DNA of 64,000 nt, taken from the IMG/VR virus record IMGVR_UViG_3300029305_006219; one strand, given 5' to 3'. This DNA is from a virus. A program made the position numbers and the translations under genes. This document shows positions 1 to 64,000 of this stretch, piece by piece. The notes below the pieces were generated by a model that ran no database searches, was not told the DNA's origin, and saw only the letters and a program-made list of their open reading frames with translations. Numbering within the stretch: position 1 is the first letter of the stretch; every line of letters starts with the position of its first letter.

Positions 1-2
1 AA

Positions 3-176
3 GAGTTTGAGAAAGTTCTTTGCCATGAGTTAGTGCATGCGGCAATGTTTGCATATGATATGACTTTGGGTCATGATGAGGAAGAACTTATAGCGGAAAT
101 AATTTCGGTTTTTGGTGAAGAAATTATTGATTTAACTGATATAATGTTTGAACGAATAAGAAGAGGAAGATATTGA
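3..176 (+). CDS. C-terminal fragment of a HEXXH zinc-metallopeptidase-like protein; gene starts upstream of the window
   Basis: Plus-strand frame 3 reads ...EKVLCHELVHAAMFAYD... (HEXXH motif) to TGA at 174-176. This is the only plus-strand gene seen in the window. Confidence 0.4.
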   Translation, partial: EFEKVLCHELVHAAMFAYDMTLGHDEEELIAEIISVFGEEIIDLTDIMFERIRRGRY

Positions 177-196
177 GATATCTTCCTCTTTTTTAC
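159..196. terminator. Bidirectional rho-independent terminator between convergent genes
   Basis: Inverted repeat AGAGGAAGATAT / ATATCTTCCTCT followed by a T-run. It lies between the plus-strand gene and the minus-strand ruvC-like gene. Confidence 0.5.
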
Positions 197-702
197 CACT
201 CTAAAGCAGAGCTATAATCTTTTTCTTTTTTTGGATGTAAATAAGCATGACCAATACAAATTGCGTCTGCAATGTCGTCATTGGTTAAAGATAATCCATA
301 AGCACGGTTTGCAAAGTCTATATCTTTCTATTTTTTCTATTCGCGCTTAGATCCACGTCCATCTTCTATTCCACATACGGAGCGCCAAGAACTAGGATAA
401 ACTAATTCAATTTCTACATTAGGATATTTATCATGAAGCTCGATATGGATTAACGCTTGTAAATACATTAATGCTTTAAATGTATTAGTGTTTTTAGTAT
501 GATCTGGAATAACTTCTTCCATTACAATTTTTTCAATCTTTAACTATTCTACTAATGCTAGTATATTATCAACCATTTTATGGATTCGTTTATATAAATC
601 ATTTGAAGAAGCTGTAATACAAGTCTATCCAATCAACTCTTTGTCTTTAAAAATTGCCACACCTGTTGCTTTAGTTGAGGCATCTAATGCAAGTAAGTAC
701 AT
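193..702 (-). CDS. ruvC: RuvC-like Holliday junction resolvase, read through 4 in-frame TAG codons
   Basis: Joins ORF 337..522 with flanking in-frame segments. N-terminus MYLLALDASTKATGVAIF; C-terminal DDIADAICIGHAYL resembles the RuvC D-A-x-A-x-A-x-x-H motif. TAGs at 337-339, 328-330, 544-546, 625-627. RBS GGAGG upstream of the ATG at 700-702; TAA stop at 193-195. Confidence 0.7.
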
Positions 703-766
703 ATATGCACCTCCATTCTGGTTTTATTATACTATAAAATTTTATAAAAGTCAAAAGGAGCAGAAT

Positions 767-994
767 TTACTTCTGCTCCTTGGCTTTTTGTTCTTGCTCT
801 ATAAGTAATTGATATTGTTGTAAATCTCTTTGATATTCTAATTGGACTTGATTTTGAGTTTCAATATAAATATCTTTTAATAATGCAGCGATTGTAAAAG
901 GCGGTAGATGATAATCATTAACTCCAGCATTTACAAGATTAATAAGATTTTGTTTTAATTGTTCGTAAGCAACAGATTGAGGTAATTGAGCCAT
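767..994 (-). CDS. Hypothetical protein
   Basis: 75-aa ORF with a TAA stop. Confidence 0.35.
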   Translation of the reverse strand: MAQLPQSVAYEQLKQNLINLVNAGVNDYHLPPFTIAALLKDIYIETQNQVQLEYQRDLQQYQLLIEQEQKAKEQK

Positions 995-1479
995 TATTTA
1001 GTTCCTGTACTACCAAATCCGCCTTCTCCGCGCGCGGTAGTTCCAATAGAATTTACCTCATTAAATAGTACTGGTATATATGGAGTAACCACGATTTGTG
1101 CAATACGTTCTCCATGTTCTACTATTTGTACTTCATTTGAAGTATTCTTAAGAGCTACTATTAGTTCTCCTCGATAATCTGAATCAATGATACCTGTTCC
1201 ATTGGCTAATACAAGACCACGCTTTGTAGCCATCCCAGAACGAGGATAAACTGCGCCAAACGTGCCTTGAGGTAGCTCAATAGCAATGCCAGTAGAAATC
1301 TTACGAACTTCGCCTGGAGCAAGGGTGATACGACTTTGCAATTCAAGATCCGCATAAAGATCCCAGCCTGCTGCGTATGTACTGCCCTGCACTGGCTCGT
1401 GCGCAGTGGGTGAAAGTTTTACATAATTTACGTGGCTACGCCACATTCCATTAGTGTCACAAGATGTTACTCCTACCAT
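994..1479 (-). CDS. dut: dUTP diphosphatase (dUTPase)
   Basis: dUTPase motifs (AAGWDLYA, GLVLANGTGIIDSDYRGEL, ARGEGGFGSTG). Internal ATG at 1477-1479 with a GGAG RBS is preferred over the TTG at 1494. Confidence 0.85.
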   Translation of the reverse strand: MVGVTSCDTNGMWRSHVNYVKLSPTAHEPVQGSTYAAGWDLYADLELQSRITLAPGEVRKISTGIAIELPQGTFGAVYPRSGMATKRGLVLANGTGIIDSDYRGELIVALKNTSNEVQIVEHGERIAQIVVTPYIPVLFNEVNSIGTTARGEGGFGSTGTK

Positions 1480-1480
1480 A

Positions 1481-1732
1481 TTAAAATGCTCCAATCTTAT
1501 ATTCTACGCTTGCTTCTCCACAAGGTTCTTTAGGGTCATCGAATACCTTAACCAAAGTTACAATATAATATTCATCAATAATTTCACCCTTTTGTTTGCG
1601 TTCTTTTTTTACCGAAGAGTATTTTGATAAGAGATAGCGCGTATCCGCCTTAGCTGCCTCTATAAGCGCAGCCGCCTCTTTTTCACTATCTGCTCTATGC
1701 TCTTCTGTTGTTTTAAGCAAATATTTAGCCAT
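1481..1732 (-). CDS. Hypothetical protein
   Basis: 83-aa ORF with a TAA stop. Confidence 0.35.
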   Translation of the reverse strand: MAKYLLKTTEEHRADSEKEAAALIEAAKADTRYLLSKYSSVKKERKQKGEIIDEYYIVTLVKVFDDPKEPCGEASVEYKIGAF

Positions 1733-1754
1733 ATCCTTTTATCTCCTTTTATTC

Positions 1755-2036
1755 TTATAGATATTGAAAAGTCAAATCATCTATACTATAAGTTGTTACT
1801 GTTGTTTCTTTTAGTCTTTTTTCAATGCCTTCCATATAATCTTTTGCGCCTGAAAAACTAATATGCTTAATATCATATTTTTTAATAAGCTCGAAAATAA
1901 CTTCATCGAGATCTTCAAATTGAACACCTATTGTGTCAACTATTGCTTTTTCTTTAACGACGCAAATTTTATAAAAAGGGGTTACTGGACTTCCGTGTAT
2001 TAATATTGTATTCATAGACTGCTCCTTAATATTCAA
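1755..2036 (-). CDS. Hypothetical protein
   Basis: 93-aa ORF. Confidence 0.35.
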   Translation of the reverse strand: MNIKEQSMNTILIHGSPVTPFYKICVVKEKAIVDTIGVQFEDLDEVIFELIKKYDIKHISFSGAKDYMEGIEKRLKETTVTTYSIDDLTFQYL

Positions 2037-2451
2037 TTACTGCTTCTCCATATGGGAAAAGATAATAAGCAAAACAACCCTCAGGGTTTCTAATCCAAAG
2101 TTCCCAACTACCATCTGTTTGATCTTCTATTGCTAAAATTTCTCCTCTATTAATCATACACTCAATAACGTCATTAGCTGCATTGTAAACTGTGAGAGGA
2201 GGAGTCATATCGCTATTTGTTTTATTTAAGTTAAATAAAGTAAAGTCGCGCTGTTCATGACATAAAAGCATAAAATACTTTTGTTCAAAATGGTTTAGAA
2301 ACCAAGTTCTTAAATGTTCACGCGAAAGTTCAAGTTGAGCATCGCTAATCTTAGGCTCTTTTTCCATCAACTGCTTATTTATATCATATAGATTTCCAAG
2401 AGAGACTTCTGACGTTTGCTTTGGAATTTTATCTTCATAGTTGGCTTTCAT
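2026..2451 (-). CDS. Hypothetical protein
   Basis: 141-aa ORF. Confidence 0.35.
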   Translation of the reverse strand: MKANYEDKIPKQTSEVSLGNLYDINKQLMEKEPKISDAQLELSREHLRTWFLNHFEQKYFMLLCHEQRDFTLFNLNKTNSDMTPPLTVYNAANDVIECMINRGEILAIEDQTDGSWELWIRNPEGCFAYYLFPYGEAVIEY

Positions 2452-2704
2452 TTTTCTTTCTCCTTAAATTGTTCTATATATAATAATTATAATTTAATTT
2501 TTTATTTTTGTCAAGCTTCTGTTTTTATATATAAACCGCAATTGCAAATAGTCCCCTAAGGTGATTCACGAAAATCTTTACACATACATTTAGTATCTTC
2601 ATTTCGAAATTCTTTTAGCACACAAGGACAATGTCCTTCAGCAGCATTAATAGCTGTGCGGATCTCAGCGGCAAGTTCATCACTAGCATATCTTTTAATG
2701 ATCA

Positions 2705-3187
2705 TTAACTAATCCTTTCTGCGTATTGATTGGGAGAAGCCAATTTTACGCCAAGTATTTCATCATAATGTGACTCAGTATTTGGAATATAGCGCCCAAA
2801 TTTTATTATGATGTTTGAAAATTGTTTTAATTGAATTAATTCATTTTCAATCTCATCTTTATTATAACCTGTATAGATAATAATATCATCATTTATAGAA
2901 TAACATTCTCTAAAAACAAAGATAAGATTTAACAGGTCTTCAAATGTATCAAAAGGTTCTAGACCTTGGAAGCATATCGCGCGCGCGATAGGGTTGTTTC
3001 TATAAGCTTGTACTATTGAAGTGTTAGCAATTTCTTTATCAGGTGCGGCCACCAGTGCGCTATTTTGACACACTGGTTGGCCGCATTCACGATCGCATTT
3101 AAAACCTTTACAAATAGGCGTTTCTATTGTCATACAAGGAACTTTATAATTTACAAAATCTTCAAATATAATTCCTTTTATTTTCAT
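2705..3187 (-). CDS. nrdG: Anaerobic ribonucleotide reductase activating protein (NrdG-like radical-SAM activase)
   Basis: Sits immediately downstream of nrdD with ATGA overlap. IIIYTGYNKDEIENE and GLEP motifs resemble NrdG WVWTGY.LDEL and GGDP. The Cys cluster is non-canonical. Confidence 0.55.
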   Translation of the reverse strand: MKIKGIIFEDFVNYKVPCMTIETPICKGFKCDRECGQPVCQNSALVAAPDKEIANTSIVQAYRNNPIARAICFQGLEPFDTFEDLLNLIFVFRECYSINDDIIIYTGYNKDEIENELIQLKQFSNIIIKFGRYIPNTESHYDEILGVKLASPNQYAERIS

Positions 3188-6100
3188 TTATTAATAGGCT
3201 CCCATTTTCTCATTTTATATTCATTAGTTCTTTCTTTTGACCACGTCTTTATAGGGGTGTAAAAGCCAACGATACGAGTATATTCTGTTTCAACTGGTCG
3301 ACCACATACTGGACAAGTGCGTCCATAGAAGGCATGGTTATTATCACAAGCTTGAATCTTGGTATTAAAAGCAAAATATGTTACTCCTGCATCAGAGATA
3401 TAATTAACCATATCCCAAGCCTTATCAAAACTATCAAATGGGGCATCGATATTGGCGTGTAGGATCGAACCTCCATTGCAATATCCATCAAACTCTGCGG
3501 CGATACGTACGCGCTCGGCAAGGGTTGTTTGTATACCAAGCGGAATAAATTGATTACCATAAAGCGGTAAGTCAAAGATGCTCGCTTCCGGATAAAAGAA
3601 TTTGTCTTTTTTCATTAGCTTTGCGGCAGCCGACTCTCCGGGGATCTATTCAGTATTAACGTGATAATCGGCGCCTACCTCTGCAATAAATTCATCTGCC
3701 GTTTGACGTATAGTCTCAAAGATTCTTTTACCAAGCGACGAAGCATTTTCTGTATAGTAAACATTGCCAAATTCATCTGTACGAGTATAGCCAAAACGCT
3801 TCATTGTTTCATATACTCCGATAAAACCAATAGTATTATAAAGATGTTCAAAGTCGACTAACCCATTAGAAAAATTAGGTAATAGTCCTTTTTCAACATT
3901 ACGACGAATAATATTACGTACACAATGTAGTGCTTGAAGATTCAAAAGTGTCAACTTCTTCAATCCACATAGATATTCAAATTCATTAGCACTATCAAGA
4001 GCGAGGCGCGCGAGGTTGATTGTAGAGACTTTAACTGAACCGACTTTTAGTGCGGTACCTCCGATACTATTAAAATAACCTAGGTCTTTAATATCACTCT
4101 TCAAACGACAACAGTTAGAAAGTGAAGTTACTGAATCATCAATAAATAGGTTACTGTCAGACCAGCGCATATTGTGTTTAACTGCCCAGCGCGCAAAATC
4201 TTCATCTTGGAATTTACCTTCTTGTTTTAGTAGAGAGATTGAAAGTACTGGAAAAGTAAACATATTCTTGTCCCTGATATCAGCAACGGTTTCCATATAC
4301 CATTTTTGGAATTCAATAATTTCTTCTTCATAGTCAATCATAAATTCTCCATTAGGGAACTCACTGCCGCCAAATAAAGCTTCGTAGTAAGGACGATCAA
4401 ATACACTGGTATTAGTAAATGCAGATTGCGACCCATCGCGGACATAAGGTTGATTCACTGCGTATACAAAACGCTGGAAGTTTTGACGTGCATATTTCTC
4501 TCCATTTCCGCTACTCTTGATACCGAGATAGTCTTCTTCCATATCCTTATGCCAAAAGTAATACATATAAGGGATGAGATTAGGAAGTCCTACGGCGCCG
4601 GAGGAACGATTAGAAGCATAGCTAATAAACTCTTTAACAAAATCAACAAAAGTAGTTAAATGCTAAGCAGGCTCAGGATTAAAAGGTGCGCCAATAAAAT
4701 ATAGTCCTTTTTCAGCCAGGTCTTTCAGGTCATAAGCAAAACAATTATGAGATAGAATGTTGTTGCAAATAAAATGACCTGTTTTTGTTGTTAAGTCATA
4801 TACCTCAGGGCATTCATCAATATACTCTGAGTTATCAATAACTGAGACCCATCCATAGTTATATTCATATTGCTTGTTTTTAAAATTACCTTTACGAGTT
4901 AAAGGAATATATTTTTCAGCAATTTTAATACTTCCAATACGAGAAAAATATTCTTCGTTCGTTAAAGTGAAGCCAATCCCAAACATTGGTAACTTTTGTT
5001 CGAAGCTTCCAGCTCGATTATATCTAAATGGAGTGCGATCTCCTGCAAAAACCCCTTTGGAATGTAAATACATACTCAATTGATGGCATAGCGTTTCTGA
5101 GGCAATACGGATATGACAATGTCTATTTTTATATCCATCAATAGTACCATCGCCATCGATCATTCCCGCAATAATTCCATCCATAAATTCAGAAGGATAA
5201 GTCATGAAATATGATGGTAACTGCTTAGTTGCAGAAGTCTGACCTTTTAATAGTGAATTTAACCATTCTTCAAAAGGACTAACCTTTAAATAAATTTTTC
5301 TATCTCCACTTTCTGAATATGGAATATCATATTGGTCACAGATATATTTTAATTTTTCAGCTTGAGGAGAATCTAGTTTTTGAGCAATTACAAATTGACT
5401 ATTCAGACTATTTCCTTCGGAAAGAGCCATACCTAATATCCATCCTGTCTCTCTATTATAAGGAATTTGATATACAATTTCTTGATGACTTTCAGAATAT
5501 TTATTAGGCTGTATTGTAAAGACTCGATACTCACTAGTTACATCCTTTGCAGGAATATCTCCACAATCGGTAATAATAGGGTGATCTTCTGTTACAATTT
5601 GTGATAAACCATTTGCTAACTTGATAAAACGCATAGGTTTATTATTTGTGTGTTTAACTGCGCGAGTAATCTTAGTCCAACATTTTTCTCCAGTTTCTTC
5701 ATTAATATCAAGTATCTCGATATTTTTCGGGAAAAGTGCATTTTGTTCAATAGATACATCATATTTTTCTTCTGCTTCTGTATCCATATACAAAATATTT
5801 TCATACAAATTCTTAAGTGCAAAAGTGTATTCACGATGCACCTTGTCTCTTACTGTTACAAGTTCTTCACCCTTATAGCAGTAATGTTTAAAGGTCGAGG
5901 TATCAGCATCATGCATGTAGAGCTGACCAATCCATTCGGCGCGCAACCACTCATTTGCACGTTTAAAACCAAAATGTTTTTGCATCTCATAATGAATTTT
6001 ATTATAAGCTAATAATTTTCTATGAGGTTTTGGCATTTCGTTTAAGAGAGTTACAATATCTTTTTTACTAACATTACTATTGCCATCAATACTCGCGTCA

Positions 6101-6321
6101 GCTACGACTTTGGTATCGATAAATGAACTAATAAAATCTGTGTAACTTAATTGTTCATCAGCAAATCCATTAAGCTTTGCCATTTCAGTTCCAAATTCAT
6201 CTTGCATTTTGTTATAAGCAGTAACAAAATTTTTCTTTAATTTAACATTAACTTCCATATCTCCAATGATATCCTCCTGTTGTTTGTAAAAATCCTTGAC
6301 AGCATCGAGATATGTTTTCAT
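3184..6321 (-). CDS. nrdD: Anaerobic ribonucleoside-triphosphate reductase NrdD, intein-containing, read through 2 in-frame TAG codons
   Basis: ORFs 4663..6333, 3646..4566 and 3184..3615 are one reading frame separated only by TAG at 4663-4665 and 3646-3648. C-terminus has a CPVCG zinc site and a RIVGFYTP glycyl-radical motif. TGA stop overlaps the nrdG ATG. Confidence 0.85.
4744..5880 (-). mobile_element. Intein (about 379 aa) with LAGLIDADG homing endonuclease domain inside nrdD
   Basis: Starts CYKGEEL and ends ILSHN followed by +1 Cys (CFAYDLKDL, aligning with E. coli NrdD FNC-MLIDLKG). Contains LGMALSEGN and IAGMIDGDGTI dodecapeptide blocks. Confidence 0.7.
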
Positions 6322-6922
6322 GATGTATGCCAAGCTCTTTCTCTGCTTCTGCTAGAGATTTAAAGTTTTGATTTAGCTCCACACAATAAACTGGAGTAAC
6401 TCTTTTATCTTCAGATAGAGGAAGATTATTTGATAAATAATCTTCATAGTATGTCCAATGAAATTTATATGCAGTGTGTAATTTTCCACGACAACACGCA
6501 ATAATATTTGCATTAGCAAAACCCTTTAATCGTTCAATTTCTTTTGCGCTATCAAAAACCTTTTGTGTTTCTAAACATATAATTTTTCTTTTTGTTTTAC
6601 AACTATTACTCATTTTTTGACGAGATTCTCTTGAATATTCATTATTCAATCCGCCACTTTTTATATTATAGCCACTATTCACAGTATCATATTTTGTGAT
6701 AAGTTCTTCTTCTTTTTGATTAGCTTCCTGTAATGTTAAGTTCTCATATAAAATAGTCTATTCAAAATTATCCCATCCATATTTTTCAATAGCATGATAA
6801 AATTTAACACAGCCAGTATAGTTAGAGGGGTGACAGCGACGCGTGATATCTTTAGACTAACCAATATATTTTTTGCCATTTATTTTATTGGTATAACAAT
6901 AAATGCAATATTGATTATCCAT
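6248..6922 (-). CDS. GIY-YIG homing endonuclease (HE1) between nrdH and nrdD, 2 in-frame TAG
   Basis: N-terminus MDNQYCIYCYTNKINGKKYIG[TAG]SKDITRRCHP...YGWDNFE[TAG]TILYENL, then the C-terminus of ORF 6248..6682 with two C-x-x-G...GY.W.Y repeats. TAGs at 6857-6859 and 6758-6760. Confidence 0.8.
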
Positions 6923-7139
6923 TAGCATGCTCCTTTGCCCAATTAGTAAACCACTTAATAGCTTCTGGGCCTGTATAGATAGTACCATCCATACGAAGCG
7001 CGGGAGCAGCTTTTACTCCAAGAGCAATAATTGCATCTTCATCTTCAATATGCTTATAGCTGATACCAGCTTTATCCATTTTCATTTTTAACACTTTGCA
7101 CTGGGGGCATCCAGGCTTTGAATATAAAGTTATATCCAT
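6915..7139 (-). CDS. nrdH: NrdH-like glutaredoxin
   Basis: 74 aa with a CPQC redox motif, adjacent to the nrd genes. Confidence 0.7.
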   Translation of the reverse strand: MDITLYSKPGCPQCKVLKMKMDKAGISYKHIEDEDAIIALGVKAAPALRMDGTIYTGPEAIKWFTNWAKEHANG

Positions 7140-7214
7140 GTCATTTTCTCCTTTTCATTTAATTTTGACATTATAATATAATTTTTATTATAATTAGTTA
7201 AATTATTTTTGACC

Positions 7215-7922
7215 TCATTTTGCTTTTATCAACTTTAAATGTTCACTAAAAACAGCCGGATCTTTACCAAGAGATAACCACATTCTACTAATAGGCAAAG
7301 TAATACCATAGTTCATAAGTAGGTCTGGATTGGTATTATTATCCATATTTGCAAACCTGTAATATTCAAATTCAAGGTCGCTAAAATCTGTTTCATCTGT
7401 AAAATAACGACGACACATTTCTGCACAATTAGGATTATCAGAGCGTTGTAAATAACGCATTAAGCGCATTTTATCAGGTGCGTCCACATAAATTACTATG
7501 GTTTGAATATTAGGCGCCTCAAGAAGAGCAATTACACCTGCAGGGTTAAATACACCTATATTAATTTTATCGGTTACTAATGAGTCATAACCAGTGCCGT
7601 AAAACCAACCATTAAATTCTGTTGCTTCAAAGAGATTCCCATTTAAAACTCTACGAGTAAAATCTTCAATAGAAAGGTAATGGTAATCTATACCATCTTG
7701 TTCATTATCTCGCGGCGGGCGCGTAGTACAGCTAACTATTGAATGAAAAATATCTGGATGTAATTCATAAGTAACTCGCTGAATTAAATCTTTACCTGCG
7801 CCCGCCTTGCCTATAAGCGCCACTACTTGATATTGTTTATCCATAAATTCTTGTTTGACCTCTTTCTTTTTGTATTTCTTGTAAAGATAATAGTAGTTGA
7901 TAAGCTTCACTATAATCTTCAA
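7215..7922 (-). CDS. Guanylate kinase-like nucleoside monophosphate kinase
   Basis: P-loop GKAGAGKD and TTRPPRDNEQDGIDYHYLS resemble the guanylate-kinase signature. The start may instead be the internal ATG near 7844. Confidence 0.55.
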   Translation of the reverse strand: MKIIVKLINYYYLYKKYKKKEVKQEFMDKQYQVVALIGKAGAGKDLIQRVTYELHPDIFHSIVSCTTRPPRDNEQDGIDYHYLSIEDFTRRVLNGNLFEATEFNGWFYGTGYDSLVTDKINIGVFNPAGVIALLEAPNIQTIVIYVDAPDKMRLMRYLQRSDNPNCAEMCRRYFTDETDFSDLEFEYYRFANMDNNTNPDLLMNYGITLPISRMWLSLGKDPAVFSEHLKLIKAK

Positions 7923-8000
7923 ATGATTCTGTGGTAATCTCTATTTTATAGAGATTACCAGCATTTTCATAATCGGGGGTAATTACCCGTTTTATATCAA

Positions 8001-11000
8001 TCATTCTTCCATATCCTTTCTTTCATGAACTAGTTCCATATCGCGTCCGTTATTAAGCAATGATATTTTATAGATTTGGTGCGTCGGGGTATGCTTATAG
8101 GTCTTGGTTACGAACTGGTCACCACGTTTATAGCCAGTTAAAAGTAGCATCGTTCCTCTCTTAAACCAGCCCTTTTCTGTTATCTTCTTAGATCCATCAT
8201 CCTGAAGCTCCGACAATTGTTTCTTGTACTGCGCATAATATTCCTTCGTAAACTTAACAGTGACAACACCGCTTGGAGTTAATAGAGTAATAGATGCTTT
8301 ATTATCATTTTTTGCGATTACAGTTCCGATAATCTTATGCGTTTTCCAAATCGGAATCTGTTGACCATTGCGCTTGAAATAGTAGTCAACCTCGGGCTCT
8401 TCTGGAAGCGCAAAGAAGTTTGAAATACCATACTTATAGGTGTCAACATTTGCTAACTCATGCTCGTGATAATAGAAACATAGAGACTCCATTTCCCAAG
8501 AGGATAAAGATCCTTGAGCATATTTATTCCAAGTATCCATAAAGAGCTGTGTATTGAGTTGGCGCAAAACCTCACTCTGATTCTCCTTCAACCAATCACG
8601 GGCGCCATCCATCTGTTTCTGATAAATACCGTCCCAAGTCTTTTGTTGAATACAAGTTAATCCATTGATAACTTCAAGTTTTTCAATATCAAAGTGACCT
8701 TTATAGAATTTATCACAAGGTTCATCAAATACAAAGTATTTTCCAACTTTTGTATTTGCTTTGAGATATTTATTAAACTCAAAAACTCTGCGCTCAAAGT
8801 CAAGTGACTCTGGAACCAGACCACGCTGAATAAGTCCGTTAAAGTTCTGCAAAGTTAGTTTACTTTTAGGCTCACAAGCTTTTGATAAATAATATGCCAT
8901 AGCTACGAAACGAGGATGGATATTTAACTCTTTACCCCATTCTGCTTCAAGCTTATCAAAGGCGCCCGCCTTGATAAGAGAAATCATCTGTGTTTTATTA
9001 AGAGGACAGCGCTCCATAAAATCGGCGATATTAGCATACGGTCTGCCGCAAATTATCTGCTCAATAACTTCGCTATTGATTCCGCTTAATGCTTTCATAC
9101 CAAAGAGGATTTGATTATTTTCTACGTCAGGCTTAAAGCTGAATTGAGATTTGTTTATATCAACTAAAGATACATTAATACCAGCGGAAATAATATCTCC
9201 TAAAGCACGAGCAAGTTTTGTATAATCAGTCTGTTTATCTTTTGCCTCTTCATCGTCATCTTCATTGTCATAGCCTTCAAGTGAGCCACTATTAACAATT
9301 AGATTTGCGGTATTCCAATAAATTGGATTCCATCTAGTCGCAGCATACGCAGTCTGGAATCCTATAAATGAATAGGCTAGAGCATGGATTATGGAGAAGG
9401 AATAACCCATCTGGGGTCCAATTCCATGTTTCCATACATAGTGACCCATGCATGGAGAGCTAGCCTGATCAAGAACTTGTTGTTGTAAAGCAGGAATCTT
9501 AGACATTTGCTTTTTTCCGACAATTTTTCTGGCGGCGTTGGCATCTGCAAGGCTAAACCCACAAATCTTGGGATCCATCAACATCTGCATCATCTGCTCC
9601 TGAGAAGGTGGAACACCGTGAGACTTTAAGAAGTAAGGTTTTAATACCTCTTGCTCCTCTTTGGTTAAGCCAAATTCATCCATTTCTTTATACCAAAGGT
9701 TAATATTATTCTTAAAACGAACATACTTTTCCATTGGGGTTTCCTGACCTTTTTCATTTGTCATAAGGCGCATTAAACCATTGGCGTCCGCCAGCTCAAG
9801 GATACTTGATGGACGAATCTTTTTAGCCGCTTGGGCGCCCACATCTGAGTCAAACTGGAAAAGACCTAATACTGCAACATCTTGAATAGGTTTCCAATAC
9901 TTTTCTTCTTCAATAGGAAGAACATTCGGATGAAAATATTTATCATATATCTGGCGCAAGGTCATATCTGACTCTAATTCGCCAGTCTCTTGCAGCATAT
10001 TAATAGTCTCTACGAGTTTGTCTTGTACTTCTGTTACAAGGAAGTCATATTTCACCATTCCAAGTGCCTCACAAGTGTGAAGATCAAATTGCGTTATAAC
10101 TTCACCTTTTGGAGTTCTCATGAATGCGCCAAACTCATATGGATCTTCATCAAATAAAATTACTCCAGATGCGTGAGATGAGCGCTTGTTCTTAAGACCT
10201 TCAATCGAAGTCATAATTTCCAAAAGTCCAGGATAATGATTTACTTCTCGAACGAATGACGCTACTGGTTTACGATCTTTATCTGGGTTACCATTAACAA
10301 CATCATTGATACTCCATAAGAAACCACGCTCTTGCGGAACAAGAGAAGTAAGATACTGCGCCATATCAACATCAATACCGTCCGGATATTCTTCACTACG
10401 ATAGCCGCGGCAAGCGGTCAATATTGCGCTCTTTGTAGTTTCCGTACCAAAAGTTGCAATAAGAGTACAACCTAAGTTTGCGCGAGACAGTTCATCAATA
10501 TCTGTATTAAACTTGGCTCCACGTTCTTCTTTAATTTTCTTAAGAATATAGGGTCTTTTACTTGGACAAAGGTCTAAGTCGATATCACCGAGTTCTACTC
10601 TTTCCTTATTGAGGTAGCGCCAGAAGGGAAGATCCCACTCTATAGGATCAAGCTGGGTAACTCCAAGGAGATAATGGTTTAGGCCTGAGCAGCTTGAACC
10701 ACGACCGGCGCCAACCATAGAACCGCATTCCCAAAAGAGATCAATATAATGCTGAAGAGTGACAGGATATGCAAACATATTTGTTTCCAATTTTTCACTA
10801 ATCGTTCTCTTGATATCTGCTTCTTCTTCAAGTCTGTCGAGATATTGAGAAAATTCAACGATTAAATCATAACTGGTAGCTTTCTTTTTATTTGCCAAAC
10901 TTTCAAAACATTGATTTACCCAATATCGTTCCACCTTATTTTCAGAATTAAATAGACTATTCAAAGTAGGGTAATGTGTACCGATAAAATATTCATCGTC

Positions 11001-11975
11001 ATTACCAGATTTTGTTAAATCAACTTGCGGATACTCTTTTACTTCAACTTTAGGAATTCTTTGCTTATGTCGAATACTGTAATTTTCAATTTTATCATAG
11101 ATAGATAAGCTATTTTCAAATAAATTGCTAATATAATTATCATCATTGAAAGATTTTCGTAAGTTTTCAAAAATCTCGTCTTCAGTTTGAAGATAAGAAT
11201 ATTCATAGAAGCTATCTACTTCTCTCTCGCCGCCTTTTGAATTAAGATACGCTTTATGAACATATCTATCCTTCTTTGAGAGATAATGTGCGTCGCTGCC
11301 AATTACCATTGGAATCTGCATTGCATCAGAGATTTGACGCAGCTTTTTATTAACCACTATCTGATCTCTTGAAGCGGCGGGCGCGCACTCTAAATAAAAG
11401 TCGTTTCCAAAAAGATTCTTACACCAAGAGATAAAATCAATGATATGATTATACTCTCGCTGTCTTGTATCCATATCAAACATAGCTTCTGCACTTACCA
11501 TATTTGCGACTGCTGTTGATAATTCTCCGCCGAGACAAGCGGTTGTTGCTATAAGTGAATTTGGATATTTGTTTACAATTTCTTCGAGATCTGATTTAAG
11601 AGTTACTACTCTTTCCATGCCGCGATCCCAATAGCTATTGAGCCAAGCGCGCGATGATAACTCTCTTAATGCGCGCCATCCATTAAAATTTTTCGCCAAT
11701 AAGATAAAATGCCAATATTTTTGTCCAGTTTCTCTAGTATTGCATAAATAAATCTCGTTGCCTAAAATAACTTTAAAATCAGGATATTTTTTTTGAATTT
11801 CTTCTGCATAAAAATTAGCCTCTGGTAGTCCAGCTAAAGTTTCATGGTCTGTAATAGCAATTCCTTGAAGTCCTATTTCTACTGCCTTATCTATAAGACG
11901 TTGTACAGTGTTTACGCTATCTAACAATCTAATATTACTATAATCACTATGAGTATGAATTTCACATCGTTTCAT
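8001..11975 (-). CDS. dnaE: DNA polymerase III alpha subunit (DnaE-type replicative polymerase with PHP domain)
   Basis: 1324 aa. N-terminal PHP motif MKRCEIHTHSDYS...ITDHE. No in-frame TAG. GGAGG RBS upstream. Confidence 0.85.
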   Translation of the reverse strand: MKRCEIHTHSDYSNIRLLDSVNTVQRLIDKAVEIGLQGIAITDHETLAGLPEANFYAEEIQKKYPDFKVILGNEIYLCNTRETGQKYWHFILLAKNFNGWRALRELSSRAWLNSYWDRGMERVVTLKSDLEEIVNKYPNSLIATTACLGGELSTAVANMVSAEAMFDMDTRQREYNHIIDFISWCKNLFGNDFYLECAPAASRDQIVVNKKLRQISDAMQIPMVIGSDAHYLSKKDRYVHKAYLNSKGGEREVDSFYEYSYLQTEDEIFENLRKSFNDDNYISNLFENSLSIYDKIENYSIRHKQRIPKVEVKEYPQVDLTKSGNDDEYFIGTHYPTLNSLFNSENKVERYWVNQCFESLANKKKATSYDLIVEFSQYLDRLEEEADIKRTISEKLETNMFAYPVTLQHYIDLFWECGSMVGAGRGSSCSGLNHYLLGVTQLDPIEWDLPFWRYLNKERVELGDIDLDLCPSKRPYILKKIKEERGAKFNTDIDELSRANLGCTLIATFGTETTKSAILTACRGYRSEEYPDGIDVDMAQYLTSLVPQERGFLWSINDVVNGNPDKDRKPVASFVREVNHYPGLLEIMTSIEGLKNKRSSHASGVILFDEDPYEFGAFMRTPKGEVITQFDLHTCEALGMVKYDFLVTEVQDKLVETINMLQETGELESDMTLRQIYDKYFHPNVLPIEEEKYWKPIQDVAVLGLFQFDSDVGAQAAKKIRPSSILELADANGLMRLMTNEKGQETPMEKYVRFKNNINLWYKEMDEFGLTKEEQEVLKPYFLKSHGVPPSQEQMMQMLMDPKICGFSLADANAARKIVGKKQMSKIPALQQQVLDQASSPCMGHYVWKHGIGPQMGYSFSIIHALAYSFIGFQTAYAATRWNPIYWNTANLIVNSGSLEGYDNEDDDEEAKDKQTDYTKLARALGDIISAGINVSLVDINKSQFSFKPDVENNQILFGMKALSGINSEVIEQIICGRPYANIADFMERCPLNKTQMISLIKAGAFDKLEAEWGKELNIHPRFVAMAYYLSKACEPKSKLTLQNFNGLIQRGLVPESLDFERRVFEFNKYLKANTKVGKYFVFDEPCDKFYKGHFDIEKLEVINGLTCIQQKTWDGIYQKQMDGARDWLKENQSEVLRQLNTQLFMDTWNKYAQGSLSSWEMESLCFYYHEHELANVDTYKYGISNFFALPEEPEVDYYFKRNGQQIPIWKTHKIIGTVIAKNDNKASITLLTPSGVVTVKFTKEYYAQYKKQLSELQDDGSKKITEKGWFKRGTMLLLTGYKRGDQFVTKTYKHTPTHQIYKISLLNNGRDMELVHERKDMEE

Positions 11976-11978
11976 TTT

Positions 11979-12866
11979 TTATTCTATATACCTCCAATAA
12001 TATCCATATGCTTTTCTTTGCTTTCTGGCAGCTGCGCAAATATTACTTTTATCTTGTAATCCTAGAGCTCTAGCTGCATCTGCTCCAGAGTCATATTCAG
12101 CAATTATGCTATTATCTAACGTGAGTTGTTGAATTCTTTTCTTAGGGCGTCCACTAGATAACTTATTCTAATAAATTTGTACCCACTCTTGGATATCTCT
12201 TTCATCTGCTTTGTATTTCCAAAGAAAGCCGTAAGCACTTTTCTATTTCTAAGCACATACCTAACTAATTGCTGTTTGTTGAAAACCATTAGCCCTGCCG
12301 CACTCTGAGGCTGATTCCCATTCTTGGATAAAATATCCATTTAAATCATACTGTAGTACAGGATAAGCACATCGTTTTGCTACTGCGCAACCAAATCTTG
12401 CGGCTATCTCTTCTCGTGAAATTCCTGCTCCTCTTAATCGAAGTCGGGCAGTTTTTTTTGAACAGCCTATTTTTTCAGCAATTTCTTTAATTAAAAGACC
12501 TTGATTCCAGCCATCAAGAAAAAGCTGAGTGGGATATAGAATCGCCCCTTGTCCTCCAAGAACTGCATTGTATCCATTATTAGGGTCGGTGCTGTCAAAA
12601 TATTCTATATAATACATTTCTCGCTCAAATCTAATTTCATCAGGGCATTTCTCTAGCGTTTCAATAATAAAATTTTGTTCTCCGTATTTTCGTATAGCAC
12701 AAGAAATATGATAATAATATCCATGATCACCTTCTTTAGAATGAGCCCTTCTTATATGTTCCCTCCACCTTGTCTCAACCCCTCGAATAGTTTCTCCTAT
12801 ATAAACTTTATTGTTTATTTGGTTGGTAATTTTATAAATATAAGCCATAAAATGCTCTCCTTTCAC
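11979..12866 (-). CDS. GIY-YIG homing endonuclease (HE2), 4 in-frame TAG
   Basis: MAYIYKITNQINNKVYIGET...R..H, then reading through TAGs at 12261-63, 12249-51, 12243-45, 12168-70 gives two C-terminal repeats KSAYGFLWKY and RKQRKAYGYYWRY. TAA at 11979-81 lies 3 nt before the dnaE ATG. ORF 12116..12340 in the other frame is spurious. Confidence 0.8.
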
Positions 12867-12932
12867 TTTGTTCTTATATATATAAGAAAAAAGTGATAAT
12901 AAAATTATTGAGATTTGACCTTAATTTTACTC

Positions 12933-13103
12933 TAAAGCATTTTCAATCTCGTTACATTTATCTTCTATTGCTTGAATAATAAGCGCCATTGCAGGAAAAC
13001 TTAAACCCGCTCTATTCATATTATCTACAAATCTACAATCTTCACTTATTAAAAATTCTCTTACCTCTTGAATTGTTTTTTTATCAATTAATGTGCTAAA
13101 CAT
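12933..13103 (-). CDS. Small hypothetical protein (56 aa)
   Basis: ATG preceded by AAAGGAGAA, downstream of a consensus promoter module. Confidence 0.3.
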
Positions 13104-13111
13104 ATTTATTA

Positions 13112-13160
13112 TTCTCCTTTCGCATACTTTTATATATAATAATTATAACTTATTTTTTAC
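13112..13160 (-). promoter_or_regulatory. Sigma-A-type promoter, one copy of a repeated intergenic module
   Basis: On the minus strand: TTGATT-17 nt-TATAAT, followed by an RBS. Confidence 0.5.
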
Positions 13161-13162
13161 AA

Positions 13163-13190
13163 AAAATCAAGCCGTATCACCTGATACGGC
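13163..13190 (-). terminator. Rho-independent terminator
   Basis: Hairpin AAGCCGTATCA..TGATACGGCTT followed by a T-run on the minus strand. Confidence 0.55.
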
Positions 13191-13195
13191 TTTTA

Positions 13196-13441
13196 TCATT
13201 TTAAACCAAGCATACGACATATATCTAAATAACTTTCACTTACCTCATAGGGCTCATTATCAGAATCAGCATTTATCCAAATTTCAGTGCCAGTTAGAAT
13301 TTCACGACTTGGCCCAAATTGTTCGATATATGCCGTATTTAGCATTATTTTATTTTGAGAATGAAAAAGAGTTACTTCAATAAACATATTATTTTTCCCT
13401 CCAAATATGAATTGGTAAATTGTTTTCACAAGGAAAGACAT
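13196..13441 (-). CDS. Hypothetical protein
   Basis: 81-aa ORF with a TGA stop. Confidence 0.35.
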   Translation of the reverse strand: MSFLVKTIYQFIFGGKNNMFIEVTLFHSQNKIMLNTAYIEQFGPSREILTGTEIWINADSDNEPYEVSESYLDICRMLGLK

Positions 13442-13625
13442 TAATCATCTTATGATCTTGACTGTAAGAACAATAAACATCAAAACCTCGTTTCTTCATT
13501 TGTCTTTCGATAATCTCTTCTTTAAGTAAGCCAATATGTGCATAGTTCTTAGCTCGCTGTTCTGCGATACATTTATCAAGATACTTAAAAGTTTCTTTTA
13601 TTGCTTGTTCATATTTTTCTGTCAT
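13389..13625 (-). CDS. Hypothetical protein
   Basis: 78-aa ORF. Confidence 0.35.
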   Translation of the reverse strand: MTEKYEQAIKETFKYLDKCIAEQRAKNYAHIGLLKEEIIERQMKKRGFDVYCSYSQDHKMINVFPCENNLPIHIWREK

Positions 13626-13944
13626 TTATTTTCCATGCTCCTATTTCAAAGTTATTTAGATCTATTAGCGGCGGATCGCCAATGAAAGCGATTTTTATTG
13701 GCTTTTGAAGTTCGCTTACGCCAAGTATCCAAAGAGAATTGGGATCTAGCCTCTCTGGGTCGTAGTATACTTCTACAGGTATCTGTTTTTCTTTTATTTT
13801 TTGTCTGAATAAAAGATACAATTCTTCAAAAGATAGCTCTCTTACATCAGTCGTTGCTTTTATGTTCTCAATTAGATCGTGTAATTCTGCTTCTATATAT
13901 GGTTTCATTGCTACCTCATTTCCGTTGATAATATTCTTCTTCAT
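13609..13944 (-). CDS. Hypothetical protein
   Basis: 111-aa ORF. Confidence 0.35.
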   Translation of the reverse strand: MKKNIINGNEVAMKPYIEAELHDLIENIKATTDVRELSFEELYLLFRQKIKEKQIPVEVYYDPERLDPNSLWILGVSELQKPIKIAFIGDPPLIDLNNFEIGAWKINDRKI

Positions 13945-14887
13945 TTTCTTTTGTTAATAGAAATCTTGAAGTTTCTAATTTTAAATCGTTTAGGTCATAC
14001 TCTTGATCATATGGGATACGAATTAATGGAATATTATGTTCAAAACAATATTTATTTTTAAGTAAATCGTTGTTGCGAGTTTCTTCAAAATGCTCTTTTG
14101 TATTCCAAGTATTTATAGTATCTTTGCGATATGAAAAATGTTGTTGTCCATCAAATTCAATAATATAAGAGTCTTCTATATAAAAATCAAATCTAGCCTT
14201 TGCACCAGAGGCTAACAAACAGTCTTTAAAACTCTTTTGGTTTGTAAAGCTAATATCGGCTTCTTGTAACATTTGTGTAATTTTTGTTTCATTATAGGAT
14301 GCGCCTAAACAGCCGCAACTTTTTGTTTGCCCCACAGTTAAATAGCCAGAAGGAACTTCCGTATAGTTACCGCAATCACATAAGCATTTCCAAATTACAT
14401 AAGATCCAATCCTTTTTTCAGTTGGTTCTAAAGCAGTTAATAAGCCAAATTTTTGATTACTTAAATCAATAAAATGCCTAGGTTTACAAAATCCACAGCT
14501 TTTGGTGTCGCCAGCCGTAAGACTTGAGCCCATTACTATATGCGCCCTTCCACAAGAACATTTGCAATTCCAAAAGGCATGGCCACCTTCTGTTTTGGCT
14601 AAACTTAAAACTGTAAGTTCTCCAAAAGTTTGTCCTGTTAAATCTCGAACTGGTCTTCCGCCACTTTTATTTTCGTGTTTAAGACAGCCACAAGATTTAG
14701 TATGATCTGATGTTAAATGGTTTTTAGACACCACTAATAAAGTCTTTGCTTCACATTGACATTCGCAGAGCCAAAAGACACCTTTTCTCCCTGTTGGATG
14801 CTCTACTCTATATAGCGCTTTTAAACGATTAAACTATTTACCAGAAATATTTTCAGCTTGCCCTATTGGAATTTGTTTGTACTCCAT
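13916..14887 (-). CDS. Zinc-ribbon-repeat protein with C-terminal PD-(D/E)xK/Vsr-like nuclease domain, 1 in-frame TAG
   Basis: Starts MEYKQIPIGQAENISGK[TAG]FNRL... (TAG at 14834-36) and continues in frame into ORF 13916..14734. Repeated W.C.C.CG...TKSCGC motifs; C-terminal YIIEFDGQQHF resembles Vsr/DUF559-type nucleases. Confidence 0.5.
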
Positions 14888-14891
14888 TTTT

Positions 14892-16079
14892 TTACTCCTT
14901 TATAATAACGACTTTTTCACTTCCTCTTGTGCAACAAGTATATAGCCATTTTTTATGCTCTTCTTTATCAAATGGGAAACGTTCTTCAATAACTAGTACT
15001 TTATCCCATTCACTGCCTTGCGCGCGATGTCCAGTAATACTATAACCATATGTGAATTCATAGGGAATCATATGCTTTGTCATTTTATTTCGAGAAAGTT
15101 TATAGATTTGTTGGGGGGTTAAACTTCCCTCTCCCATTATTATATAATTTTTATCCATATTCAATTCATTAAACTTGTCCAAATTTTCCGAAAGGAAATT
15201 ACAAGAAATAATTGGGATAGGAGGCACTCCTAAAATTTTTGGAGGATAAAAAGTTTGTTCATAAAAATCAGTGCAATATCCAATAGTGCCATTAATTAAA
15301 GCATTGCCTGATTCTGAAATTTCAGACCAATAATTTTTTAAACAGATTAATTTTTCATTTTTTTCTAATGGTTTTTCATAACCCAATAGTTCTCGGACTT
15401 GTGAGTTTAAAGCAATTCTAGTCTTATTAGTTGAGCATAGAATAATATCTGCCCAAGTCAACATACCTGTATTCAATTCACTAGAAGGTAGAACCATGGC
15501 ATCTTTTCCCTTAAAATTATCTATTCTTTCTCCATTTCGAATTTTTAAGCTCAATTGAATAATATCACTTTCTAAACTTTGACGCATAATGTCAGATAAA
15601 AAGATATGAGGTTTATCTAATAAATGATTGGCATTTGTTTTATCAATTGGAGGAAGTTGTCCTGGATCGCCGCAGAAAATAAGGTAAGCATTGTGAGAAA
15701 ATAAAAGTGCTACCATATCTTGCGGCACCATAGAACATTCATCAATCACAATAATACGATATTCTAATTCCGTTTTGGGGGAATGCACGAATTTGCCATT
15801 GGGTAGGGGGCGAGTATAATATAATAGCTTATGAAGGGTCATTGCATTTTTATTACCCTTTTTTTGAAGTACAGATGCCGCCTTTCCAGTAAAACTTGCG
15901 TATGCTACATCTTCTATTGTTAAACCAGATCCAGTATTCAAAAGCGCGGCTACTAAAAATTTAACTAGCGTTGACTTACCAGATCCAGCGTATCCCGAAA
16001 TAACCGTATACTTTTCGCCTGCTTTATATCGCTGAAGTGCGATCGTAAGTCCAGTTAATTGCTGATCAGTTAGCACCAT
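14892..16079 (-). CDS. Dda/RecD-like superfamily I DNA helicase
   Basis: Walker A motif GYAGSGKST; AAA_30-like architecture; 395 aa. Confidence 0.75.
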   Translation of the reverse strand: MVLTDQQLTGLTIALQRYKAGEKYTVISGYAGSGKSTLVKFLVAALLNTGSGLTIEDVAYASFTGKAASVLQKKGNKNAMTLHKLLYYTRPLPNGKFVHSPKTELEYRIIVIDECSMVPQDMVALLFSHNAYLIFCGDPGQLPPIDKTNANHLLDKPHIFLSDIMRQSLESDIIQLSLKIRNGERIDNFKGKDAMVLPSSELNTGMLTWADIILCSTNKTRIALNSQVRELLGYEKPLEKNEKLICLKNYWSEISESGNALINGTIGYCTDFYEQTFYPPKILGVPPIPIISCNFLSENLDKFNELNMDKNYIIMGEGSLTPQQIYKLSRNKMTKHMIPYEFTYGYSITGHRAQGSEWDKVLVIEERFPFDKEEHKKWLYTCCTRGSEKVVIIKE

Positions 16080-16453
16080 GTGTCATTCACCACCTTGCTA
16101 ATATTCTTTAACTTTTCCCAAAGCTTATCATTCTCTAGCTGTAAATCATAGTTTCTATCTATTAAATCTGTATTGTCACTCTCTAGTATTTCATTTCTTT
16201 CTCGTATATGATCATTATAGTCTTTCAAGTCATCGATATCTGCTTTTAAGCTTTCAATTTCTTCCTCATACTCTTCTCGTTCATCAGTATAAAGTATAGT
16301 ATGAGCTTCAACATCTTCCCACAGATCTTTCATTTCTGCTTCAAATATATTGCGTTCAAGAGGATTGCAATCAAGATTATTAAAGCCTTTTGCCTCATAT
16401 AGCTGCTGCATTAAGTCTTTAATTATGCTTTTTACTTTTTCTTTATTTGCCAT
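16070..16453 (-). CDS. Hypothetical acidic coiled-coil protein
   Basis: 127-aa ORF. Confidence 0.35.
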   Translation of the reverse strand: MANKEKVKSIIKDLMQQLYEAKGFNNLDCNPLERNIFEAEMKDLWEDVEAHTILYTDEREEYEEEIESLKADIDDLKDYNDHIRERNEILESDNTDLIDRNYDLQLENDKLWEKLKNISKVVNDTWC

Positions 16454-16464
16454 TATATTTCTCC

Positions 16465-16692
16465 TTAAAATGTAAAACTAAAGCCTATAGACGAATCTGT
16501 TTTTTCCTTTCGTTCAATGCGTTCTTCTTGTTTACCGCAAAATCTGCATCGAATTCCCACTCTATGATTTCCTTCTTCATCTTCGTAGCTACTACCATCT
16601 AACCACCATTGATGTGGACACATATCAGGGTGTTCAGATAGAAAGGCTTCCATAAAGGCTTCAACTCTAGCTACTCTTTCTTCTAAATACAT
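16465..16692 (-). CDS. Hypothetical Zn-ribbon protein
   Basis: 75 aa with CxxC pairs. Confidence 0.3.
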   Translation of the reverse strand: MYLEERVARVEAFMEAFLSEHPDMCPHQWWLDGSSYEDEEGNHRVGIRCRFCGKQEERIERKEKTDSSIGFSFTF

Positions 16693-16931
16693 TATTCTTC
16701 CTCCCTTTTTTCTTTTCCCATAAATCTGTATTTATCCAATACCTTAATCCCATTAAAATTTTCAAAATGCATAAACATTTCTTCGACTTGTTTTCCGTCT
16801 TTATAAGTTCCACATATTCCACGCTCATTGGTGTATTGTATTTTACACGCGCAATGCTTTTTTCCATCGTGAAAAAAGCAAGAGGTAGCAAAACAAATTG
16901 GTCTTGGATCCGTCTTTTTTATTTCTTTCAT
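16692..16931 (-). CDS. Hypothetical Cys-rich protein
   Basis: 79-aa ORF. Confidence 0.3.
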   Translation of the reverse strand: MKEIKKTDPRPICFATSCFFHDGKKHCACKIQYTNERGICGTYKDGKQVEEMFMHFENFNGIKVLDKYRFMGKEKREEE

Positions 16932-17429
16932 TTACTCTTCCTCCAATTTTTTACCCATTCTCAACTTCATCAGTCTTCCGCAGAATTCCGATTGAGTCAA
17001 TACTGTTCTGCTCTCATCATTTTTACCTATTGAGTGCGTTAAGATAGCGGGTTTAGATGCTTCAAGAGCTCGCCTAAATCCTTCGTTCTGGTATAGAGCG
17101 TTGTAAACTCTGTTTAGAAGAATCTGGTATTCCTCGCTATCTCTCTTGTATTCTACTCCCTGCCAGTAGAGAGTCTGATCTCTCCACCACTTCTTATCTT
17201 TACCCTTAAACTTTGCGGCCTTGCCTACCAGGGTGCAGACATGGCGCTGCATATCGGGTGATTTAAATTTTAATGACTGCAAGAACCCCTCCATTGATGC
17301 ACATTCGACGCCGTCTATTACGAATGGGTGCGGCGCAAAGTTGCTCAATGTGCAAGATGGGTATGCAGACCCGCTTCCTATATCCATTTTATTTTCCTCT
17401 TTTCTTATTCTTATAATATATTTTAACAT
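16932..17429 (-). CDS. NADAR (YbiA/DUF1768) family protein
   Basis: SNFAPHPF..DG...SMEGFLQSLKF and GKAAKFKG resemble NADAR motifs. Confidence 0.5.
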   Translation of the reverse strand: MLKYIIRIRKEENKMDIGSGSAYPSCTLSNFAPHPFVIDGVECASMEGFLQSLKFKSPDMQRHVCTLVGKAAKFKGKDKKWWRDQTLYWQGVEYKRDSEEYQILLNRVYNALYQNEGFRRALEASKPAILTHSIGKNDESRTVLTQSEFCGRLMKLRMGKKLEEE

Positions 17430-17458
17430 AATTTTTATTAAAAATCAAAAGAGGATGA

Positions 17459-17683
17459 TTAATTATCCTCTGATGTCATTGTTGTTAGATAATATAATAA
17501 TGTTGTTTTCCTTCCGCATTTAGGACATTGCCAAATTTCTTCACCATATGCTAAAGAGTCTTTTCTCAGAGAAGTGTGCTGACAATTTTGAACCTTCTCT
17601 TGAATACACTTCATTCTAATTCTACATTTACAACAGTTAATTCCTGTAGTGCGAGGTAATTTTGTGCGTTTTAAATATTTCAT
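17459..17683 (-). CDS. Hypothetical Zn-ribbon protein
   Basis: 74-aa ORF. Confidence 0.3.
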   Translation of the reverse strand: MKYLKRTKLPRTTGINCCKCRIRMKCIQEKVQNCQHTSLRKDSLAYGEEIWQCPKCGRKTTLLYYLTTMTSEDN

Positions 17684-17753
17684 ATTTTACTCCTAAAAAT
17701 TCCAAAAGTCATTTTCATTTTAAATTTACGACCCAGTTCGTTCCAAGTATTAG

Positions 17754-17999
17754 TTAAATGAAGATTAGCTCTCCCCCATAAGGACTGCACATGGGTTTTA
17801 ATACACAGGTAATCCATTCTTCATTAATCTTTGTGTTTAATTCGCCATCTACATAAATGGTGTTACATCTAGCACCAGGGCGCCCCATTAAGAGATAGCT
17901 TCGTGTACCTTTAATAATTGTAATTTTAGTGTTGTTGGTTAGAATAGTCTCTACCTTATTTTCTTTATCATCTAATAGAAAAAACATTATTCTTTTCAT
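17754..17999 (-). CDS. Hypothetical protein
   Basis: 81-aa ORF; ATGA overlap with recJ. Confidence 0.35.
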   Translation of the reverse strand: MKRIMFFLLDDKENKVETILTNNTKITIIKGTRSYLLMGRPGARCNTIYVDGELNTKINEEWITCVLKPMCSPYGGELIFI

Positions 18000-19792
18000 C
18001 AGAAATTATACCTACTTTCACCTGTAATTGCATATTCTTCGATAAATATCTGCGGACTTACCCAGCCATTATATTCATTCTTATTTGGCTTTCCAATGAT
18101 ATCCATTTCCACATAGCCTTGAGTGTTTTGAAGCTTCTCACACAAGTCATCGGGTGCGTTGAATAACATTATCGACAAGCGGTTGGGAAGAGTTATTTTA
18201 AGGGTCTTGTTTTTCTTTATATACACAGTTACCATATCTGCGGTCACTTTTAAGCCATCAATAGCAACGAATGATTCTTCCACATCCTTGCCCCAGATAC
18301 CATCAAGCTCAGCTATTTCAAGGATTTGATTAGGATCTACATTTGTATTGCGGTAGATGTAGTCTACATAATGGACTGGTTCAGATGCCATATTACGAAG
18401 CGCGCGGTCAGTCGATTCAAGAAAGAAAGGCACGTCCTCTGGAAGAATGCCTAAGCCAAACGCGCCTTGGTGTCCAGCCACATATTGGATAAGACCAGTT
18501 CCTTCGCAGATATCTTTGAAATTAGATACTTCTGCTTTATCGCAGCCTCGCGCTGAACCTTCGTAACAGAAATACTTGCGCGCATTAAGAGTGGGGGTTG
18601 CATCCATTTCTTTTTCGCGTTTTGTAAGTACGGCGCAAGGACGCTGATACTTACCCATTATTTTATTTGCGGCAAGACCAGCTACATTTGGCTCAACCTC
18701 GCCAGGTTCAAGAAGGAATAAAAGGACTTGATGATCCATCAGATTTTCCATAGTAATACGCTCTTCAAGTAATTCCATTGCTGCATCTTGAGCTTTCGTT
18801 TGGCGCGTCTTTACATTCTTACAAGTACGCACTGCTTGCGTCACTAATTGTTCAGTTTCACCCTGTTTATGCCCACGCTTTGTAGAGTATATATAATCAA
18901 AAGCCTTAAACTTTAAAAAGGATTTGAAAAGAAGCTCCTTTTCTTCTTCTTCACCACTACGCACCATAGCATTGACAAACGGCGCAATATACCAAGCAGC
19001 GCCATGTGGAGTAATCTTATCTCCAAGAGAATAGGCATTACTTTCAGCTATTGTTGCGATAAATGGATTGTGAATATTTTCTGCGCGGAAGCCCTTCATT
19101 ATAAGATGCTTTGTTTCTATTGACTGAAGCGACATCATATCCGCGGTATTCCCCAGCGCCACGAGGTCAAGATAATTCTGCGCATAATCAGTGTGCATAA
19201 GTGAATCAAGGTATCTGCAAAACTGCCACGTGATACCAACACCTGATAGTTGCTTATTTGGATAGGCGCAAAGCTGATTATTTATGACTATTGCATTTGG
19301 AGATACAATATCCGCTTCATGGTGGTCTAAGACAATAATATCTACACCTTTGTCGATAAAAGCTAGGTGATATTCATAGTCATTAGAGCTTGCGTCTGGG
19401 CACAAGATTAATGCGTAATTGGCGGCCGCCCATTCAACATCGACATCACTAAGTCCGTGTTGTTTGCCGCTATGAATAAACCAGTCTAAGTTGTTCTGAA
19501 CCCAAGCTGGGAAATGGTCATAAAGGTAATTGATTAGAAGCGCGGACGAGGTAAATCCGTCGCAGTCTGAGTCCACGATAACCAGCGCTCGGGCGCCTTG
19601 AGAAATCGTTTTTATTAAGGTTTGAGCTGCCTTGCGCAATCGATCGGCGCCCAATAAGTTAAAGTCATTAATATCCGCATCCGTTGTATTCAGCCAGTGA
19701 TGGATATCATAGTAGGGAATACCTCTATTGGTTAGCACCTACTCTACTGCTGAATAGTGCGGATTTATATTTCCTAAAAGTTTATAGTTCAA
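17999..19792 (-). CDS. recJ: RecJ-like DHH-family ssDNA exonuclease, 1 in-frame TAG near the N-terminus
   Basis: DHH motifs VIVDSDCDGFTSSALL and VLDHH. The conserved N-terminal VLTNRGI block lies just downstream of TAG 19739-41. Upstream residues LNYKLLGNINPHYSAVE continue in frame from a TTG at 19790-92 with an AAAGGA RBS. Start choice is uncertain (alternative is GTG at 19738). Confidence 0.65.
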
Positions 19793-19801
19793 TTCACAAT
19801 C

Positions 19802-20554
19802 TCATCCTTTCTTTAAATAATTTTCTACATCTTCAATAAACAACCAATGATAACCATAGCCTTTAGTTTCACCTTTATTACGACAACTTCTACGAATGTG
19901 AGAACCATCTGTTTTTCCTAGTGCTCGAGCAGCGGTTTGACTTGATGAATACTCTTGTTTGGTTTCTATGCAATATACTGGTTTACTATTGGTTTTAACT
20001 GAATTTATTCGCATTTTATCTAATTTAATTTTTTCTTCTTCTTTATGACTATCCCAGTATACACGAGATGCCATTCTTCCTTTTAAGGTATTATTTTTTC
20101 GTTCTTCAAAAGAAGAATTTTCTATATATTTTACATTAATTTCCTTTAAAAATACTTTCTTTTCTTCTTTTTTATCTTCTGGTAAATTTTGCCAAGTATT
20201 TTTAGAAGCAATACCAATTTTCTTTTTAGTTTCTTCTGTGTGCAAATGTCCAAGCTGACCTCCTTTTGTTAAATTATATCCAAAATCAGGATTGTCACTT
20301 TTATAAAATTGGATATAAAATTTTTCCCAATAATCAGCTTCATTTTGACTTAGCAAGTTTTGTTTTAAAATTATATGCTCAAAATTATCCCATCCATATT
20401 TTTCAATGGCAGAATAAAAAAGAGGGCTTTTAATATATTGCTTTCCATTAGCTCTCCATCTCTACTTTATATTACAGCTTTGTCCTATATATCTTTTCTA
20501 ATTTTGCTTATTAACATGAGCATAGATACACCATTTTTTAATATTTTCATTCAT
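19802..20554 (-). CDS. GIY-YIG homing endonuclease (HE3), 2 in-frame TAG
   Basis: MNENIKKWCIYAHVNKQN[TAG]KRYIGQSCNIK[TAG]RWRANG...YGWDNFEHIIL then ORF 19802..20356, ending in a C-terminal CRNKGETKGYGYHWLF repeat. Note the genomically encoded Q in YIGQS. TAGs at 20498-500 and 20462-64. AAAGGAGG RBS. Confidence 0.8.
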
Positions 20555-21666
20555 AATAAAATCCTCCTTTTAAACAGTTCTATAAATACTTCTGCTCCTT
20601 CGTCAAGAGGAGAAGCTTTGTATGGCAATAAGTTTTCTTTATCAAAAATAAAACTAATTTGCACTTTAGAATAGTATTTTTTATGAATTGCTTGAAGCTT
20701 CTTTACCCACTGATTAAACTCTGTATCATTTTTTTGTCGCCATTGGCGATCAAAACCAATCACTATTTCTTTCGCGCCATGTTTAATTAATAAATCTACT
20801 TGATGTTGAATAAGATTACTTCCACACACTGCTACCGAAATATCGTTTTCTGTCCCAAAAAAGGATGCATATTTTAAGCAACTTTTTTCACCTTCTACAA
20901 CAATTGCCTTTTGTATTTTTCGTATATTGTTTTTTGAAAAGTTCAAGTTATATAAAGCGAAACCTAATGGATGATTATATTGAACACCATTAAGAATCGC
21001 TGGTCGATACTTACCATATGCTTCCTCTTCTTTAATAAGTGTGCGCTCACGGATACCTATTAGCGCTCCATTTTCATCATAATGAGGTATCACAATACCT
21101 TGGTTAACGGGGTCATAACAAATACCTCGAGAATCCATTATCTCTTGAGTAATGCCTTCATTAAGCCATGGAGTAATGCGCGGGCGTGGTAAGTGTTGAA
21201 GGATATTTTCATCAAATTTTTTGAACTCAATTATTTTTTTATCATTATTGATGGAGCTATTTTGTTGATAATTCTTTAAAATATCCCAATCACGAAGTTT
21301 TTGTTGTGCATCTCCAAAATTCTCGTCTTCAGATGAAGCTATGCCGAAATAGCGGGCAACATACCCAACGGCGTGTGATAGTGACCACTCTTCGCCGCGC
21401 TGGATCTTCATTGCGCGCCGTGTTAAGTCATATATGTCAAACGCGTCTCCCGCGCACTCAGTGTAGCAGCGATAGAGTCGAGTATTCCCGTAGTAGTATA
21501 ACTTGTGTGATCCGGTGCAAGCTGGGTTATGGCAGATAGTGTGGGCAGTAAAAACTTCTCCTCCTCCGGGGTCAAGTTTAGGATTGCCGCCAAGCTCTGC
21601 GGTGTAATCGAAGACTTGTTGGAAGGTAAGTTGTTGTTTGATTTCGTTGGAGTCATACTTGCTCAT
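20551..21666 (-). CDS. dnaG: DNA primase (DnaG-like, CHC2 zinc finger plus Toprim)
   Basis: CHNPACTGSHKLYYY zinc finger and a VVEGEKS Toprim motif. GAGGAGG RBS before the ATG at 21664-66. ORF 21423..21656 is spurious. Confidence 0.8.
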   Translation of the reverse strand: MSKYDSNEIKQQLTFQQVFDYTAELGGNPKLDPGGGEVFTAHTICHNPACTGSHKLYYYGNTRLYRCYTECAGDAFDIYDLTRRAMKIQRGEEWSLSHAVGYVARYFGIASSEDENFGDAQQKLRDWDILKNYQQNSSINNDKKIIEFKKFDENILQHLPRPRITPWLNEGITQEIMDSRGICYDPVNQGIVIPHYDENGALIGIRERTLIKEEEAYGKYRPAILNGVQYNHPLGFALYNLNFSKNNIRKIQKAIVVEGEKSCLKYASFFGTENDISVAVCGSNLIQHQVDLLIKHGAKEIVIGFDRQWRQKNDTEFNQWVKKLQAIHKKYYSKVQISFIFDKENLLPYKASPLDEGAEVFIELFKRRILL

Positions 21667-22274
21667 TTTTCCTCCTCGTAACAAGTCCAAATTCCATATG
21701 ATACATTTTTATATTTACAAGGCTGTCCATAAACTACTTTTTTACAAGTCTTACAAATGTCTGGTGTAGCTGCGAAAGCCCAGTCGCTTATGATAGCTTT
21801 ATTCTTATTTGGTTTATTAAGTTCTGCAATTTTCATTTTAACTGTCACAGCTTCGCCTAAATGCTTATCATCAATATCCATCATATCATCACAAATATTA
21901 CATTTTGCTCGTTGACCTCTTGTATAGTTTGTTGAATGATAATAGTCACAAGGCATTCCCTCAAAAAAGTCTTTAAGAGGTTCTGGATGATTGAATAAAC
22001 ATATTGGACCTACCATAATATCACTATCATCAAAGTGGATACAGTCTGGGTGACAGGTTTTTTGCTCTTTAAGAGTAAACCCCTTATATTCTCCAATAAC
22101 CCCATTCTTCATATTTTCTTCTGAAGCGGTTTTAACATACCCCTCACACTTCCCATCGGCGCCAATATTAATCACATAGTTATCACATACTCCATTATGA
22201 TTAAATAGGCAATCAGGGTGCGCCTTACATTTTACTATTGTGTTCTTTTGATCCATTACAAGCCTCCCTTTCAT
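21663..22274 (-). CDS. Hypothetical Cys-rich protein
   Basis: 203 aa with many CxxC pairs. Confidence 0.35.
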   Translation of the reverse strand: MKGRLVMDQKNTIVKCKAHPDCLFNHNGVCDNYVINIGADGKCEGYVKTASEENMKNGVIGEYKGFTLKEQKTCHPDCIHFDDSDIMVGPICLFNHPEPLKDFFEGMPCDYYHSTNYTRGQRAKCNICDDMMDIDDKHLGEAVTVKMKIAELNKPNKNKAIISDWAFAATPDICKTCKKVVYGQPCKYKNVSYGIWTCYEEEK

Positions 22275-22494
22275 TAAAACGCTTCAAATCTTCTATCATC
22301 TTTTCAAACTTGTCTCTTGGCATGAATATCTTACAAATACCTCGTTCATCGTGAAGAATAAGTGAGGCTGTGCAATATTCATCTTTATTATATAAACATT
22401 GAGTTGCACTACATTGAGTAACTCGTTCTGGATTTTTTATGTTAAGATCTTTCATATTTACCCACCCTGCTATAACATACTCCATTATTATCAA
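22225..22494 (-). CDS. Hypothetical protein
   Basis: 89-aa ORF. Confidence 0.3.
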   Translation of the reverse strand: MIIMEYVIAGWVNMKDLNIKNPERVTQCSATQCLYNKDEYCTASLILHDERGICKIFMPRDKFEKMIEDLKRFNEREACNGSKEHNSKM

Positions 22495-22774
22495 CTTTGG
22501 CTTCTTCTAAATCACAAAAACCGCCTTCCATCCAATGCATACAAAATTTATCAGCGCATCTATCCTGACAACCATTCTTCCACATTGTATAAGTTTCAGC
22601 ATTTGTCCAAGAAATATTAATCCATCCAAGGTCTTCTCCCCAACTATAGCTTCTTTCTTTTAGCACATAACAAGTTTCAAACCAACGATATTCATTGCCT
22701 ACTCGAATAGGCAATAGAGCAAAGCGTTTTACTATTTTATAGTCTTTATTACGATATTTTTTAGTCCATCTCAT
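22442..22774 (-). CDS. Hypothetical protein
   Basis: 110-aa ORF. Confidence 0.3.
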   Translation of the reverse strand: MRWTKKYRNKDYKIVKRFALLPIRVGNEYRWFETCYVLKERSYSWGEDLGWINISWTNAETYTMWKNGCQDRCADKFCMHWMEGGFCDLEEAKVDNNGVCYSRVGKYERS

Positions 22775-22785
22775 TTTTCTACTCC

Positions 22786-24330
22786 TTAAAACGCTGATAA
22801 GTCAACGCTTTTCTTTACATTTATCTTAAAATCTTCTATATCAACTAATTCATAACTATATTTAGTTACAAATATCGGATCTAATCTACAAATACCACGA
22901 TCTGACTTAATCCAGACTAGAACATTCTTCCAACGACCTCGTCTATTCTTATAAATCGACATCTTAATATCTGGCATCTCACATCCAAGACGCTTAACCA
23001 AAGGCGCCAGCGCCTCTTTATCTTTATCCGTCGCCTCAAGTAAAATAGAACCAGCATCAATTTTATCTGCTATAGACTTTGCGCCACGAAGCAATCCTTG
23101 GTCATAAACCTCTGCCTCGTGATAATCATTACTCAACTGAGTCGCAGACATAATAAATATTCCATACTGATTACACAAATCTTTAAGTCTTACGGAAATC
23201 ATAAAGAGAATATTATCTTCTCTAAGGCGCACACCGCCGCTTCTTCGAGTAATCTCTTCGAGAATCTTCATACTCGTGTGTATATAGTCGTGGAATACGT
23301 ACTTGATATCGTTCTCTCTAATGCCTTTCTTAATAACATTCTCAATGTCTTGTAATGAGAAATCTGGAAGTGCTTCAAAATAGATTTTTCCAGTCTTTAA
23401 GAGTTGCGCAGCATGGAGTGCGCGCTCCCATTCACCTTCAAGATATTCACCTGTAACAATATGTTCCTCGTCAACACCAGATAAAAACGCTATCATCATG
23501 GTTTGAACTTCTGATAACTCTTGCTCTGTTGCTATATAAAGAGTGGCTTGTGGTTCACCTGTATTTATCCAAGTGCGTTCTTCAAGGCTATACATAGAAC
23601 CACATCCAATATAACACGCATCTGCTACCATTGAACGCGTTTTACCAACACCTGTTGCAGCTGAGCGCAAGTAAAATTTTTTCAAGCGCGCGCCGCGGAA
23701 AATAGTATTAATATATTTGCCATACAATGGGTATCCAAGCTCAGGCTTTTGTTTTAATTGCTCAAGAAGTAACTCCACACCTGCGCCCGCCTGAACAATA
23801 TCGGCTTCGCAGTTGTCTACATAAACTGATTTAACTTCATCTATCTTTTTATCAATTAAATCTGCAATTTCTACAAGAGGTGTATTGTCTAACCAGTCCT
23901 CTTGTGCCTGTTTCTTCTTTGCATCAAAGATATTATCCATATCATAGAGCCACGATAAATCCATTCCACAGCGCTCGTTATACATGCGCAAGAGCGTCAT
24001 CTTCTTAACTCTATCATAGTAATACTGAAAGGCGCTTAATTGTGTAGCCTCTTTAAGTTGCTCAAGATATTCTGCACCCTTATTTGATTTATATATCGCT
24101 TGGCGCTTAGGGCGCTGTGCAAGATAGTCTTCTATTGCATTGAGAGTTATCTCCTTAGCGCCGAGCGCATGTAGATTATATATAGTTCCAAAAAGAGTCA
24201 CGTGAAAGTCTTCACAAAAATCTTCTTCGTGGAAATGATAATTTTCATTATCTAAAAGTGAGGGTTGGATATAGATAGCACCGATCACTTGCATTATTGC
24301 AGCGGTATCTACATATTTACTTTTGCTCAT
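22786..24330 (-). CDS. DnaB-like replicative DNA helicase
   Basis: 514 aa. Walker A motif SAATGVGKT in a RecA-like C-terminal domain. Confidence 0.7.
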   Translation of the reverse strand: MSKSKYVDTAAIMQVIGAIYIQPSLLDNENYHFHEEDFCEDFHVTLFGTIYNLHALGAKEITLNAIEDYLAQRPKRQAIYKSNKGAEYLEQLKEATQLSAFQYYYDRVKKMTLLRMYNERCGMDLSWLYDMDNIFDAKKKQAQEDWLDNTPLVEIADLIDKKIDEVKSVYVDNCEADIVQAGAGVELLLEQLKQKPELGYPLYGKYINTIFRGARLKKFYLRSAATGVGKTRSMVADACYIGCGSMYSLEERTWINTGEPQATLYIATEQELSEVQTMMIAFLSGVDEEHIVTGEYLEGEWERALHAAQLLKTGKIYFEALPDFSLQDIENVIKKGIRENDIKYVFHDYIHTSMKILEEITRRSGGVRLREDNILFMISVRLKDLCNQYGIFIMSATQLSNDYHEAEVYDQGLLRGAKSIADKIDAGSILLEATDKDKEALAPLVKRLGCEMPDIKMSIYKNRRGRWKNVLVWIKSDRGICRLDPIFVTKYSYELVDIEDFKINVKKSVDLSAF

Positions 24331-24337
24331 TGTTGCC

Positions 24338-24607
24338 TCACCTCATTTTAATATTTTGAATTTTATTACCAAGCTTATTGATCCATGCATGTGCTACTAT
24401 TTTTGCATCTGACCCAATGAATACTATTTTACTTTTCATAAGATCAAGATGATTTTTTAATCTACAAATTTTAATAACAACATCAAAATTAGCTTCAGCT
24501 TCAGCCGCCCAATTATAAAATGTTGTATCTGCTACTTCAAACCAGCCAAGATAATCAGAATCGTAGCGAGCTTTAGTGAATTTTAAAATTACTTTATGTT
24601 TTTTCAT
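24338..24607 (-). CDS. Hypothetical protein
   Basis: 89-aa ORF. Confidence 0.3.
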   Translation of the reverse strand: MKKHKVILKFTKARYDSDYLGWFEVADTTFYNWAAEAEANFDVVIKICRLKNHLDLMKSKIVFIGSDAKIVAHAWINKLGNKIQNIKMR

Positions 24608-25125
24608 TCCTCTTCCTCCAAATCATCTAAATTGAACAAACGCGGCGGTTTTACAATTCTCATAGGTGGTTCAATAGAGAACTCTCTAACCTTAACTTGA
24701 AAATGCTCTATGTCTTTATCTTCATTAGCGACCGCCGCCAGATATAGTGCATAGTAATAGGCGCACGCATCCTTGTAGACATAAGGTACAATGCCTATTG
24801 CACCGTTTGCTTTTTCCACATCGTTACCTTTTAATTCATACCACCACTTAAGCGTTTTTAATATTCCACTATAAGAATATTTATACACTTCTTTATATTC
24901 CTTAAGTTGTTTCCATACTCGCGGATTTAAATCCTCTCCTAAGAGGTATTTTATATATTCGATTAATTCATTATAGTCTCGTTCTTCTTGAGACATTGAT
25001 GCCATATGTGTTTCATAGCATTTTTGATGTGCGTAACGATTACCTTTTGGTTTGGCGCAAGGCTCAGAATTACGATCAAAAAGCTGGCCACAATACAGGC
25101 ATTTAACCATTGCTTTGCTCGCCAT
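24604..25125 (-). CDS. Hypothetical protein with N-terminal Zn-ribbon
   Basis: 173-aa ORF. Confidence 0.3.
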   Translation of the reverse strand: MASKAMVKCLYCGQLFDRNSEPCAKPKGNRYAHQKCYETHMASMSQEERDYNELIEYIKYLLGEDLNPRVWKQLKEYKEVYKYSYSGILKTLKWWYELKGNDVEKANGAIGIVPYVYKDACAYYYALYLAAVANEDKDIEHFQVKVREFSIEPPMRIVKPPRLFNLDDLEEEE

Positions 25126-25223
25126 TTATCTTTTTACCTCTTTTTATACTTTTATATATATATATTATAACATAAATTAAATAAAAAGTCAATAGAGGAT
25201 AATATCCTCTATTGACTTAATCA

Positions 25224-25700
25224 TTATTGAGCTGTATTTATCAAATCTTTAAGTTCCGTCACAATAAGGTCAAGCGCTTCTGTCTGTTCGCGAGAGCACT
25301 GAGAAACTTTTTGTCCTTTACCAAGATATTTCTCTATGCATTGACTAATACGAGGTTGCCAATAAGTTTTGAATGTTTCTTCGTCGCTTTGAACCGAGAG
25401 GTCTTGAATCATTGAGTTAAACTGCATCATAAGTTCATCGAAATCAAGTTCTTTTGAAACGAATGTATGCAAGTTGGCGCCAGTATCTGTGAAGTATTGA
25501 GTTCCATCCTCAGCCGCCTGTCTATCAATAGCATCTCCTATTGCATTAACAAGAGCATTATAGTTGAAGTCAATATAATCAGGCGTATACTTAAATCTAC
25601 TTCCAGCTACGAAACGAGGAGTTCCGCGCATAAAGAGTTTTGTAGATTTCTCACCAGACTCAGACTCAACAGTTCTCGCATATCCTATTATGTCCTTTAA
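25224..25700 (-). CDS. AAA_24/Sak4-like ATPase, 3' exon (C-terminal part)
   Basis: ORF 25224..25715 continues the ATPase sequence interrupted by the group I intron. The exact 3' splice site is not resolved. Confidence 0.45.
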   Translation of the reverse strand, partial: LKDIIGYARTVESESGEKSTKLFMRGTPRFVAGSRFKYTPDYIDFNYNALVNAIGDAIDRQAAEDGTQYFTDTGANLHTFVSKELDFDELMMQFNSMIQDLSVQSDEETFKTYWQPRISQCIEKYLGKGQKVSQCSREQTEALDLIVTELKDLINTAQ

Positions 25701-26690
25701 TACCCTCTTTTTCAAGATATTTTAATGGGAATAGACTATATCTTCATCCATTTTAAACGGTGGATGTCATGCACTTCGATTTAAAGGATTTTCACCTACT
25801 TTTATATTATTATAAAAGCCCTACTCCTGTTGAGGAAATTTCATCCTCCAGTGGGATAGTCGTTGAACCTTCTCCTATTCGGAGCTTGGCTGCTGATTGC
25901 CCAATTTAATCAATTTTTAACATTCGCACTTAGATTTCTTTCATTCTTATGCTGTAGTTTGATTAACTCTAAGGGGTTTCCAGCAATTCACATGATTTGC
26001 TTAATGGATTGCTCCATTAAGGGCCTTATATATTTCATATTTTCGTCTCAACCGAGAGGCCTCGGTTGAATGTTCATAAATTTTATTTAAAATTTGTACA
26101 ACTGCAGCGCCTTCTTTATGAATTTGATAAGCAGAGGTTCCACAAGGACTTACTTTATTATCAAACTCTAAAATTTCTAGCATTTGTTTTGTGCAGATCT
26201 CAGTTTGACTGACAAAACTTAAACTAGGAATATTGTTTCTATCTTCTCTAATGTGAATACTACCATCTGCATCTAGCAATCCTCTTGCAAAATCATAAAT
26301 ATATTCATTAGGAATGTTTTCAAGGGGAATACTAAAAATAGAGGTTTTTGCAGGTACTATATTATATTGTGCTAAATAACGTTTTAACTCTGCCGAGTTT
26401 ATAGATACAGTTAAAGCATGACATCCAGTGTTATTAGTACGCTCTGTAATGGGCGCATTAGATTCAAAGAATGCTTGTAAATTTTCAAGCTGCTCTCTAT
26501 CTATATCTTTTAACTCAACTCTTACTCTGGCTTCATTTTTAGCTACATTTCCATCTCCAGCTAAAAATCCAAGCCAATAATATTTTTCATGAGGGTCTAT
26601 TTTAATGTTTGTTAAATTTAAAGGATATTTTCTCAAAAAACTTTCAACTCCTTCTTTAAGAGAGCGAAAATATGAAATAAAAATGTTAAG
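25700..26690 (-). mobile_element. Group I intron interrupting the AAA_24 ATPase gene and carrying a LAGLIDADG endonuclease ORF
   Basis: Minus-strand core elements: P-like AATTGCTGG (about 25950), Q-like AATCAGCAGCC (about 25890), R GTTCAACGACTA (25849-25860), S AAGATATAGTCT (25726-25737). Upstream exon ORF ends at a TAA at 26686. Boundaries are approximate. Confidence 0.6.
26001..26636 (-). CDS. Double-motif LAGLIDADG homing endonuclease (intron-encoded)
   Basis: LGFLAGDGNV and ARGLLDADGSI motifs. TTG start with an AAGGAG RBS. Confidence 0.75.
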   Translation of the reverse strand: MRKYPLNLTNIKIDPHEKYYWLGFLAGDGNVAKNEARVRVELKDIDREQLENLQAFFESNAPITERTNNTGCHALTVSINSAELKRYLAQYNIVPAKTSIFSIPLENIPNEYIYDFARGLLDADGSIHIREDRNNIPSLSFVSQTEICTKQMLEILEFDNKVSPCGTSAYQIHKEGAAVVQILNKIYEHSTEASRLRRKYEIYKALNGAIH

Positions 26691-27252
26691 CCATACGGTT
26701 TACAATATTACGAGGTTTATTATCAAGAGTAGGAACAATCTGATTATACTCATTGCCATTTTGATCCTTAAAGGTTTTGTCTTGCGCGTGAGAAATAATT
26801 ACTAAGCCGTATCCTAATTGAAGGATTGAACGAAGCGCGCTATCAAACTCTTGCGCTGCCATTTTGAAGCCCTTTCCGTAACCAATGTCACCGATGCTAT
26901 CGACGCCTATAGAGCCATCTGGACGAACTGCATTGGCGCAAATATATTTCTCACAATAGTCATAGGCTATATCAGCTGTATCAAGGATAATAGTTTCGAA
27001 TCTAGCTTTAACCTGTTCATTCTTTAACTGGCGCAAGAATTTTTTAAACTCAGACCAACTATTAATAGGTTGTGCCATGGCGCCGGGAATTGCATTATAT
27101 CCTTTTTCAAAAGCCGCCAAAAGATGATTAGGGAATTTAGTCGCGGTAGTAGTTTTACCGGTCTTTGCGTCTCCATAGAAGAAGACGCAATAACCGCGCA
27201 TATCTCTTGAAACCTAATGAGGCTAAATATCAAGTAAATTAAAATCTGCCAT
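26690..27252 (-). CDS. AAA_24/Sak4-like ATPase, 5' exon, 2 in-frame TAG
   Basis: MADFNLLDI[TAG]PH[TAG]VSRDMRGYCVFFYGDAKTGKTT (Walker A) ...ISHAQDK. TAGs at 27223-25 and 27214-16. RBS AAAAGAGG. Confidence 0.6.
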
Positions 27253-27271
27253 TTTCACTTACCTCTTTTTA

Positions 27272-28237
27272 TCAGAAGTTAAAGCCACCAGCTTTTGCCT
27301 GAGGAGCGGCGGGCGCTGCTACAGGATTATTTCTCTGTGCCTTATACTCTTCACTTCTCTTCTTTTCCTCGGCAAGCTTAACCTGTCTATCCTGCATAGC
27401 CTTTGTAAGCTCTTCTCCAGTAAGAATACCCTCTTCACCAAAGTCATAAGGATTCTGCGAAGCTCTTACAACAAGCCATTCTTTAGTCTTGCGCTCAAAG
27501 GTTCTTACAGACTCGCCGCCAAATGCAGTCTCTTCCTTGACCTCGTTCTTAACAGTATTGCAGTTAATAATACCTTCAACCCAAGTGTAAACAGGCTCGC
27601 TACCAGACACGCCAAGTTCTTCAAAGTAATTCATACCGTTAGGATTCTTAACTGTAAAGGTAAGAGGAAGAAGTTCTTTACGGAAATTAAATACTGCACC
27701 GCGAAGAGCAACATGTTCATCAATGTTTTTCTCTTTATCTTCATCTACATGAGTTACATTTGTGATAACCATATCACAGCGGAAATAAGTTCTCTCTGCT
27801 TCGTTCTCAGGAAGAGTGTTTACGATTGTTGCAAAACCACCCTCGTGCATTACCTGAGAGACAAGTTTATCTTCACCATTCTCATTGATATAGAAATCAT
27901 TGAGCGCAAAAGAAGGCTCGAGTTTAACCATAGGTGCAGCATCCTTGCCGTCCTTTACCCAAGTCTTACCGCCATCGATAAGTGCCTTAAGAGCGGTAAA
28001 GGTATTGTTGGTGCCGCCATTCTTTGTGGTGGGGGTTACAAAAGTGTAGTGAACAGGAATTACATTAAGACCTGCTTCATCTACTGCAACCTGGATAGTT
28101 CCTGCAATAAACTCCTTACCGAAGTTCTCAGACTTTTCATTCTTTACAGTCTTTACTTCAAGCATATTTCTTCCATTTGCTTCTCCAAAACTGTAAACTC
28201 TTCCTTGAATTGTAATTGAATTCTTTGTGTACTTCAT
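27272..28237 (-). CDS. Putative ssDNA-binding/annealing protein (uncertain)
   Basis: 321 aa, adjacent to the Sak4-like ATPase; C-terminal Gly/Ala/Pro-rich tail ending GGFNF. Confidence 0.3.
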   Translation of the reverse strand: MKYTKNSITIQGRVYSFGEANGRNMLEVKTVKNEKSENFGKEFIAGTIQVAVDEAGLNVIPVHYTFVTPTTKNGGTNNTFTALKALIDGGKTWVKDGKDAAPMVKLEPSFALNDFYINENGEDKLVSQVMHEGGFATIVNTLPENEAERTYFRCDMVITNVTHVDEDKEKNIDEHVALRGAVFNFRKELLPLTFTVKNPNGMNYFEELGVSGSEPVYTWVEGIINCNTVKNEVKEETAFGGESVRTFERKTKEWLVVRASQNPYDFGEEGILTGEELTKAMQDRQVKLAEEKKRSEEYKAQRNNPVAAPAAPQAKAGGFNF

Positions 28238-28471
28238 TTCTTTCTCCTTGTTTATTAATTATTTTACTTATTTAATATTTTTGTCCAATATCTTTATTAT
28301 AACAAAAATTTTTTATTTAGTCAAGTAGAAGCTGCATTATATCATTAACTACTTCATAAGTCATACGAGAGCTTCCATCTTCATTATAGCAAGTTATTCC
28401 TCTTGTTTTAAGATACTCCTCTAAAACAGGAAAAGGTATATAAGAAATTGCTAAAATTATAAAATCTCTCA

Positions 28472-28855
28472 TTATTCTTCATCCTTGGTTTTCTTTTCTG
28501 GAACTACTACCGTTACGCTCATCCCAAGTTCTGTAAGCGAATAACAAGTAGGAGTTCCTTCTGTCTTGCTTACATAACCGTCAGTAATAAGCTTTCTCAT
28601 AGCACCAGACACTGTGCGCGAAGAACAGAAAAGTCCATCACCGATTTCCTTTGCCTTGAGAATATTGTTATAAGACTCATAATTCTCCTGCATCCAAATA
28701 AGAACCTTTGCGCCATTTTCAGTAAAAGGAGCCTTCTCCTTTTCAGGTGTTGCTTTAAGCTGATTAAGGTATTCAATAGCTTCAGTAGGAATCATATCTT
28801 TGCTATGCGCAATAAGTTGTTCTACTGTGTTGATAAAAATTTCTTTGTTTGTCAT
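28472..28855 (-). CDS. Winged-helix (MarR-like) DNA-binding protein
   Basis: 127-aa ORF. Confidence 0.3.
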   Translation of the reverse strand: MTNKEIFINTVEQLIAHSKDMIPTEAIEYLNQLKATPEKEKAPFTENGAKVLIWMQENYESYNNILKAKEIGDGLFCSSRTVSGAMRKLITDGYVSKTEGTPTCYSLTELGMSVTVVVPEKKTKDEE

Positions 28856-28937
28856 TTAATTAATTTATCTCCATTTCTATTTATTTTATTCATTTTATAT
28901 AATAATTATAATTAAATTTGTATAAAAAATCAATAAA

Positions 28938-29633
28938 TTAATCAAAGATTAGCTCTTTTGCATAGGGAAGAGTATTCGCCCACTCAAGGAAAGTATGCCA
29001 CTCAGAGAGCTTGTGTCCGGCGCGCTGATGAGCCATACTACGAAGATTCTCATAATTCATAGTTACTGTACGCGTTTGAAGCCAACCATTGGGCAGCCAA
29101 CGGATAAGCTCTTTCCAATATCGCTTATCTTTTGTTTCAAGATATTTTTGACGCAAGGTTTCACAATAAGCAATAATAGTATCTGGATTTAATGTTTCAT
29201 CAATATCCGCGAAGTTAGTAAAATCATCAGTCTCAAAACATTCAAGCGTAATTGGAGTGCTTGCCAGTTTATGCATGGTGCTAGTTGAATTCTCGGTTAC
29301 TCCAATACGGTAGGTATCAAACTCCTTGAGCCAGTAGAGAGGAGCAGTAATATCTACACTCACGAAGATTTGTCTAAGAAATTTACGATGTTCTGGACCT
29401 CCATTGATTAGTCTACGACAAAGATCCATATCATTAGGTCCGATTACAAAAGCCCCTTTAAGCATATTGCCTGGACACACTGACCAATCAAGACGCCATT
29501 TATCACAATTATCACAACTACCTGGACACAAAATAGAATCGCTTTTAGCCCAGCTATTAAGCGGATTTCTCATACCACGTAAAGCACCTTCAAAGTTAAA
29601 AACCTCAGTATTCTTAAACTTCATTAATCCCAT
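28938..29633 (-). CDS. ThyX-like (flavin-dependent thymidylate synthase family) protein, divergent
   Basis: C-terminal NLRSMAHQRAGHKLSEWHTF aligns with ThyX [22 protein letters not shown]. The canonical RHRxxSxNxxSxR motif is degenerate. Confidence 0.45.
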   Translation of the reverse strand: MGLMKFKNTEVFNFEGALRGMRNPLNSWAKSDSILCPGSCDNCDKWRLDWSVCPGNMLKGAFVIGPNDMDLCRRLINGGPEHRKFLRQIFVSVDITAPLYWLKEFDTYRIGVTENSTSTMHKLASTPITLECFETDDFTNFADIDETLNPDTIIAYCETLRQKYLETKDKRYWKELIRWLPNGWLQTRTVTMNYENLRSMAHQRAGHKLSEWHTFLEWANTLPYAKELIFD

Positions 29634-29756
29634 TCCTCCTTTATTCCATCTTGATATTTCTTTTTCATTTTCTTTAGTACGCGAATTGCATCATCAAAAG
29701 AGTCTTCATAAGTTTCATGCTCAAATTCGCCGCTATCCTCCCATTCAAGAGAGATT

Positions 29757-29975
29757 TCAATTCTTGTTACTTTCATTTGCCACATCCTTTATATAATCTT
29801 TAATAACTTCATTATTAAGTAGATTAAACAGTTCTTCTTGGTTATGCTTATCTACTATTATGGCGCAAGCTTCGTTCCAGCTTAGGTTTTCAGCATGATA
29901 CTCTGCGCCTTCGTCTGTTGTTATCCAAATATCTACTTTCATTTCAATTTTAACTCCTTGCGTATTTTCTTCCAT
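29757..29975 (-). CDS. Hypothetical protein
   Basis: 72-aa ORF. Confidence 0.3.
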   Translation of the reverse strand: MEENTQGVKIEMKVDIWITTDEGAEYHAENLSWNEACAIIVDKHNQEELFNLLNNEVIKDYIKDVANESNKN

Positions 29976-30083
29976 TTTTGGTCGTACATTTTAAAAACAA
30001 AGCTAAAACAGTCTCCCCAAGACCAAAACTCTTTTTCTTCAATATCACCAATTTCATCTGTCCATTCTAGTTTAATATACATT

Positions 30084-30308
30084 TAACTATTTCCGCGAGT
30101 TTTATTCAGTCCAAAATCATATGTCTGATAGAGGTCAATATAAAACTTCTCCTTTTCATTTAATTCATTGATATTACATTTTTCAAGTATTTCAAAAGTA
30201 AAGTTATCAATACCCTTTTCTTTTGTAAATGCATAAAGTTGACTTGTTACAGGGGTATCGATACCTAAGCTGCATTTGACATGCGTTACCCAGCGCTCTT
30301 TAATGTTG
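30084..30308 (-). CDS. GIY-YIG endonuclease HE5, 3' exon (second half of the catalytic domain)
   Basis: Reads CNIKERWVTHVKCSLG...DNFTFEILEKC...GLNKTRGNS with an in-frame TAA immediately upstream, so it cannot stand alone. It matches the continuation expected after YIGQA in paralogs (HE3: YIGQSCNIKQRW). Confidence 0.5.
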
Positions 30309-31598
30309 CATTAATTTTGACTATTTTTTACTGTAATTTTTATTACAGGAAACCATTTCGGCATTTAAAGTACTTCGTTTCCTAAAATACTACTATGTGC
30401 TAATAATAGCCCTACTTCCCCGCCCATAAGGCCTAGGGAATAGTCGATACAGGTTTTTCAATTAATCCATTATTTTCTAGCAGGATAATCATAATCTTTA
30501 AGAATATAAGTTTTTCCTAAATTAATATTACTTATAGTTGAACGCCCTATGTTATATTGTGCACCAATATTATCCATAGAAGTATTAGTATTACGTAACA
30601 GATCTAAAATATTCTAAACATCCTCTAAAGTTAAATTATGATTATTGCGAATGTTTTTTGCTCTAATAGGATAACTATATTTCCCTATTTCTGCAAATTT
30701 TCTTCCATTATTAATGTCTCTTAATACCCTGATTGGAATATTATATTTAATATCTATACCACCTTGAATTGGTAAATCCCAACGATACAATAAATCTTCT
30801 TTTAAATTAACTAGCTCTTCTTCGGAGGAAAAATAATCTAAAACTTCTGTCTTACACGCTGAGTCATGATTATTTTTTCTTAATGGGTAAACTAAGTTTG
30901 GATTAACATAGGTTCTACCTGTTGAAATATTTAATATAGTACCTTGTCCTACTCCATATTTATTACCTATCTCTGTTAAAGAAAACTCTGTATGATTAAT
31001 TAACAAATCAATTATTTCTTTAAGTTGATTTTCATTTAAAGCTGCATTAGGATTTTCAGTCCCTCGTTTCCCCGAAGCGTCTCCTCCTCGGGTTTTATTG
31101 TATCCGTGTCCATCTTTAATATAGGTTTTATAAAAGGAAATCCAATATCTTTCTTTATCATCTAATAACGATAAGTCAGAAACTGTTTCAAGTAATTCAA
31201 ACTCATCAATAATAATATTGTATTCTTTCATTTTTTGCTCACACAATAGAAGTTCTCTTGAACCATGTCCAGCTTGACTATAAGAATTATGCTCCATAAG
31301 TCTAGCTCGAATATTTTGAGCCTATCCAATGTAAGCTTTTCCGTTTGGGTAATTAATTTTATAAATTCCGCTAATAATGTCATTTGGTGTCATCTTAGAT
31401 AAAAATAATTTTTGCATTTTATGCCTCCTATAATGTTATATTCATCAGTTGTTCATATATATATTATTTTTATGGAAGATGGATTAATCAAAATTTCCCA
31501 CGAGATTGTATTTTATTAAAAAATATTTTCCTCGTTAGCCACTATAAGTTAGCGACCCCTAGCAGCTACTAGGTAAAGTTTTTCATCGGCCAACATTG
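30309..31598 (-). mobile_element. Putative group I intron carrying GIY-YIG HE4, inserted in GIY-YIG HE5
   Basis: 5' exon ends ...YIGQAGT, followed by an in-frame stop VNVGR*. Intron ends in G before exon 2 CAACATT. R-like TCGACTAT and S-like ATAGTCAA lie in the 3' 170 nt. Boundaries are proposed, not proven. Confidence 0.45.
30470..31417 (-). CDS. GIY-YIG homing endonuclease (HE4) with tandem C-terminal HTH repeats, 2 in-frame TAG
   Basis: MQKLFLSKMTPNDIISGIYKINYPNGKAYIG[TAG]AQNIRARL... then ORF 30614..31297. The TAG at 30614-16 reads through into a second HTH repeat DNIGAQYNIGRSTISNINLGKTY before TAA at 30470-72. GGAGG RBS. Confidence 0.75.
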
Positions 31599-32566
31599 AC
31601 CGCTTGTCCGATATAAGATATACCAGAGTCAATGTGTGTTATCTTATATATTCCACTGGCGCCCAACGCACCTACGCGCGCCGCAAGGTCATTGACTTTA
31701 TCTCTATAGAAAGTAGTCCATATAAGCATACGCAAAGGTCTTGCTTCGCGTAGATTATATTCAATACTTTGAAGATATGCCACGTCTCGCTTATCTGCCT
31801 CATTAAGTTGAAGAGTATAAAATGTTGCTTGATTTTTAATTTCTTCTTCACGAAGTTGTGCTTCCATTGTGGCGGCCTTGGTTGCACGAATTTTTTCTAG
31901 CTCTTTGCGGATTGAGTCTAGGTCGGCGCGCATTGCCGCCTCTTCTTCTTGTAATTCTTTAGACATTGACTATTGCTTATCATAAAATAATTGCACAAGA
32001 GTGTCAATATCTTGACGTCGCTCTTCAATTAATCCTTTTTCTCTTGCATCAAGTTCTTGAAGTCTGTCAAAATATAATTGATCAAGAGTGTCCACTTCAA
32101 TATCGAACTCTTGTTCGCGTTTTTGATATTCATAATCAAGAGTCTCACAATATTGTTCAAAGGAGGCGAGCGCAGCTGCCTTTAAGTCACCTGACATTGT
32201 CTCTACAGAGCTGCTGAAAGCAGCAATTTGCGCCTCAATTCCTGCTTTTTCAATTTGCTTATTTTGAATTTCATTTATTAACAACAATTTCTATTGAGTT
32301 AATTGATTTAATTCGTCGTAAGAATTTTTTGTTTTTTTACAGTTCTCTTCATATTTTTGAGAAATTTCATTGTTAGATTTTATCAATAAGTTATTTTGTG
32401 CTTCTAAGCTTTTGCGAGTTGCTTGTAATGACTAATTGAGTTCTTCTAGTTTCTAATTTTCTTCTGCTGTATAGCGATTAGCTTTTACAGATGTGGCTTT
32501 AACCCATACTCCATAAGCAAGACCGCTCACACCAAGAAGAATTGATATTACGCATAATACTATCAT
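31583..32566 (-). CDS. Membrane-anchored coiled-coil protein whose C-terminus is the 5' exon of GIY-YIG HE5, 4 in-frame TAG
   Basis: N-terminal TM helix MIVLCVISILLGVSGLAYGVWV, then a long coiled coil. ORFs 31970..32287 and 31583..31966 are joined by TAG 31970-72; further TAGs at 32453-55, 32432-34, 32291-93. Ends GASGIYKITHIDSGISYIGQAVNVGR*. Confidence 0.5.
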
Positions 32567-32948
32567 CTTTACAATTTAAGGGGTAATTGCATAATTACCC
32601 CTTATTTTCCTTTTTAATTAGTCTTCCGTTGCCTCAGGATCAAAACATTTTCCCGTTTCAGTTAGACGGATATATTTTACCTTACCGCCAGTTACAGCAA
32701 CCTCTTCACGATAAATAAGATCGTGGTGTCTTGCCATTGCTGTGAGGCATCCATTTACAGACTTTACACCGATACCAGTTGCTTCTGAAATATCCTATGC
32801 AGTAAAGTCCTCTCCATCATGCTCTCTTACATAGTTAAAAATTGTGAGTGAATTGTCTTTTAAAGCCATTGCCTTAATTCTCCTTTTATATCTTAATATT
32901 TGCAGTTTTTTATTCTCTGCTATTGTTATTATAATTATATAATAAATT

Positions 32949-33200
32949 TTAATGATTGTCAAGTAGATTCTTGTTATAGATATAATCTTCGATGGCAAAC
33001 ATCTCAATCATTGTGCAGCTTTCAATGATTTGGGTCATTTCAGTTTCAGCTGCGTCTTTATCAATGCCTGCTTTTATTTGCTTTTCGAGTTCTACAATGC
33101 GCTTAATTTTAGGCATAAGGCGCTTATGCATTGCCTTACGCTGCTCTCGGTTCATTGGCGCATGACTATTTGAATCTTTTAAGTTTATGTTAACTTTCAT
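32949..33200 (-). CDS. Hypothetical protein
   Basis: 83 aa; ATGA overlap with ligA. Confidence 0.3.
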   Translation of the reverse strand: MKVNINLKDSNSHAPMNREQRKAMHKRLMPKIKRIVELEKQIKAGIDKDAAETEMTQIIESCTMIEMFAIEDYIYNKNLLDNH

Positions 33201-35209
33201 TTCATTAACTCCTGTAACTGTTCTTCAGTGATAATTGGAATACCGAGCTCTTTTGCTTTAAGATTTTTTGATGATGTGCTTGTAACATCATTGTTTACGA
33301 GATAATCGGTTTTTGAAGAGACTGATGATGTTACCTTGCCACCTGCGGCGGTCACTGCCGCTGAAAGTTCGTCTCGGTTCTTCCAGATATGGACTCGACC
33401 CGTGACACAAAAAATCTTACCCTCAAGCGCATTTCCAGAATTTTCCAGTGCGCCTTCTTCTTCGACAAAGTCAATGATATTCATATCAACCATTCTATCT
33501 GCCTCATAATAATTAAAACTCATGATTGCCTCATGCATTGCTGGACCAAATCCATCAATCTGTGTAAAGTCAAAAGGTTTAATACCAGTGATAGGATCGG
33601 GAGTTACAGATACTCTAAAGTTTTGATAAGTTTCAAATATCTGCGCCAACTGACGTGCATAAGTCTTCCCTATAAGCGGAATACTAATCGCGCTTAAATA
33701 CTTCTCAAGTGTCGTGTGACGCGCCTCTTCAATAGCATCCAAAATCTTCTTTACGCTCTTTGCGCCGAATCCTGGCTTATTAATCCACTCAGACTCGCAT
33801 TGGTATAGATAGAATAGATCCTTTGCTCTTGTAATCCAGCCCCAGTCAATAAGTTTTTCTAAGGTAGCTTTAGACAAGCCTTTAATGTCGAGACCTTTCT
33901 TACCACAGAAATGGTCTAGCTTGTTTATGAGCTTTCCTTCGCAAGTATCACTTGAACAATACAGCTCAATAGTTCCACTATCGCTCTCTCTGATTTCTGT
34001 TGGCGCGCCGCAGATTGGACATTTCTTAGGTGGAAATAAGAATTTAATTTCTGGATCGTTAAGATAATAACCCGGATCCGCGCCAAATATTTCTTCCGCT
34101 TTTTCCCCCCAACTTACTTGAGGATTAATCATTAATGCCTTATATGTTTTTATTTTTTGTCCTACATAGGGATATTCACCAAGAATCTCGACTAAAGTAT
34201 TGATATTATGAAGGCTTGCTCTTGAGCACATTGTATTTTCCATTTCTATTTCTCGATAAATAGCAACTGGACTAAGCACTCCCGTTTTACCCATACTCCA
34301 TTCAATATCTAATAGCTCGGTTTCATATTCTTCATCATAAAATTTAAACGCAATTGCCGCTTTTGGATGATGGGCGGTAATCCCAGTGGCATAGTATTCG
34401 CTTTTATTATTTAATTTAAAAACCACTCCATCAATAGGTAAGCCTATTCTTTCACTATCCCATTTTAAACTATCTATTGCTTCTGTTATAGATTGACTTC
34501 CTGAAACGCTCCAGGAGACAACCTCAAACCCATAAAGACTTAAATCTTCGAGTTGAGCTGATAAAAAGTTACTTTCACTTTTATCGTCATAAATACAGTC
34601 CCACGCAATAAAACTCAAATTTCGCTTTGCAGACTCAGCGCTGTCAAGCAATCTAATACTACCCGCCGCAAAGTTTCTTGAGTTAGCATACTCCTCTGCA
34701 AAAGGTGCAAAGTCTTGCGAAAAACAGACTATCTCTCCATCGACTACAAGTCTGCCATCATGCGGAATCCACTTGGGTATATTTTTTACAACTTTAGCGT
34801 TGTGTGTGATATCCTCTCCCACCTCGCCATTGCCTCGAGTAGCCGCTTGAATTAGGCGCCCGCCTTGATAGATAAGACGACATGATAGACCATCACATTT
34901 AGCCATTGCAATCCATTGCTTATTTCCAAATTTATCTTCGATATCAGCAATCTCTTTTGTCTTATCAAGAGAAAGCATAGGAAAGTCTTCATCATGAGAT
35001 ACTTTGCGAAGCTCCGATACAACTTCATATCTTATCTTTTGAGTTGGAGATCCAGGTAGGCTTTCTCCAGCAACTTCTTCAAGATTCTTTAATTCAAAAT
35101 AGGCATCATCCCACTCTTTATCGCTAATTGCAGGGGTACTTTTATCATAAAGCTCTTGATGATGATTTAGAAACTCAATAAGCTCTTTCATTCTTGTATA
35201 ATTAGCCAT
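33197..35209 (-). CDS. ligA: NAD-dependent DNA ligase
   Basis: 670 aa with the adenylation motif KCDGLS, Zn finger CPICGAP, HhH region and a C-terminal BRCT-like domain. Confidence 0.85.
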   Translation of the reverse strand: MANYTRMKELIEFLNHHQELYDKSTPAISDKEWDDAYFELKNLEEVAGESLPGSPTQKIRYEVVSELRKVSHDEDFPMLSLDKTKEIADIEDKFGNKQWIAMAKCDGLSCRLIYQGGRLIQAATRGNGEVGEDITHNAKVVKNIPKWIPHDGRLVVDGEIVCFSQDFAPFAEEYANSRNFAAGSIRLLDSAESAKRNLSFIAWDCIYDDKSESNFLSAQLEDLSLYGFEVVSWSVSGSQSITEAIDSLKWDSERIGLPIDGVVFKLNNKSEYYATGITAHHPKAAIAFKFYDEEYETELLDIEWSMGKTGVLSPVAIYREIEMENTMCSRASLHNINTLVEILGEYPYVGQKIKTYKALMINPQVSWGEKAEEIFGADPGYYLNDPEIKFLFPPKKCPICGAPTEIRESDSGTIELYCSSDTCEGKLINKLDHFCGKKGLDIKGLSKATLEKLIDWGWITRAKDLFYLYQCESEWINKPGFGAKSVKKILDAIEEARHTTLEKYLSAISIPLIGKTYARQLAQIFETYQNFRVSVTPDPITGIKPFDFTQIDGFGPAMHEAIMSFNYYEADRMVDMNIIDFVEEEGALENSGNALEGKIFCVTGRVHIWKNRDELSAAVTAAGGKVTSSVSSKTDYLVNNDVTSTSSKNLKAKELGIPIITEEQLQELMK

Positions 35210-35221
35210 TTCTCTTTCTCC

Positions 35222-35298
35222 TCTTTTTCATTCTTATAATAAATTATAACATATTTTTAATAAAAAATCAAAATAAGAGGGTTAATATAACCCTCTTA
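35222..35298 (-). promoter_or_regulatory. Intergenic terminator plus sigma-A promoter module (repeated family)
   Basis: Minus strand: hairpin AAGAGGGTTATATTAACCCTCTT, then TTGATT-17 nt-TGTTATAAT, then RBS GAGGAG before the ligA ATG. Confidence 0.55.
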
Positions 35299-36144
35299 AT
35301 GTTTTATTCTATACCATAAGCTATAAAAGACACTATATATCTTATTGGCAATTTTAACTAAAGTGCGTAAAAACTTATTTTGGGTTTTAAACGGCTTTTT
35401 AATATTTAATGGAGTGGTCTCAGTATCAACAATAGCATAAGCTTCACGTAACTTAAAATCATAGGGCCAAACGGCACGACCTTGATTACCCCAAAATACA
35501 CTCCAAGAATTTTGAATTTTCCAACCGTTTTCATCCCAACCATAAAGCACCATCGCATGGCCGCCAGACTTTTGGGTGAAATTAGAGGTTATAACTCCAT
35601 CTTTGACTTTCATATCATTATACCAGTCCACTGCAATAATAACAGGATAGCCTTGCATTAATGCTGTTTTTATTTCTTTTTCTTTTGATACTTTAATATA
35701 AGAGGTAAAACGGAATTGGCGCGCGAGTGCGTCCAATGAGTCTTTAGCCTTTTCTACTGCGGTAATAATATCTGGGACTTCACAATGTAATGGAAAATCA
35801 TTGAATGTAGGAGCGCCATCTGCGCAAAAATTGGAAATTGCAAAACGCGTAATCATGCCAGCAGTTTTATTTAATGGAGGCACTCTATTGCCATAAATAT
35901 AGCCAACGCTTATTTCATTTGCGATGCCATATTGTTGTTGATTAAAATATTCTGCTACTAAAGCAATAGAATGAGCTACGCAAGAGCCAACTGATCCTTG
36001 ATTCTTAACAGGTGGCATTGGTAATTCAAATTCAGCTGGAAATTCTGATTGTAGACTAGAACTATCAATACGATAATCTCGGATATCGGGAGCGGAAAAT
36101 TCCGCTCCCAAAGTTTCCATATATTGTTGATTTTCAGTTATCAT
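35296..36144 (-). CDS. Papain-like (C1 family) cysteine peptidase
   Basis: QGSVGSCVAHS (Gln and Cys), GGHAMVLYGW (His), NSWSVFWGNQG (Asn and Trp). Confidence 0.6.
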   Translation of the reverse strand: MITENQQYMETLGAEFSAPDIRDYRIDSSSLQSEFPAEFELPMPPVKNQGSVGSCVAHSIALVAEYFNQQQYGIANEISVGYIYGNRVPPLNKTAGMITRFAISNFCADGAPTFNDFPLHCEVPDIITAVEKAKDSLDALARQFRFTSYIKVSKEKEIKTALMQGYPVIIAVDWYNDMKVKDGVITSNFTQKSGGHAMVLYGWDENGWKIQNSWSVFWGNQGRAVWPYDFKLREAYAIVDTETTPLNIKKPFKTQNKFLRTLVKIANKIYSVFYSLWYRIKH

Positions 36145-38483
36145 ATTTTAATTACTCCTTTTATGGTACTATTTTTAATCATTATATTACCTTGCGCCGT
36201 GCGCGCTAAGAGCGGAATTTCAGTGGCTGATATGCAGATGCTATTTGGCGAACCGACTATGAGAAGATTATCTTCATCGCTAATCAACGCTGCGCCAGCC
36301 AGGTCTCCACTTCCTATCTTTAGGCCCTTGCCACCTCTACCCTGGACAGGGAATTCTTCAAGCAAGGTCTTGCGCCCCATACCATTCGCGCTAAATGTTG
36401 CAAGAGTATCAGTCTTATGCTTAATAGGCAAACCAGTTAAAACCTCATCACCCTCGTTTAATTTAATGCTCTTTACACCAGAGGTTACGCGCCCAATAGG
36501 AGCAATCTCTTTCGTTTCAAAGCGAATACTCATTCCTTGTTTTGTAAGAATGATAAAATCTTCTTCATTAGCAAAAGTAACAGTAGCAAGTGAATCACCT
36601 TCCTTAAACTTAATTGCGGTAATACCTGTTGCTCGTTTTGTTTGGAGATATTCTTCTAACTTTGTCTTTTTGAAAAGTCCCTGCTTTGTAATAAAGATAA
36701 CATATTCTGCTTGACTCTTGCGATATAGTGAAGTCATAGCTACTACTTTTTCATCTGCTTCTATATTAATCAAGGCGCCGATGCGTCCGCCCTTCGAAGC
36801 ATTAGTGCCAGTAGGAACTTTATCTACCAATAGACGATACATTTTACCTTTATCAGTAAAGAACATTAAAGTATCGACAGTGTTGGTAGAAATCATGTCA
36901 AGGATTGCGTCATCTGTTGTCTTTACGCCTTTGCCGTTGCGCTTTTGCGTTTTAAAAGATGCGGCGGGCACTCTCTTAATATCGCCATTTTGTGTCGCTA
37001 TTACTACGCAGTCTTCAGGTACTACGGTTTCGATTTCCTTCTCTACCTTGGGAAGCTCGATCTGCTCAAGACCAGTTCTGCGTGAGTCACCATATTTCTT
37101 AATGAATGCGGTAAGGCGTTCGCGCAATACTTCACGCTGCTTGGTTTCGTTAAGGAAGAGGGTATTTAATTCCTCAACTTCTTTGTGGAGTTCGTTTGCC
37201 TCTTGATTCAGCTCAACCTTTTCAAGTCCAGCGAGCTTACCAAGTTTCATATCTACGATAGCTTTTGCTTGTGCTTCAGAGAACTTATAGGTGGCGATTA
37301 ACGCATCCTTAGCGGCCGCCGCACTTGCAGATGTCTTAATGAGCGCGATAATGTTATCGATATCTTCCAATGCATGAAGAAGTCCTTCAACGATATGAAG
37401 TCTATCTTGCGCCTTTTCCAAATCAAACTGTGCTTCATTTTGAATACAAAGTAAATTATGGTCTACATAAATCTCACAATAGTCTTTAAGAGTAAGAAGT
37501 CTTGGAGTTTTACCCACAAGCGCCCATTGGTTTGCGCTATATGATTTTTGTAAATCAGTCTTAGAATACAGCTGTTTTAATACTGCATCGGGATTTTCAC
37601 CACATTCTACATCTATTTCAATACCCTTTTTACTACTTCTATTATAAACCGCATCTACGCCAGTGATTTCGCCTTTTGATGCAAGCTCTTTAATTTTTTC
37701 AATAAGAGGCTCAACATACACCTGATAAGGAAGTTCTCTAAAATAGATATGGTCTTTTACTATATCTGCTCTTGCCCTAAGTGTGACTTTGCCTTTGCCT
37801 GTTGCATAAATAGGCGCTAAATCGTTTTTATTAATTATCTGACATCCCGTAGGAAAATCTGGAGCTAAGCCTGTAAAATCAACAGTGTTAGTTTCAATAT
37901 AGTTAAGAATAACATTTCCTATATCAGTTAAGTTATGCGGCAACCATACGTTTGCTATTGTGCTTCCTATTCCTTGACATCCATTTACCATTAAGCGAGG
38001 GAAAATCGCAGGAAGAACCTCTGGCCATTCATCGTCTTCAGAATAGTTGGGAATCATTTTTACTACTCGCTTTTTAATAGCATGGAACATACCCTCTTCA
38101 GTTGCTTTTGAAAGACGAGTTTCTGTATACCTTGAAGAAGCGGCTGAGTCAGGAATAATTTGAGAACCATTATTTCCTTTCCAGTCTACTTCTGGAACAT
38201 TATTAATCCATGGCTGAGACATACGAGTAAAAGTTTCATAGATAGCTACATCTCCGTGCGGCCACCAGTTACCCGATACTGCGCCAGCTACTTTTGCGCC
38301 TTTTACTGTTGGTTTAGAAGAAAGATATCCTTTATGATACATTTCCCAAAGACAAGCGCGTTGACCTGGTTTTAAGCCGTCTCTTGCGTCAGCAAAAGCA
38401 CGACATGAATTGGCTTCATAACTAAAATCTATAAAGTTATTTGATAATTCATCACATATGTTTATTTGTTTATTATTATCCAT
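36141..38483 (-). CDS. Type II topoisomerase subunit A (GyrA/ParC-like)
   Basis: 780 aa with a GLKPGQRACLWEM motif, downstream of the B subunit with ATGA overlap. Confidence 0.8.
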   Translation of the reverse strand: MDNNKQINICDELSNNFIDFSYEANSCRAFADARDGLKPGQRACLWEMYHKGYLSSKPTVKGAKVAGAVSGNWWPHGDVAIYETFTRMSQPWINNVPEVDWKGNNGSQIIPDSAASSRYTETRLSKATEEGMFHAIKKRVVKMIPNYSEDDEWPEVLPAIFPRLMVNGCQGIGSTIANVWLPHNLTDIGNVILNYIETNTVDFTGLAPDFPTGCQIINKNDLAPIYATGKGKVTLRARADIVKDHIYFRELPYQVYVEPLIEKIKELASKGEITGVDAVYNRSSKKGIEIDVECGENPDAVLKQLYSKTDLQKSYSANQWALVGKTPRLLTLKDYCEIYVDHNLLCIQNEAQFDLEKAQDRLHIVEGLLHALEDIDNIIALIKTSASAAAAKDALIATYKFSEAQAKAIVDMKLGKLAGLEKVELNQEANELHKEVEELNTLFLNETKQREVLRERLTAFIKKYGDSRRTGLEQIELPKVEKEIETVVPEDCVVIATQNGDIKRVPAASFKTQKRNGKGVKTTDDAILDMISTNTVDTLMFFTDKGKMYRLLVDKVPTGTNASKGGRIGALINIEADEKVVAMTSLYRKSQAEYVIFITKQGLFKKTKLEEYLQTKRATGITAIKFKEGDSLATVTFANEEDFIILTKQGMSIRFETKEIAPIGRVTSGVKSIKLNEGDEVLTGLPIKHKTDTLATFSANGMGRKTLLEEFPVQGRGGKGLKIGSGDLAGAALISDEDNLLIVGSPNSICISATEIPLLARTAQGNIMIKNSTIKGVIKI

Positions 38484-38498
38484 TTTTTATTCTCCTTA

Positions 38499-40409
38499 TT
38501 ACCACAATCCATCGCTTGCTTCTTCGCTGTGCGCCAATAGCCATGCGCGCCTTGGAGGAACAGCAGTCCCCATTAATGTTTCAAACATAATATCTGCCTG
38601 CTTTTTATCGGGAACTATAATCTGATTGATATTGCGAGTCTCAGGATTTAGTAAGCAGGGCTCTAATTCTTCGCTATCCTGTTCTCCAAGTCCCTTGTTT
38701 CTGTTGATAACGAACTTCTCGTTTCGATGTTCATTTTTATATTTCTCTAGCTCCTCATTATCTTTAAGGTAGATATATTTATCTTTTCCCTTAGTGATTC
38801 TATAAAGAGGCGGAACTGTTACATAAACGTGACCATTTAAAATAAGCTCTGGACAAATAGTCCATAGGCAAGTTAATATAAGATTTTTTATAGCCATGCC
38901 ATCAGGATCTGCATCACAAGCTGTAAGAATTTTTCCATAACGAAGCTTTGAAGTATCATAAATCAATTTACCTGTTCGAGGATCAATATCAAGACCAAGA
39001 GCTTTCTTTAGATTATTTACTTCTGCATTAGCAAGAACTTTCTCTGGAGAATTCTTGTAAAGATTGATTAATTTTCCACGGATTGGAAAAATGCCTTGTG
39101 TTTCAGAATCTCGAACCTTAATCAATCCACCTGCGGCACTATCGCCTTCACAGATATACAGCTCACATTCAAGCCTGTTTTTGCTATTTGCGTCAACGAG
39201 TTTTGTTGGAAGGTTAAGAAGTTTATTTTTCTTTTCTTTTTTGTCGCCACGAGCCGCGTCTCGCGCCTTTTTAGCAGCTTCTCTTGCCTTTCTTGCATTA
39301 ATTGCTTTATCTGCAATTACTTTGATTTCCTTTTCATTATTATTCAACCAAATACTTAAATTCTCTGCGAGTGCCTGAGTAAAGGTTGTCATACCAATTT
39401 TAGTAATATTACTCTTAACCTGTGCATCATAAGATACATTGGGTGCAGTAATATTAAATACAATATACATTCCCTCTTGGATATCATCACCAGACAGATT
39501 CTCGTCAGTAGATTTCAACCACTTTTTCTCCTTGAAGAACTTATTAAATTCTCTTGTGAGTACTGTCTTAATCTGTGTGATATGAGGTCCTTTCTCTGTA
39601 AGTCCAGTATTCACATATGGAACCAGAGTAGAGGAATAATTGCTGGTATAAGTGAGGATAAAGTCCATTTTCTCTTTTCCTTCACTAAAATTCATAGAAA
39701 ATCTGTTATTGATTATTTCTTTATCTTTTACTGCTTTATCTGCTAAATCATTTAATCCACGAGTTGAATGATAAACAGTTTTCTTTCCATTATCATCAAG
39801 ATTAATCGTTAACCCAGGGCAAAGACAAGTGATTGTTTCAAATAAAGAATGAATTTTAGACACTTCTACTTCTGGATGAGTAAAGAACTCTTCGCTTGGT
39901 TCGTACTCTACAATAGTACCTGTAGGTTCTTTATTTTCAATGCCCGTTACTCGCTGATCGAATACACCTTCTCTAAAATTGACGCTTTCCATTTTCTTAT
40001 CTCGAATAGTTACAACGCGCAACCAATGAGAAAGGAATGTAGTAATCTTTGAGCCAATACCGAAGCTACCTAATGATGTTCCTTCATAAGTTCCATCCTC
40101 TCGATACTTTCCGGAGGTATTCAGAACTGAGAAAGCTGCCTCTAGGATAGTTTTACCATCATCGCGCTTTTCATTTACCAAGAAGCCCTGACCATAGTCT
40201 CTAACTCTAACCTTAGCATCTCGAAGCTCTACATCGATTTGATTACCATGACCCAATCTAAATTCATCAACCGAGTTAGAAATTATCTCAACCAAGAGCT
40301 GAGTTGCATAGGTCGTGTCTCCTGCATATACCCCTGGCCTAAGACGAGTAAATTCTAGCGGCGATAAAGATTCGATTGAGTCCTTAGTATATAATTTACT
40401 ATCTGCCAT
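38499..40409 (-). CDS. Type II topoisomerase subunit B (GyrB/ParE-like ATPase plus Toprim)
   Basis: 636 aa with a GHKL ATPase N-terminus and the Toprim motif EGDSAAG. Confidence 0.8.
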   Translation of the reverse strand: MADSKLYTKDSIESLSPLEFTRLRPGVYAGDTTYATQLLVEIISNSVDEFRLGHGNQIDVELRDAKVRVRDYGQGFLVNEKRDDGKTILEAAFSVLNTSGKYREDGTYEGTSLGSFGIGSKITTFLSHWLRVVTIRDKKMESVNFREGVFDQRVTGIENKEPTGTIVEYEPSEEFFTHPEVEVSKIHSLFETITCLCPGLTINLDDNGKKTVYHSTRGLNDLADKAVKDKEIINNRFSMNFSEGKEKMDFILTYTSNYSSTLVPYVNTGLTEKGPHITQIKTVLTREFNKFFKEKKWLKSTDENLSGDDIQEGMYIVFNITAPNVSYDAQVKSNITKIGMTTFTQALAENLSIWLNNNEKEIKVIADKAINARKAREAAKKARDAARGDKKEKKNKLLNLPTKLVDANSKNRLECELYICEGDSAAGGLIKVRDSETQGIFPIRGKLINLYKNSPEKVLANAEVNNLKKALGLDIDPRTGKLIYDTSKLRYGKILTACDADPDGMAIKNLILTCLWTICPELILNGHVYVTVPPLYRITKGKDKYIYLKDNEELEKYKNEHRNEKFVINRNKGLGEQDSEELEPCLLNPETRNINQIIVPDKKQADIMFETLMGTAVPPRRAWLLAHSEEASDGLW

Positions 40410-40519
40410 ATTTTCTCCTTTATTTTATTTTATTCATTTTTATTTACTTATAATATATTATAACATATTTTTTATATTTTTTCAATTCAAAAAGCCATAG
40501 ATTAACTCTATGGCTTATT

Positions 40520-41002
40520 TTATATTATATTTAAGCGGAACATTCTATATCCTTCAACCATTATTTTGAATTTAACATATAATTCAGATAACGAATATGC
40601 TTCCAGCGCTGGATCCTTAAGAGGGAAAACGGGCGCACAAGTGGAATACCCATTTTCAGTCAAAAAATTTCTAAAAGCATTTTCGATTCGGTCGAGACGT
40701 TCGCCTTCAATCCGAACAGCTTCTTCAGTATAAGGGGTGTCATAAAAACCTGTATCTATTGTCATATAGTATTTTTTATCAGCTCGATTATAATAAATAT
40801 ATGCATCATCCCAAGAGCAGAACGAAGGTGTAATTATAGGGTTTGTATTATATCCCCATATAAATTTATTATCTAACATATTAAATTCATCGTCGCGCCA
40901 GTCCGGATAAAGGCGCACGCATCTTGCTTTTTCGCGCTTCATGCTTTTGCCTATACGACGAAATTCTTTACGTAAATAGGCATCTAATTTTTGTTTATTC
41001 AT
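40520..41002 (-). CDS. Hypothetical protein
   Basis: 160-aa ORF. Confidence 0.3.
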   Translation of the reverse strand: MNKQKLDAYLRKEFRRIGKSMKREKARCVRLYPDWRDDEFNMLDNKFIWGYNTNPIITPSFCSWDDAYIYYNRADKKYYMTIDTGFYDTPYTEEAVRIEGERLDRIENAFRNFLTENGYSTCAPVFPLKDPALEAYSLSELYVKFKIMVEGYRMFRLNII

Positions 41003-41062
41003 ACTTACTCCTTGTTAATAATGGTAAAGCTCCTTTGATTCTCTCAAAGGAGCTTCTCTATC

Positions 41063-41137
41063 TGGCAGGGGAGGTAGGAATCGAACCTACGTCTGTGGTT
41101 TTAGAGACCACGGTCTTGACCTTTCGACGACTCCCCA
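41063..41137 (-). tRNA. Amber suppressor tRNA, tRNA-Gln-like, anticodon CUA (reads UAG)
   Basis: Minus-strand sequence UGGGGAGUCGUCGAAAGGUCAAGACC GUGGU CUCUAAA ACCAC AGAC GUAGGUUCGAUUCCUAC CUCCCCU G CCA. The anticodon stem is 5 bp Watson-Crick and the loop is CUCUAAA. U1.U72, G2-C71, G3-C70 and the G73 discriminator follow the bacterial tRNA-Gln pattern. It closely parallels the tRNA-Gln(UUG) at 62245-62316. Confidence 0.75.
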
Positions 41138-41272
41138 GTATAAGTAATGAGGTGGCTGTTTATTAATATTTTACCTGTCGAAATTTAAGTTGTCAGGCGG
41201 CACCTTTCACACACCACTTTTTTCATTTCTTAACTCATTACATTTATATTATATACAAATTTTTTAGTTTTG

Positions 41273-41794
41273 TCAAATAAAGAAATCAATTGATTGTCTA
41301 AGTGGATCGTCATCTGGTTTAAACCAATATTCAATAAGCTCTTTATATTTCTTATGATTGCCAGTAGCTAAGGCATCTGCTAATTCATTACCTATATCAC
41401 CTGAGTGCCCGTCGCATTTGTGAACTTCTGCGTTGAAAAATGGGCGCGAAATGTAACTCCATATTGCTTTCATCAAATCGATATTTTCTACTTCTTGCTT
41501 TTTTGAGTTACGCCATCCATTAGCCGCCCATGTCCGCATCCAAGAGTTGCAACTATTGACAACATAAGCGCTATCAGAATAAATAATAAACTGGTCATTT
41601 GGATGAGACTCTACATATCCAAGGGCGCAAATCATTGCCTTTAACTCCATACGGTTATTGGTTGTATGATCTTCAGTGTCGTGCTCAGTGAAAATAATCT
41701 CAGTTTCATTTTCATTCATCACGATCATTCCCCAGCCACCTGGGCCCGGATTAAATCTTGCACTTCCGTCTGTGTATATATGATATTTAGCCAA
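41273..41794 (-). CDS. rnhA: Ribonuclease H (RNase HI type)
   Basis: Motifs YTDGSARFNPGPGGWG...NNRMEL...YSDS...; TTG start with a GGAG RBS. Confidence 0.8.
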   Translation of the reverse strand: MAKYHIYTDGSARFNPGPGGWGMIVMNENETEIIFTEHDTEDHTTNNRMELKAMICALGYVESHPNDQFIIYSDSAYVVNSCNSWMRTWAANGWRNSKKQEVENIDLMKAIWSYISRPFFNAEVHKCDGHSGDIGNELADALATGNHKKYKELIEYWFKPDDDPLRQSIDFFI

Positions 41795-42248
41795 GTTCGC
41801 TCTCCTTTCTAATTTTTAATACAGTGCTTAAACAAGCATATCTTAAGCCTAATTCTTTTTTATTTAAACAGTCATGATGATGTGGCAAATCACATAAAAC
41901 ACGATGAATAAATGTGCGGGTGTGTTCGTGCATAGCAATAGGTTTAGAACTCTTATTCAGCCACCATTCATATTCTTTTTGGTAACTGAAACTCTTTCCC
42001 ATATATGCGCGCCCGGCGCCTAGATAATCACAGAGCATCTCTACTGCATCTTTATAAGGCATCTGTACAGGGTGCCCACCATTGTCAAAATTGTCCTGCC
42101 AATATTCGTAATGGTGAGTGTTTCTACCTTTGTGGTGCATCCACGCTTTAGAGACACCTTTATCTTCTTTGCAAGCGTCAATGGGAGAGCGATTACCTTG
42201 ATAGTATCTCACCGACTCCCAGAATTCAGTCGGTGAGAATTTAGACAT
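41787..42248 (-). CDS. Hypothetical His/Cys-rich protein
   Basis: 153-aa ORF. Confidence 0.3.
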   Translation of the reverse strand: MSKFSPTEFWESVRYYQGNRSPIDACKEDKGVSKAWMHHKGRNTHHYEYWQDNFDNGGHPVQMPYKDAVEMLCDYLGAGRAYMGKSFSYQKEYEWWLNKSSKPIAMHEHTRTFIHRVLCDLPHHHDCLNKKELGLRYACLSTVLKIRKESELG

Positions 42249-42347
42249 ATCGTGTTTAATTCCGCGCCAAGGGAACCTGCTTTACAACAATAATAAAATA
42301 CCCAATATTTATGTTTGAGTATTTTACCGAAGTGACGACAAGTATTC

Positions 42348-42656
42348 TTAATAGTAATTTTGGGAGTCATTTATAGTTGCAATCCTTTCTGATTTATATC
42401 CATTATCATTAATCACTGTAAAATCAATATCATCATACCAAATAAAAACATTATGATTAGGAAAGCAATCTTGAAGAGTGCGTTTTAATGTATTAAGTTT
42501 TTCAAAATCATAGCCCGAATTTCGAGAGATGCGCGCAACCAGTACTGCATTCCGCTCAAGGGTAAGAGTATTAAGTTGCATAGAGGCAAGGTTTGGCGCC
42601 TCATAGTATTTAGGCATGCCTTGTTCTATTGGAGTGCCCGTATAATAATCAATCAT
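42348..42656 (-). CDS. Hypothetical protein
   Basis: 102-aa ORF. Confidence 0.3.
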   Translation of the reverse strand: MIDYYTGTPIEQGMPKYYEAPNLASMQLNTLTLERNAVLVARISRNSGYDFEKLNTLKRTLQDCFPNHNVFIWYDDIDFTVINDNGYKSERIATINDSQNYY

Positions 42657-42736
42657 ATATCAATTCTTCCTTTTTTTATTTTTTATTTCTTATAATAATT
42701 ATAATATATTTTTAATAAAAAATCAAAGAAGGAAGA

Positions 42737-43030
42737 TTACTCTCCCTTCTTTAACTTTTCTCTCATTATTTCAAGTGCTGAATCTACCATTTTTGAAAAG
42801 AGTTTAAATGGTAATACTTTTCCTACTAGTGGGAACTTTTGAACTAGTCTATCATGAACTAACCTTAGTTTGTCTTGTCCATGCCCTACGCCGATTTCTG
42901 TTTCTGCGGCAGTAACAGCTTCAAGCAGCCATTTCTTTAATGTATTACGTTTAAAGATGAACATTATTACAAGAAATGCTACAGCGAGTACCGCAGCAAT
43001 AATATAAAATACTGTTTGCATCGGTATCAC
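42737..43030 (-). CDS. Holin, LL-H family-like (single N-terminal TM helix)
   Basis: TM segment VFYIIAAVLAVAFLVIMFIF, then KKWLLEAVTAAETEIGVGHGQDKLRLVHDRL, which resembles the phage_holin_LLH family. Confidence 0.4.
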   Translation of the reverse strand: MIPMQTVFYIIAAVLAVAFLVIMFIFKRNTLKKWLLEAVTAAETEIGVGHGQDKLRLVHDRLVQKFPLVGKVLPFKLFSKMVDSALEIMREKLKKGE

Positions 43031-43067
43031 ATCCTTTCATATAATTATGAAAAATGCAATAGATATA

Positions 43068-43511
43068 TTAATTAGTTTTGTCCTTAAGCGCTCTTTGAAG
43101 AGTAGCATTTTTGAAACCAAGGTCACGAGTAATAATGGTATTATGATAAGAGCGTTTAAGGTATTGAATGCGCGCAGACCATTCATCATATCGTGCTTTG
43201 ACTTCGTCTACTTTAATTCGCATCTTTTTTACCCAAAAATCATCTACATTATAGGTGCGAGTAGTGATCATATTACGCCAGAATTCAGTTAGCGCCTTAA
43301 GTTGCGCAGAATAAAAAGCTTTTTTTGCTTTTGCATATTCAATTTCAGCTTTTGTTTCTGCAAGAGTCCAACCGAATATATCACTTTCATGCGCCCAGTC
43401 CTCCTCACGGCAAACTGTGGCGCCAGTAAACTCTCCTAAATCTGTACCTATTGTTACCAGATAGCTATGAGAATCTGGTTTTATATTTTCAATTAATGTA
43501 TGTTGCTTCAT
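43068..43511 (-). CDS. Hypothetical protein
   Basis: 147-aa ORF. Confidence 0.3.
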   Translation of the reverse strand: MKQHTLIENIKPDSHSYLVTIGTDLGEFTGATVCREEDWAHESDIFGWTLAETKAEIEYAKAKKAFYSAQLKALTEFWRNMITTRTYNVDDFWVKKMRIKVDEVKARYDEWSARIQYLKRSYHNTIITRDLGFKNATLQRALKDKTN

Positions 43512-43601
43512 CGTAGCTCTATTTTCTCCTTTATAGCATAAAATATTTTTTCAATTTCAAAACGGTTTTCCATAAACCAATGGTAAATAGGAAATATAAT
43601 A

Positions 43602-44150
43602 TTAATCATTCTTTTGAATCTCCTTCCAATGCTCAGTAATCTCTTCAATAACTGTATCAAGTAGTACGGGTCTACAATCATGCGCATCCATATTTACGTT
43701 GTAGCAAAAAGAGTGTTCACACCACTTTGAAGTAGAGTGAGTGTGTCCATGTAAATTCCATGTAGCTAACCAACATTTGTCTTTTCCGTTGCCTGTAAGG
43801 GTAGGATAATGGCTAAGATAAAAACTTTTCTTTTTGTATTTTAACCTATATGCAAAATGAACATCGTATCCAAGTTCTTTATATATAGCAATTCGAGTAT
43901 CCGTGCAATGGTTGCCACAAACCACATGAATATGTCCTTTGAGTTGTTTAAGAGCGGCCGCCCCTTTTTCATTATCATTCATCATTAAATCGCCAAGAAT
44001 CCAGACATCATCTTCATGATCAACCAATTCATTCCATCTTTTAATAATTTCTTCGTTCATATGGTCTGGAGAAGTGAATCCTCGTGCTTCCCATACAAAT
44101 GGTTGAATATGGGATAGATGCAAATCGCTAGTTACATATATTTTACCCAT
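43602..44150 (-). CDS. Calcineurin-like metallophosphoesterase (candidate RNA/DNA 3'-phosphatase or 2',3'-cyclic phosphodiesterase)
   Basis: Motifs DLHLSH, GDLMMND, GNHC, GHTH. Confidence 0.65.
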   Translation of the reverse strand: MGKIYVTSDLHLSHIQPFVWEARGFTSPDHMNEEIIKRWNELVDHEDDVWILGDLMMNDNEKGAAALKQLKGHIHVVCGNHCTDTRIAIYKELGYDVHFAYRLKYKKKSFYLSHYPTLTGNGKDKCWLATWNLHGHTHSTSKWCEHSFCYNVNMDAHDCRPVLLDTVIEEITEHWKEIQKND

Positions 44151-44155
44151 ATTTT

Positions 44156-44368
44156 TTACATCCTTTCTATCATTTTATTTAGTTCATTTACTGCAAAATT
44201 ATAATTATTTAATATTCCTATCGCTTGTAGAATATCAGTATTACTTTTAGAAGAAACGCAATGCGTCTTAATACAACACTGCTGTTTATCATAGTCCCAC
44301 CAAGCGCAACGCTTTGCTTCACACTCTGTACTATGACCATATTGATTAGTTTTCATTGGACATTGCAT
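44156..44368 (-). CDS. Hypothetical Cys-rich protein
   Basis: 70-aa ORF. Confidence 0.3.
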   Translation of the reverse strand: MQCPMKTNQYGHSTECEAKRCAWWDYDKQQCCIKTHCVSSKSNTDILQAIGILNNYNFAVNELNKMIERM

Positions 44369-44372
44369 TTAA

Positions 44373-44849
44373 TCACCACTCTCTAATACGAGTAATTTTA
44401 GTAAAACCTTCATCTCTTGTAGGTGCCTCCATTTGAAAGAACATTCTACGAATGACTCCACGCGGCACTCGTGCGCGCCCTTCGCGCAGTTCGTTTCTTA
44501 TAAGTGCAGTTTCAAGAGGAACCTCTATTACTATTATTTCTATTTCATCTGCAAATTTAGCGACTTTATTAAGAACTTTAGCGCGCGCCTTTTTATTAAG
44601 ATGAGTCGCATCTGCTATTGCAATTTCATCTACTATAAGACTGCCAATAATTTGATAAATAAACTTATCAAAAACTTCATCTTCATAGTCAAAATACTCG
44701 CCGCCTCTTTTATCAAGCAATTCAAAACGAATTGCATCTCTTGATACAGGTATTATATCTGGAAAATTATTTTTTATCCAAGTACTTTTACCAGAACCTG
44801 GAACTCCGCACATCATAATTAATTTACTCATTCTTCTATCTCCTTCCAA
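44373..44849 (-). CDS. P-loop polynucleotide kinase-like protein (AAA_33/Pnk kinase domain)
   Basis: Walker A motif MMCGVPGSGKST, small kinase fold of about 158 aa, adjacent to the phosphoesterase and near the RNA ligase. Confidence 0.5.
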   Translation of the reverse strand: MEGDRRMSKLIMMCGVPGSGKSTWIKNNFPDIIPVSRDAIRFELLDKRGGEYFDYEDEVFDKFIYQIIGSLIVDEIAIADATHLNKKARAKVLNKVAKFADEIEIIVIEVPLETALIRNELREGRARVPRGVIRRMFFQMEAPTRDEGFTKITRIREW

Positions 44850-45160
44850 CTAATCCATATTTTTATTTCTACGGGGATTATTGTTCCCGATCCTTTGATC
44901 TCTTGGAGTTCAACACTATATCCAAAATCCGTAAGAAGATCAATTAATACATCTTCAAATACTGAGAATGTAAACTCTTTTTCCCAAAAGACTTCTTTAG
45001 TCCATTTATAGGAAACATGGTATTCTCCTTCACTTGCTGCTTTTTTAATACGCGGATTAATGAAACGATTAATTTCATCTATTGCAAACTGCTTTGCGCG
45101 TTCTCTTTCGCGACTATTAAAACTATCTGCTATTCTTTTAGCTTCTATTGCACCTATCAT
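44828..45160 (-). CDS. Hypothetical protein
   Basis: 110-aa ORF. Confidence 0.3.
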   Translation of the reverse strand: MIGAIEAKRIADSFNSRERERAKQFAIDEINRFINPRIKKAASEGEYHVSYKWTKEVFWEKEFTFSVFEDVLIDLLTDFGYSVELQEIKGSGTIIPVEIKIWISWKEIEE

Positions 45161-45184
45161 TTTTATTCCCTTCTTTTCATTTCT

Positions 45185-45262
45185 TTCTTATTTTATAATT
45201 TATTATAACATATTTTTTTAATAAAATCAAAAAAGCCGCTAAAAAGCGGCTTTTGTTGTTTT
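45185..45262 (-). promoter_or_regulatory. Intergenic terminator plus sigma-A promoter module (repeated family)
   Basis: Minus strand: hairpin AAAAGCCGCTTTTTAGCGGCTTTT, then TTGATT-17 nt-TGTTATAAT. Confidence 0.5.
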
Positions 45263-46062
45263 TAGATAATATAGAATTTATTTGTACCTGCGCTAAGAGT
45301 GAAAGTTCCTGCTTCACCATATTGTACAAATTTAGACAAATCAGTGATGATAGTTCCCGTTTTCCATATCGCAGCATCCATTGTTATTTCTTCGGCGCCA
45401 AGTGTAACAACACCAGTATTAGCAATACTTAAAGTTGTTTCTGTTGTTTCTATTGTAGGCACTCCTTCAATTTGAACGAAAATAGCTGTTCCTGTAGGAA
45501 TTGTCATTGTGACATCTTCTTTATCATAAATCTCAAGAGTAAATAATACATCCTTATCTTCTTCTGTAATACCAGGCATCGCATCAAAAGTGAAAGTAAA
45601 AGCAGAAGGATCTCCTGAAGGAGCCATTGCTAAATTAAGGTTAGATTGTAATTTTGCTCTTGGAATTACAATATATGCTGGATGATCATTACCAGATTCA
45701 TCTCTAAATAAAGTATCAGCAGTAATTTTATAATATCCAGCAAAAGATGTTGTTTTAGATGTAAATTTAATACCATTATTAGTATCTTTTACATCTGCTC
45801 CAGTTAAGGCATAAAAGCTTTCCATTGTAATAAGTGCATCTTCAACGGTAAAGGTAAGTGTTTTTTCACCTTCCCAAGCCATTAAACGAGAGTTTCCTTT
45901 TCCTCCTTGTGCATAAACGGTAGTAGAAGCACCTTCAAGAGTAGAAGTTTTGGCTGTCTCAATGTCGAATTGCGCTGGACCAACACCAGAAAGTTTTTCT
46001 AAGTGCATATCGCATACTTCACGAATACCAAATCTCATATGTATAATCTCCTTTATTCTCAA
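45262..46062 (-). CDS. Hypothetical protein, possibly structural (Thr/Gly-rich beta-type)
   Basis: 266-aa ORF. Confidence 0.3.
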   Translation of the reverse strand: MRIKEIIHMRFGIREVCDMHLEKLSGVGPAQFDIETAKTSTLEGASTTVYAQGGKGNSRLMAWEGEKTLTFTVEDALITMESFYALTGADVKDTNNGIKFTSKTTSFAGYYKITADTLFRDESGNDHPAYIVIPRAKLQSNLNLAMAPSGDPSAFTFTFDAMPGITEEDKDVLFTLEIYDKEDVTMTIPTGTAIFVQIEGVPTIETTETTLSIANTGVVTLGAEEITMDAAIWKTGTIITDLSKFVQYGEAGTFTLSAGTNKFYII

Positions 46063-46143
46063 ATTTTATAGTAGTTAGCGGCAAGCTATTTATCTATAAA
46101 AATATGAAAATAAAGGAGATTATTTTAATTTATTTTGACCTTT

Positions 46144-47580
46144 TTATTCTTCAGTAACCTCTTGAGCCTCTTCCATATCAGGTGCGGCGGCCTCGGCTTT
46201 GACCAGCCCTTCTAGACACTTGAAACTAAAGTTCTTGTGTTTGTATGCGGCGAACTTAGGTCTATTGATTATACGCACAACTACTCCTTCACGGACATGG
46301 GTCTTTCCAATAGGATCGGCGCCATCATAAAATTCTTCTGCAATCTTCATTACAAGGTCACCAAGAGTCATTCCCTCTTTAAGAAGATAATCGTGATCAT
46401 AGCCATCGGGTGCTACAAAATGCGCGCGATCAGCGCTTAATATAACTTTTCCAAATACAGGCACAGTCTTAACCCCCATCTGCTCGCAACGGTAACGCAT
46501 GAGGTCAGGAGTGTACTCGACTATCTCACCATCCTCGTTAGTCATTGTCATACGGTAAACATAGATGTCTGACTGAGGGATGCTATAATCTATAGTGGGC
46601 ATGACGTTAGGTTCATCATATTCAGTAACTTTAAAACCAAAAGGCTCGCATCCATAGGAGAAACGAGTAATCTCGCCATACTGCTTGATGAATTCCTTAT
46701 CATTAAGCTTCTTGTTAGAAGCATCACCCATGATAGGAGCACCATTGGTTGTGAATCCTACTACTTCATAGTAGACCGTTTCTCCTTTATTCAGCTTATC
46801 CTCGAATATTTTAGAGTGTTGTTCACGAAACTCGTTACTTCCGTAAAAACCGCCATCATAATTTTCAAGAACTACGCGGCGGGTGCCAGAAACATAACCC
46901 CAATCATAAATAGGAGTGCCTTCCTTGCGAGTAAGCTTCTTCCAAAAGCTGCGCTTATATCCTTTAAGAGTAGGTAGACATCCTGTTCTTTGACTAGTTC
47001 CATGCATCTTAAGCGTGATCTCAATTTCATCACCTACTTTAAAAGCGCCGAGATTATATGCCAACTGCTCAGTATCCGCATGCTCTTTGAAGAGAGGTGC
47101 AGTAGGAACTTTCTTTTTACGAGTTCTATTGCCTTCAGTTACAGTACCGCGGCGAATGTTGGTACGAGGTATATACTTGCAGCAGATTTCGTGTCCGTTA
47201 ACTAGACCATCAATTATATCTCCAGCTTTAAGATGAGCGGCGGCCGCCCCATCCTCAAAGCAATAGTCAAGCGCTGATAGAGGAAGGAAAAGACCGTCAC
47301 TCTTCTCACTGCGCAGACGAATTGCGGTTACATTTCTTTTATCTGGGTCCATGTATCCACCAATCTGGTTTCCTGCATCATCTTTCTTACGGAGTAGGTT
47401 ATTATGCTCAGCAAATTCTACCGATACCTGACCATCAGTGGGTAGATAAATACCCACTTGACCTTCAAAATAGCTAGTGGATACGCATACGGTATTACCA
47501 AAGCAATCTCCAAGAAGCAGTCTATCTGCATTAGGATGCTTACGCACATTTTTCAGTGTAGTTATATATGCTTTATACAT
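46144..47580 (-). CDS. ATP-dependent RNA ligase (Rnl2-like nucleotidyltransferase) with N-terminal tRNA-binding (Myf/CsaA-like OB) domain
   Basis: N-terminal KHPNADRLLLGDCFGNTVCV resembles the tRNA-binding OB-fold motif. LKMHGTSQRTG matches the KxHGT(N/S) motif I of Rnl2-type ligases. 478 aa. Confidence 0.6.
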   Translation of the reverse strand: MYKAYITTLKNVRKHPNADRLLLGDCFGNTVCVSTSYFEGQVGIYLPTDGQVSVEFAEHNNLLRKKDDAGNQIGGYMDPDKRNVTAIRLRSEKSDGLFLPLSALDYCFEDGAAAAHLKAGDIIDGLVNGHEICCKYIPRTNIRRGTVTEGNRTRKKKVPTAPLFKEHADTEQLAYNLGAFKVGDEIEITLKMHGTSQRTGCLPTLKGYKRSFWKKLTRKEGTPIYDWGYVSGTRRVVLENYDGGFYGSNEFREQHSKIFEDKLNKGETVYYEVVGFTTNGAPIMGDASNKKLNDKEFIKQYGEITRFSYGCEPFGFKVTEYDEPNVMPTIDYSIPQSDIYVYRMTMTNEDGEIVEYTPDLMRYRCEQMGVKTVPVFGKVILSADRAHFVAPDGYDHDYLLKEGMTLGDLVMKIAEEFYDGADPIGKTHVREGVVVRIINRPKFAAYKHKNFSFKCLEGLVKAEAAAPDMEEAQEVTEE

Positions 47581-47595
47581 TTTTCTTTATCTCCT

Positions 47596-48531
47596 TTAAT
47601 TCTCTAAACATTCTTTTAACATACTAGCGCGCATAGGATTACGCAGTTTTCTCATAGCTTTTTCTTCAATCTGACGTATGCGCTCTTTTGAAAGACCATA
47701 AACCTTGCCAACGTCTTCCAAAGTCTGCGCTTTTTGATTGTTTAATCCATATCTACGAATTACAATATCAGCTTCTCGTTCATCAAGAGTAGATAATACT
47801 GTCTTTATCTTTTGAGAAACTTCTGCTTTGAATATATCTTCAATGGGCGACTCTGCGCCGTCGTCTGCTATAAGATCTCCAATAGTAGCATCATCTTCGT
47901 CGTTCAAAGTCTGATCAATAGAAACAGGCTCTTTTACAATATTTTGAAGTTCGCGCACCTTATTAATATCAAGCTTCATATAGGCGGCAAGTTCTGCGGC
48001 AGTAGGCTCGCGCTTAAATTCTTGATATAACTCACTATTCGCTCTACCAAGTTTATTCAAAGCTTCGATAATGTGATGCGGCACGCGAATTGTACGAGAC
48101 TGCTCTACCAACATTCTTGAAATAGACTGTTTAATCCAATAGGTGGCATAGGTAGAAAACTTATATCCCATTGTATAATCCCATTTATCAACTGCGCGTA
48201 TCAATCCGATATTACCTTCTTGAATCAAATCAAGAAAAGGGATTTTAGTTTTATTAGTATATCGTTTTGATATGCTAATAACCAAACGCAGATTAGATTC
48301 AATAAGTTTATTTCGCGCCGATAAATCACCTTGAGTAATCTTTGCGCCGAGCTCTTGTTCTTCTTCTGCTGTCAACAACGGAATATGTCTTATAGAGTTG
48401 ATATAAGCTCTTGTGGCATCGGGCAAATAATCACTTGTTTCAAACTCTAAATCAATTGTTTCTTCTTCAATCATTACATTACTTTTTGTCATACTATTTT
48501 CTCTCTTTCTCATTTTAATTTTCTTTAGCAT
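47596..48531 (-). CDS. Sigma-70 family RNA polymerase sigma factor
   Basis: Region 2 DLIQEGNIGLIRAVDKWD and region 4 GLSKERIRQIEEKAMRKLR. Confidence 0.8.
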   Translation of the reverse strand: MLKKIKMRKRENSMTKSNVMIEEETIDLEFETSDYLPDATRAYINSIRHIPLLTAEEEQELGAKITQGDLSARNKLIESNLRLVISISKRYTNKTKIPFLDLIQEGNIGLIRAVDKWDYTMGYKFSTYATYWIKQSISRMLVEQSRTIRVPHHIIEALNKLGRANSELYQEFKREPTAAELAAYMKLDINKVRELQNIVKEPVSIDQTLNDEDDATIGDLIADDGAESPIEDIFKAEVSQKIKTVLSTLDEREADIVIRRYGLNNQKAQTLEDVGKVYGLSKERIRQIEEKAMRKLRNPMRASMLKECLEN

Positions 48532-48572
48532 ATTATTATAACATAATTTTTTGAAAAAGTCAATCGATTCCT

Positions 48573-48821
48573 TTATGTTTCCGTTCCTGTTATAATATGT
48601 GTTGGAATAGGTGGGACAATTGCGGCAAATTTTGACCAGCTACCATAGTCAATAAAAGTTGCAGTTTCAGCCATTAAAATGCGCCAATAGGGATTGTTTG
48701 CCGCCTTAGGGATAGCTTCTCGAATTATTTCACAAGCTTCTTGATAGGTATTAGCTTCACCTATCTCAGTTTCGTTGTGAAGAGTTTCTATTGAATCTGA
48801 CGTAAAAATTTTATATTTCAT
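48573..48821 (-). CDS. Hypothetical protein
   Basis: 82-aa ORF. Confidence 0.3.
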   Translation of the reverse strand: MKYKIFTSDSIETLHNETEIGEANTYQEACEIIREAIPKAANNPYWRILMAETATFIDYGSWSKFAAIVPPIPTHIITGTET

Positions 48822-48839
48822 TTTTTTCTCTTCTCTTTT

Positions 48840-49202
48840 TTATTTATCTTCTAAAGGATTTACTTCGTCAATGATAACATTGAATGTCGAAAAGTAAATA
48901 ATATGACGCATACCTTGTTCATCATCCCAAAGAATATAAGTAGTATGATCAGTTTCGATGTCAAACTTACCAGAATACTCTGCGACAAGATCTCCATCTA
49001 TATCATAAACTTTAACAGTTCGATATAGACCGCCATTCCAGTTACTATCCATATCTTTGCAGCTACGGGCGCAACCTTCAGAGCATGAACATAGCGCCAG
49101 CGCTATTAAAAGCATGCATACTGTGACAATAATACGATGTTTGTTAGTTTTGAGGAATTTCTTCATTTTTCTTTTCTCCTTGTTCTTTATTTTCAATTTC
49201 AT
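48840..49202 (-). CDS. Putative lipoprotein
   Basis: Basic N-terminus, hydrophobic segment, then a LALCSCS lipobox-like sequence. Confidence 0.4.
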   Translation of the reverse strand: MKLKIKNKEKRKMKKFLKTNKHRIIVTVCMLLIALALCSCSEGCARSCKDMDSNWNGGLYRTVKVYDIDGDLVAEYSGKFDIETDHTTYILWDDEQGMRHIIYFSTFNVIIDEVNPLEDK

Positions 49203-49313
49203 TCAAAAAATTTGCAAACTCTGTAAATTCACTTGCAAGTCTTAAAAATCCAAGCCCTGCATAATAATTAGCTCTTTCAGTGGCTTTATTTTTTAATTCG
49301 ACAAGTCTTTCTT

Positions 49314-49730
49314 TCATAGTAGTTTCTCCATTTCCGACACATCAACGCCTTTGCCGCGAAGATTGTCGATGCACTCTTTCAAGTATTCATCGTTATGTTC
49401 GGGATAAATGATTTTACTCATTTGGTTTGCATCCATCCAAATATTAGATAATACTGTGGTATCAACCCAGTTAATATCATGTTGTAAAACATTTCCTCTC
49501 CAGTTAGGATCTTCCCAAATGAGATCAGGGTGATATCCTCTTTTCTGCATTTCCATCATAATGTGCCAATGATATGCAACCAATAGTTCAGGTCTATGAG
49601 TAAACACATAATCAACTGTCGCATGTTTCTTACCCCAACCTTTACCTCTTAAAGCGGCACATTCGCGATGTTGACCTAGCAATTGTTGTCTAGGAAGGTA
49701 GGGTATTAGTTTTTGATGCCAGAGTCTCAC
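49314..49730 (-). CDS. Pyrimidine-dimer DNA glycosylase (T4 endonuclease V/DenV-like)
   Basis: N-terminal MRLWHQKLIPYLPRQQLLGQHRECAALRGKGWGKKH resembles T4 endoV [27 protein letters not shown]. Confidence 0.45.
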   Translation of the reverse strand: MRLWHQKLIPYLPRQQLLGQHRECAALRGKGWGKKHATVDYVFTHRPELLVAYHWHIMMEMQKRGYHPDLIWEDPNWRGNVLQHDINWVDTTVLSNIWMDANQMSKIIYPEHNDEYLKECIDNLRGKGVDVSEMEKLL

Positions 49731-50353
49731 GCTTTTATCCCCCTTATTTCAAATCCATAACAAAATAACTTTTCAACATCAGGTTGAACAGCTATTGTTT
49801 TAATCTTTTTACGCATTTTTTTACTTTCAAATTCTGCGCCCATCTGTTTTTTAATAAGCGTAAGCGCTTCTGTGATGGCTATGTCACCATTTTTTACTGT
49901 AAATTTATTTTTTACTTTACTTGAGGCGGGCGCATTTCGAGGAATAATCTCAAAAGCATCATATTTTTGACCGTAAGGACAACCTGCAGAAACTATTTCT
50001 TTTGAGTTGTCAATTTTGCCAATAAAATCCATCTTTGCGCGTTTAATATTTTCTTCATAAGTTACCCACTCAAGATTTTCTAAGCTATTATCTCTTTTAT
50101 TATGATTTTTGTGATCAACAGTAAGATTTTCAGCCTCATCCGTGGGGCGCTAAGTAAGCATCACTAAACGATGAGCAAGTATTTTCGTGCAAGTTGTGCA
50201 ATCAACTTTAACACAACAATACCCTTTCTGACTTATTTTAATAGGCAAATCGGCTTTATCTCTATTACGAAAGCGCCCATGCGTTGATACATAAACACCA
50301 TAATCTTTATTAAATTTCCATCTTTCAAAGTGAATTTTAAGTGTTGGCAACAT
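49727..50353 (-). CDS. HNH homing endonuclease, 1 in-frame TAG
   Basis: ORF 50150..50425 (GYCCVKVDC...AHRLVMLT) reads through TAG 50150-52 into LTVDHKNHNKRDNSLENLEWVTYEEN (the HNH core) and ORF 49727..50032. The upstream M at 50425 lies inside the repeat module; ATG 50351-53 is preferred. Confidence 0.7.
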
Positions 50354-50384
50354 TTTTCTTTTCCTCTCTTTTTGCTTTTCATTT

Positions 50385-50455
50385 CTTTTATAATTTATTA
50401 TAACATATTTTTTTAATAAAATCAAAAGGCACTCATAAGAGTGCCTTTAAGTTGT
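50385..50455 (-). promoter_or_regulatory. Intergenic terminator plus sigma-A promoter module (repeated family)
   Basis: Minus strand: hairpin AAAGGCACTCTTATGAGTGCCTTT, then TTGATT-17 nt-TGTTATAAT. Confidence 0.5.
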
Positions 50456-51556
50456 TTAATTGTAACCATTATTTCTTGTATGCTCGATATCTATTGTAAA
50501 TGCTTCTTTATAAATATCTTCCATTTTATTTGGTTTAATATTATATTGTTCTCTTAGCTCTTCTAAATGCTTATTGTAAATAGATATTATATCTTCTTGT
50601 TCAGCAATTTTTTCACGAAGAGCTTTAGCTTCTGTTGCATGAGTATAAAATTCTTCCTCAGAAAGATCTCCTTGGATATATTTTATTGTCTTATAGTCTT
50701 TTTTGGCTAAACTTTTTTTATAATTATCTATTTTTTGCTTTGCAATATTAATTTGTCCAAAAGTAGGTGCGGCAGCGGTTAAATAATCTTTTTCATCAAT
50801 TTCAAGACGACGACCTTTATCATAAATTTCTCCCGTAGCTTTAAAAAATTCTAATTCTTCAGGAGTTAGTTCAGAAAATGCTTTTGTCCAACGATAATAA
50901 GCATTTATTTTATCGTTGGGAAAATGTCCTACTAAAACACCGTTAGCAAAATATAAATTATTTTCAACTATAAGAATATAGCTCTTACGATTGATTGAGT
51001 CTGCTATAGTTGCTTTTTTTACTAAAGTTATTTCAGCTCCGTCAAGACCACAGCCTTTATCTCCTACTTTCCATATTTTACTTCCTACTACTTCATTTTT
51101 CTTTGCAGAAAAAATTGTATGGCTTTGACGAATCTGTAACAAAGAACCGTTATCAAAAACGAAAGTTTCCCATCCTCTTGTTTGAGCAGTAACAAAAGCT
51201 CCATAGCATTTTGCATTGATATAGGTTTTGGTAAGTGGGTCCCAACTTTTAACATAGTCTCCATAACGAACATCGCAAATTTTTTTAGAGCTTCCATCCA
51301 TCATAAGGATATCGGTATCTTCTTTGAGACAAGTCATTCCTTCAACATAATCTATATTATCAATAATATTGTTTAAAATTGTTTCCAAGTTTTTGGAAGA
51401 TGTCGTAGATCCCCACGAATCTTTACAAGAAATAGAATTTGGAAGTGTTATATTAGTACTAAATTCCGCTGTGTTGTTAGCAATAGTCAAAACTACATTG
51501 CCTGAATTGTCAAGAAGTTTCCAACCATTGTTTGTGCTTTTCATTAATGTTGCCAT
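50456..51556 (-). CDS. Hint (Hedgehog/intein-like) domain protein, possibly structural
   Basis: CLKEDTDILMMDGSSKKICDVRYGDYV ... LIVENNLYFANGVLVGHF has an intein N-terminal and C-terminal splicing-block pattern. ATG at 51554-56 with an AAGGAG RBS is preferred over the upstream M. Confidence 0.45.
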   Translation of the reverse strand: MATLMKSTNNGWKLLDNSGNVVLTIANNTAEFSTNITLPNSISCKDSWGSTTSSKNLETILNNIIDNIDYVEGMTCLKEDTDILMMDGSSKKICDVRYGDYVKSWDPLTKTYINAKCYGAFVTAQTRGWETFVFDNGSLLQIRQSHTIFSAKKNEVVGSKIWKVGDKGCGLDGAEITLVKKATIADSINRKSYILIVENNLYFANGVLVGHFPNDKINAYYRWTKAFSELTPEELEFFKATGEIYDKGRRLEIDEKDYLTAAAPTFGQINIAKQKIDNYKKSLAKKDYKTIKYIQGDLSEEEFYTHATEAKALREKIAEQEDIISIYNKHLEELREQYNIKPNKMEDIYKEAFTIDIEHTRNNGYN

Positions 51557-51639
51557 TTTGTTAATCTCCTTTATAATATTTATTTTATTTATTATTTCAA
51601 AGAGGGTATAATTTGTACCCCATTGATACTGTGTTATTA

Positions 51640-54477
51640 TCACGAGTTATAATCGTTGTTTGCTATTATCATATCAGTTAGTTTTACAAAACCCTGAGAC
51701 ATTGAGTTGATGTCGACGTAAAACTGATTATCATAATAATTTGTATCGATAACCTGATTATATTCATCAACATAAAATCCGCTTGTGTTATATGGAGTGT
51801 TAATCCACTCTTGCCAAGTCATACCTTCTAAGGCGGTGTATGATGCTCCGTTAACGGTAAAGGTAATTATAGGCAATGTTCTTGTAAGAGTATATGTGTG
51901 ATTTGCTACGATTGTATCACTTGTTTTAACATATTTATATATGATGTTACCATCCTCATCTTCGTCTTCTCTCAAACATATAAGATTTCCCGTCATGTCC
52001 TCACAAACATATCCAGGTATCAATGGATCACTCCAATAATTTTCAGAAGGAACATAGTAACTGCCGTCGCTGGCGTTCATAAAATCAGCCCAAGTCATAC
52101 CCTCGGTGACTGTATATGATTCATCTCCTGCATCGTTACCGTCAATATAGAATGTTATTGTGCTAGGTGTTGGCTCTTCTTCGTTTTCAAAATTAAAGTA
52201 AATATCTATTTGAGTATCTGTTGAAGTCGTATAATCAATTGTAAGGTTATTGTTTTCAATATCGATAGAGTTAATATTTGAAGTTAAATTATCAATACCA
52301 TTTAAGGTTATTAATTCATTGTTCTACGAACCCATATTTATTGTTTTAGTATTTTCAGTTGCAAGAAGCTCTATTGATATTGGGCTTGTTATTTCTACTT
52401 CAATCCCTACAGCATCGATATAATAGTTACATCTTCCTATAATAATATCCAAATCACGACAATGTCTACCGCTACCATCATTAAGCCATACTGCGCCGAT
52501 ATATCCATCTCCATCTTCATCGATAATAGATTCTGCTACACAGTTTTCTTCTCCGTTAACAGTAAGAGAGTTCCAAATAACAAAATCCTTTGTATTATAC
52601 GCGCTATCGCACCATTCATACCACGTCATACCAGGCTCAGCCATGTATGTTATTCCTTCAATAGTGAAAGTGATTTCAAGTGTAATATATGAATCATCTA
52701 TATAATATACACCATTTTCTGTAATTGTATCATTATAAGATACCATCATCTTGATATCATCGCTATTGTAGTATACTGCGCCGATATATCCATCTCCATC
52801 TTCATCAGTTGCAGATGTTGCTATTAAGTCTTGATTATATGAGCTATTATAAGGAACAAAACCTGCTTTATTATATGAGCTATTACACCAATCGCTCCAA
52901 ATCATATTCCTATTAGATGTGTATTCTGTTCCATTAATAGTAAATGTTATTGTACTTGTTTCGTTTTCAAAACTAAAGTAAGCATCTATTTGAGTGTCGG
53001 TTGAAGTTGCATAATTAATTGTAAGTTCATTATTTTCATTAATATTAATAGAGTTGATATTTGAAGTTAAATTGTCAATACCATTTAATGTTAATCTATT
53101 CTATGAATCTATATTTACTGTTTTAGTATTTTCAGCGGCAAGAAGCTCTATTCTCATTGGACTTGTTGTTCCTGCTGGTATGTCTCCAATTGTGTATGTA
53201 TAATTTGCCATAATAAGACTACTTGGGAAAACTGGCTTACTACCATCATTGCAATATACCGCTACTTGTGATCCCTCTTCTACCACAAAACCATCTTGAA
53301 TAATATAGTATGTACCATATTCACTATTCACCCAGTCTTGCCAAGTCATACCTTCTTCAAATCTATAGAACTCGTCTCCCGTTAGATTATCTTCGATATA
53401 AAATATTGAGGTTGAAATAGGTAATGAATCTGAAACTATATATGAATGATTTATTCTAATAACATCACTGGGTTTAACAGCAGTGTACTCATTTAAAAGC
53501 ACATATCGACCTGTAGAATTTTCTATTATATAATCATTTTGAACTACATATTCTGCATCATCATTACTTGAAATACTATCAATCCATTCTTGCCAAGTCA
53601 TACCACTCTCGGCGAAATATGATTCTTTTTGCATATCATTTCCTTCAATATAAAATGTTATCATACCTACAATATAATCTCTATAAACACTCCAATTTGT
53701 TGCTGCTTTCCAATCATCAACAAGTTCATAGGGAACTCTAATTTTACAATTTGAAGGAATGTTTAAAAAAGCACTTGTATTAGCAAGAGTTGGTATACTT
53801 GTATGAAAAGAAAAATCGTAATATTGCATTGAAGTACAGTTGGCAAATGCGCTTGATCTAATAGTTGTAACGCCATTAGGAAAATTCATTTGTGTAAGAG
53901 CCTTACACCCATAAAAAGCTTGCTCTCCAATTGCTGTAATATTACTAGGTAGAGTTATGCCTGAAAGAACTTTACAACCGCTAAACATGCGATATCCAAT
54001 CCAGGAAATATTACTGGGTAAAGATATATCTATAAGAGATGTACAATTATAAAATGCTTCATCTCCTATTTTTGTAATACTATCGGGTAGACTTAAACTC
54101 TTAAGCTTAGCACAATTAGTAAAAACACCTACTCCAAGTTGTGTAATAGTGTTAGGAATAATTATATTTGCATTTGACTCAAGTCCATGACAATTTGAAA
54201 AAGCATAATCACCAATATAAGTAATATTATTTGGTATATTTATTTTTGTAAGATATGTGCAGCCCTCAAAAGCAGCTCGTCCTATTTTTGTTATATTAGC
54301 TAAATCCTGTGTAGTTATTTCAGTAATTGTTCTATCAATTATTTTAGCTAGTTTACTTTGTTCTTCTGTATCTGCATTTAAAGCCGTTACAATAATATCA
54401 CGATCGCAATATTTACCTGCTGTTTTTAAACGAATGGAAGATCCGCTTGTTACATTTATATTATGTTCAGCCATCAT
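51640..54477 (-). CDS. BspA-type leucine-rich-repeat tail fiber/receptor-binding protein with C-terminal tandem repeats, 2 in-frame TAG
   Basis: ORFs 53101..54477, 52324..52905 and 51640..52098 are one frame joined by TAG 53101-03 and TAG 52324-26. LRR_5 repeats (NITYIGDYAFSNC...). Repeated (R/S)IELLA(A/T)ENTKT(V/I)N(I/M)(D/G)S and GMTWQEW blocks. Confidence 0.6.
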
Positions 54478-54794
54478 TCTACCTCCCCATTATAAACAGG
54501 TAGGGCATTTATTACTGCTGAAACTATTTCATTTTTATCTTCATCTGTCCAATAATCCGTTCCTTTTACAGGAGTATAACCATCGTCACCTTTCTCTCCA
54601 GTTAATTCTAGAAAAGGAAGATTTCCTACCTTAGTCGTTCCATCTCCTATTTTTAATCGAGGCTTAGATTCTCCTCCTTTACCGTCAGAATAAATAATTA
54701 ACTCTCCTTTTAAAGGTATAAAAGTCGTAGCTAATTCCCATTCTGCGGCCGTACCTATTTTATGCTAGATACGAGCATTAATTTGTTTTGCCAT
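54474..54794 (-). CDS. Tail fiber N-terminal anchor-domain protein, 1 in-frame TAG
   Basis: MAKQINARI[TAG]HKIGTAAEWELATTFIPLKGELIIYSDG...RLKIGDGTTKVGNLPFL, plus a collagen-like GEKGDDG. TGA overlaps the ATG of the LRR gene. RBS AAAGGAG. TAG at 54765-67. Confidence 0.55.
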
Positions 54795-54956
54795 AGCATT
54801 TTCTCCTTTAATTTATCTTTTCAAAATTTGGAGAATAAGTTTACCATCATTCCAGATAAACTTCTTTCTTCATTTTATATATAAAAATTAAAGAAGATAA
54901 AGTAATTTACTTTGACCTGTTTTTATAATTATAATAAAATTTTATATAAAAGTCAA

Positions 54957-54990
54957 ATAAAGCCATCGGCGCGAACCGATGGCTTTAGAT
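54957..54990 (-). terminator. Rho-independent terminator
   Basis: Hairpin AAAGCCATCGG CGCGAA CCGATGGCTTT followed by a T-run on the minus strand. Confidence 0.55.
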
Positions 54991-54999
54991 TACTTTAAG

Positions 55000-57480
55000 T
55001 TATTCTTTTGAAGCCTCTACAATATTTTTCATTGTTTTCTCAAGGCTGGTTCCACGAAGCAGAGTGTTCCATGTCTCAGCGAGAGATTCACCCTTAGCCA
55101 TAGCGGCAGGCGCGAGGTTTTTGCCAAGTCCATTCATAATCTCTGCATTTGCCTGAGACTCAAGTGCTGCTACAAGATCAGGGCTAATTGCCGCAAATAT
55201 CTTAGCAACGTTGTCTGCATATGCCTTCTGTTTTGCTTCTTCTATTGCAGCAAGCTGCTTCTCAGTTGCGATCTTGGCATCATCTGCCGCCTTATCACGA
55301 GCAAGCTGTGCTTTCTGAATTGCATCGAAGATAGGCTGCATATCAGACTTGGCAGTAGCTTCAGCTGTTGCCTCAGCACGCTTCATAGCGGCGATCTCCG
55401 CCTGATTCTTTAGCTTTTCTTCTTCAGCCTTCTGGTTAAGCTCAAGCGCATACATCTTATTCTGGTGATTAAGTTCTGCCTCTTCACGATCGAATTTAGC
55501 AATCTGCTTAACCATTTCAGATTTACGAGTAGCATCAGAGAGTTCAAGAGTTTTCTGAATCATTTCCTTCTGGTGTGCTTCCATCATCTTAGCGACTTGC
55601 GCCTCAACCTGAACATTGAGAACTTCAACATCAGTTACAAGCATACCATTTTCTTTAAAGAGTCTTCCGTTATGAGGCGCCTGATCAGTTTCTGCTTTAG
55701 CTACATTGCCAAGCGCAGTGTTTCTGATGATGTCTGCCGCTTTTGCGTAGAACTCTTCAATATTATACTTCTTAGCTTCGCGCTTAAGGAGACTGCGCAT
55801 TCTGTCACACATATGTTTTACATAGTTATCTACAGAGAACCACTTATCCTTATATTCGGGAAGGAAGTTTACATTATAGGAGAGAAGGAACTTAACATCA
55901 ACAAAGTCCTTTGTCTGAACACTGATGATATCAGATACCTTATTATTGTCAATACGGAGATATGCAGTCTGAATCAGATTGTCTGTTGTCTTAGGCTTAC
56001 CTGTTGAAAGATTTACAATTTCAAGAGTCTCATCATACTCAAGGAGTCGAGTAGCAGGACCAATGATTGTCTCTCTCTTACCAGACTTGGATACAACATT
56101 TACTGCATAGCCAGTCCATACATTGATAGCAACAACTCCATCATACTTTGTATCAAGCACAATAGTACGAGGCTTTGTATAAGATACACCGCGCGAAATA
56201 TTAGCGGTTGCCGCAAAAATCGCAAGAGCATCATTTTGATTTGCAGTGCTATATGCATTATTAATTATGTCTGTCTTGTTAGACTTACCATTGCGCGCAT
56301 CGCGCTCAGCCTTTGCTTCAGAAAGACCGAGGTTATATTCAAGCGCCTCACGGTTGCCAGGATAGAAAGTTTCGCACTCCTTAACAGAAAGTACTCTCTT
56401 AACAACTACCTCAAAACGAGGATCAGGAAGATACATAGCGGGACCCTTGACCATCTTAACAGTTCCCTTAATTCTATCAAGGATATAGCGTCCTTCGCCC
56501 TCAGGAATTGCTATTGCATGATGCATATACTTACCGTCATACTGAATAAGTGCGTGCTCAGGGCGAGGATAGTAAATCATCTGATTATTACCTGTAATAA
56601 AGAGTTCTTCGCCAACAGGATGCTTAACTCCATTCTCTGTATATTCTGCGATAACCTTTACATAAATACCGCTAATAGGCGAAAGTTCAAGTGCGCGGAA
56701 TATTACGCCCTTCTGAGGGGTCTGTACGAAGGTCTGTGTAGGTGTAGGGAATACAACCTTGGGTCCATGAGCATAGACCTTTTCACCGTTTTCATCTTTA
56801 AGGATACAATACTCAAGGCGCTCAAGGGTGACTGCATCGCGCACATACTCAGAAGAGTTATCTTCACAAGCGAGAACTTCAATACCCGTAGGAGGAATAT
56901 AGAAAGATACTTCAGTACCCTTGATTACAAGTTGCTGACCTGTAAAGTAGGTCTCTTTCTTAACGATCTCTTTACCTTCTGCATCGAGAATAGTTGCGGA
57001 AGCAGCGTTCTTGGCGGCTGCCACTGCGTCATAAACGCGAGCAATGAGGTACTGGTTAGAACGAAGCTTATGTCCTCGAATAACTTTTGCCATCTGACCA
57101 GGGAATAGCGCAAAGGAAGCAGGTCCAGAAATATTAACCTTAATACCAATTTTCATATTATCGGGAGTAACATTCGACTTACCTGCAAGAGGGTATACAC
57201 CATCTGCCGTAGGGTTCTTGAGAATCACATACCAACCCTCGGGCGCCGATACAAATAGCTGTTTTGCTCGCTCGAAGTCTTTTACTTCATCGAATTTCTT
57301 TGTCTTATTGTTGAAAATAACACAAGTCTGCTGCTGAGAAATAGTTACCATAGCAGGTCCTGCATAGGTTCTAATCTCACCGTTAGTGCAGTCCTGAATC
57401 TGGACGTATTCATTGACTGCAAGTACAAGGTCGCGTGTGCGACCTCTATTGTCATTTGCATTGTAATTAAAATCATTCAT
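55000..57480 (-). CDS. Large flotillin/MVP-like SPFH-domain coiled-coil protein (function unknown, possibly structural)
   Basis: 826 aa. C-terminal Ala/Glu/Lys-rich coiled coil typical of the flotillin/YqiK C-terminus. No TAG. Confidence 0.35.
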   Translation of the reverse strand: MNDFNYNANDNRGRTRDLVLAVNEYVQIQDCTNGEIRTYAGPAMVTISQQQTCVIFNNKTKKFDEVKDFERAKQLFVSAPEGWYVILKNPTADGVYPLAGKSNVTPDNMKIGIKVNISGPASFALFPGQMAKVIRGHKLRSNQYLIARVYDAVAAAKNAASATILDAEGKEIVKKETYFTGQQLVIKGTEVSFYIPPTGIEVLACEDNSSEYVRDAVTLERLEYCILKDENGEKVYAHGPKVVFPTPTQTFVQTPQKGVIFRALELSPISGIYVKVIAEYTENGVKHPVGEELFITGNNQMIYYPRPEHALIQYDGKYMHHAIAIPEGEGRYILDRIKGTVKMVKGPAMYLPDPRFEVVVKRVLSVKECETFYPGNREALEYNLGLSEAKAERDARNGKSNKTDIINNAYSTANQNDALAIFAATANISRGVSYTKPRTIVLDTKYDGVVAINVWTGYAVNVVSKSGKRETIIGPATRLLEYDETLEIVNLSTGKPKTTDNLIQTAYLRIDNNKVSDIISVQTKDFVDVKFLLSYNVNFLPEYKDKWFSVDNYVKHMCDRMRSLLKREAKKYNIEEFYAKAADIIRNTALGNVAKAETDQAPHNGRLFKENGMLVTDVEVLNVQVEAQVAKMMEAHQKEMIQKTLELSDATRKSEMVKQIAKFDREEAELNHQNKMYALELNQKAEEEKLKNQAEIAAMKRAEATAEATAKSDMQPIFDAIQKAQLARDKAADDAKIATEKQLAAIEEAKQKAYADNVAKIFAAISPDLVAALESQANAEIMNGLGKNLAPAAMAKGESLAETWNTLLRGTSLEKTMKNIVEASKE

Positions 57481-57561
57481 TCTTTTTTATTTCCTTTCTT
57501 TCTTATCATTTATTACATATATATTATATCATTTTTTTTATTAAAAATCAATTAAAATTCC

Positions 57562-57921
57562 TTAATTTGATTTATTTCTTTCAATATAATTATATTGATT
57601 CTCAGTCACGGTAATAGTTTTTGTTACCTGTGTCCAATTGACTTCTTGTGGCTGGCGCCAATATTCAGTATCTTGAAGTTCAGTCAAAGCCTCATCTGCA
57701 TTAAGCTCAAAGAAACGCTCATTAATATTTACCCAACGAGTGTGATTACGGTTCCAACGACGCGGTTCATCATATTCTTCTTCAATAATGCAACAAGTGT
57801 CGTTTTCATCCTCGTCAAAATCAAGATAAAAGATATCTTTAAGCTCGTGTTCATTGAAATTCTCTCCTGCGTCATAGCGCGCCAAAAATTCTTTAACTTT
57901 CATCATTGATAACCTCCACAT
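57562..57921 (-). CDS. Hypothetical acidic protein
   Basis: 119-aa ORF. Confidence 0.3.
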   Translation of the reverse strand: MWRLSMMKVKEFLARYDAGENFNEHELKDIFYLDFDEDENDTCCIIEEEYDEPRRWNRNHTRWVNINERFFELNADEALTELQDTEYWRQPQEVNWTQVTKTITVTENQYNYIERNKSN

Positions 57922-58447
57922 TGCAACTTTTCATTACTTCAAGCGCTGCTTTATGTTTCTCTGGTGTAAGTCCGGCGCAACAGCTTGCATCTACGCGGAT
58001 TTGGGTATTTGGATACATGCTACGTAATATCAATGCGTTAGAGATTACGCATATATCCGTACAAACGCCACAAAGTTCAATTACATCTGCGCAACAAAAT
58101 CGATCCGCCCAATTATCCCACATTGTATATCCATAAGTGGATTTATGTGCAGTATAAAATACGAAAGAATAAAGCTCAGGAATAATATCTTCACCTTCAG
58201 TCCCTTCCATACAATGGGGCGGCACATATTTACTTTCAAGACAAACGGCGTACACTTCTTCGTCATAGTGTTTATCAATAGTAAAAATAACTATATCTCC
58301 ATTCTGGCGCGCTTCAATTACTTTATCGCGCACATTATAGATAATATCGCGCGCTTCAGGTGTTCCAAGGGCGCCATACACAAAATCATTCTGCATATCG
58401 ATTATAATTAAAACTTTATTCATTATTTGTATCCTCCCACTTAACAA
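57893..58447 (-). CDS. Isochorismatase-family cysteine hydrolase (nicotinamidase PncA-like)
   Basis: LIIIDMQNDF, IDKHY, and CGVCTDICV (catalytic Cys). Confidence 0.6.
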   Translation of the reverse strand: MLSGRIQIMNKVLIIIDMQNDFVYGALGTPEARDIIYNVRDKVIEARQNGDIVIFTIDKHYDEEVYAVCLESKYVPPHCMEGTEGEDIIPELYSFVFYTAHKSTYGYTMWDNWADRFCCADVIELCGVCTDICVISNALILRSMYPNTQIRVDASCCAGLTPEKHKAALEVMKSCNVEVINDES

Positions 58448-58703
58448 TTATCATTTTACTGCCGAGCGTAAGAGTTTTATATCCCAACTTCTCTAAATAA
58501 GAGCCAACCGCTTCTGCCTCAGAGGGACCATCTACATTTATACGAGTTTGAAAATATCCTTCAGTTGCAGCTGCCCAGATATGTTTCATAAGATTTTTCT
58601 TATATTTTTTACCTAGAGTCATTGGTTTCTTGGTAAAAAGATTTGCTTCTTTTGCAGTGATATCTTTCATTACTCCATCTCCTCCACTATAAGTCATTTC
58701 CAT
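58416..58703 (-). CDS. Hypothetical protein
   Basis: 95-aa ORF. Confidence 0.3.
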   Translation of the reverse strand: MEMTYSGGDGVMKDITAKEANLFTKKPMTLGKKYKKNLMKHIWAAATEGYFQTRINVDGPSEAEAVGSYLEKLGYKTLTLGSKMIIVKWEDTNNE

Positions 58704-58795
58704 TTTTCTTTTCCTCTCTTTTTTCCCTTTTTTATTTTATAATTTATTATATCATAAATTTTTAAAAAAATAAAAGCAGATTATATGATCTGCTT

Positions 58796-59221
58796 TTATT
58801 CTACTTCGTGTTTATAATTAAGTGTTTTGAATTGGCGGCGATCGATGCATTTAAGCTTCTCGCTTTCATTGATATTTTCTAGCAACAACTCACAATTAGC
58901 GCCAGTTGCACTAAGATTACGTATAGACTCCATCATTTCTGATAAAGAAACACCGTATGATTTTGCTGCTGTTGCTATTTTCTGCAGAGCATTGCTCATA
59001 CTACTCTGTGCTGTTTGTAATTGTTCTTCTTTAGTACCCATTCTCACTTCTAACTCCTTCCATTGATGTACACCATCTCCTATTTTTACTGTGACGATTC
59101 CTTGATCAGAATCAATTGCGCAACCCACTTCGCCTTTCATTAATATTGGATTATTTTCATTCCAAGCCTATGGAGTATCATTTTTCATAATAAGGCGCGT
59201 ACTTAGATTATAAGTTGCCAT
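58796..59221 (-). CDS. Tail-fiber N-terminal-domain-like protein, 1 in-frame TAG
   Basis: MATYNLSTRLIMKNDTP[TAG]AWNENNPILMKGEVGCAIDSDQGIVTVKIGDGVHQWKEL continues into ORF 58796..59140. TAG at 59168-70. RBS AAAGGAG. Confidence 0.5.
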
Positions 59222-59588
59222 TTTCTATCTCCTTTGCTATCTCAATATAAGTTCCTTTTACACCTTGACTTTTGACCTGCGCAATACCAAATTTTTCCAT
59301 TTTTTGCAATAGTGAAGTCCATACAGGGCGCGAAAGGCTTGTTTTTTGAATCATCTTTACAATTGAGATATTACCAGATAAACCAATTGTTTCTCTAATT
59401 GATTGAAAAGCCAATTTTTCATTATCTGTTAATGATTTGTAAAAATCTTCTACTAAAATTAGCTGATCAGCGCCAATGACCGCTTCTAAGAAATCCATTA
59501 GGCGCCCAAGATCTCCATCAAGTCTAAATTCACGAATATCTGCTTCATATTCTTTAGCTATTGCTAATAATTTATCATAAGTAATCAT
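59208..59588 (-). CDS. Hypothetical protein
   Basis: 126-aa ORF. Confidence 0.3.
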   Translation of the reverse strand: MITYDKLLAIAKEYEADIREFRLDGDLGRLMDFLEAVIGADQLILVEDFYKSLTDNEKLAFQSIRETIGLSGNISIVKMIQKTSLSRPVWTSLLQKMEKFGIAQVKSQGVKGTYIEIAKEIENGNL

Positions 59589-59748
59589 ATTTTTATTTTC
59601 CTCTACATATTCTTTTAATAAATTATAATATAAATTTTACAGTTTTTCAACGAAAAAATCTAAAACCACTTTTAGATTCTATAAGTCGACCCTCTGCGTT
59701 CCGAACAGATATATAAAATAAAAAGCCACCTTCATAGGTGACTCTGGT

Positions 59749-59823
59749 TGGAGGCGCGCCCGCGACTCGAACGCGGAATCAAGGCTTTGCAGGCCTGCGC
59801 CTTAACCATTTGGCTAGCGCGCC
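59749..59823 (-). tRNA. tRNA-Cys (GCA)
   Basis: Cloverleaf with anticodon loop CUGCAAA, U73 discriminator, and CCA encoded. Confidence 0.8.
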
Positions 59824-59913
59824 ATTTTATCAAAGCCCCCGCGACAACGTACATCGCGGGGGTAAGCAGAAAGGAAGGGTAGAAAAATGATAGGCTGTAG
59901 GAGCCAGCCTATA

Positions 59914-59988
59914 TGGAGCAAGTACTGGGAGTTGAACCCAGATCTTCTGCTTGGAAGGCAGAAGTAATAGCCGTTATACGACACCTGC
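59914..59988 (-). tRNA. tRNA-Gly (UCC)
   Basis: Anticodon stem UCUGC/GCAGA, loop CUUCCAA, U73, CCA encoded. Confidence 0.8.
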
Positions 59989-59989
59989 A

Positions 59990-61100
59990 GAGGGCGCTTA
60001 AGATTGTCAATTGAATTTCCTGTGGAGTAGTTAATTGTATCCACACTTTTCCCAACCCTACCAAGTACTATCTCTTGCGAGACCGTGCAAACGGCTTCTT
60101 TTGACAGAGCGCTGTGTTTGGGGCAGAGGCTCTCTTAAGCATTATTATAGATTAACTTGATATTTGCGCAGTGATCACCTGATTCCTGCTCCTATTGATC
60201 TTTTCCGAAGGTGCGACCTTCGCACAGTTCTGCATATCAAGTGAAAATGGGAAGAAACGAAGACCTTTCCCGTAGTCCTCGTTTAGCGACACTAACGGAT
60301 TTCCAAGGGCGGAATGTGTCAGTTACCCGAGCTTATGACCCAGCCACAGAGGTTTGTCAGAGTATGCTCTCCGCAACACTTTTGCATCTTCAAATGTCGA
60401 CGACTTACAGGCGTGCGCCGCCTTGTCTCAGAAAGGAGGTGAGACTATAATTGAAGAAATTAGTCGCTTTTAAGGCTCACAGCGTCGCCACGAGAAGGCT
60501 TTCTTCTTGACGCCATATGGAGCACCTGATTGGATTTGGACCAATGTGGACAGAGTCTCGCGCTTACAAGGCGCGTGCAATCGACCGCTATGCGACAGGT
60601 GCATATATTAAAGAGGTGACAGCTTTAGGTCAGCCAACCGCTCATTGTTTTCTTTTGGGCGTGGTATTTGCTTACCATCCTCAATTCGAGTAAATAACCG
60701 TTTCATCTTTCAATCTACATCTGGCTTAGACATTTTTAATTGGTCTACCAGAACCTCGCCACATCCTCGGCGCCAATCGCACCCTACTTATTTCACCGTA
60801 GCTACTCTTCGGGTGGACGAAATCCACGATTTTCTCGGCATTTGATTTCAGTTTATTTTCGTGGGCGCTCTCTCAAGCCTACTCTGGATTATCCAGCAGT
60901 ATTCGCCTCAAAATACTCAATGAAATCAAGGTTATTCACTTATAGATAAACTTTTCATCAATATTAAGGATATTATAACACTGGCATTTATCAATCCCTG
61001 TTATAAAAACCCTGACACTTTTGTGCTCGTGCTGCGAGGTCAGCTCGTGGTTAGCACTCTTATAATCCTGAATGCTCCAGAAGTCATCTACATTTGCTCA
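59990..61100. ncRNA. GC-rich non-coding block between tRNAs; candidate large structured RNA (GOLLD/ROOL-like?)
   Basis: About 1.1 kb with no ORF over 80 aa in any frame even with TAG treated as sense. GC content is clearly above the flanking genes, and there are many local hairpins. No family could be assigned from sequence alone. Confidence 0.25.
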
Positions 61101-61119
61101 AGGCTTGGAAGTAGCTCCA

Positions 61120-61195
61120 TGGTACCGACTCTGGGATTCGAACCCAGAAATTTTAGTTCCTAAGACTAACGCCTATGCCATTCGGCTAAGTCGGC
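61120..61195 (-). tRNA. Class-I tRNA with anticodon UAG (would read CUA/CUN); identity undetermined
   Basis: GCCGACU UA GCCGAAUGGCAUAGGCG UUAGU CUUAGGA ACUAA AAUUU CUGGGUUCGAAUCCCAG AGUCGGU A CCA. Short variable loop, A73, G1.U72. Confidence 0.6.
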
Positions 61196-61512
61196 ATAAA
61201 GGTTGTTGATTTTGCGGTAACAACCAACCCGCTGAAGGGAGGAAAACCATGAAAAGTCTCGTACTTGGAGGGAACTGAGAATTACGATATCTCGACATCA
61301 ACCTTAACAGGGTTGCGCTCTGCCTCTGAGCTAAGCTCCCATATTGCGCCTGTGAGGTTTACTTCAGTAGCGCCAACTGAAGGTGACTTACTTCGCTTCT
61401 TTATATACCGTTTTCCGCTATTGCTCCATACCTCGTTACCATATCGCGGTGAACCGCACCTTGATCTGAGTCGGGAGTAGTTTAGTCACTAATCCGTGTT
61501 AACGGTTATATT

Positions 61513-62163
61513 TTAATCAGCCTACCATTTCCAAATGAAACCATAAGCAGATTTTCTAATTCCATTTGCACACTCTCGAATGTGCGTTGAAATACCTTTT
61601 ACTTTCACTGAAGATGTTAAATTATTATCTATTAAATACTGAGAAGCATCTGTTAAAGAAGAAAAACTTTGAATATATTCATTAGTTTTTTTATCAAACA
61701 TTTTTACAGCTTTGCTAAACAACTCTTTATTAATTGTTTGAGCAGTTTTTAATACGCCTCCTCGTTGATGAATAACAATATATACGCTATCTACTGAAAT
61801 ATTTAATTTTTTTGCCACTTCTGTTGCATTTTGCAAAACTTCATAAGTGGAATAGATTAAATCATAATCTAAATAACGTTTTCCATCTCCTCCTAAAGTA
61901 GCATTATAACCATTTTTAAATGATTGTTTTTTCTCAATCCAAAAGATTTCTCTTTCAGAAGGATTATCTGTTTCTTCAAGCAATTCTATATGAAAATGTT
62001 CAATTCCATATTTGTTTATTGCTCGATATAAAGGACGATCCTTGCATCTTTCCTTTTGATAATCACTACAATGCTCTTTCCAACGTTTTTCTATAGACTT
62101 TTCTGTTTTACCAATGTATATTTTACCATTTATATCATTGGTAATTTGATAAATGTATGCCAT
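61513..62163 (-). CDS. GIY-YIG homing endonuclease (HE6) in the tRNA cluster, 1 in-frame TAG near the C-terminus
   Basis: MAYIYQITNDINGKIYIGKT...R..H...NGYNATLGGDG...; C-terminal CANGIRKSAYGFIWKW[TAG]AI then TAA. RBS AAAGGAG. Confidence 0.75.
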
Positions 62164-62244
62164 ATTTAAATAGCTCCTTTTTATACTTATTATCAACTTT
62201 TAGCTTAACCCATCGCACACCACGTGGAGGTAGTTGATTAAGTG

Positions 62245-62316
62245 CGACCTGGGGTGGCTGGATTTGAACCAGCGGGTGTCAGAGTCAAAGTCTGATGCCT
62301 TGCCACTTGGCTACAC
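62245..62316 (-). tRNA. tRNA-Gln (UUG)
   Basis: UGGGGUG...anticodon loop CUUUGAC...GCUGGUUCAAAUCCAGC CACCCCA G. U1-A72 and G73. CCA is not encoded. Confidence 0.8.
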
Positions 62317-62561
62317 CCCAATAATATCTTAATTACATTAACTAATAGGAGTGATTTGCACTATTCCAAAGGCGATTACTCAACCTTCCTCCTTTAATCT
62401 TGTACAAGATTTGTGAACAACCTAAGTTACCGTTTCACTACGGAGTTAATGTTATTACGATTAGCGACCCCTTTCGGGCAATTTTGAATCGAGAATTTGT
62501 TGATGGAAACTCAGGTCAGGAGTTTATATTGCATCGCTTTATTTCTTACATATATATTATA

Positions 62562-63003
62562 TCATAAATTTTTTAGAAAATCAATTAATCGATAATTTTC
62601 TACCAAATTTATCCCTTTAGTTTGATTATTTTTTGGAGGATCTTGTCTAAAAGTAATTACTTTTTTAGTACCAATTTCTTCAATTGGCAGAATAAGAATT
62701 TCATTCCATTCTACGATATAAAAACAAAAATAATCTATGTCATTCTCGTAAGTGCTATAATGTTTATTGGTAGTATGGTTTGTACTGCTTGCACAAGGAC
62801 AGGCAATAGAATTATTTTCAGTAATTTGTTGATTACAATACTTTACTTGAATACGATTTAATTTTCCATTAAACTCTGCTATCAAATCATAACGAGCATT
62901 ATCTCCAAAAGGGATTGCTACCTAAATGTTATTTTTAACAAATTCAGCAAGTACAACTGCCTCACCAATATTGCCTTTATCTTTACTATTCATATTACTC
63001 CTT
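62562..63003 (-). CDS. PD-(D/E)xK (Hjc/endonuclease-like) nuclease, 1 in-frame TAG
   Basis: MNSKDKGNIGEAVVLAEFVKNNI[TAG]VAIPFGDNARYDLIAEFNGKLNRIQVKY continues into ORF 62562..62885. TAG at 62932-34. RBS AGAAGGAG. It is immediately adjacent to the interrupted tRNA-Lys. Confidence 0.45.
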
Positions 63004-63007
63004 CTTA

Positions 63008-63161
63008 TGGTGAGCCAAGCGAGATTCGAACTCGCGACCCCGTGATTAATGGTGCTTGAGGTTAGATTCGAACTAACAACCTAAAGCCGACTAAGCCCCA
63101 GACTTTACCAATTAAACATACTCAAACAAGTCACGTGCTCTTCCATCTGAGCTACTGGCTC
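63008..63161 (-). tRNA. tRNA-Lys (UUU) interrupted by a 78-nt insertion in the anticodon loop
   Basis: Exon parts GAGCCAG UA GCUC AGAUGGAA GAGC A CGUGA CUU | 78-nt insert | UUAA UCACG GGGUC GCGAGUUCGAAUCUCGC UUGGCUC A CCA. After removal of the insert the sequence closely resembles E. coli tRNA-Lys and the loop reads CUUUUAA. Confidence 0.6.
63050..63127 (-). other. tRNA-like insertion element (acceptor/T-arm minihelix with encoded CCA) inside the tRNA-Lys anticodon loop
   Basis: GUUUGAG...GUUAG UUCGAAU CUAAC CUCAAGC A CCA. The 7-bp acceptor pairing and T-arm are perfect. No canonical anticodon arm could be folded. Confidence 0.45.
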
Positions 63162-63169
63162 ATATAATT

Positions 63170-64000
63170 ATTTACTTAGTTAGCTTTTTGAATAGCTCTA
63201 TATTTTCGCTTGAGTTTATTGATTATATTTCCATTAGCGGCATCGCGCTAAAGAATACTAATACGATTAAGTATTGCAAGTTCTCTATTTATCATTTTGC
63301 TTTATTTCCTTTCTTATCTTTATTACATAAATATTATATCATATTTTTTAATAAAAATCAATGAAAACCTTTGGAGTTTGCTTTTGCCTAATGGTGGTTA
63401 GGACAAAAGCTCTCTGCAACTCATTTTTCTTTGCTACGAGTAAACACAATAGATTGATAGGTTTTTACTAAGCTACCTTCAAACTTAATGGTGGAGAATA
63501 TGAGTAACGATCTCATCTGAACTTCTGCTTGCAAAGCAGACGACCACTCCATGCAGTCCCATTCCCCATAGGAAAGAGAGGGAGAGTTTTTATATCCAAC
63601 AAGAGAATCACTCTCCAAACTCTGATGTTTTACGAGGCGCCGAGTAATGCTTGTTGGCAGCATCAAGGCGTTGATTTAAAATGGCAGAAAATGTCGGTGC
63701 TGCCCCGCTACTCCGCATCCCAAATGCGGTGTGTTACTGTTACACTACATTCTCTATATTCCAGCTTTTAGATGCGGGAAGCTGGGCCCGCGCCTTTCAT
63801 AGCCTTGTTGGATAAACCTGCGCTATTACTAAGCTATCTTTATAAATCTCGCACTTCATCTTGGAGGCGAAACTCCAGCGGATGTTTGGCCCACCGCTGC
63901 CTTTCGGATATAAGTCTCACCGAGTATAACCAGCACTGTTTATATAGCGTCTGCCGCCTCGCTCTCTACTCTCTCTGTTGATTAGGTGAGAGGAATATCC
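63170..64000. ncRNA. GC-rich non-coding block at the window end; candidate structured RNA
   Basis: No convincing ORF, high GC relative to the phage genes, and contiguous with the tRNA cluster. ORFs 63421..63666 and 63529..63981 look spurious. Confidence 0.2.

Follow-up and report, generated by a model that had tools for sequence, protein, structure and literature searches.

A tRNA-Lys(UUU) gene of a phage (IMG/VR virus record IMGVR_UViG_3300029305_006219) is interrupted in its anticodon by a 78-nucleotide element that is itself shaped like a tRNA. The analysed stretch of DNA, called the window below, is 64,000 nucleotides long. The insert is probably, in our cautious judgement, a tRNA-shaped intron and one of a family present in tRNA genes of large, mostly gut-derived phages, which would be spliced by a pathway of RNase P, an endonuclease, and a phage RNA ligase. 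The wider proposal, that these elements form an unrecognised class of phage introns in which a tRNA-shaped RNA in the anticodon is cut by the tRNA end-maturation machinery of the cell and sealed by a phage ligase, is finely balanced.

Anatomy of the nested tRNA-Lys gene

The nested gene is encoded on the minus strand and is organized as follows:

63008-63161, minus strand: whole nested gene, a tRNA-Lys(UUU) precursor of 154 nt with encoded CCA (sequence, Rfam tRNA, ARAGORN with introns, four assemblies)
63128-63161, minus strand: 5' exon, with acceptor 5' strand, D arm, anticodon-stem 5' strand CGUGA, and loop nucleotides C32, U33, and U34 (direct reading)
63050-63127, minus strand: putative 78-nt tRNA-shaped intron, positions 1-76 of a tRNA-like element (Rfam tRNA 31.4 bits, family boundary rule)
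63008-63049, minus strand: 3' exon, with loop nucleotides U35, U36, A37, and A38, stem UCACG, variable loop, T arm, acceptor 3' strand, A73, and CCA (direct reading)

The 5' exon (63161-63128) reads GAGCCAG UA GCUC AGAUGGAA GAGC A CGUGA CUU, the insert (63127-63050) GUUUGAG ... GUUAG-UUCGAAU-CUAAC CUCAAGC ACCA, and the 3' exon (63049-63008) UUAA UCACG GGGUC GCGAG-UUCGAAU-CUCGC UUGGCUC A CCA. The insert breaks the anticodon loop CUU/UUAA after U34. Its removal leaves the seven-nucleotide loop CUUUUAA with U33 and a purine at position 37, an acceptor stem with seven of seven pairs, a T stem with five of five, and A73. The product spliced in silico is 76 nt long and is identified by ARAGORN as tRNA-Lys(UUU). 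The predicted exon-exon junction is ...GAGCACGUGACUU / UUAAUCACGGGG..., the 40-mer across it is GATGGAAGAGCACGTGACTT / TTAATCACGGGGTCGCGAG, and the DNA sequence of the intron-less tRNA-Lys is GAGCACGTGACTTTTAATCACGG. A preliminary description of the locus had reported a tRNA-Lys(UUU) gene split in its anticodon loop by a 78-nt tRNA-like element, and every one of its sequence statements holds.

The Rfam tRNA model (RF00005) runs across the insert, matching 63011-63161 with model positions 1-71 at 50.1 bits (gathering score 29; E = 9.5e-8 in the 64-kb window) and placing an 81-nt insertion into the anticodon loop. At default settings, ARAGORN did not find the nested gene. With introns allowed, the program found a 78-nt intron with a boundary that is off by 1 nt and called the tRNA Thr(UGU). 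This call was rejected on the basis of the discriminator, the tRNA body, and the family boundary rule. The outer tRNA is specific for Lys and not Thr, because A73 and the body fit Lys; U73 is present in the tRNA-Thr of this phage and in three nested Thr genes elsewhere. The 154-nt precursor was also folded thermodynamically, with an uninformative result (z = -1.75). A promoter-like site is located about 170 nt upstream of the 5' end of the tRNA:

63333-63361, minus strand: promoter-like site TTGATT-17-TATAAT with TG (consensus scan, 10/12 matches; the number of such sites does not exceed that in shuffled sequences)

It is possible that this weakly marked site is the start of a transcript containing tRNA-Lys and the adjoining endonuclease gene (PDDEXK_5, see below).

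The inner element resembles neither a group I nor a BHB intron

The inner element has a perfect 7-bp acceptor stem (63127-63121 paired with 63060-63054, minus strand), a canonical T arm (63077-63061), and an ACCA tail (63053-63050). A D arm is present, and the anticodon arm is degenerate. The best anticodon stem that can be drawn, GGGGC/GCUUU, contains three to four G-U pairs and closes a loop UUAGUCG with C at position 37, and is therefore not canonical. The homologous insert of contig L035 lacks an anticodon arm altogether. A scan of the insert alone against Rfam, as had been suggested, gave a narrow pass with the tRNA model (63053-63127, 31.4 bits with a gathering score of 29, E = 1.2e-3 in 6 kb), and ARAGORN run on the insert alone found no tRNA. 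This agrees with the previous report of a 7-bp acceptor stem, a perfect T arm, and an encoded ACCA without a canonical anticodon arm.

Group I introns have a conserved P3-P8 catalytic core and mostly exceed 200 nt. The insert has 78 nt, and the region 62950-63250 has no match to the group I model RF00028 at E ≤ 10; with the same library, the group I intron at 25713-26068 scores 78 bits. The insert has neither a group I core nor an Rfam group I match and cannot be assumed to self-splice. An Rfam scan at E ≤ 10 also gave no match of the insert to known ribozyme families. BHB introns have their splice sites in a pair of 3-nt bulges with a 4-bp helix between them, and these sites are cut by an EndA-type endonuclease. 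The helix beside both junctions of the insert is the 7-bp inner acceptor stem, with the 3' site 4 nt beyond it, and the distances to the outer anticodon stem differ across the family (3-5 nt and 2-4 nt); a BHB intron was rejected on this direct reading. Of the 40 window ORFs that were scanned with Pfam, none had an EndA-like domain. The earlier conclusion that the insert belongs to neither intron type thus stands.

A family of nested tRNAs with a common boundary rule

The preliminary description had proposed a search of other phages for the same insert in tRNA-Lys. A search for the design yielded 34 unique nested tRNA sequences, which represent about 31 genes on about 28 viral contigs, most of them large. 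Ten are nested tRNA-Lys, and a second nested gene, Leu(UAA), belongs to the same phage as the tRNA-Lys studied here. In members of the family, the insert corresponds to positions 1-76 of an element whose acceptor stem has 7 bp, whose 5-bp T stem closes a 7-nt loop, and whose tail of 4 nt reads N73-NNA. The insert follows nucleotide 34, 35, or 36 of the outer tRNA, and its removal leaves a valid tRNA. For each of the 34, ARAGORN confirmed the spliced sequence as a tRNA whose anticodon lies at the junction that had been predicted. The window gene conforms to the rule with k = 3, t = 8, and tail ACCA. A strict structural detector with free offsets gave k + t = 11 in 20 of 20 independent solutions.

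The insert boundaries coincide with inner positions 1 and 76 in all 34 sequences, and removal restores a 7-nt loop and an intact tRNA. When the same pipeline was run assuming tails of 0, 1, 2, 3, 4, 5, 6, and 7 nt past inner position 72, with similar numbers of candidates at each assumed length, it validated 0, 0, 1, 1, 34, 0, 0, and 0 genes, respectively. The exact 1-76 boundaries and the tail-length control place both splice sites at the mature tRNA ends of the inner element, which points to RNase P at the 5' site and an endonuclease acting after CCA at the 3' site. The insertion point varies, following nucleotide 34 in 21 sequences, nucleotide 35 in 11, and nucleotide 36 in two. Since the boundaries track the inner element wherever it is inserted, the cuts would be specified by the inner tRNA-like structure.

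The inserts are 45-135 nt long, and the smallest are bare acceptor/T-arm minihelices of 45-49 nt. Genuine tRNAs serve as inner elements at two loci, Phe-GAA inside Arg-UCU (L269) and Gly-UCC inside Asn-GUU (L241); of 20 inner elements tested, 19 escape recognition as tRNAs. The inner tail is NCCA in 29 of the 34 (ACAA, ACGA, or ACCC in the remainder), G is present at inner position +1 in 27, and U at -1 in 28. The acceptor stem, T arm, and NCCA conserved in the inserts are the known minimal substrate of RNase P and of tRNA 3'-end processing. The outer tRNAs are intact: all seven acceptor pairs are formed in 34/34 and all five T-stem pairs in 33/34, neither of which was required by the detector. 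The discriminator fits the predicted anticodon (A73 in 10/10 Lys, U73 in 3/3 Thr, G73 in 3/3 Asn, and U73 in Gly). Judged by these features, the outer tRNAs look selected.

The family is essentially restricted to phages. In a scan of 185,579 species with one genome per species, 33 pattern matches included one true nested case, on a 12.6-kb phage-like contig with the same kinase family as described below. BLAST of the locus against 50,697 GenBank phage records recovered only generic tRNA fragments and no cultured phage with a nested gene. The exact insert/3'-exon junction of the window had no match in the IMG/VR scan, and a tRNA-Lys pattern with a 60-90-nt gap had 20 matches, all of them ordinary tandem tRNA pairs. 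A metagenome scan for the intron lineage of the window returned one contig, L365, which duplicates the Leu-UAA case of L224. No description of tRNA-like introns in phage tRNAs was found in the searchable literature, which mostly excludes subscription journals, so that an earlier description is possible.

An adjoining homing endonuclease gene

The nested tRNA is abutted by an endonuclease gene, as the preliminary description had stated:

62562-62993, minus strand: free-standing gene of the PD-(D/E)XK homing-endonuclease family (PDDEXK_5; Pfam PF11645, E = 3.4e-33)

The gene has a ribosome-binding site AAGGAG, its ATG is 14 nt past the CCA of the tRNA, and it contains an in-frame TAG at 62922-62924. 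With TAG read as sense, residues 1-136 of the 143 match PF11645 with 115 bits (cut-off 26.1). The gene is located downstream of the tRNA, outside the 78-nt insert, and is not intron-encoded. Its product was rejected as the splicing nuclease: it belongs to a DNA homing family, is absent from most nested loci, and also occurs beside intron-less tRNAs. The protein is more likely to be a selfish neighbour than to take part in splicing. Other selfish elements of the phage include a group I intron, an intein, and GIY-YIG and LAGLIDADG endonucleases in addition to those of the PD-(D/E)XK type.

I-Ssp6803I, the founding member of the PDDEXK_5 family, targets anticodon-loop DNA of a tRNA gene. The insert may persist by breaking the DNA target of the adjoining endonuclease (collaborative homing), so that the tRNA-Lys gene of the phage itself would be protected and the intron-less alleles of co-infecting phages would be cut. 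This explanation is compatible with splicing, and we regard it as tentative. It agrees with the close spacing of the two genes; PDDEXK_5 or HNH genes also flank the nested tRNAs of L123, L269 (two copies), L254, L180, L163, and L168, and no such endonuclease was found at 36 intron-less Lys loci that share the same anticodon arm. However, PDDEXK_5 genes are also positioned beside ordinary intron-less tRNAs at six other loci, and the adjacency may only mean that phage tRNA arrays are endonuclease hot spots. Furthermore, many nested loci have no endonuclease within 1.5 kb.

Proposed splicing pathway and RNA-repair genes

In the RNase P-dependent pathway that we favour, the precursor would fold as two tRNA-like domains, and the body of the outer tRNA would keep the exons together. 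The inner element would be treated like any tRNA of a polycistronic precursor. RNase P would cut at inner position +1, leaving U34 with a 3'-OH, and an endonuclease, possibly of the RNase Z/BN type or another phage or host enzyme, would cut directly after inner A76. The phage RNA ligase would then join U34 to U35, forming the 7-nt loop CUUUUAA of tRNA-Lys(UUU). Should a 5'-OH result from the 3' cut, the ends would be healed before ligation by the polynucleotide kinase and the phosphoesterase of the phage. We infer splicing, the cutting enzymes, the ligation, and the use of the product in translation from the sequences.

RNase Z/BN-type cleavage is known for CCA-encoding precursors. In many bacteria, CCA inhibits RNase Z, and exonucleases finish CCA-encoding precursors. 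The 3' processing of the inner element cannot be exonucleolytic, because an exonuclease would destroy the 3' exon or never release it. Therefore, a precise endonucleolytic cut after A76 is required. For the likely hosts, Bacillota or Bacteroidota, we know of no endonuclease whose cut falls exactly behind an encoded CCA. The preliminary description had proposed tRNA-like processing of the insert followed by ligation of the exons. That idea gains strong indirect support from the exact 1/76 boundaries in 34 sequences, the minihelices, and the enrichment of repair genes; the 3' trimming that it includes cannot be the work of an exonuclease.

The window encodes three candidate RNA-repair enzymes:

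46144-47580, minus strand: ATP-dependent RNA ligase, possibly Rnl2/Rnl5-like, candidate exon ligase (PHROG 968 'RNA ligase', E = 1.5e-56)
44373-44849, minus strand: polynucleotide 5'-kinase, RNA end-healing, P-loop GVPGSGKST (PHROG 505, E = 6e-20)
43602-44150, minus strand: metallophosphoesterase with motifs DxH...GD...GNH...GHTH (PHROG 547 'phosphoesterase', E = 1.6e-42)

The ligase gene, previously placed about 16 kb away, is 15.4 kb from the nested tRNA-Lys. The N-terminal half of the ligase (residues 9-197) resembles the DRB0094-type family NCBIfam TIGR02306 with E = 4.4e-9 and 35.7 bits, which is far below the curated cut-off of 151, and the match to Pfam RNA_ligase has E = 2e-4. In ligases of the DraRnl/Rnl5 type, an OB-like module at the N terminus precedes a nucleotidyltransferase domain that has a lysine motif I (KxHG). 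The sequence contains HPNADRL in a putative N-terminal OB module of the tRNA-binding type and the candidate motif I LKMHGTS. A single-sequence structure prediction was unusable (pLDDT 31), and the best match among PDB chains, to T4 Rnl2, had an E of about 0.8. To our knowledge, DraRnl-type ligases have been characterised on nicked duplexes and not on anticodon-loop breaks. The kinase matches the kinase region of bacterial Pnkp in NCBIfam (E = 5.6e-12) and Pfam AAA_33. The metallophosphoesterase is a candidate for healing 2',3'-cyclic phosphate or 3'-phosphate ends. An HDV-like ribozyme adjoins tRNA-Gln in this phage, so that cyclic-phosphate chemistry occurs at tRNA 3' ends.

In L035, a ligase with 67% identity is encoded 3.6 kb from a nested tRNA. 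A kinase-HD fusion or a ligase is present in the flanks (up to 10 kb) of four of 21 nested loci and of two of 232 non-nested loci (Fisher p = 4.8e-4), and one of these two, L053, probably represents a nested case that has degenerated. Near nested tRNAs, the strongest enrichment is that of the kinase-HD phosphohydrolase fusion. The enrichment could be a lineage effect. The products of RNase P and RNase Z need neither kinase nor phosphatase, and the enrichment thus hints that at least one cut has another chemistry.

Other explanations of the nested genes

One or both cuts could be made by a dedicated phage or host endoribonuclease or by an unrecognised ribozyme, leaving 5'-OH and 2',3'-cyclic phosphate ends that would be healed and sealed by the phage kinase, phosphoesterase, and ligase, in the manner of T4 Pnkp and Rnl1 after PrrC. 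We consider such a route unlikely. The kinase and phosphoesterase genes are located beside that of the ligase, the enriched kinase-HD fusion would be superfluous for RNase P/Z products, and the phage already possesses cyclic-phosphate chemistry. The insertion sites, 34/35 to 36/37, are presumably also those cut by known anticodon nucleases. However, no candidate endonuclease is common to the nested loci, the insert resembles no known ribozyme family in the scan described above, and its conserved features are exactly those that tRNA end-processing enzymes recognise. The healing enzymes may serve only ribozyme-made tRNA ends or counter-defence.

The exact 1-76 boundaries on which the RNase P-dependent pathway is founded could in principle reflect the insertion of the element rather than its removal. 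The gene would then be dead, disrupted by a mobile tRNA-like element or a tRNA copy and not spliced; for example, a mature tRNA might have been sealed by ligation into an anticodon loop that had been broken, and the product then copied into DNA. On 36 viral contigs, a tRNA-Lys with this anticodon arm lacks the intron; they include L299, whose tRNA nearly matches the exons of L035, and L310, a relative of this phage. The intron thus shows a presence/absence polymorphism. Kindred inserts of the form GUYUGAG...CUCARGC-ACCA in Lys, Gln, and Leu genes imply mobility, and the phage is rich in selfish elements. Nevertheless, we consider a dead gene improbable. The outer acceptor stems, T stems, and identity-matched discriminators are preserved despite wide sequence divergence, direct reading revealed no target-site duplications, and no reverse transcriptase was found among the window ORFs scanned. 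The nested genes are the only tRNAs for AAA and UUA found in the window plus L025, and both codons are heavily used (AAA 48.7 and UUA 24.5 per 1000). Inner elements have shrunk to minihelices with boundaries that are still exact, as selection for excision predicts.

RNAs set in the anticodon loop of a tRNA become stabilised in engineered 'tRNA scaffolds', and canonical tRNAs are the inner elements at two loci. It is nonetheless very improbable that the inner element is the functional tRNA or tRNA-like product and that the outer halves only provide a scaffold for folding or processing: the inner element has a degenerate anticodon arm in the window and none in L035, nearly all of the inner elements tested are not seen as tRNAs, and a scaffold role explains neither the 7-nt loop after removal nor the retained outer identity elements. 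An assembly error or chimeric join, named in the preliminary description as a possible refutation, is ruled out for practical purposes, since four independent JGI assemblies from different samples, L025-L028 (3300031555, 3300024272, 3300018475, and 3300023371), contain the 154 nt without change, two more contigs end inside the gene with the same sequence, and the architecture recurs on about 28 unrelated contigs.

Implications

As far as we know, the only tRNA introns recognised in bacteria and their viruses are self-splicing, and enzyme-catalysed tRNA splicing is regarded as archaeal and eukaryotic. If the RNase P-dependent pathway is correct, the inserts would be a new class of tRNA-shaped introns with ends that are mature tRNA ends, and their removal would be the first protein- or RNP-dependent tRNA splicing pathway of the bacterial world, with universal tRNA-processing enzymes doubling as splicing endonucleases. 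Maturation of key phage tRNAs (Lys-UUU, Leu-UAA, and others) would need a phage gene, possibly as a timing switch or for counter-defence. Because tRNA finders miss or misname nested genes, phage tRNA repertoires and the inferences on codon usage and recoding drawn from them are incomplete. The excise-and-rejoin design of RNase P, a 3'-end nuclease, and a ligase could serve RNA engineering and lends itself to tests in vitro with a 154-nt transcript. The pathway would also provide a function for the DRB0094-type ligases strongly enriched in recoded gut phages and account for the RNA ligase with a module of the tRNA-binding type that many of the large ones encode, a question left open previously (PMC10879173).

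Comparison with known systems

Gut phages with theta (HDV-like) ribozymes share with this phage TAG recoding, large tRNA arrays, HDV-like ribozymes at tRNA 3' ends, and an RNA ligase, which is DRB0094-type in those phages and putatively so in this one (PMC10879173). In recoded gut phages whose tRNAs are linked to ribozymes, Kienbeck et al. 2024 found 'RNA ligase, DRB0094 family' to be enriched 140-fold, left its role unsettled, and proposed an aminoacylation-like role for the ligase; their text describes no introns or nested tRNAs ('intron' occurs 0 times) (PMC10879173).

The phage inserts resemble the archaeal and eukaryotic BHB introns, which are processed by EndA/TSEN and RtcB or Trl1, in their location in the anticodon region, in the proposed use of endonucleases and an RNA ligase, and in the tRNA domain that holds the exons. 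By contrast, they lack the BHB motif, are inserted at 34/35 to 36/37 instead of mainly at 37/38, and would be recognised through their own tRNA-like fold by RNase P, a 3'-end endonuclease, and an ATP-dependent 3'-OH/5'-P ligase. We know of no protein-dependent tRNA splicing in bacterial viruses. In the split and permuted tRNA genes of Nanoarchaeum equitans, Caldivirga, and Cyanidioschyzon merolae, a discontinuous tRNA is likewise restored by RNA cutting and ligation; however, these rely on BHB motifs formed from leader and trailer sequences and on EndA, and the intervening RNA is not tRNA-like.

The T4 system of PrrC, Pnkp, and Rnl1 also concerns tRNA Lys-UUU broken by the wobble base, and a phage kinase, phosphatase, and ligase reseal the anticodon loop. 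There, a host defence nuclease breaks a mature host tRNA, whereas in the present case a gene of the phage itself carries the discontinuity, the ligase is of a family other than Rnl1, and the enzymes are separate polypeptides. Recruitment of RNase P and a 3'-end endonuclease by a tRNA-like fold is shared with mitochondrial tRNA punctuation, plant mitochondrial t-elements, and MALAT1 mascRNA, but the flanking RNAs are never rejoined in those systems, and none is located inside another tRNA.

Group I introns in bacterial, plastid, and phage tRNA genes have in common with the phage inserts the kind of host gene, the site 34/35 (U34/A35 of tRNA-Leu(UAA)), a patchy presence among relatives, and an association with homing endonucleases. 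They differ from the 78-nt insert and its 45-135-nt family in possessing the group I core. An apparent group I example, judged from size and sequence motifs only, is the 198-nt intron in the Leu-UAA gene of L297.

Structure and identity of the nested tRNA-Lys gene

The tRNA-Lys(UUU) gene is located on the minus strand, and its RNA reads 5' to 3' from position 63161 to 63008. The preliminary description of a tRNA-Lys gene split by a tRNA-like insert was borne out by re-reading the sequence, in which all of the elements were found where it had placed them.

63161–63128 (−), 5' exon: GAGCCAG-UA-GCUC-AGAUGGAA-GAGC-A-CGUGA-CUU, by direct reading
63127–63050 (−), insert: GUUUGAG UA ... GUUAG-UUCGAAU-CUAAC CUCAAGC ACCA
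63049–63008 (−), 3' exon: UUAA-UCACG-GGGUC-GCGAG-UUCGAAU-CUCGC-UUGGCUC-A-CCA

Exact removal of the 78 nt yields a 76-nt tRNA-Lys(UUU) with the anticodon loop CUUUUAA. Across the insert, the outer tRNA reaches 50.1 bits with the Rfam tRNA covariance model (gathering score of 29), corresponding to E = 9.5e-8 in the whole window; the insert by itself scores 31.4 bits, barely above the gathering score. ARAGORN at default settings does not report the gene in the window, and its intron mode predicts a 78-nt intron with a boundary off by one base and the label Thr(UGU). The outer tRNA has the discriminator A73, which is shared by each of the ten nested Lys genes of the family, whereas U73 is present in the phage's own tRNA-Thr(UGU) and in three nested Thr genes found elsewhere. 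Therefore, the outer tRNA is tRNA-Lys, and the Thr(UGU) label is ruled out.

The insert has an anticodon stem with three G-U pairs and a loop with C37. A close relative at locus L035 has the same acceptor stem and is 58 nt long without an anticodon arm; therefore, the arm is dispensable in this lineage of inserts. The insert of the window is an intermediate between bare minihelices and inserts that are canonical tRNAs. It is not a group I intron according to the Rfam scan, nor a BHB intron according to direct reading.

A search of public assemblies with the neighboring GIY-YIG protein (61522–62163) identified nine contigs drawn from different samples; the entire nested gene is contained in four of them (L025–L028). 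The 154 nt are identical in all four, which rules out an assembly artefact; two further contigs terminate within the insert and have the same sequence. L025, the terminal part of a 135-kb contig, carries the tRNA array past the end of the window. It includes a second nested gene of the same phage, a type II tRNA-Leu(UAA) (L025 7246–7437), positioned about 0.7–0.9 kb past the high-coordinate end of the window. Its 103-nt insert, GUUGGCU...AGUCAGC-ACCA, interrupts the loop CUU/AAAA and scores 34.8 bits with the Rfam tRNA model.

A family of nested tRNA genes

IMG/VR was scanned for pairs of T loops spaced just 25–45 nt apart, which is impossible for tandem tRNAs but expected if one tRNA is nested in the anticodon loop of another, and many loci were found. 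A structural detector searched for an inner acceptor stem with its T arm, flanked on either side by the outer anticodon stem, and for the T arm and acceptor stem of the outer tRNA. Two offsets were left free, the number of loop nucleotides ahead of inner +1 (k, 0–9) and the number from inner position 72 to the outer stem (t, 0–14); nevertheless, k + t equals 11 in 20 of 20 independent solutions. The few remaining solutions are either these genes in a slipped register or fortuitous matches. A broader pipeline left the T-loop sequence free and required ARAGORN to recognize the spliced product with its anticodon at the junction; it identified 34 unique nested tRNAs, corresponding to about 31 genes on about 28 contigs, mostly viral contigs of 90–240 kb. 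When the tail after inner position 72 was set to 0, 1, 2, 3, 5, 6, or 7 nt, the validated genes numbered 0, 0, 1, 1, 0, 0, and 0, respectively, versus 34 for a tail of 4 nt, from similar numbers of raw candidates.

Features of the nested tRNA family
Host tRNA: Lys-UUU, 10; Leu-UAA, 5; Thr-UGU, Gln-UUG, and Asn-GUU, 3 each; Ile-GAU, Ile-UAU, and Arg-UCU, 2 each; Leu-UAG, Pro-UGG, Glu-UUC, and Gly-UCC, 1 each
Insertion site: after nucleotide 34, 21; 35, 11; 36, 2
Insert length: 45–135 nt
First base of insert: G, 27; C, 7
Base preceding insert: U, 28
Last four bases of insert: NCCA, 29; ACAA, 3; ACGA, 1; ACCC, 1

The 7-bp acceptor stem, T arm, and 4-nt tail are invariant in the inserts. The D arm is mostly present, and the anticodon arm is variable, degenerate, or missing; the smallest inserts (45–49 nt) are minihelices of acceptor stem and T arm only. 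In two cases, the insert is a canonical tRNA: Phe-GAA inside Arg-UCU (L269 2337–2489, IMGVR_UViG_3300018427_000032) and Gly-UCC inside Asn-GUU (L241 2123–2273, IMGVR_UViG_3300011008_000009). Each of these genes may give rise to two functional tRNAs.

An independent census used the intron mode of ARAGORN alone on 111 loci fetched without T-loop patterns. Most of its predictions are misjoined tandem tRNAs; 12, with 7/7 acceptor and 5/5 T-stem pairs in register at the intron ends, are nested genes. The probability of such pairing by chance is about 7e-5 per intron. One intron from the census appears to be of group I, solely on the basis of its length and sequence motifs. Among 185,579 bacterial and archaeal species, represented by one genome each, there is a single true nested case, on a short phage-like contig bearing the same kinase family as is found near nested loci.

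L297 (IMGVR_UViG_3300021400_000113) contains a tRNA-Leu(UAA) at 1845–2120 with a 198-nt intron after U34, which, judging only from its size and motifs, resembles a classical group I intron. It also contains two tRNA-shaped introns (639–761 and 9989–10179) and a kinase homologue; therefore, group I-like and tRNA-shaped introns coexist in one phage. L053 3942–4074 (IMGVR_UViG_3300022602_003246), missed by the strict filters, is a probable degenerate nested tRNA-Leu(UAA), with 6/7 inner acceptor pairs, the tail CCGU instead of NCCA, and k + t of 11. A polynucleotide-kinase homologue is encoded at the same locus.

The outer tRNAs appear to be functional molecules. Acceptor stems of the spliced products pair 7/7 in 34 of 34 and T stems 5/5 in 33 of 34, although the detector did not require full pairing of either stem. 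The outer discriminator bases agree with the anticodons predicted by the splice rule. In the tRNA array of the window and L025, no tRNAs other than the nested ones were seen for AAA and UUA, two codons that rank among the most frequent in this AT-rich phage.

Mobility of the inserts

A tRNA-Lys that shares the anticodon arm but has no intron is present on 36 viral contigs. These include L299, a near-twin of the L035 exons, and L310, with the Lys gene of a relative of the window's phage; L310 is the same contig as L254, whose ligase shows 72% identity. Inserts of the related form GUYUGAG...CUCARGC-ACCA are found in Lys, Gln, and Leu genes alike. Therefore, the element is gained and lost and switches its host tRNA. 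Genes of PDDEXK_5 or HNH homing endonucleases are located beside several nested genes, and PDDEXK_5 genes beside ordinary tRNAs as well. A role in "collaborative homing" is plausible for the nuclease adjoining the nested tRNA-Lys.

RNA-repair genes and proposed splicing pathway

The window encodes what is predicted to be a full RNA heal-and-seal set:

46144–47580 (−), RNA ligase
44373–44849 (−), polynucleotide kinase
43602–44150 (−), metallophosphoesterase

The N-terminus of the ligase contains the tRNA-binding-type OB motif HPNADRL, and its motif I, LKMHGTS, is of the Rnl2/Rnl5 type. At L035, a ligase homologue with 67% identity is encoded 3.6 kb from the nested tRNA. In the fetched flanks, the ligase or a polynucleotide-kinase-HD fusion akin to the kinase of the window is present at 4 of 21 nested loci versus 2 of 232 others (p = 4.8e-4); phage lineage may confound this comparison. 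L053 is one of the 2 other loci.

Both insert boundaries always track position +1 and position 76 of the inner element, and their distance to the outer anticodon stem varies. Therefore, the proposed cleavage sites must be set by the inner tRNA-like fold. An acceptor stem with a T arm and tail is the classical minimal substrate of RNase P and tRNA 3'-end enzymes. We lean towards a pathway in which RNase P would cut at inner +1, leaving a 5' exon with a 3'-OH, and an RNase Z/BN-type enzyme would cut past A76, leaving a 3' exon with a 5'-phosphate. Such ends are substrates of ATP-dependent RNA ligases, and the phage ligase would join the exons while the outer tRNA body kept the halves in position. 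RNase Z of T. maritima and RNase BN of E. coli cut after an encoded CCA; in many bacteria, RNase Z is blocked by CCA.

Some of the cut ends may instead carry a 5'-OH and a cyclic phosphate, in line with the enrichment of kinase and phosphatase genes; however, these enzymes may serve ribozyme-made tRNA ends. The exact 1–76 boundaries could also be the footprint of an insertion mechanism, but the inner elements have degenerated with their boundaries unchanged and the outer tRNAs are intact, both of which point to selection on excision.

The proposed RNase P, 3'-endonuclease, and ligase pathway resembles archaeal and eukaryotic tRNA splicing, in which proteins cut and a ligase joins, and, in its logic, the repair of tRNA-Lys by T4. 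Mitochondrial tRNA punctuation and mascRNA are similar in that a tRNA-like fold signals processing. The insertion site is the same as that of the tRNA-Leu(UAA) group I intron. In our assessment, the nested tRNA-shaped intron belongs to none of the known intron classes; the full-text literature searched, the coverage of which is incomplete, yielded no description of such introns in tRNA genes.

The "RNA ligase, DRB0094 family" was found to be 140-fold enriched in recoded gut phages that have HDV-like ribozymes linked to tRNAs; its role is given there as a guess only (Kienbeck et al. 2024, PMC10879173). The phage of the window belongs to this recoded, ribozyme-bearing kind. If the exons of nested tRNAs are ligated, this would provide a concrete role for the DRB0094-family ligase.

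Genome context

The window corresponds to the part of a large phage genome devoted to replication and tRNAs, with genes for DnaB, a primase-like protein, RecJ, NAD-dependent DNA ligase, gyrase A/B, RNase H, and a sigma factor. Selfish elements are abundant and include a group I intron carrying a LAGLIDADG ORF, an intein, and endonucleases of the GIY-YIG and PD-(D/E)XK types.

41063–41137 (−), suppressor tRNA(CUA), labeled "Pyl" by ARAGORN
62922–62924, in-frame TAG within the PDDEXK_5 gene, which otherwise matches the Pfam profile end to end
25713–26068 (−), group I intron (RF00028, 78 bits)
26001–26636 (−), LAGLIDADG endonuclease ORF of the group I intron
4663–6333 (−), ORF with intein-like splicing domain
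3646–4566 (−), adjoining fragment of NrdD (anaerobic ribonucleotide reductase)

TAG is a sense codon in this phage, so that table 11 ORF lists break some genes into pieces. The group I intron apparently interrupts a protein-coding gene with flanking ORFs at 25224–25715 and 26686–27201, and the ORFs at 4663–6333 and 3646–4566 are probably an intein-interrupted nrdD.

An 826-residue protein (55000–57480, −) combines a major-vault-protein shoulder domain (PF11978, E = 6e-26) with a Vault_3 repeat, an unusual finding in a phage; an identical copy is present on contigs from several samples. An HDV-like (theta-type) ribozyme match (RF02682, 62181–62248, −) scores 37 bits, under the gathering score of 44, and begins 1 nt past tRNA-Gln(UUG) (62249–62320), the only tRNA without an encoded CCA in the window's array. 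A weaker CPEB3-like match (60452–60526, −) lies directly 3' of tRNA-Thr. Both fit the theta-ribozyme 3'-processing of tRNAs published for recoded gut phages (PMC10879173). A tRNA-like gene at 63686–63754 (−), with the Pro(UGG) anticodon loop UUUGGGA, scores 35.7 bits in Rfam and is missed by ARAGORN. It has a short hairpin, CGG-GGCAGCA-CCG, in place of the T arm, and the GGCAGCA loop likewise stands in for the T loop of the intron minihelix at locus L318. The neighboring tRNA-Ala (63489–63567) also has an odd T arm.
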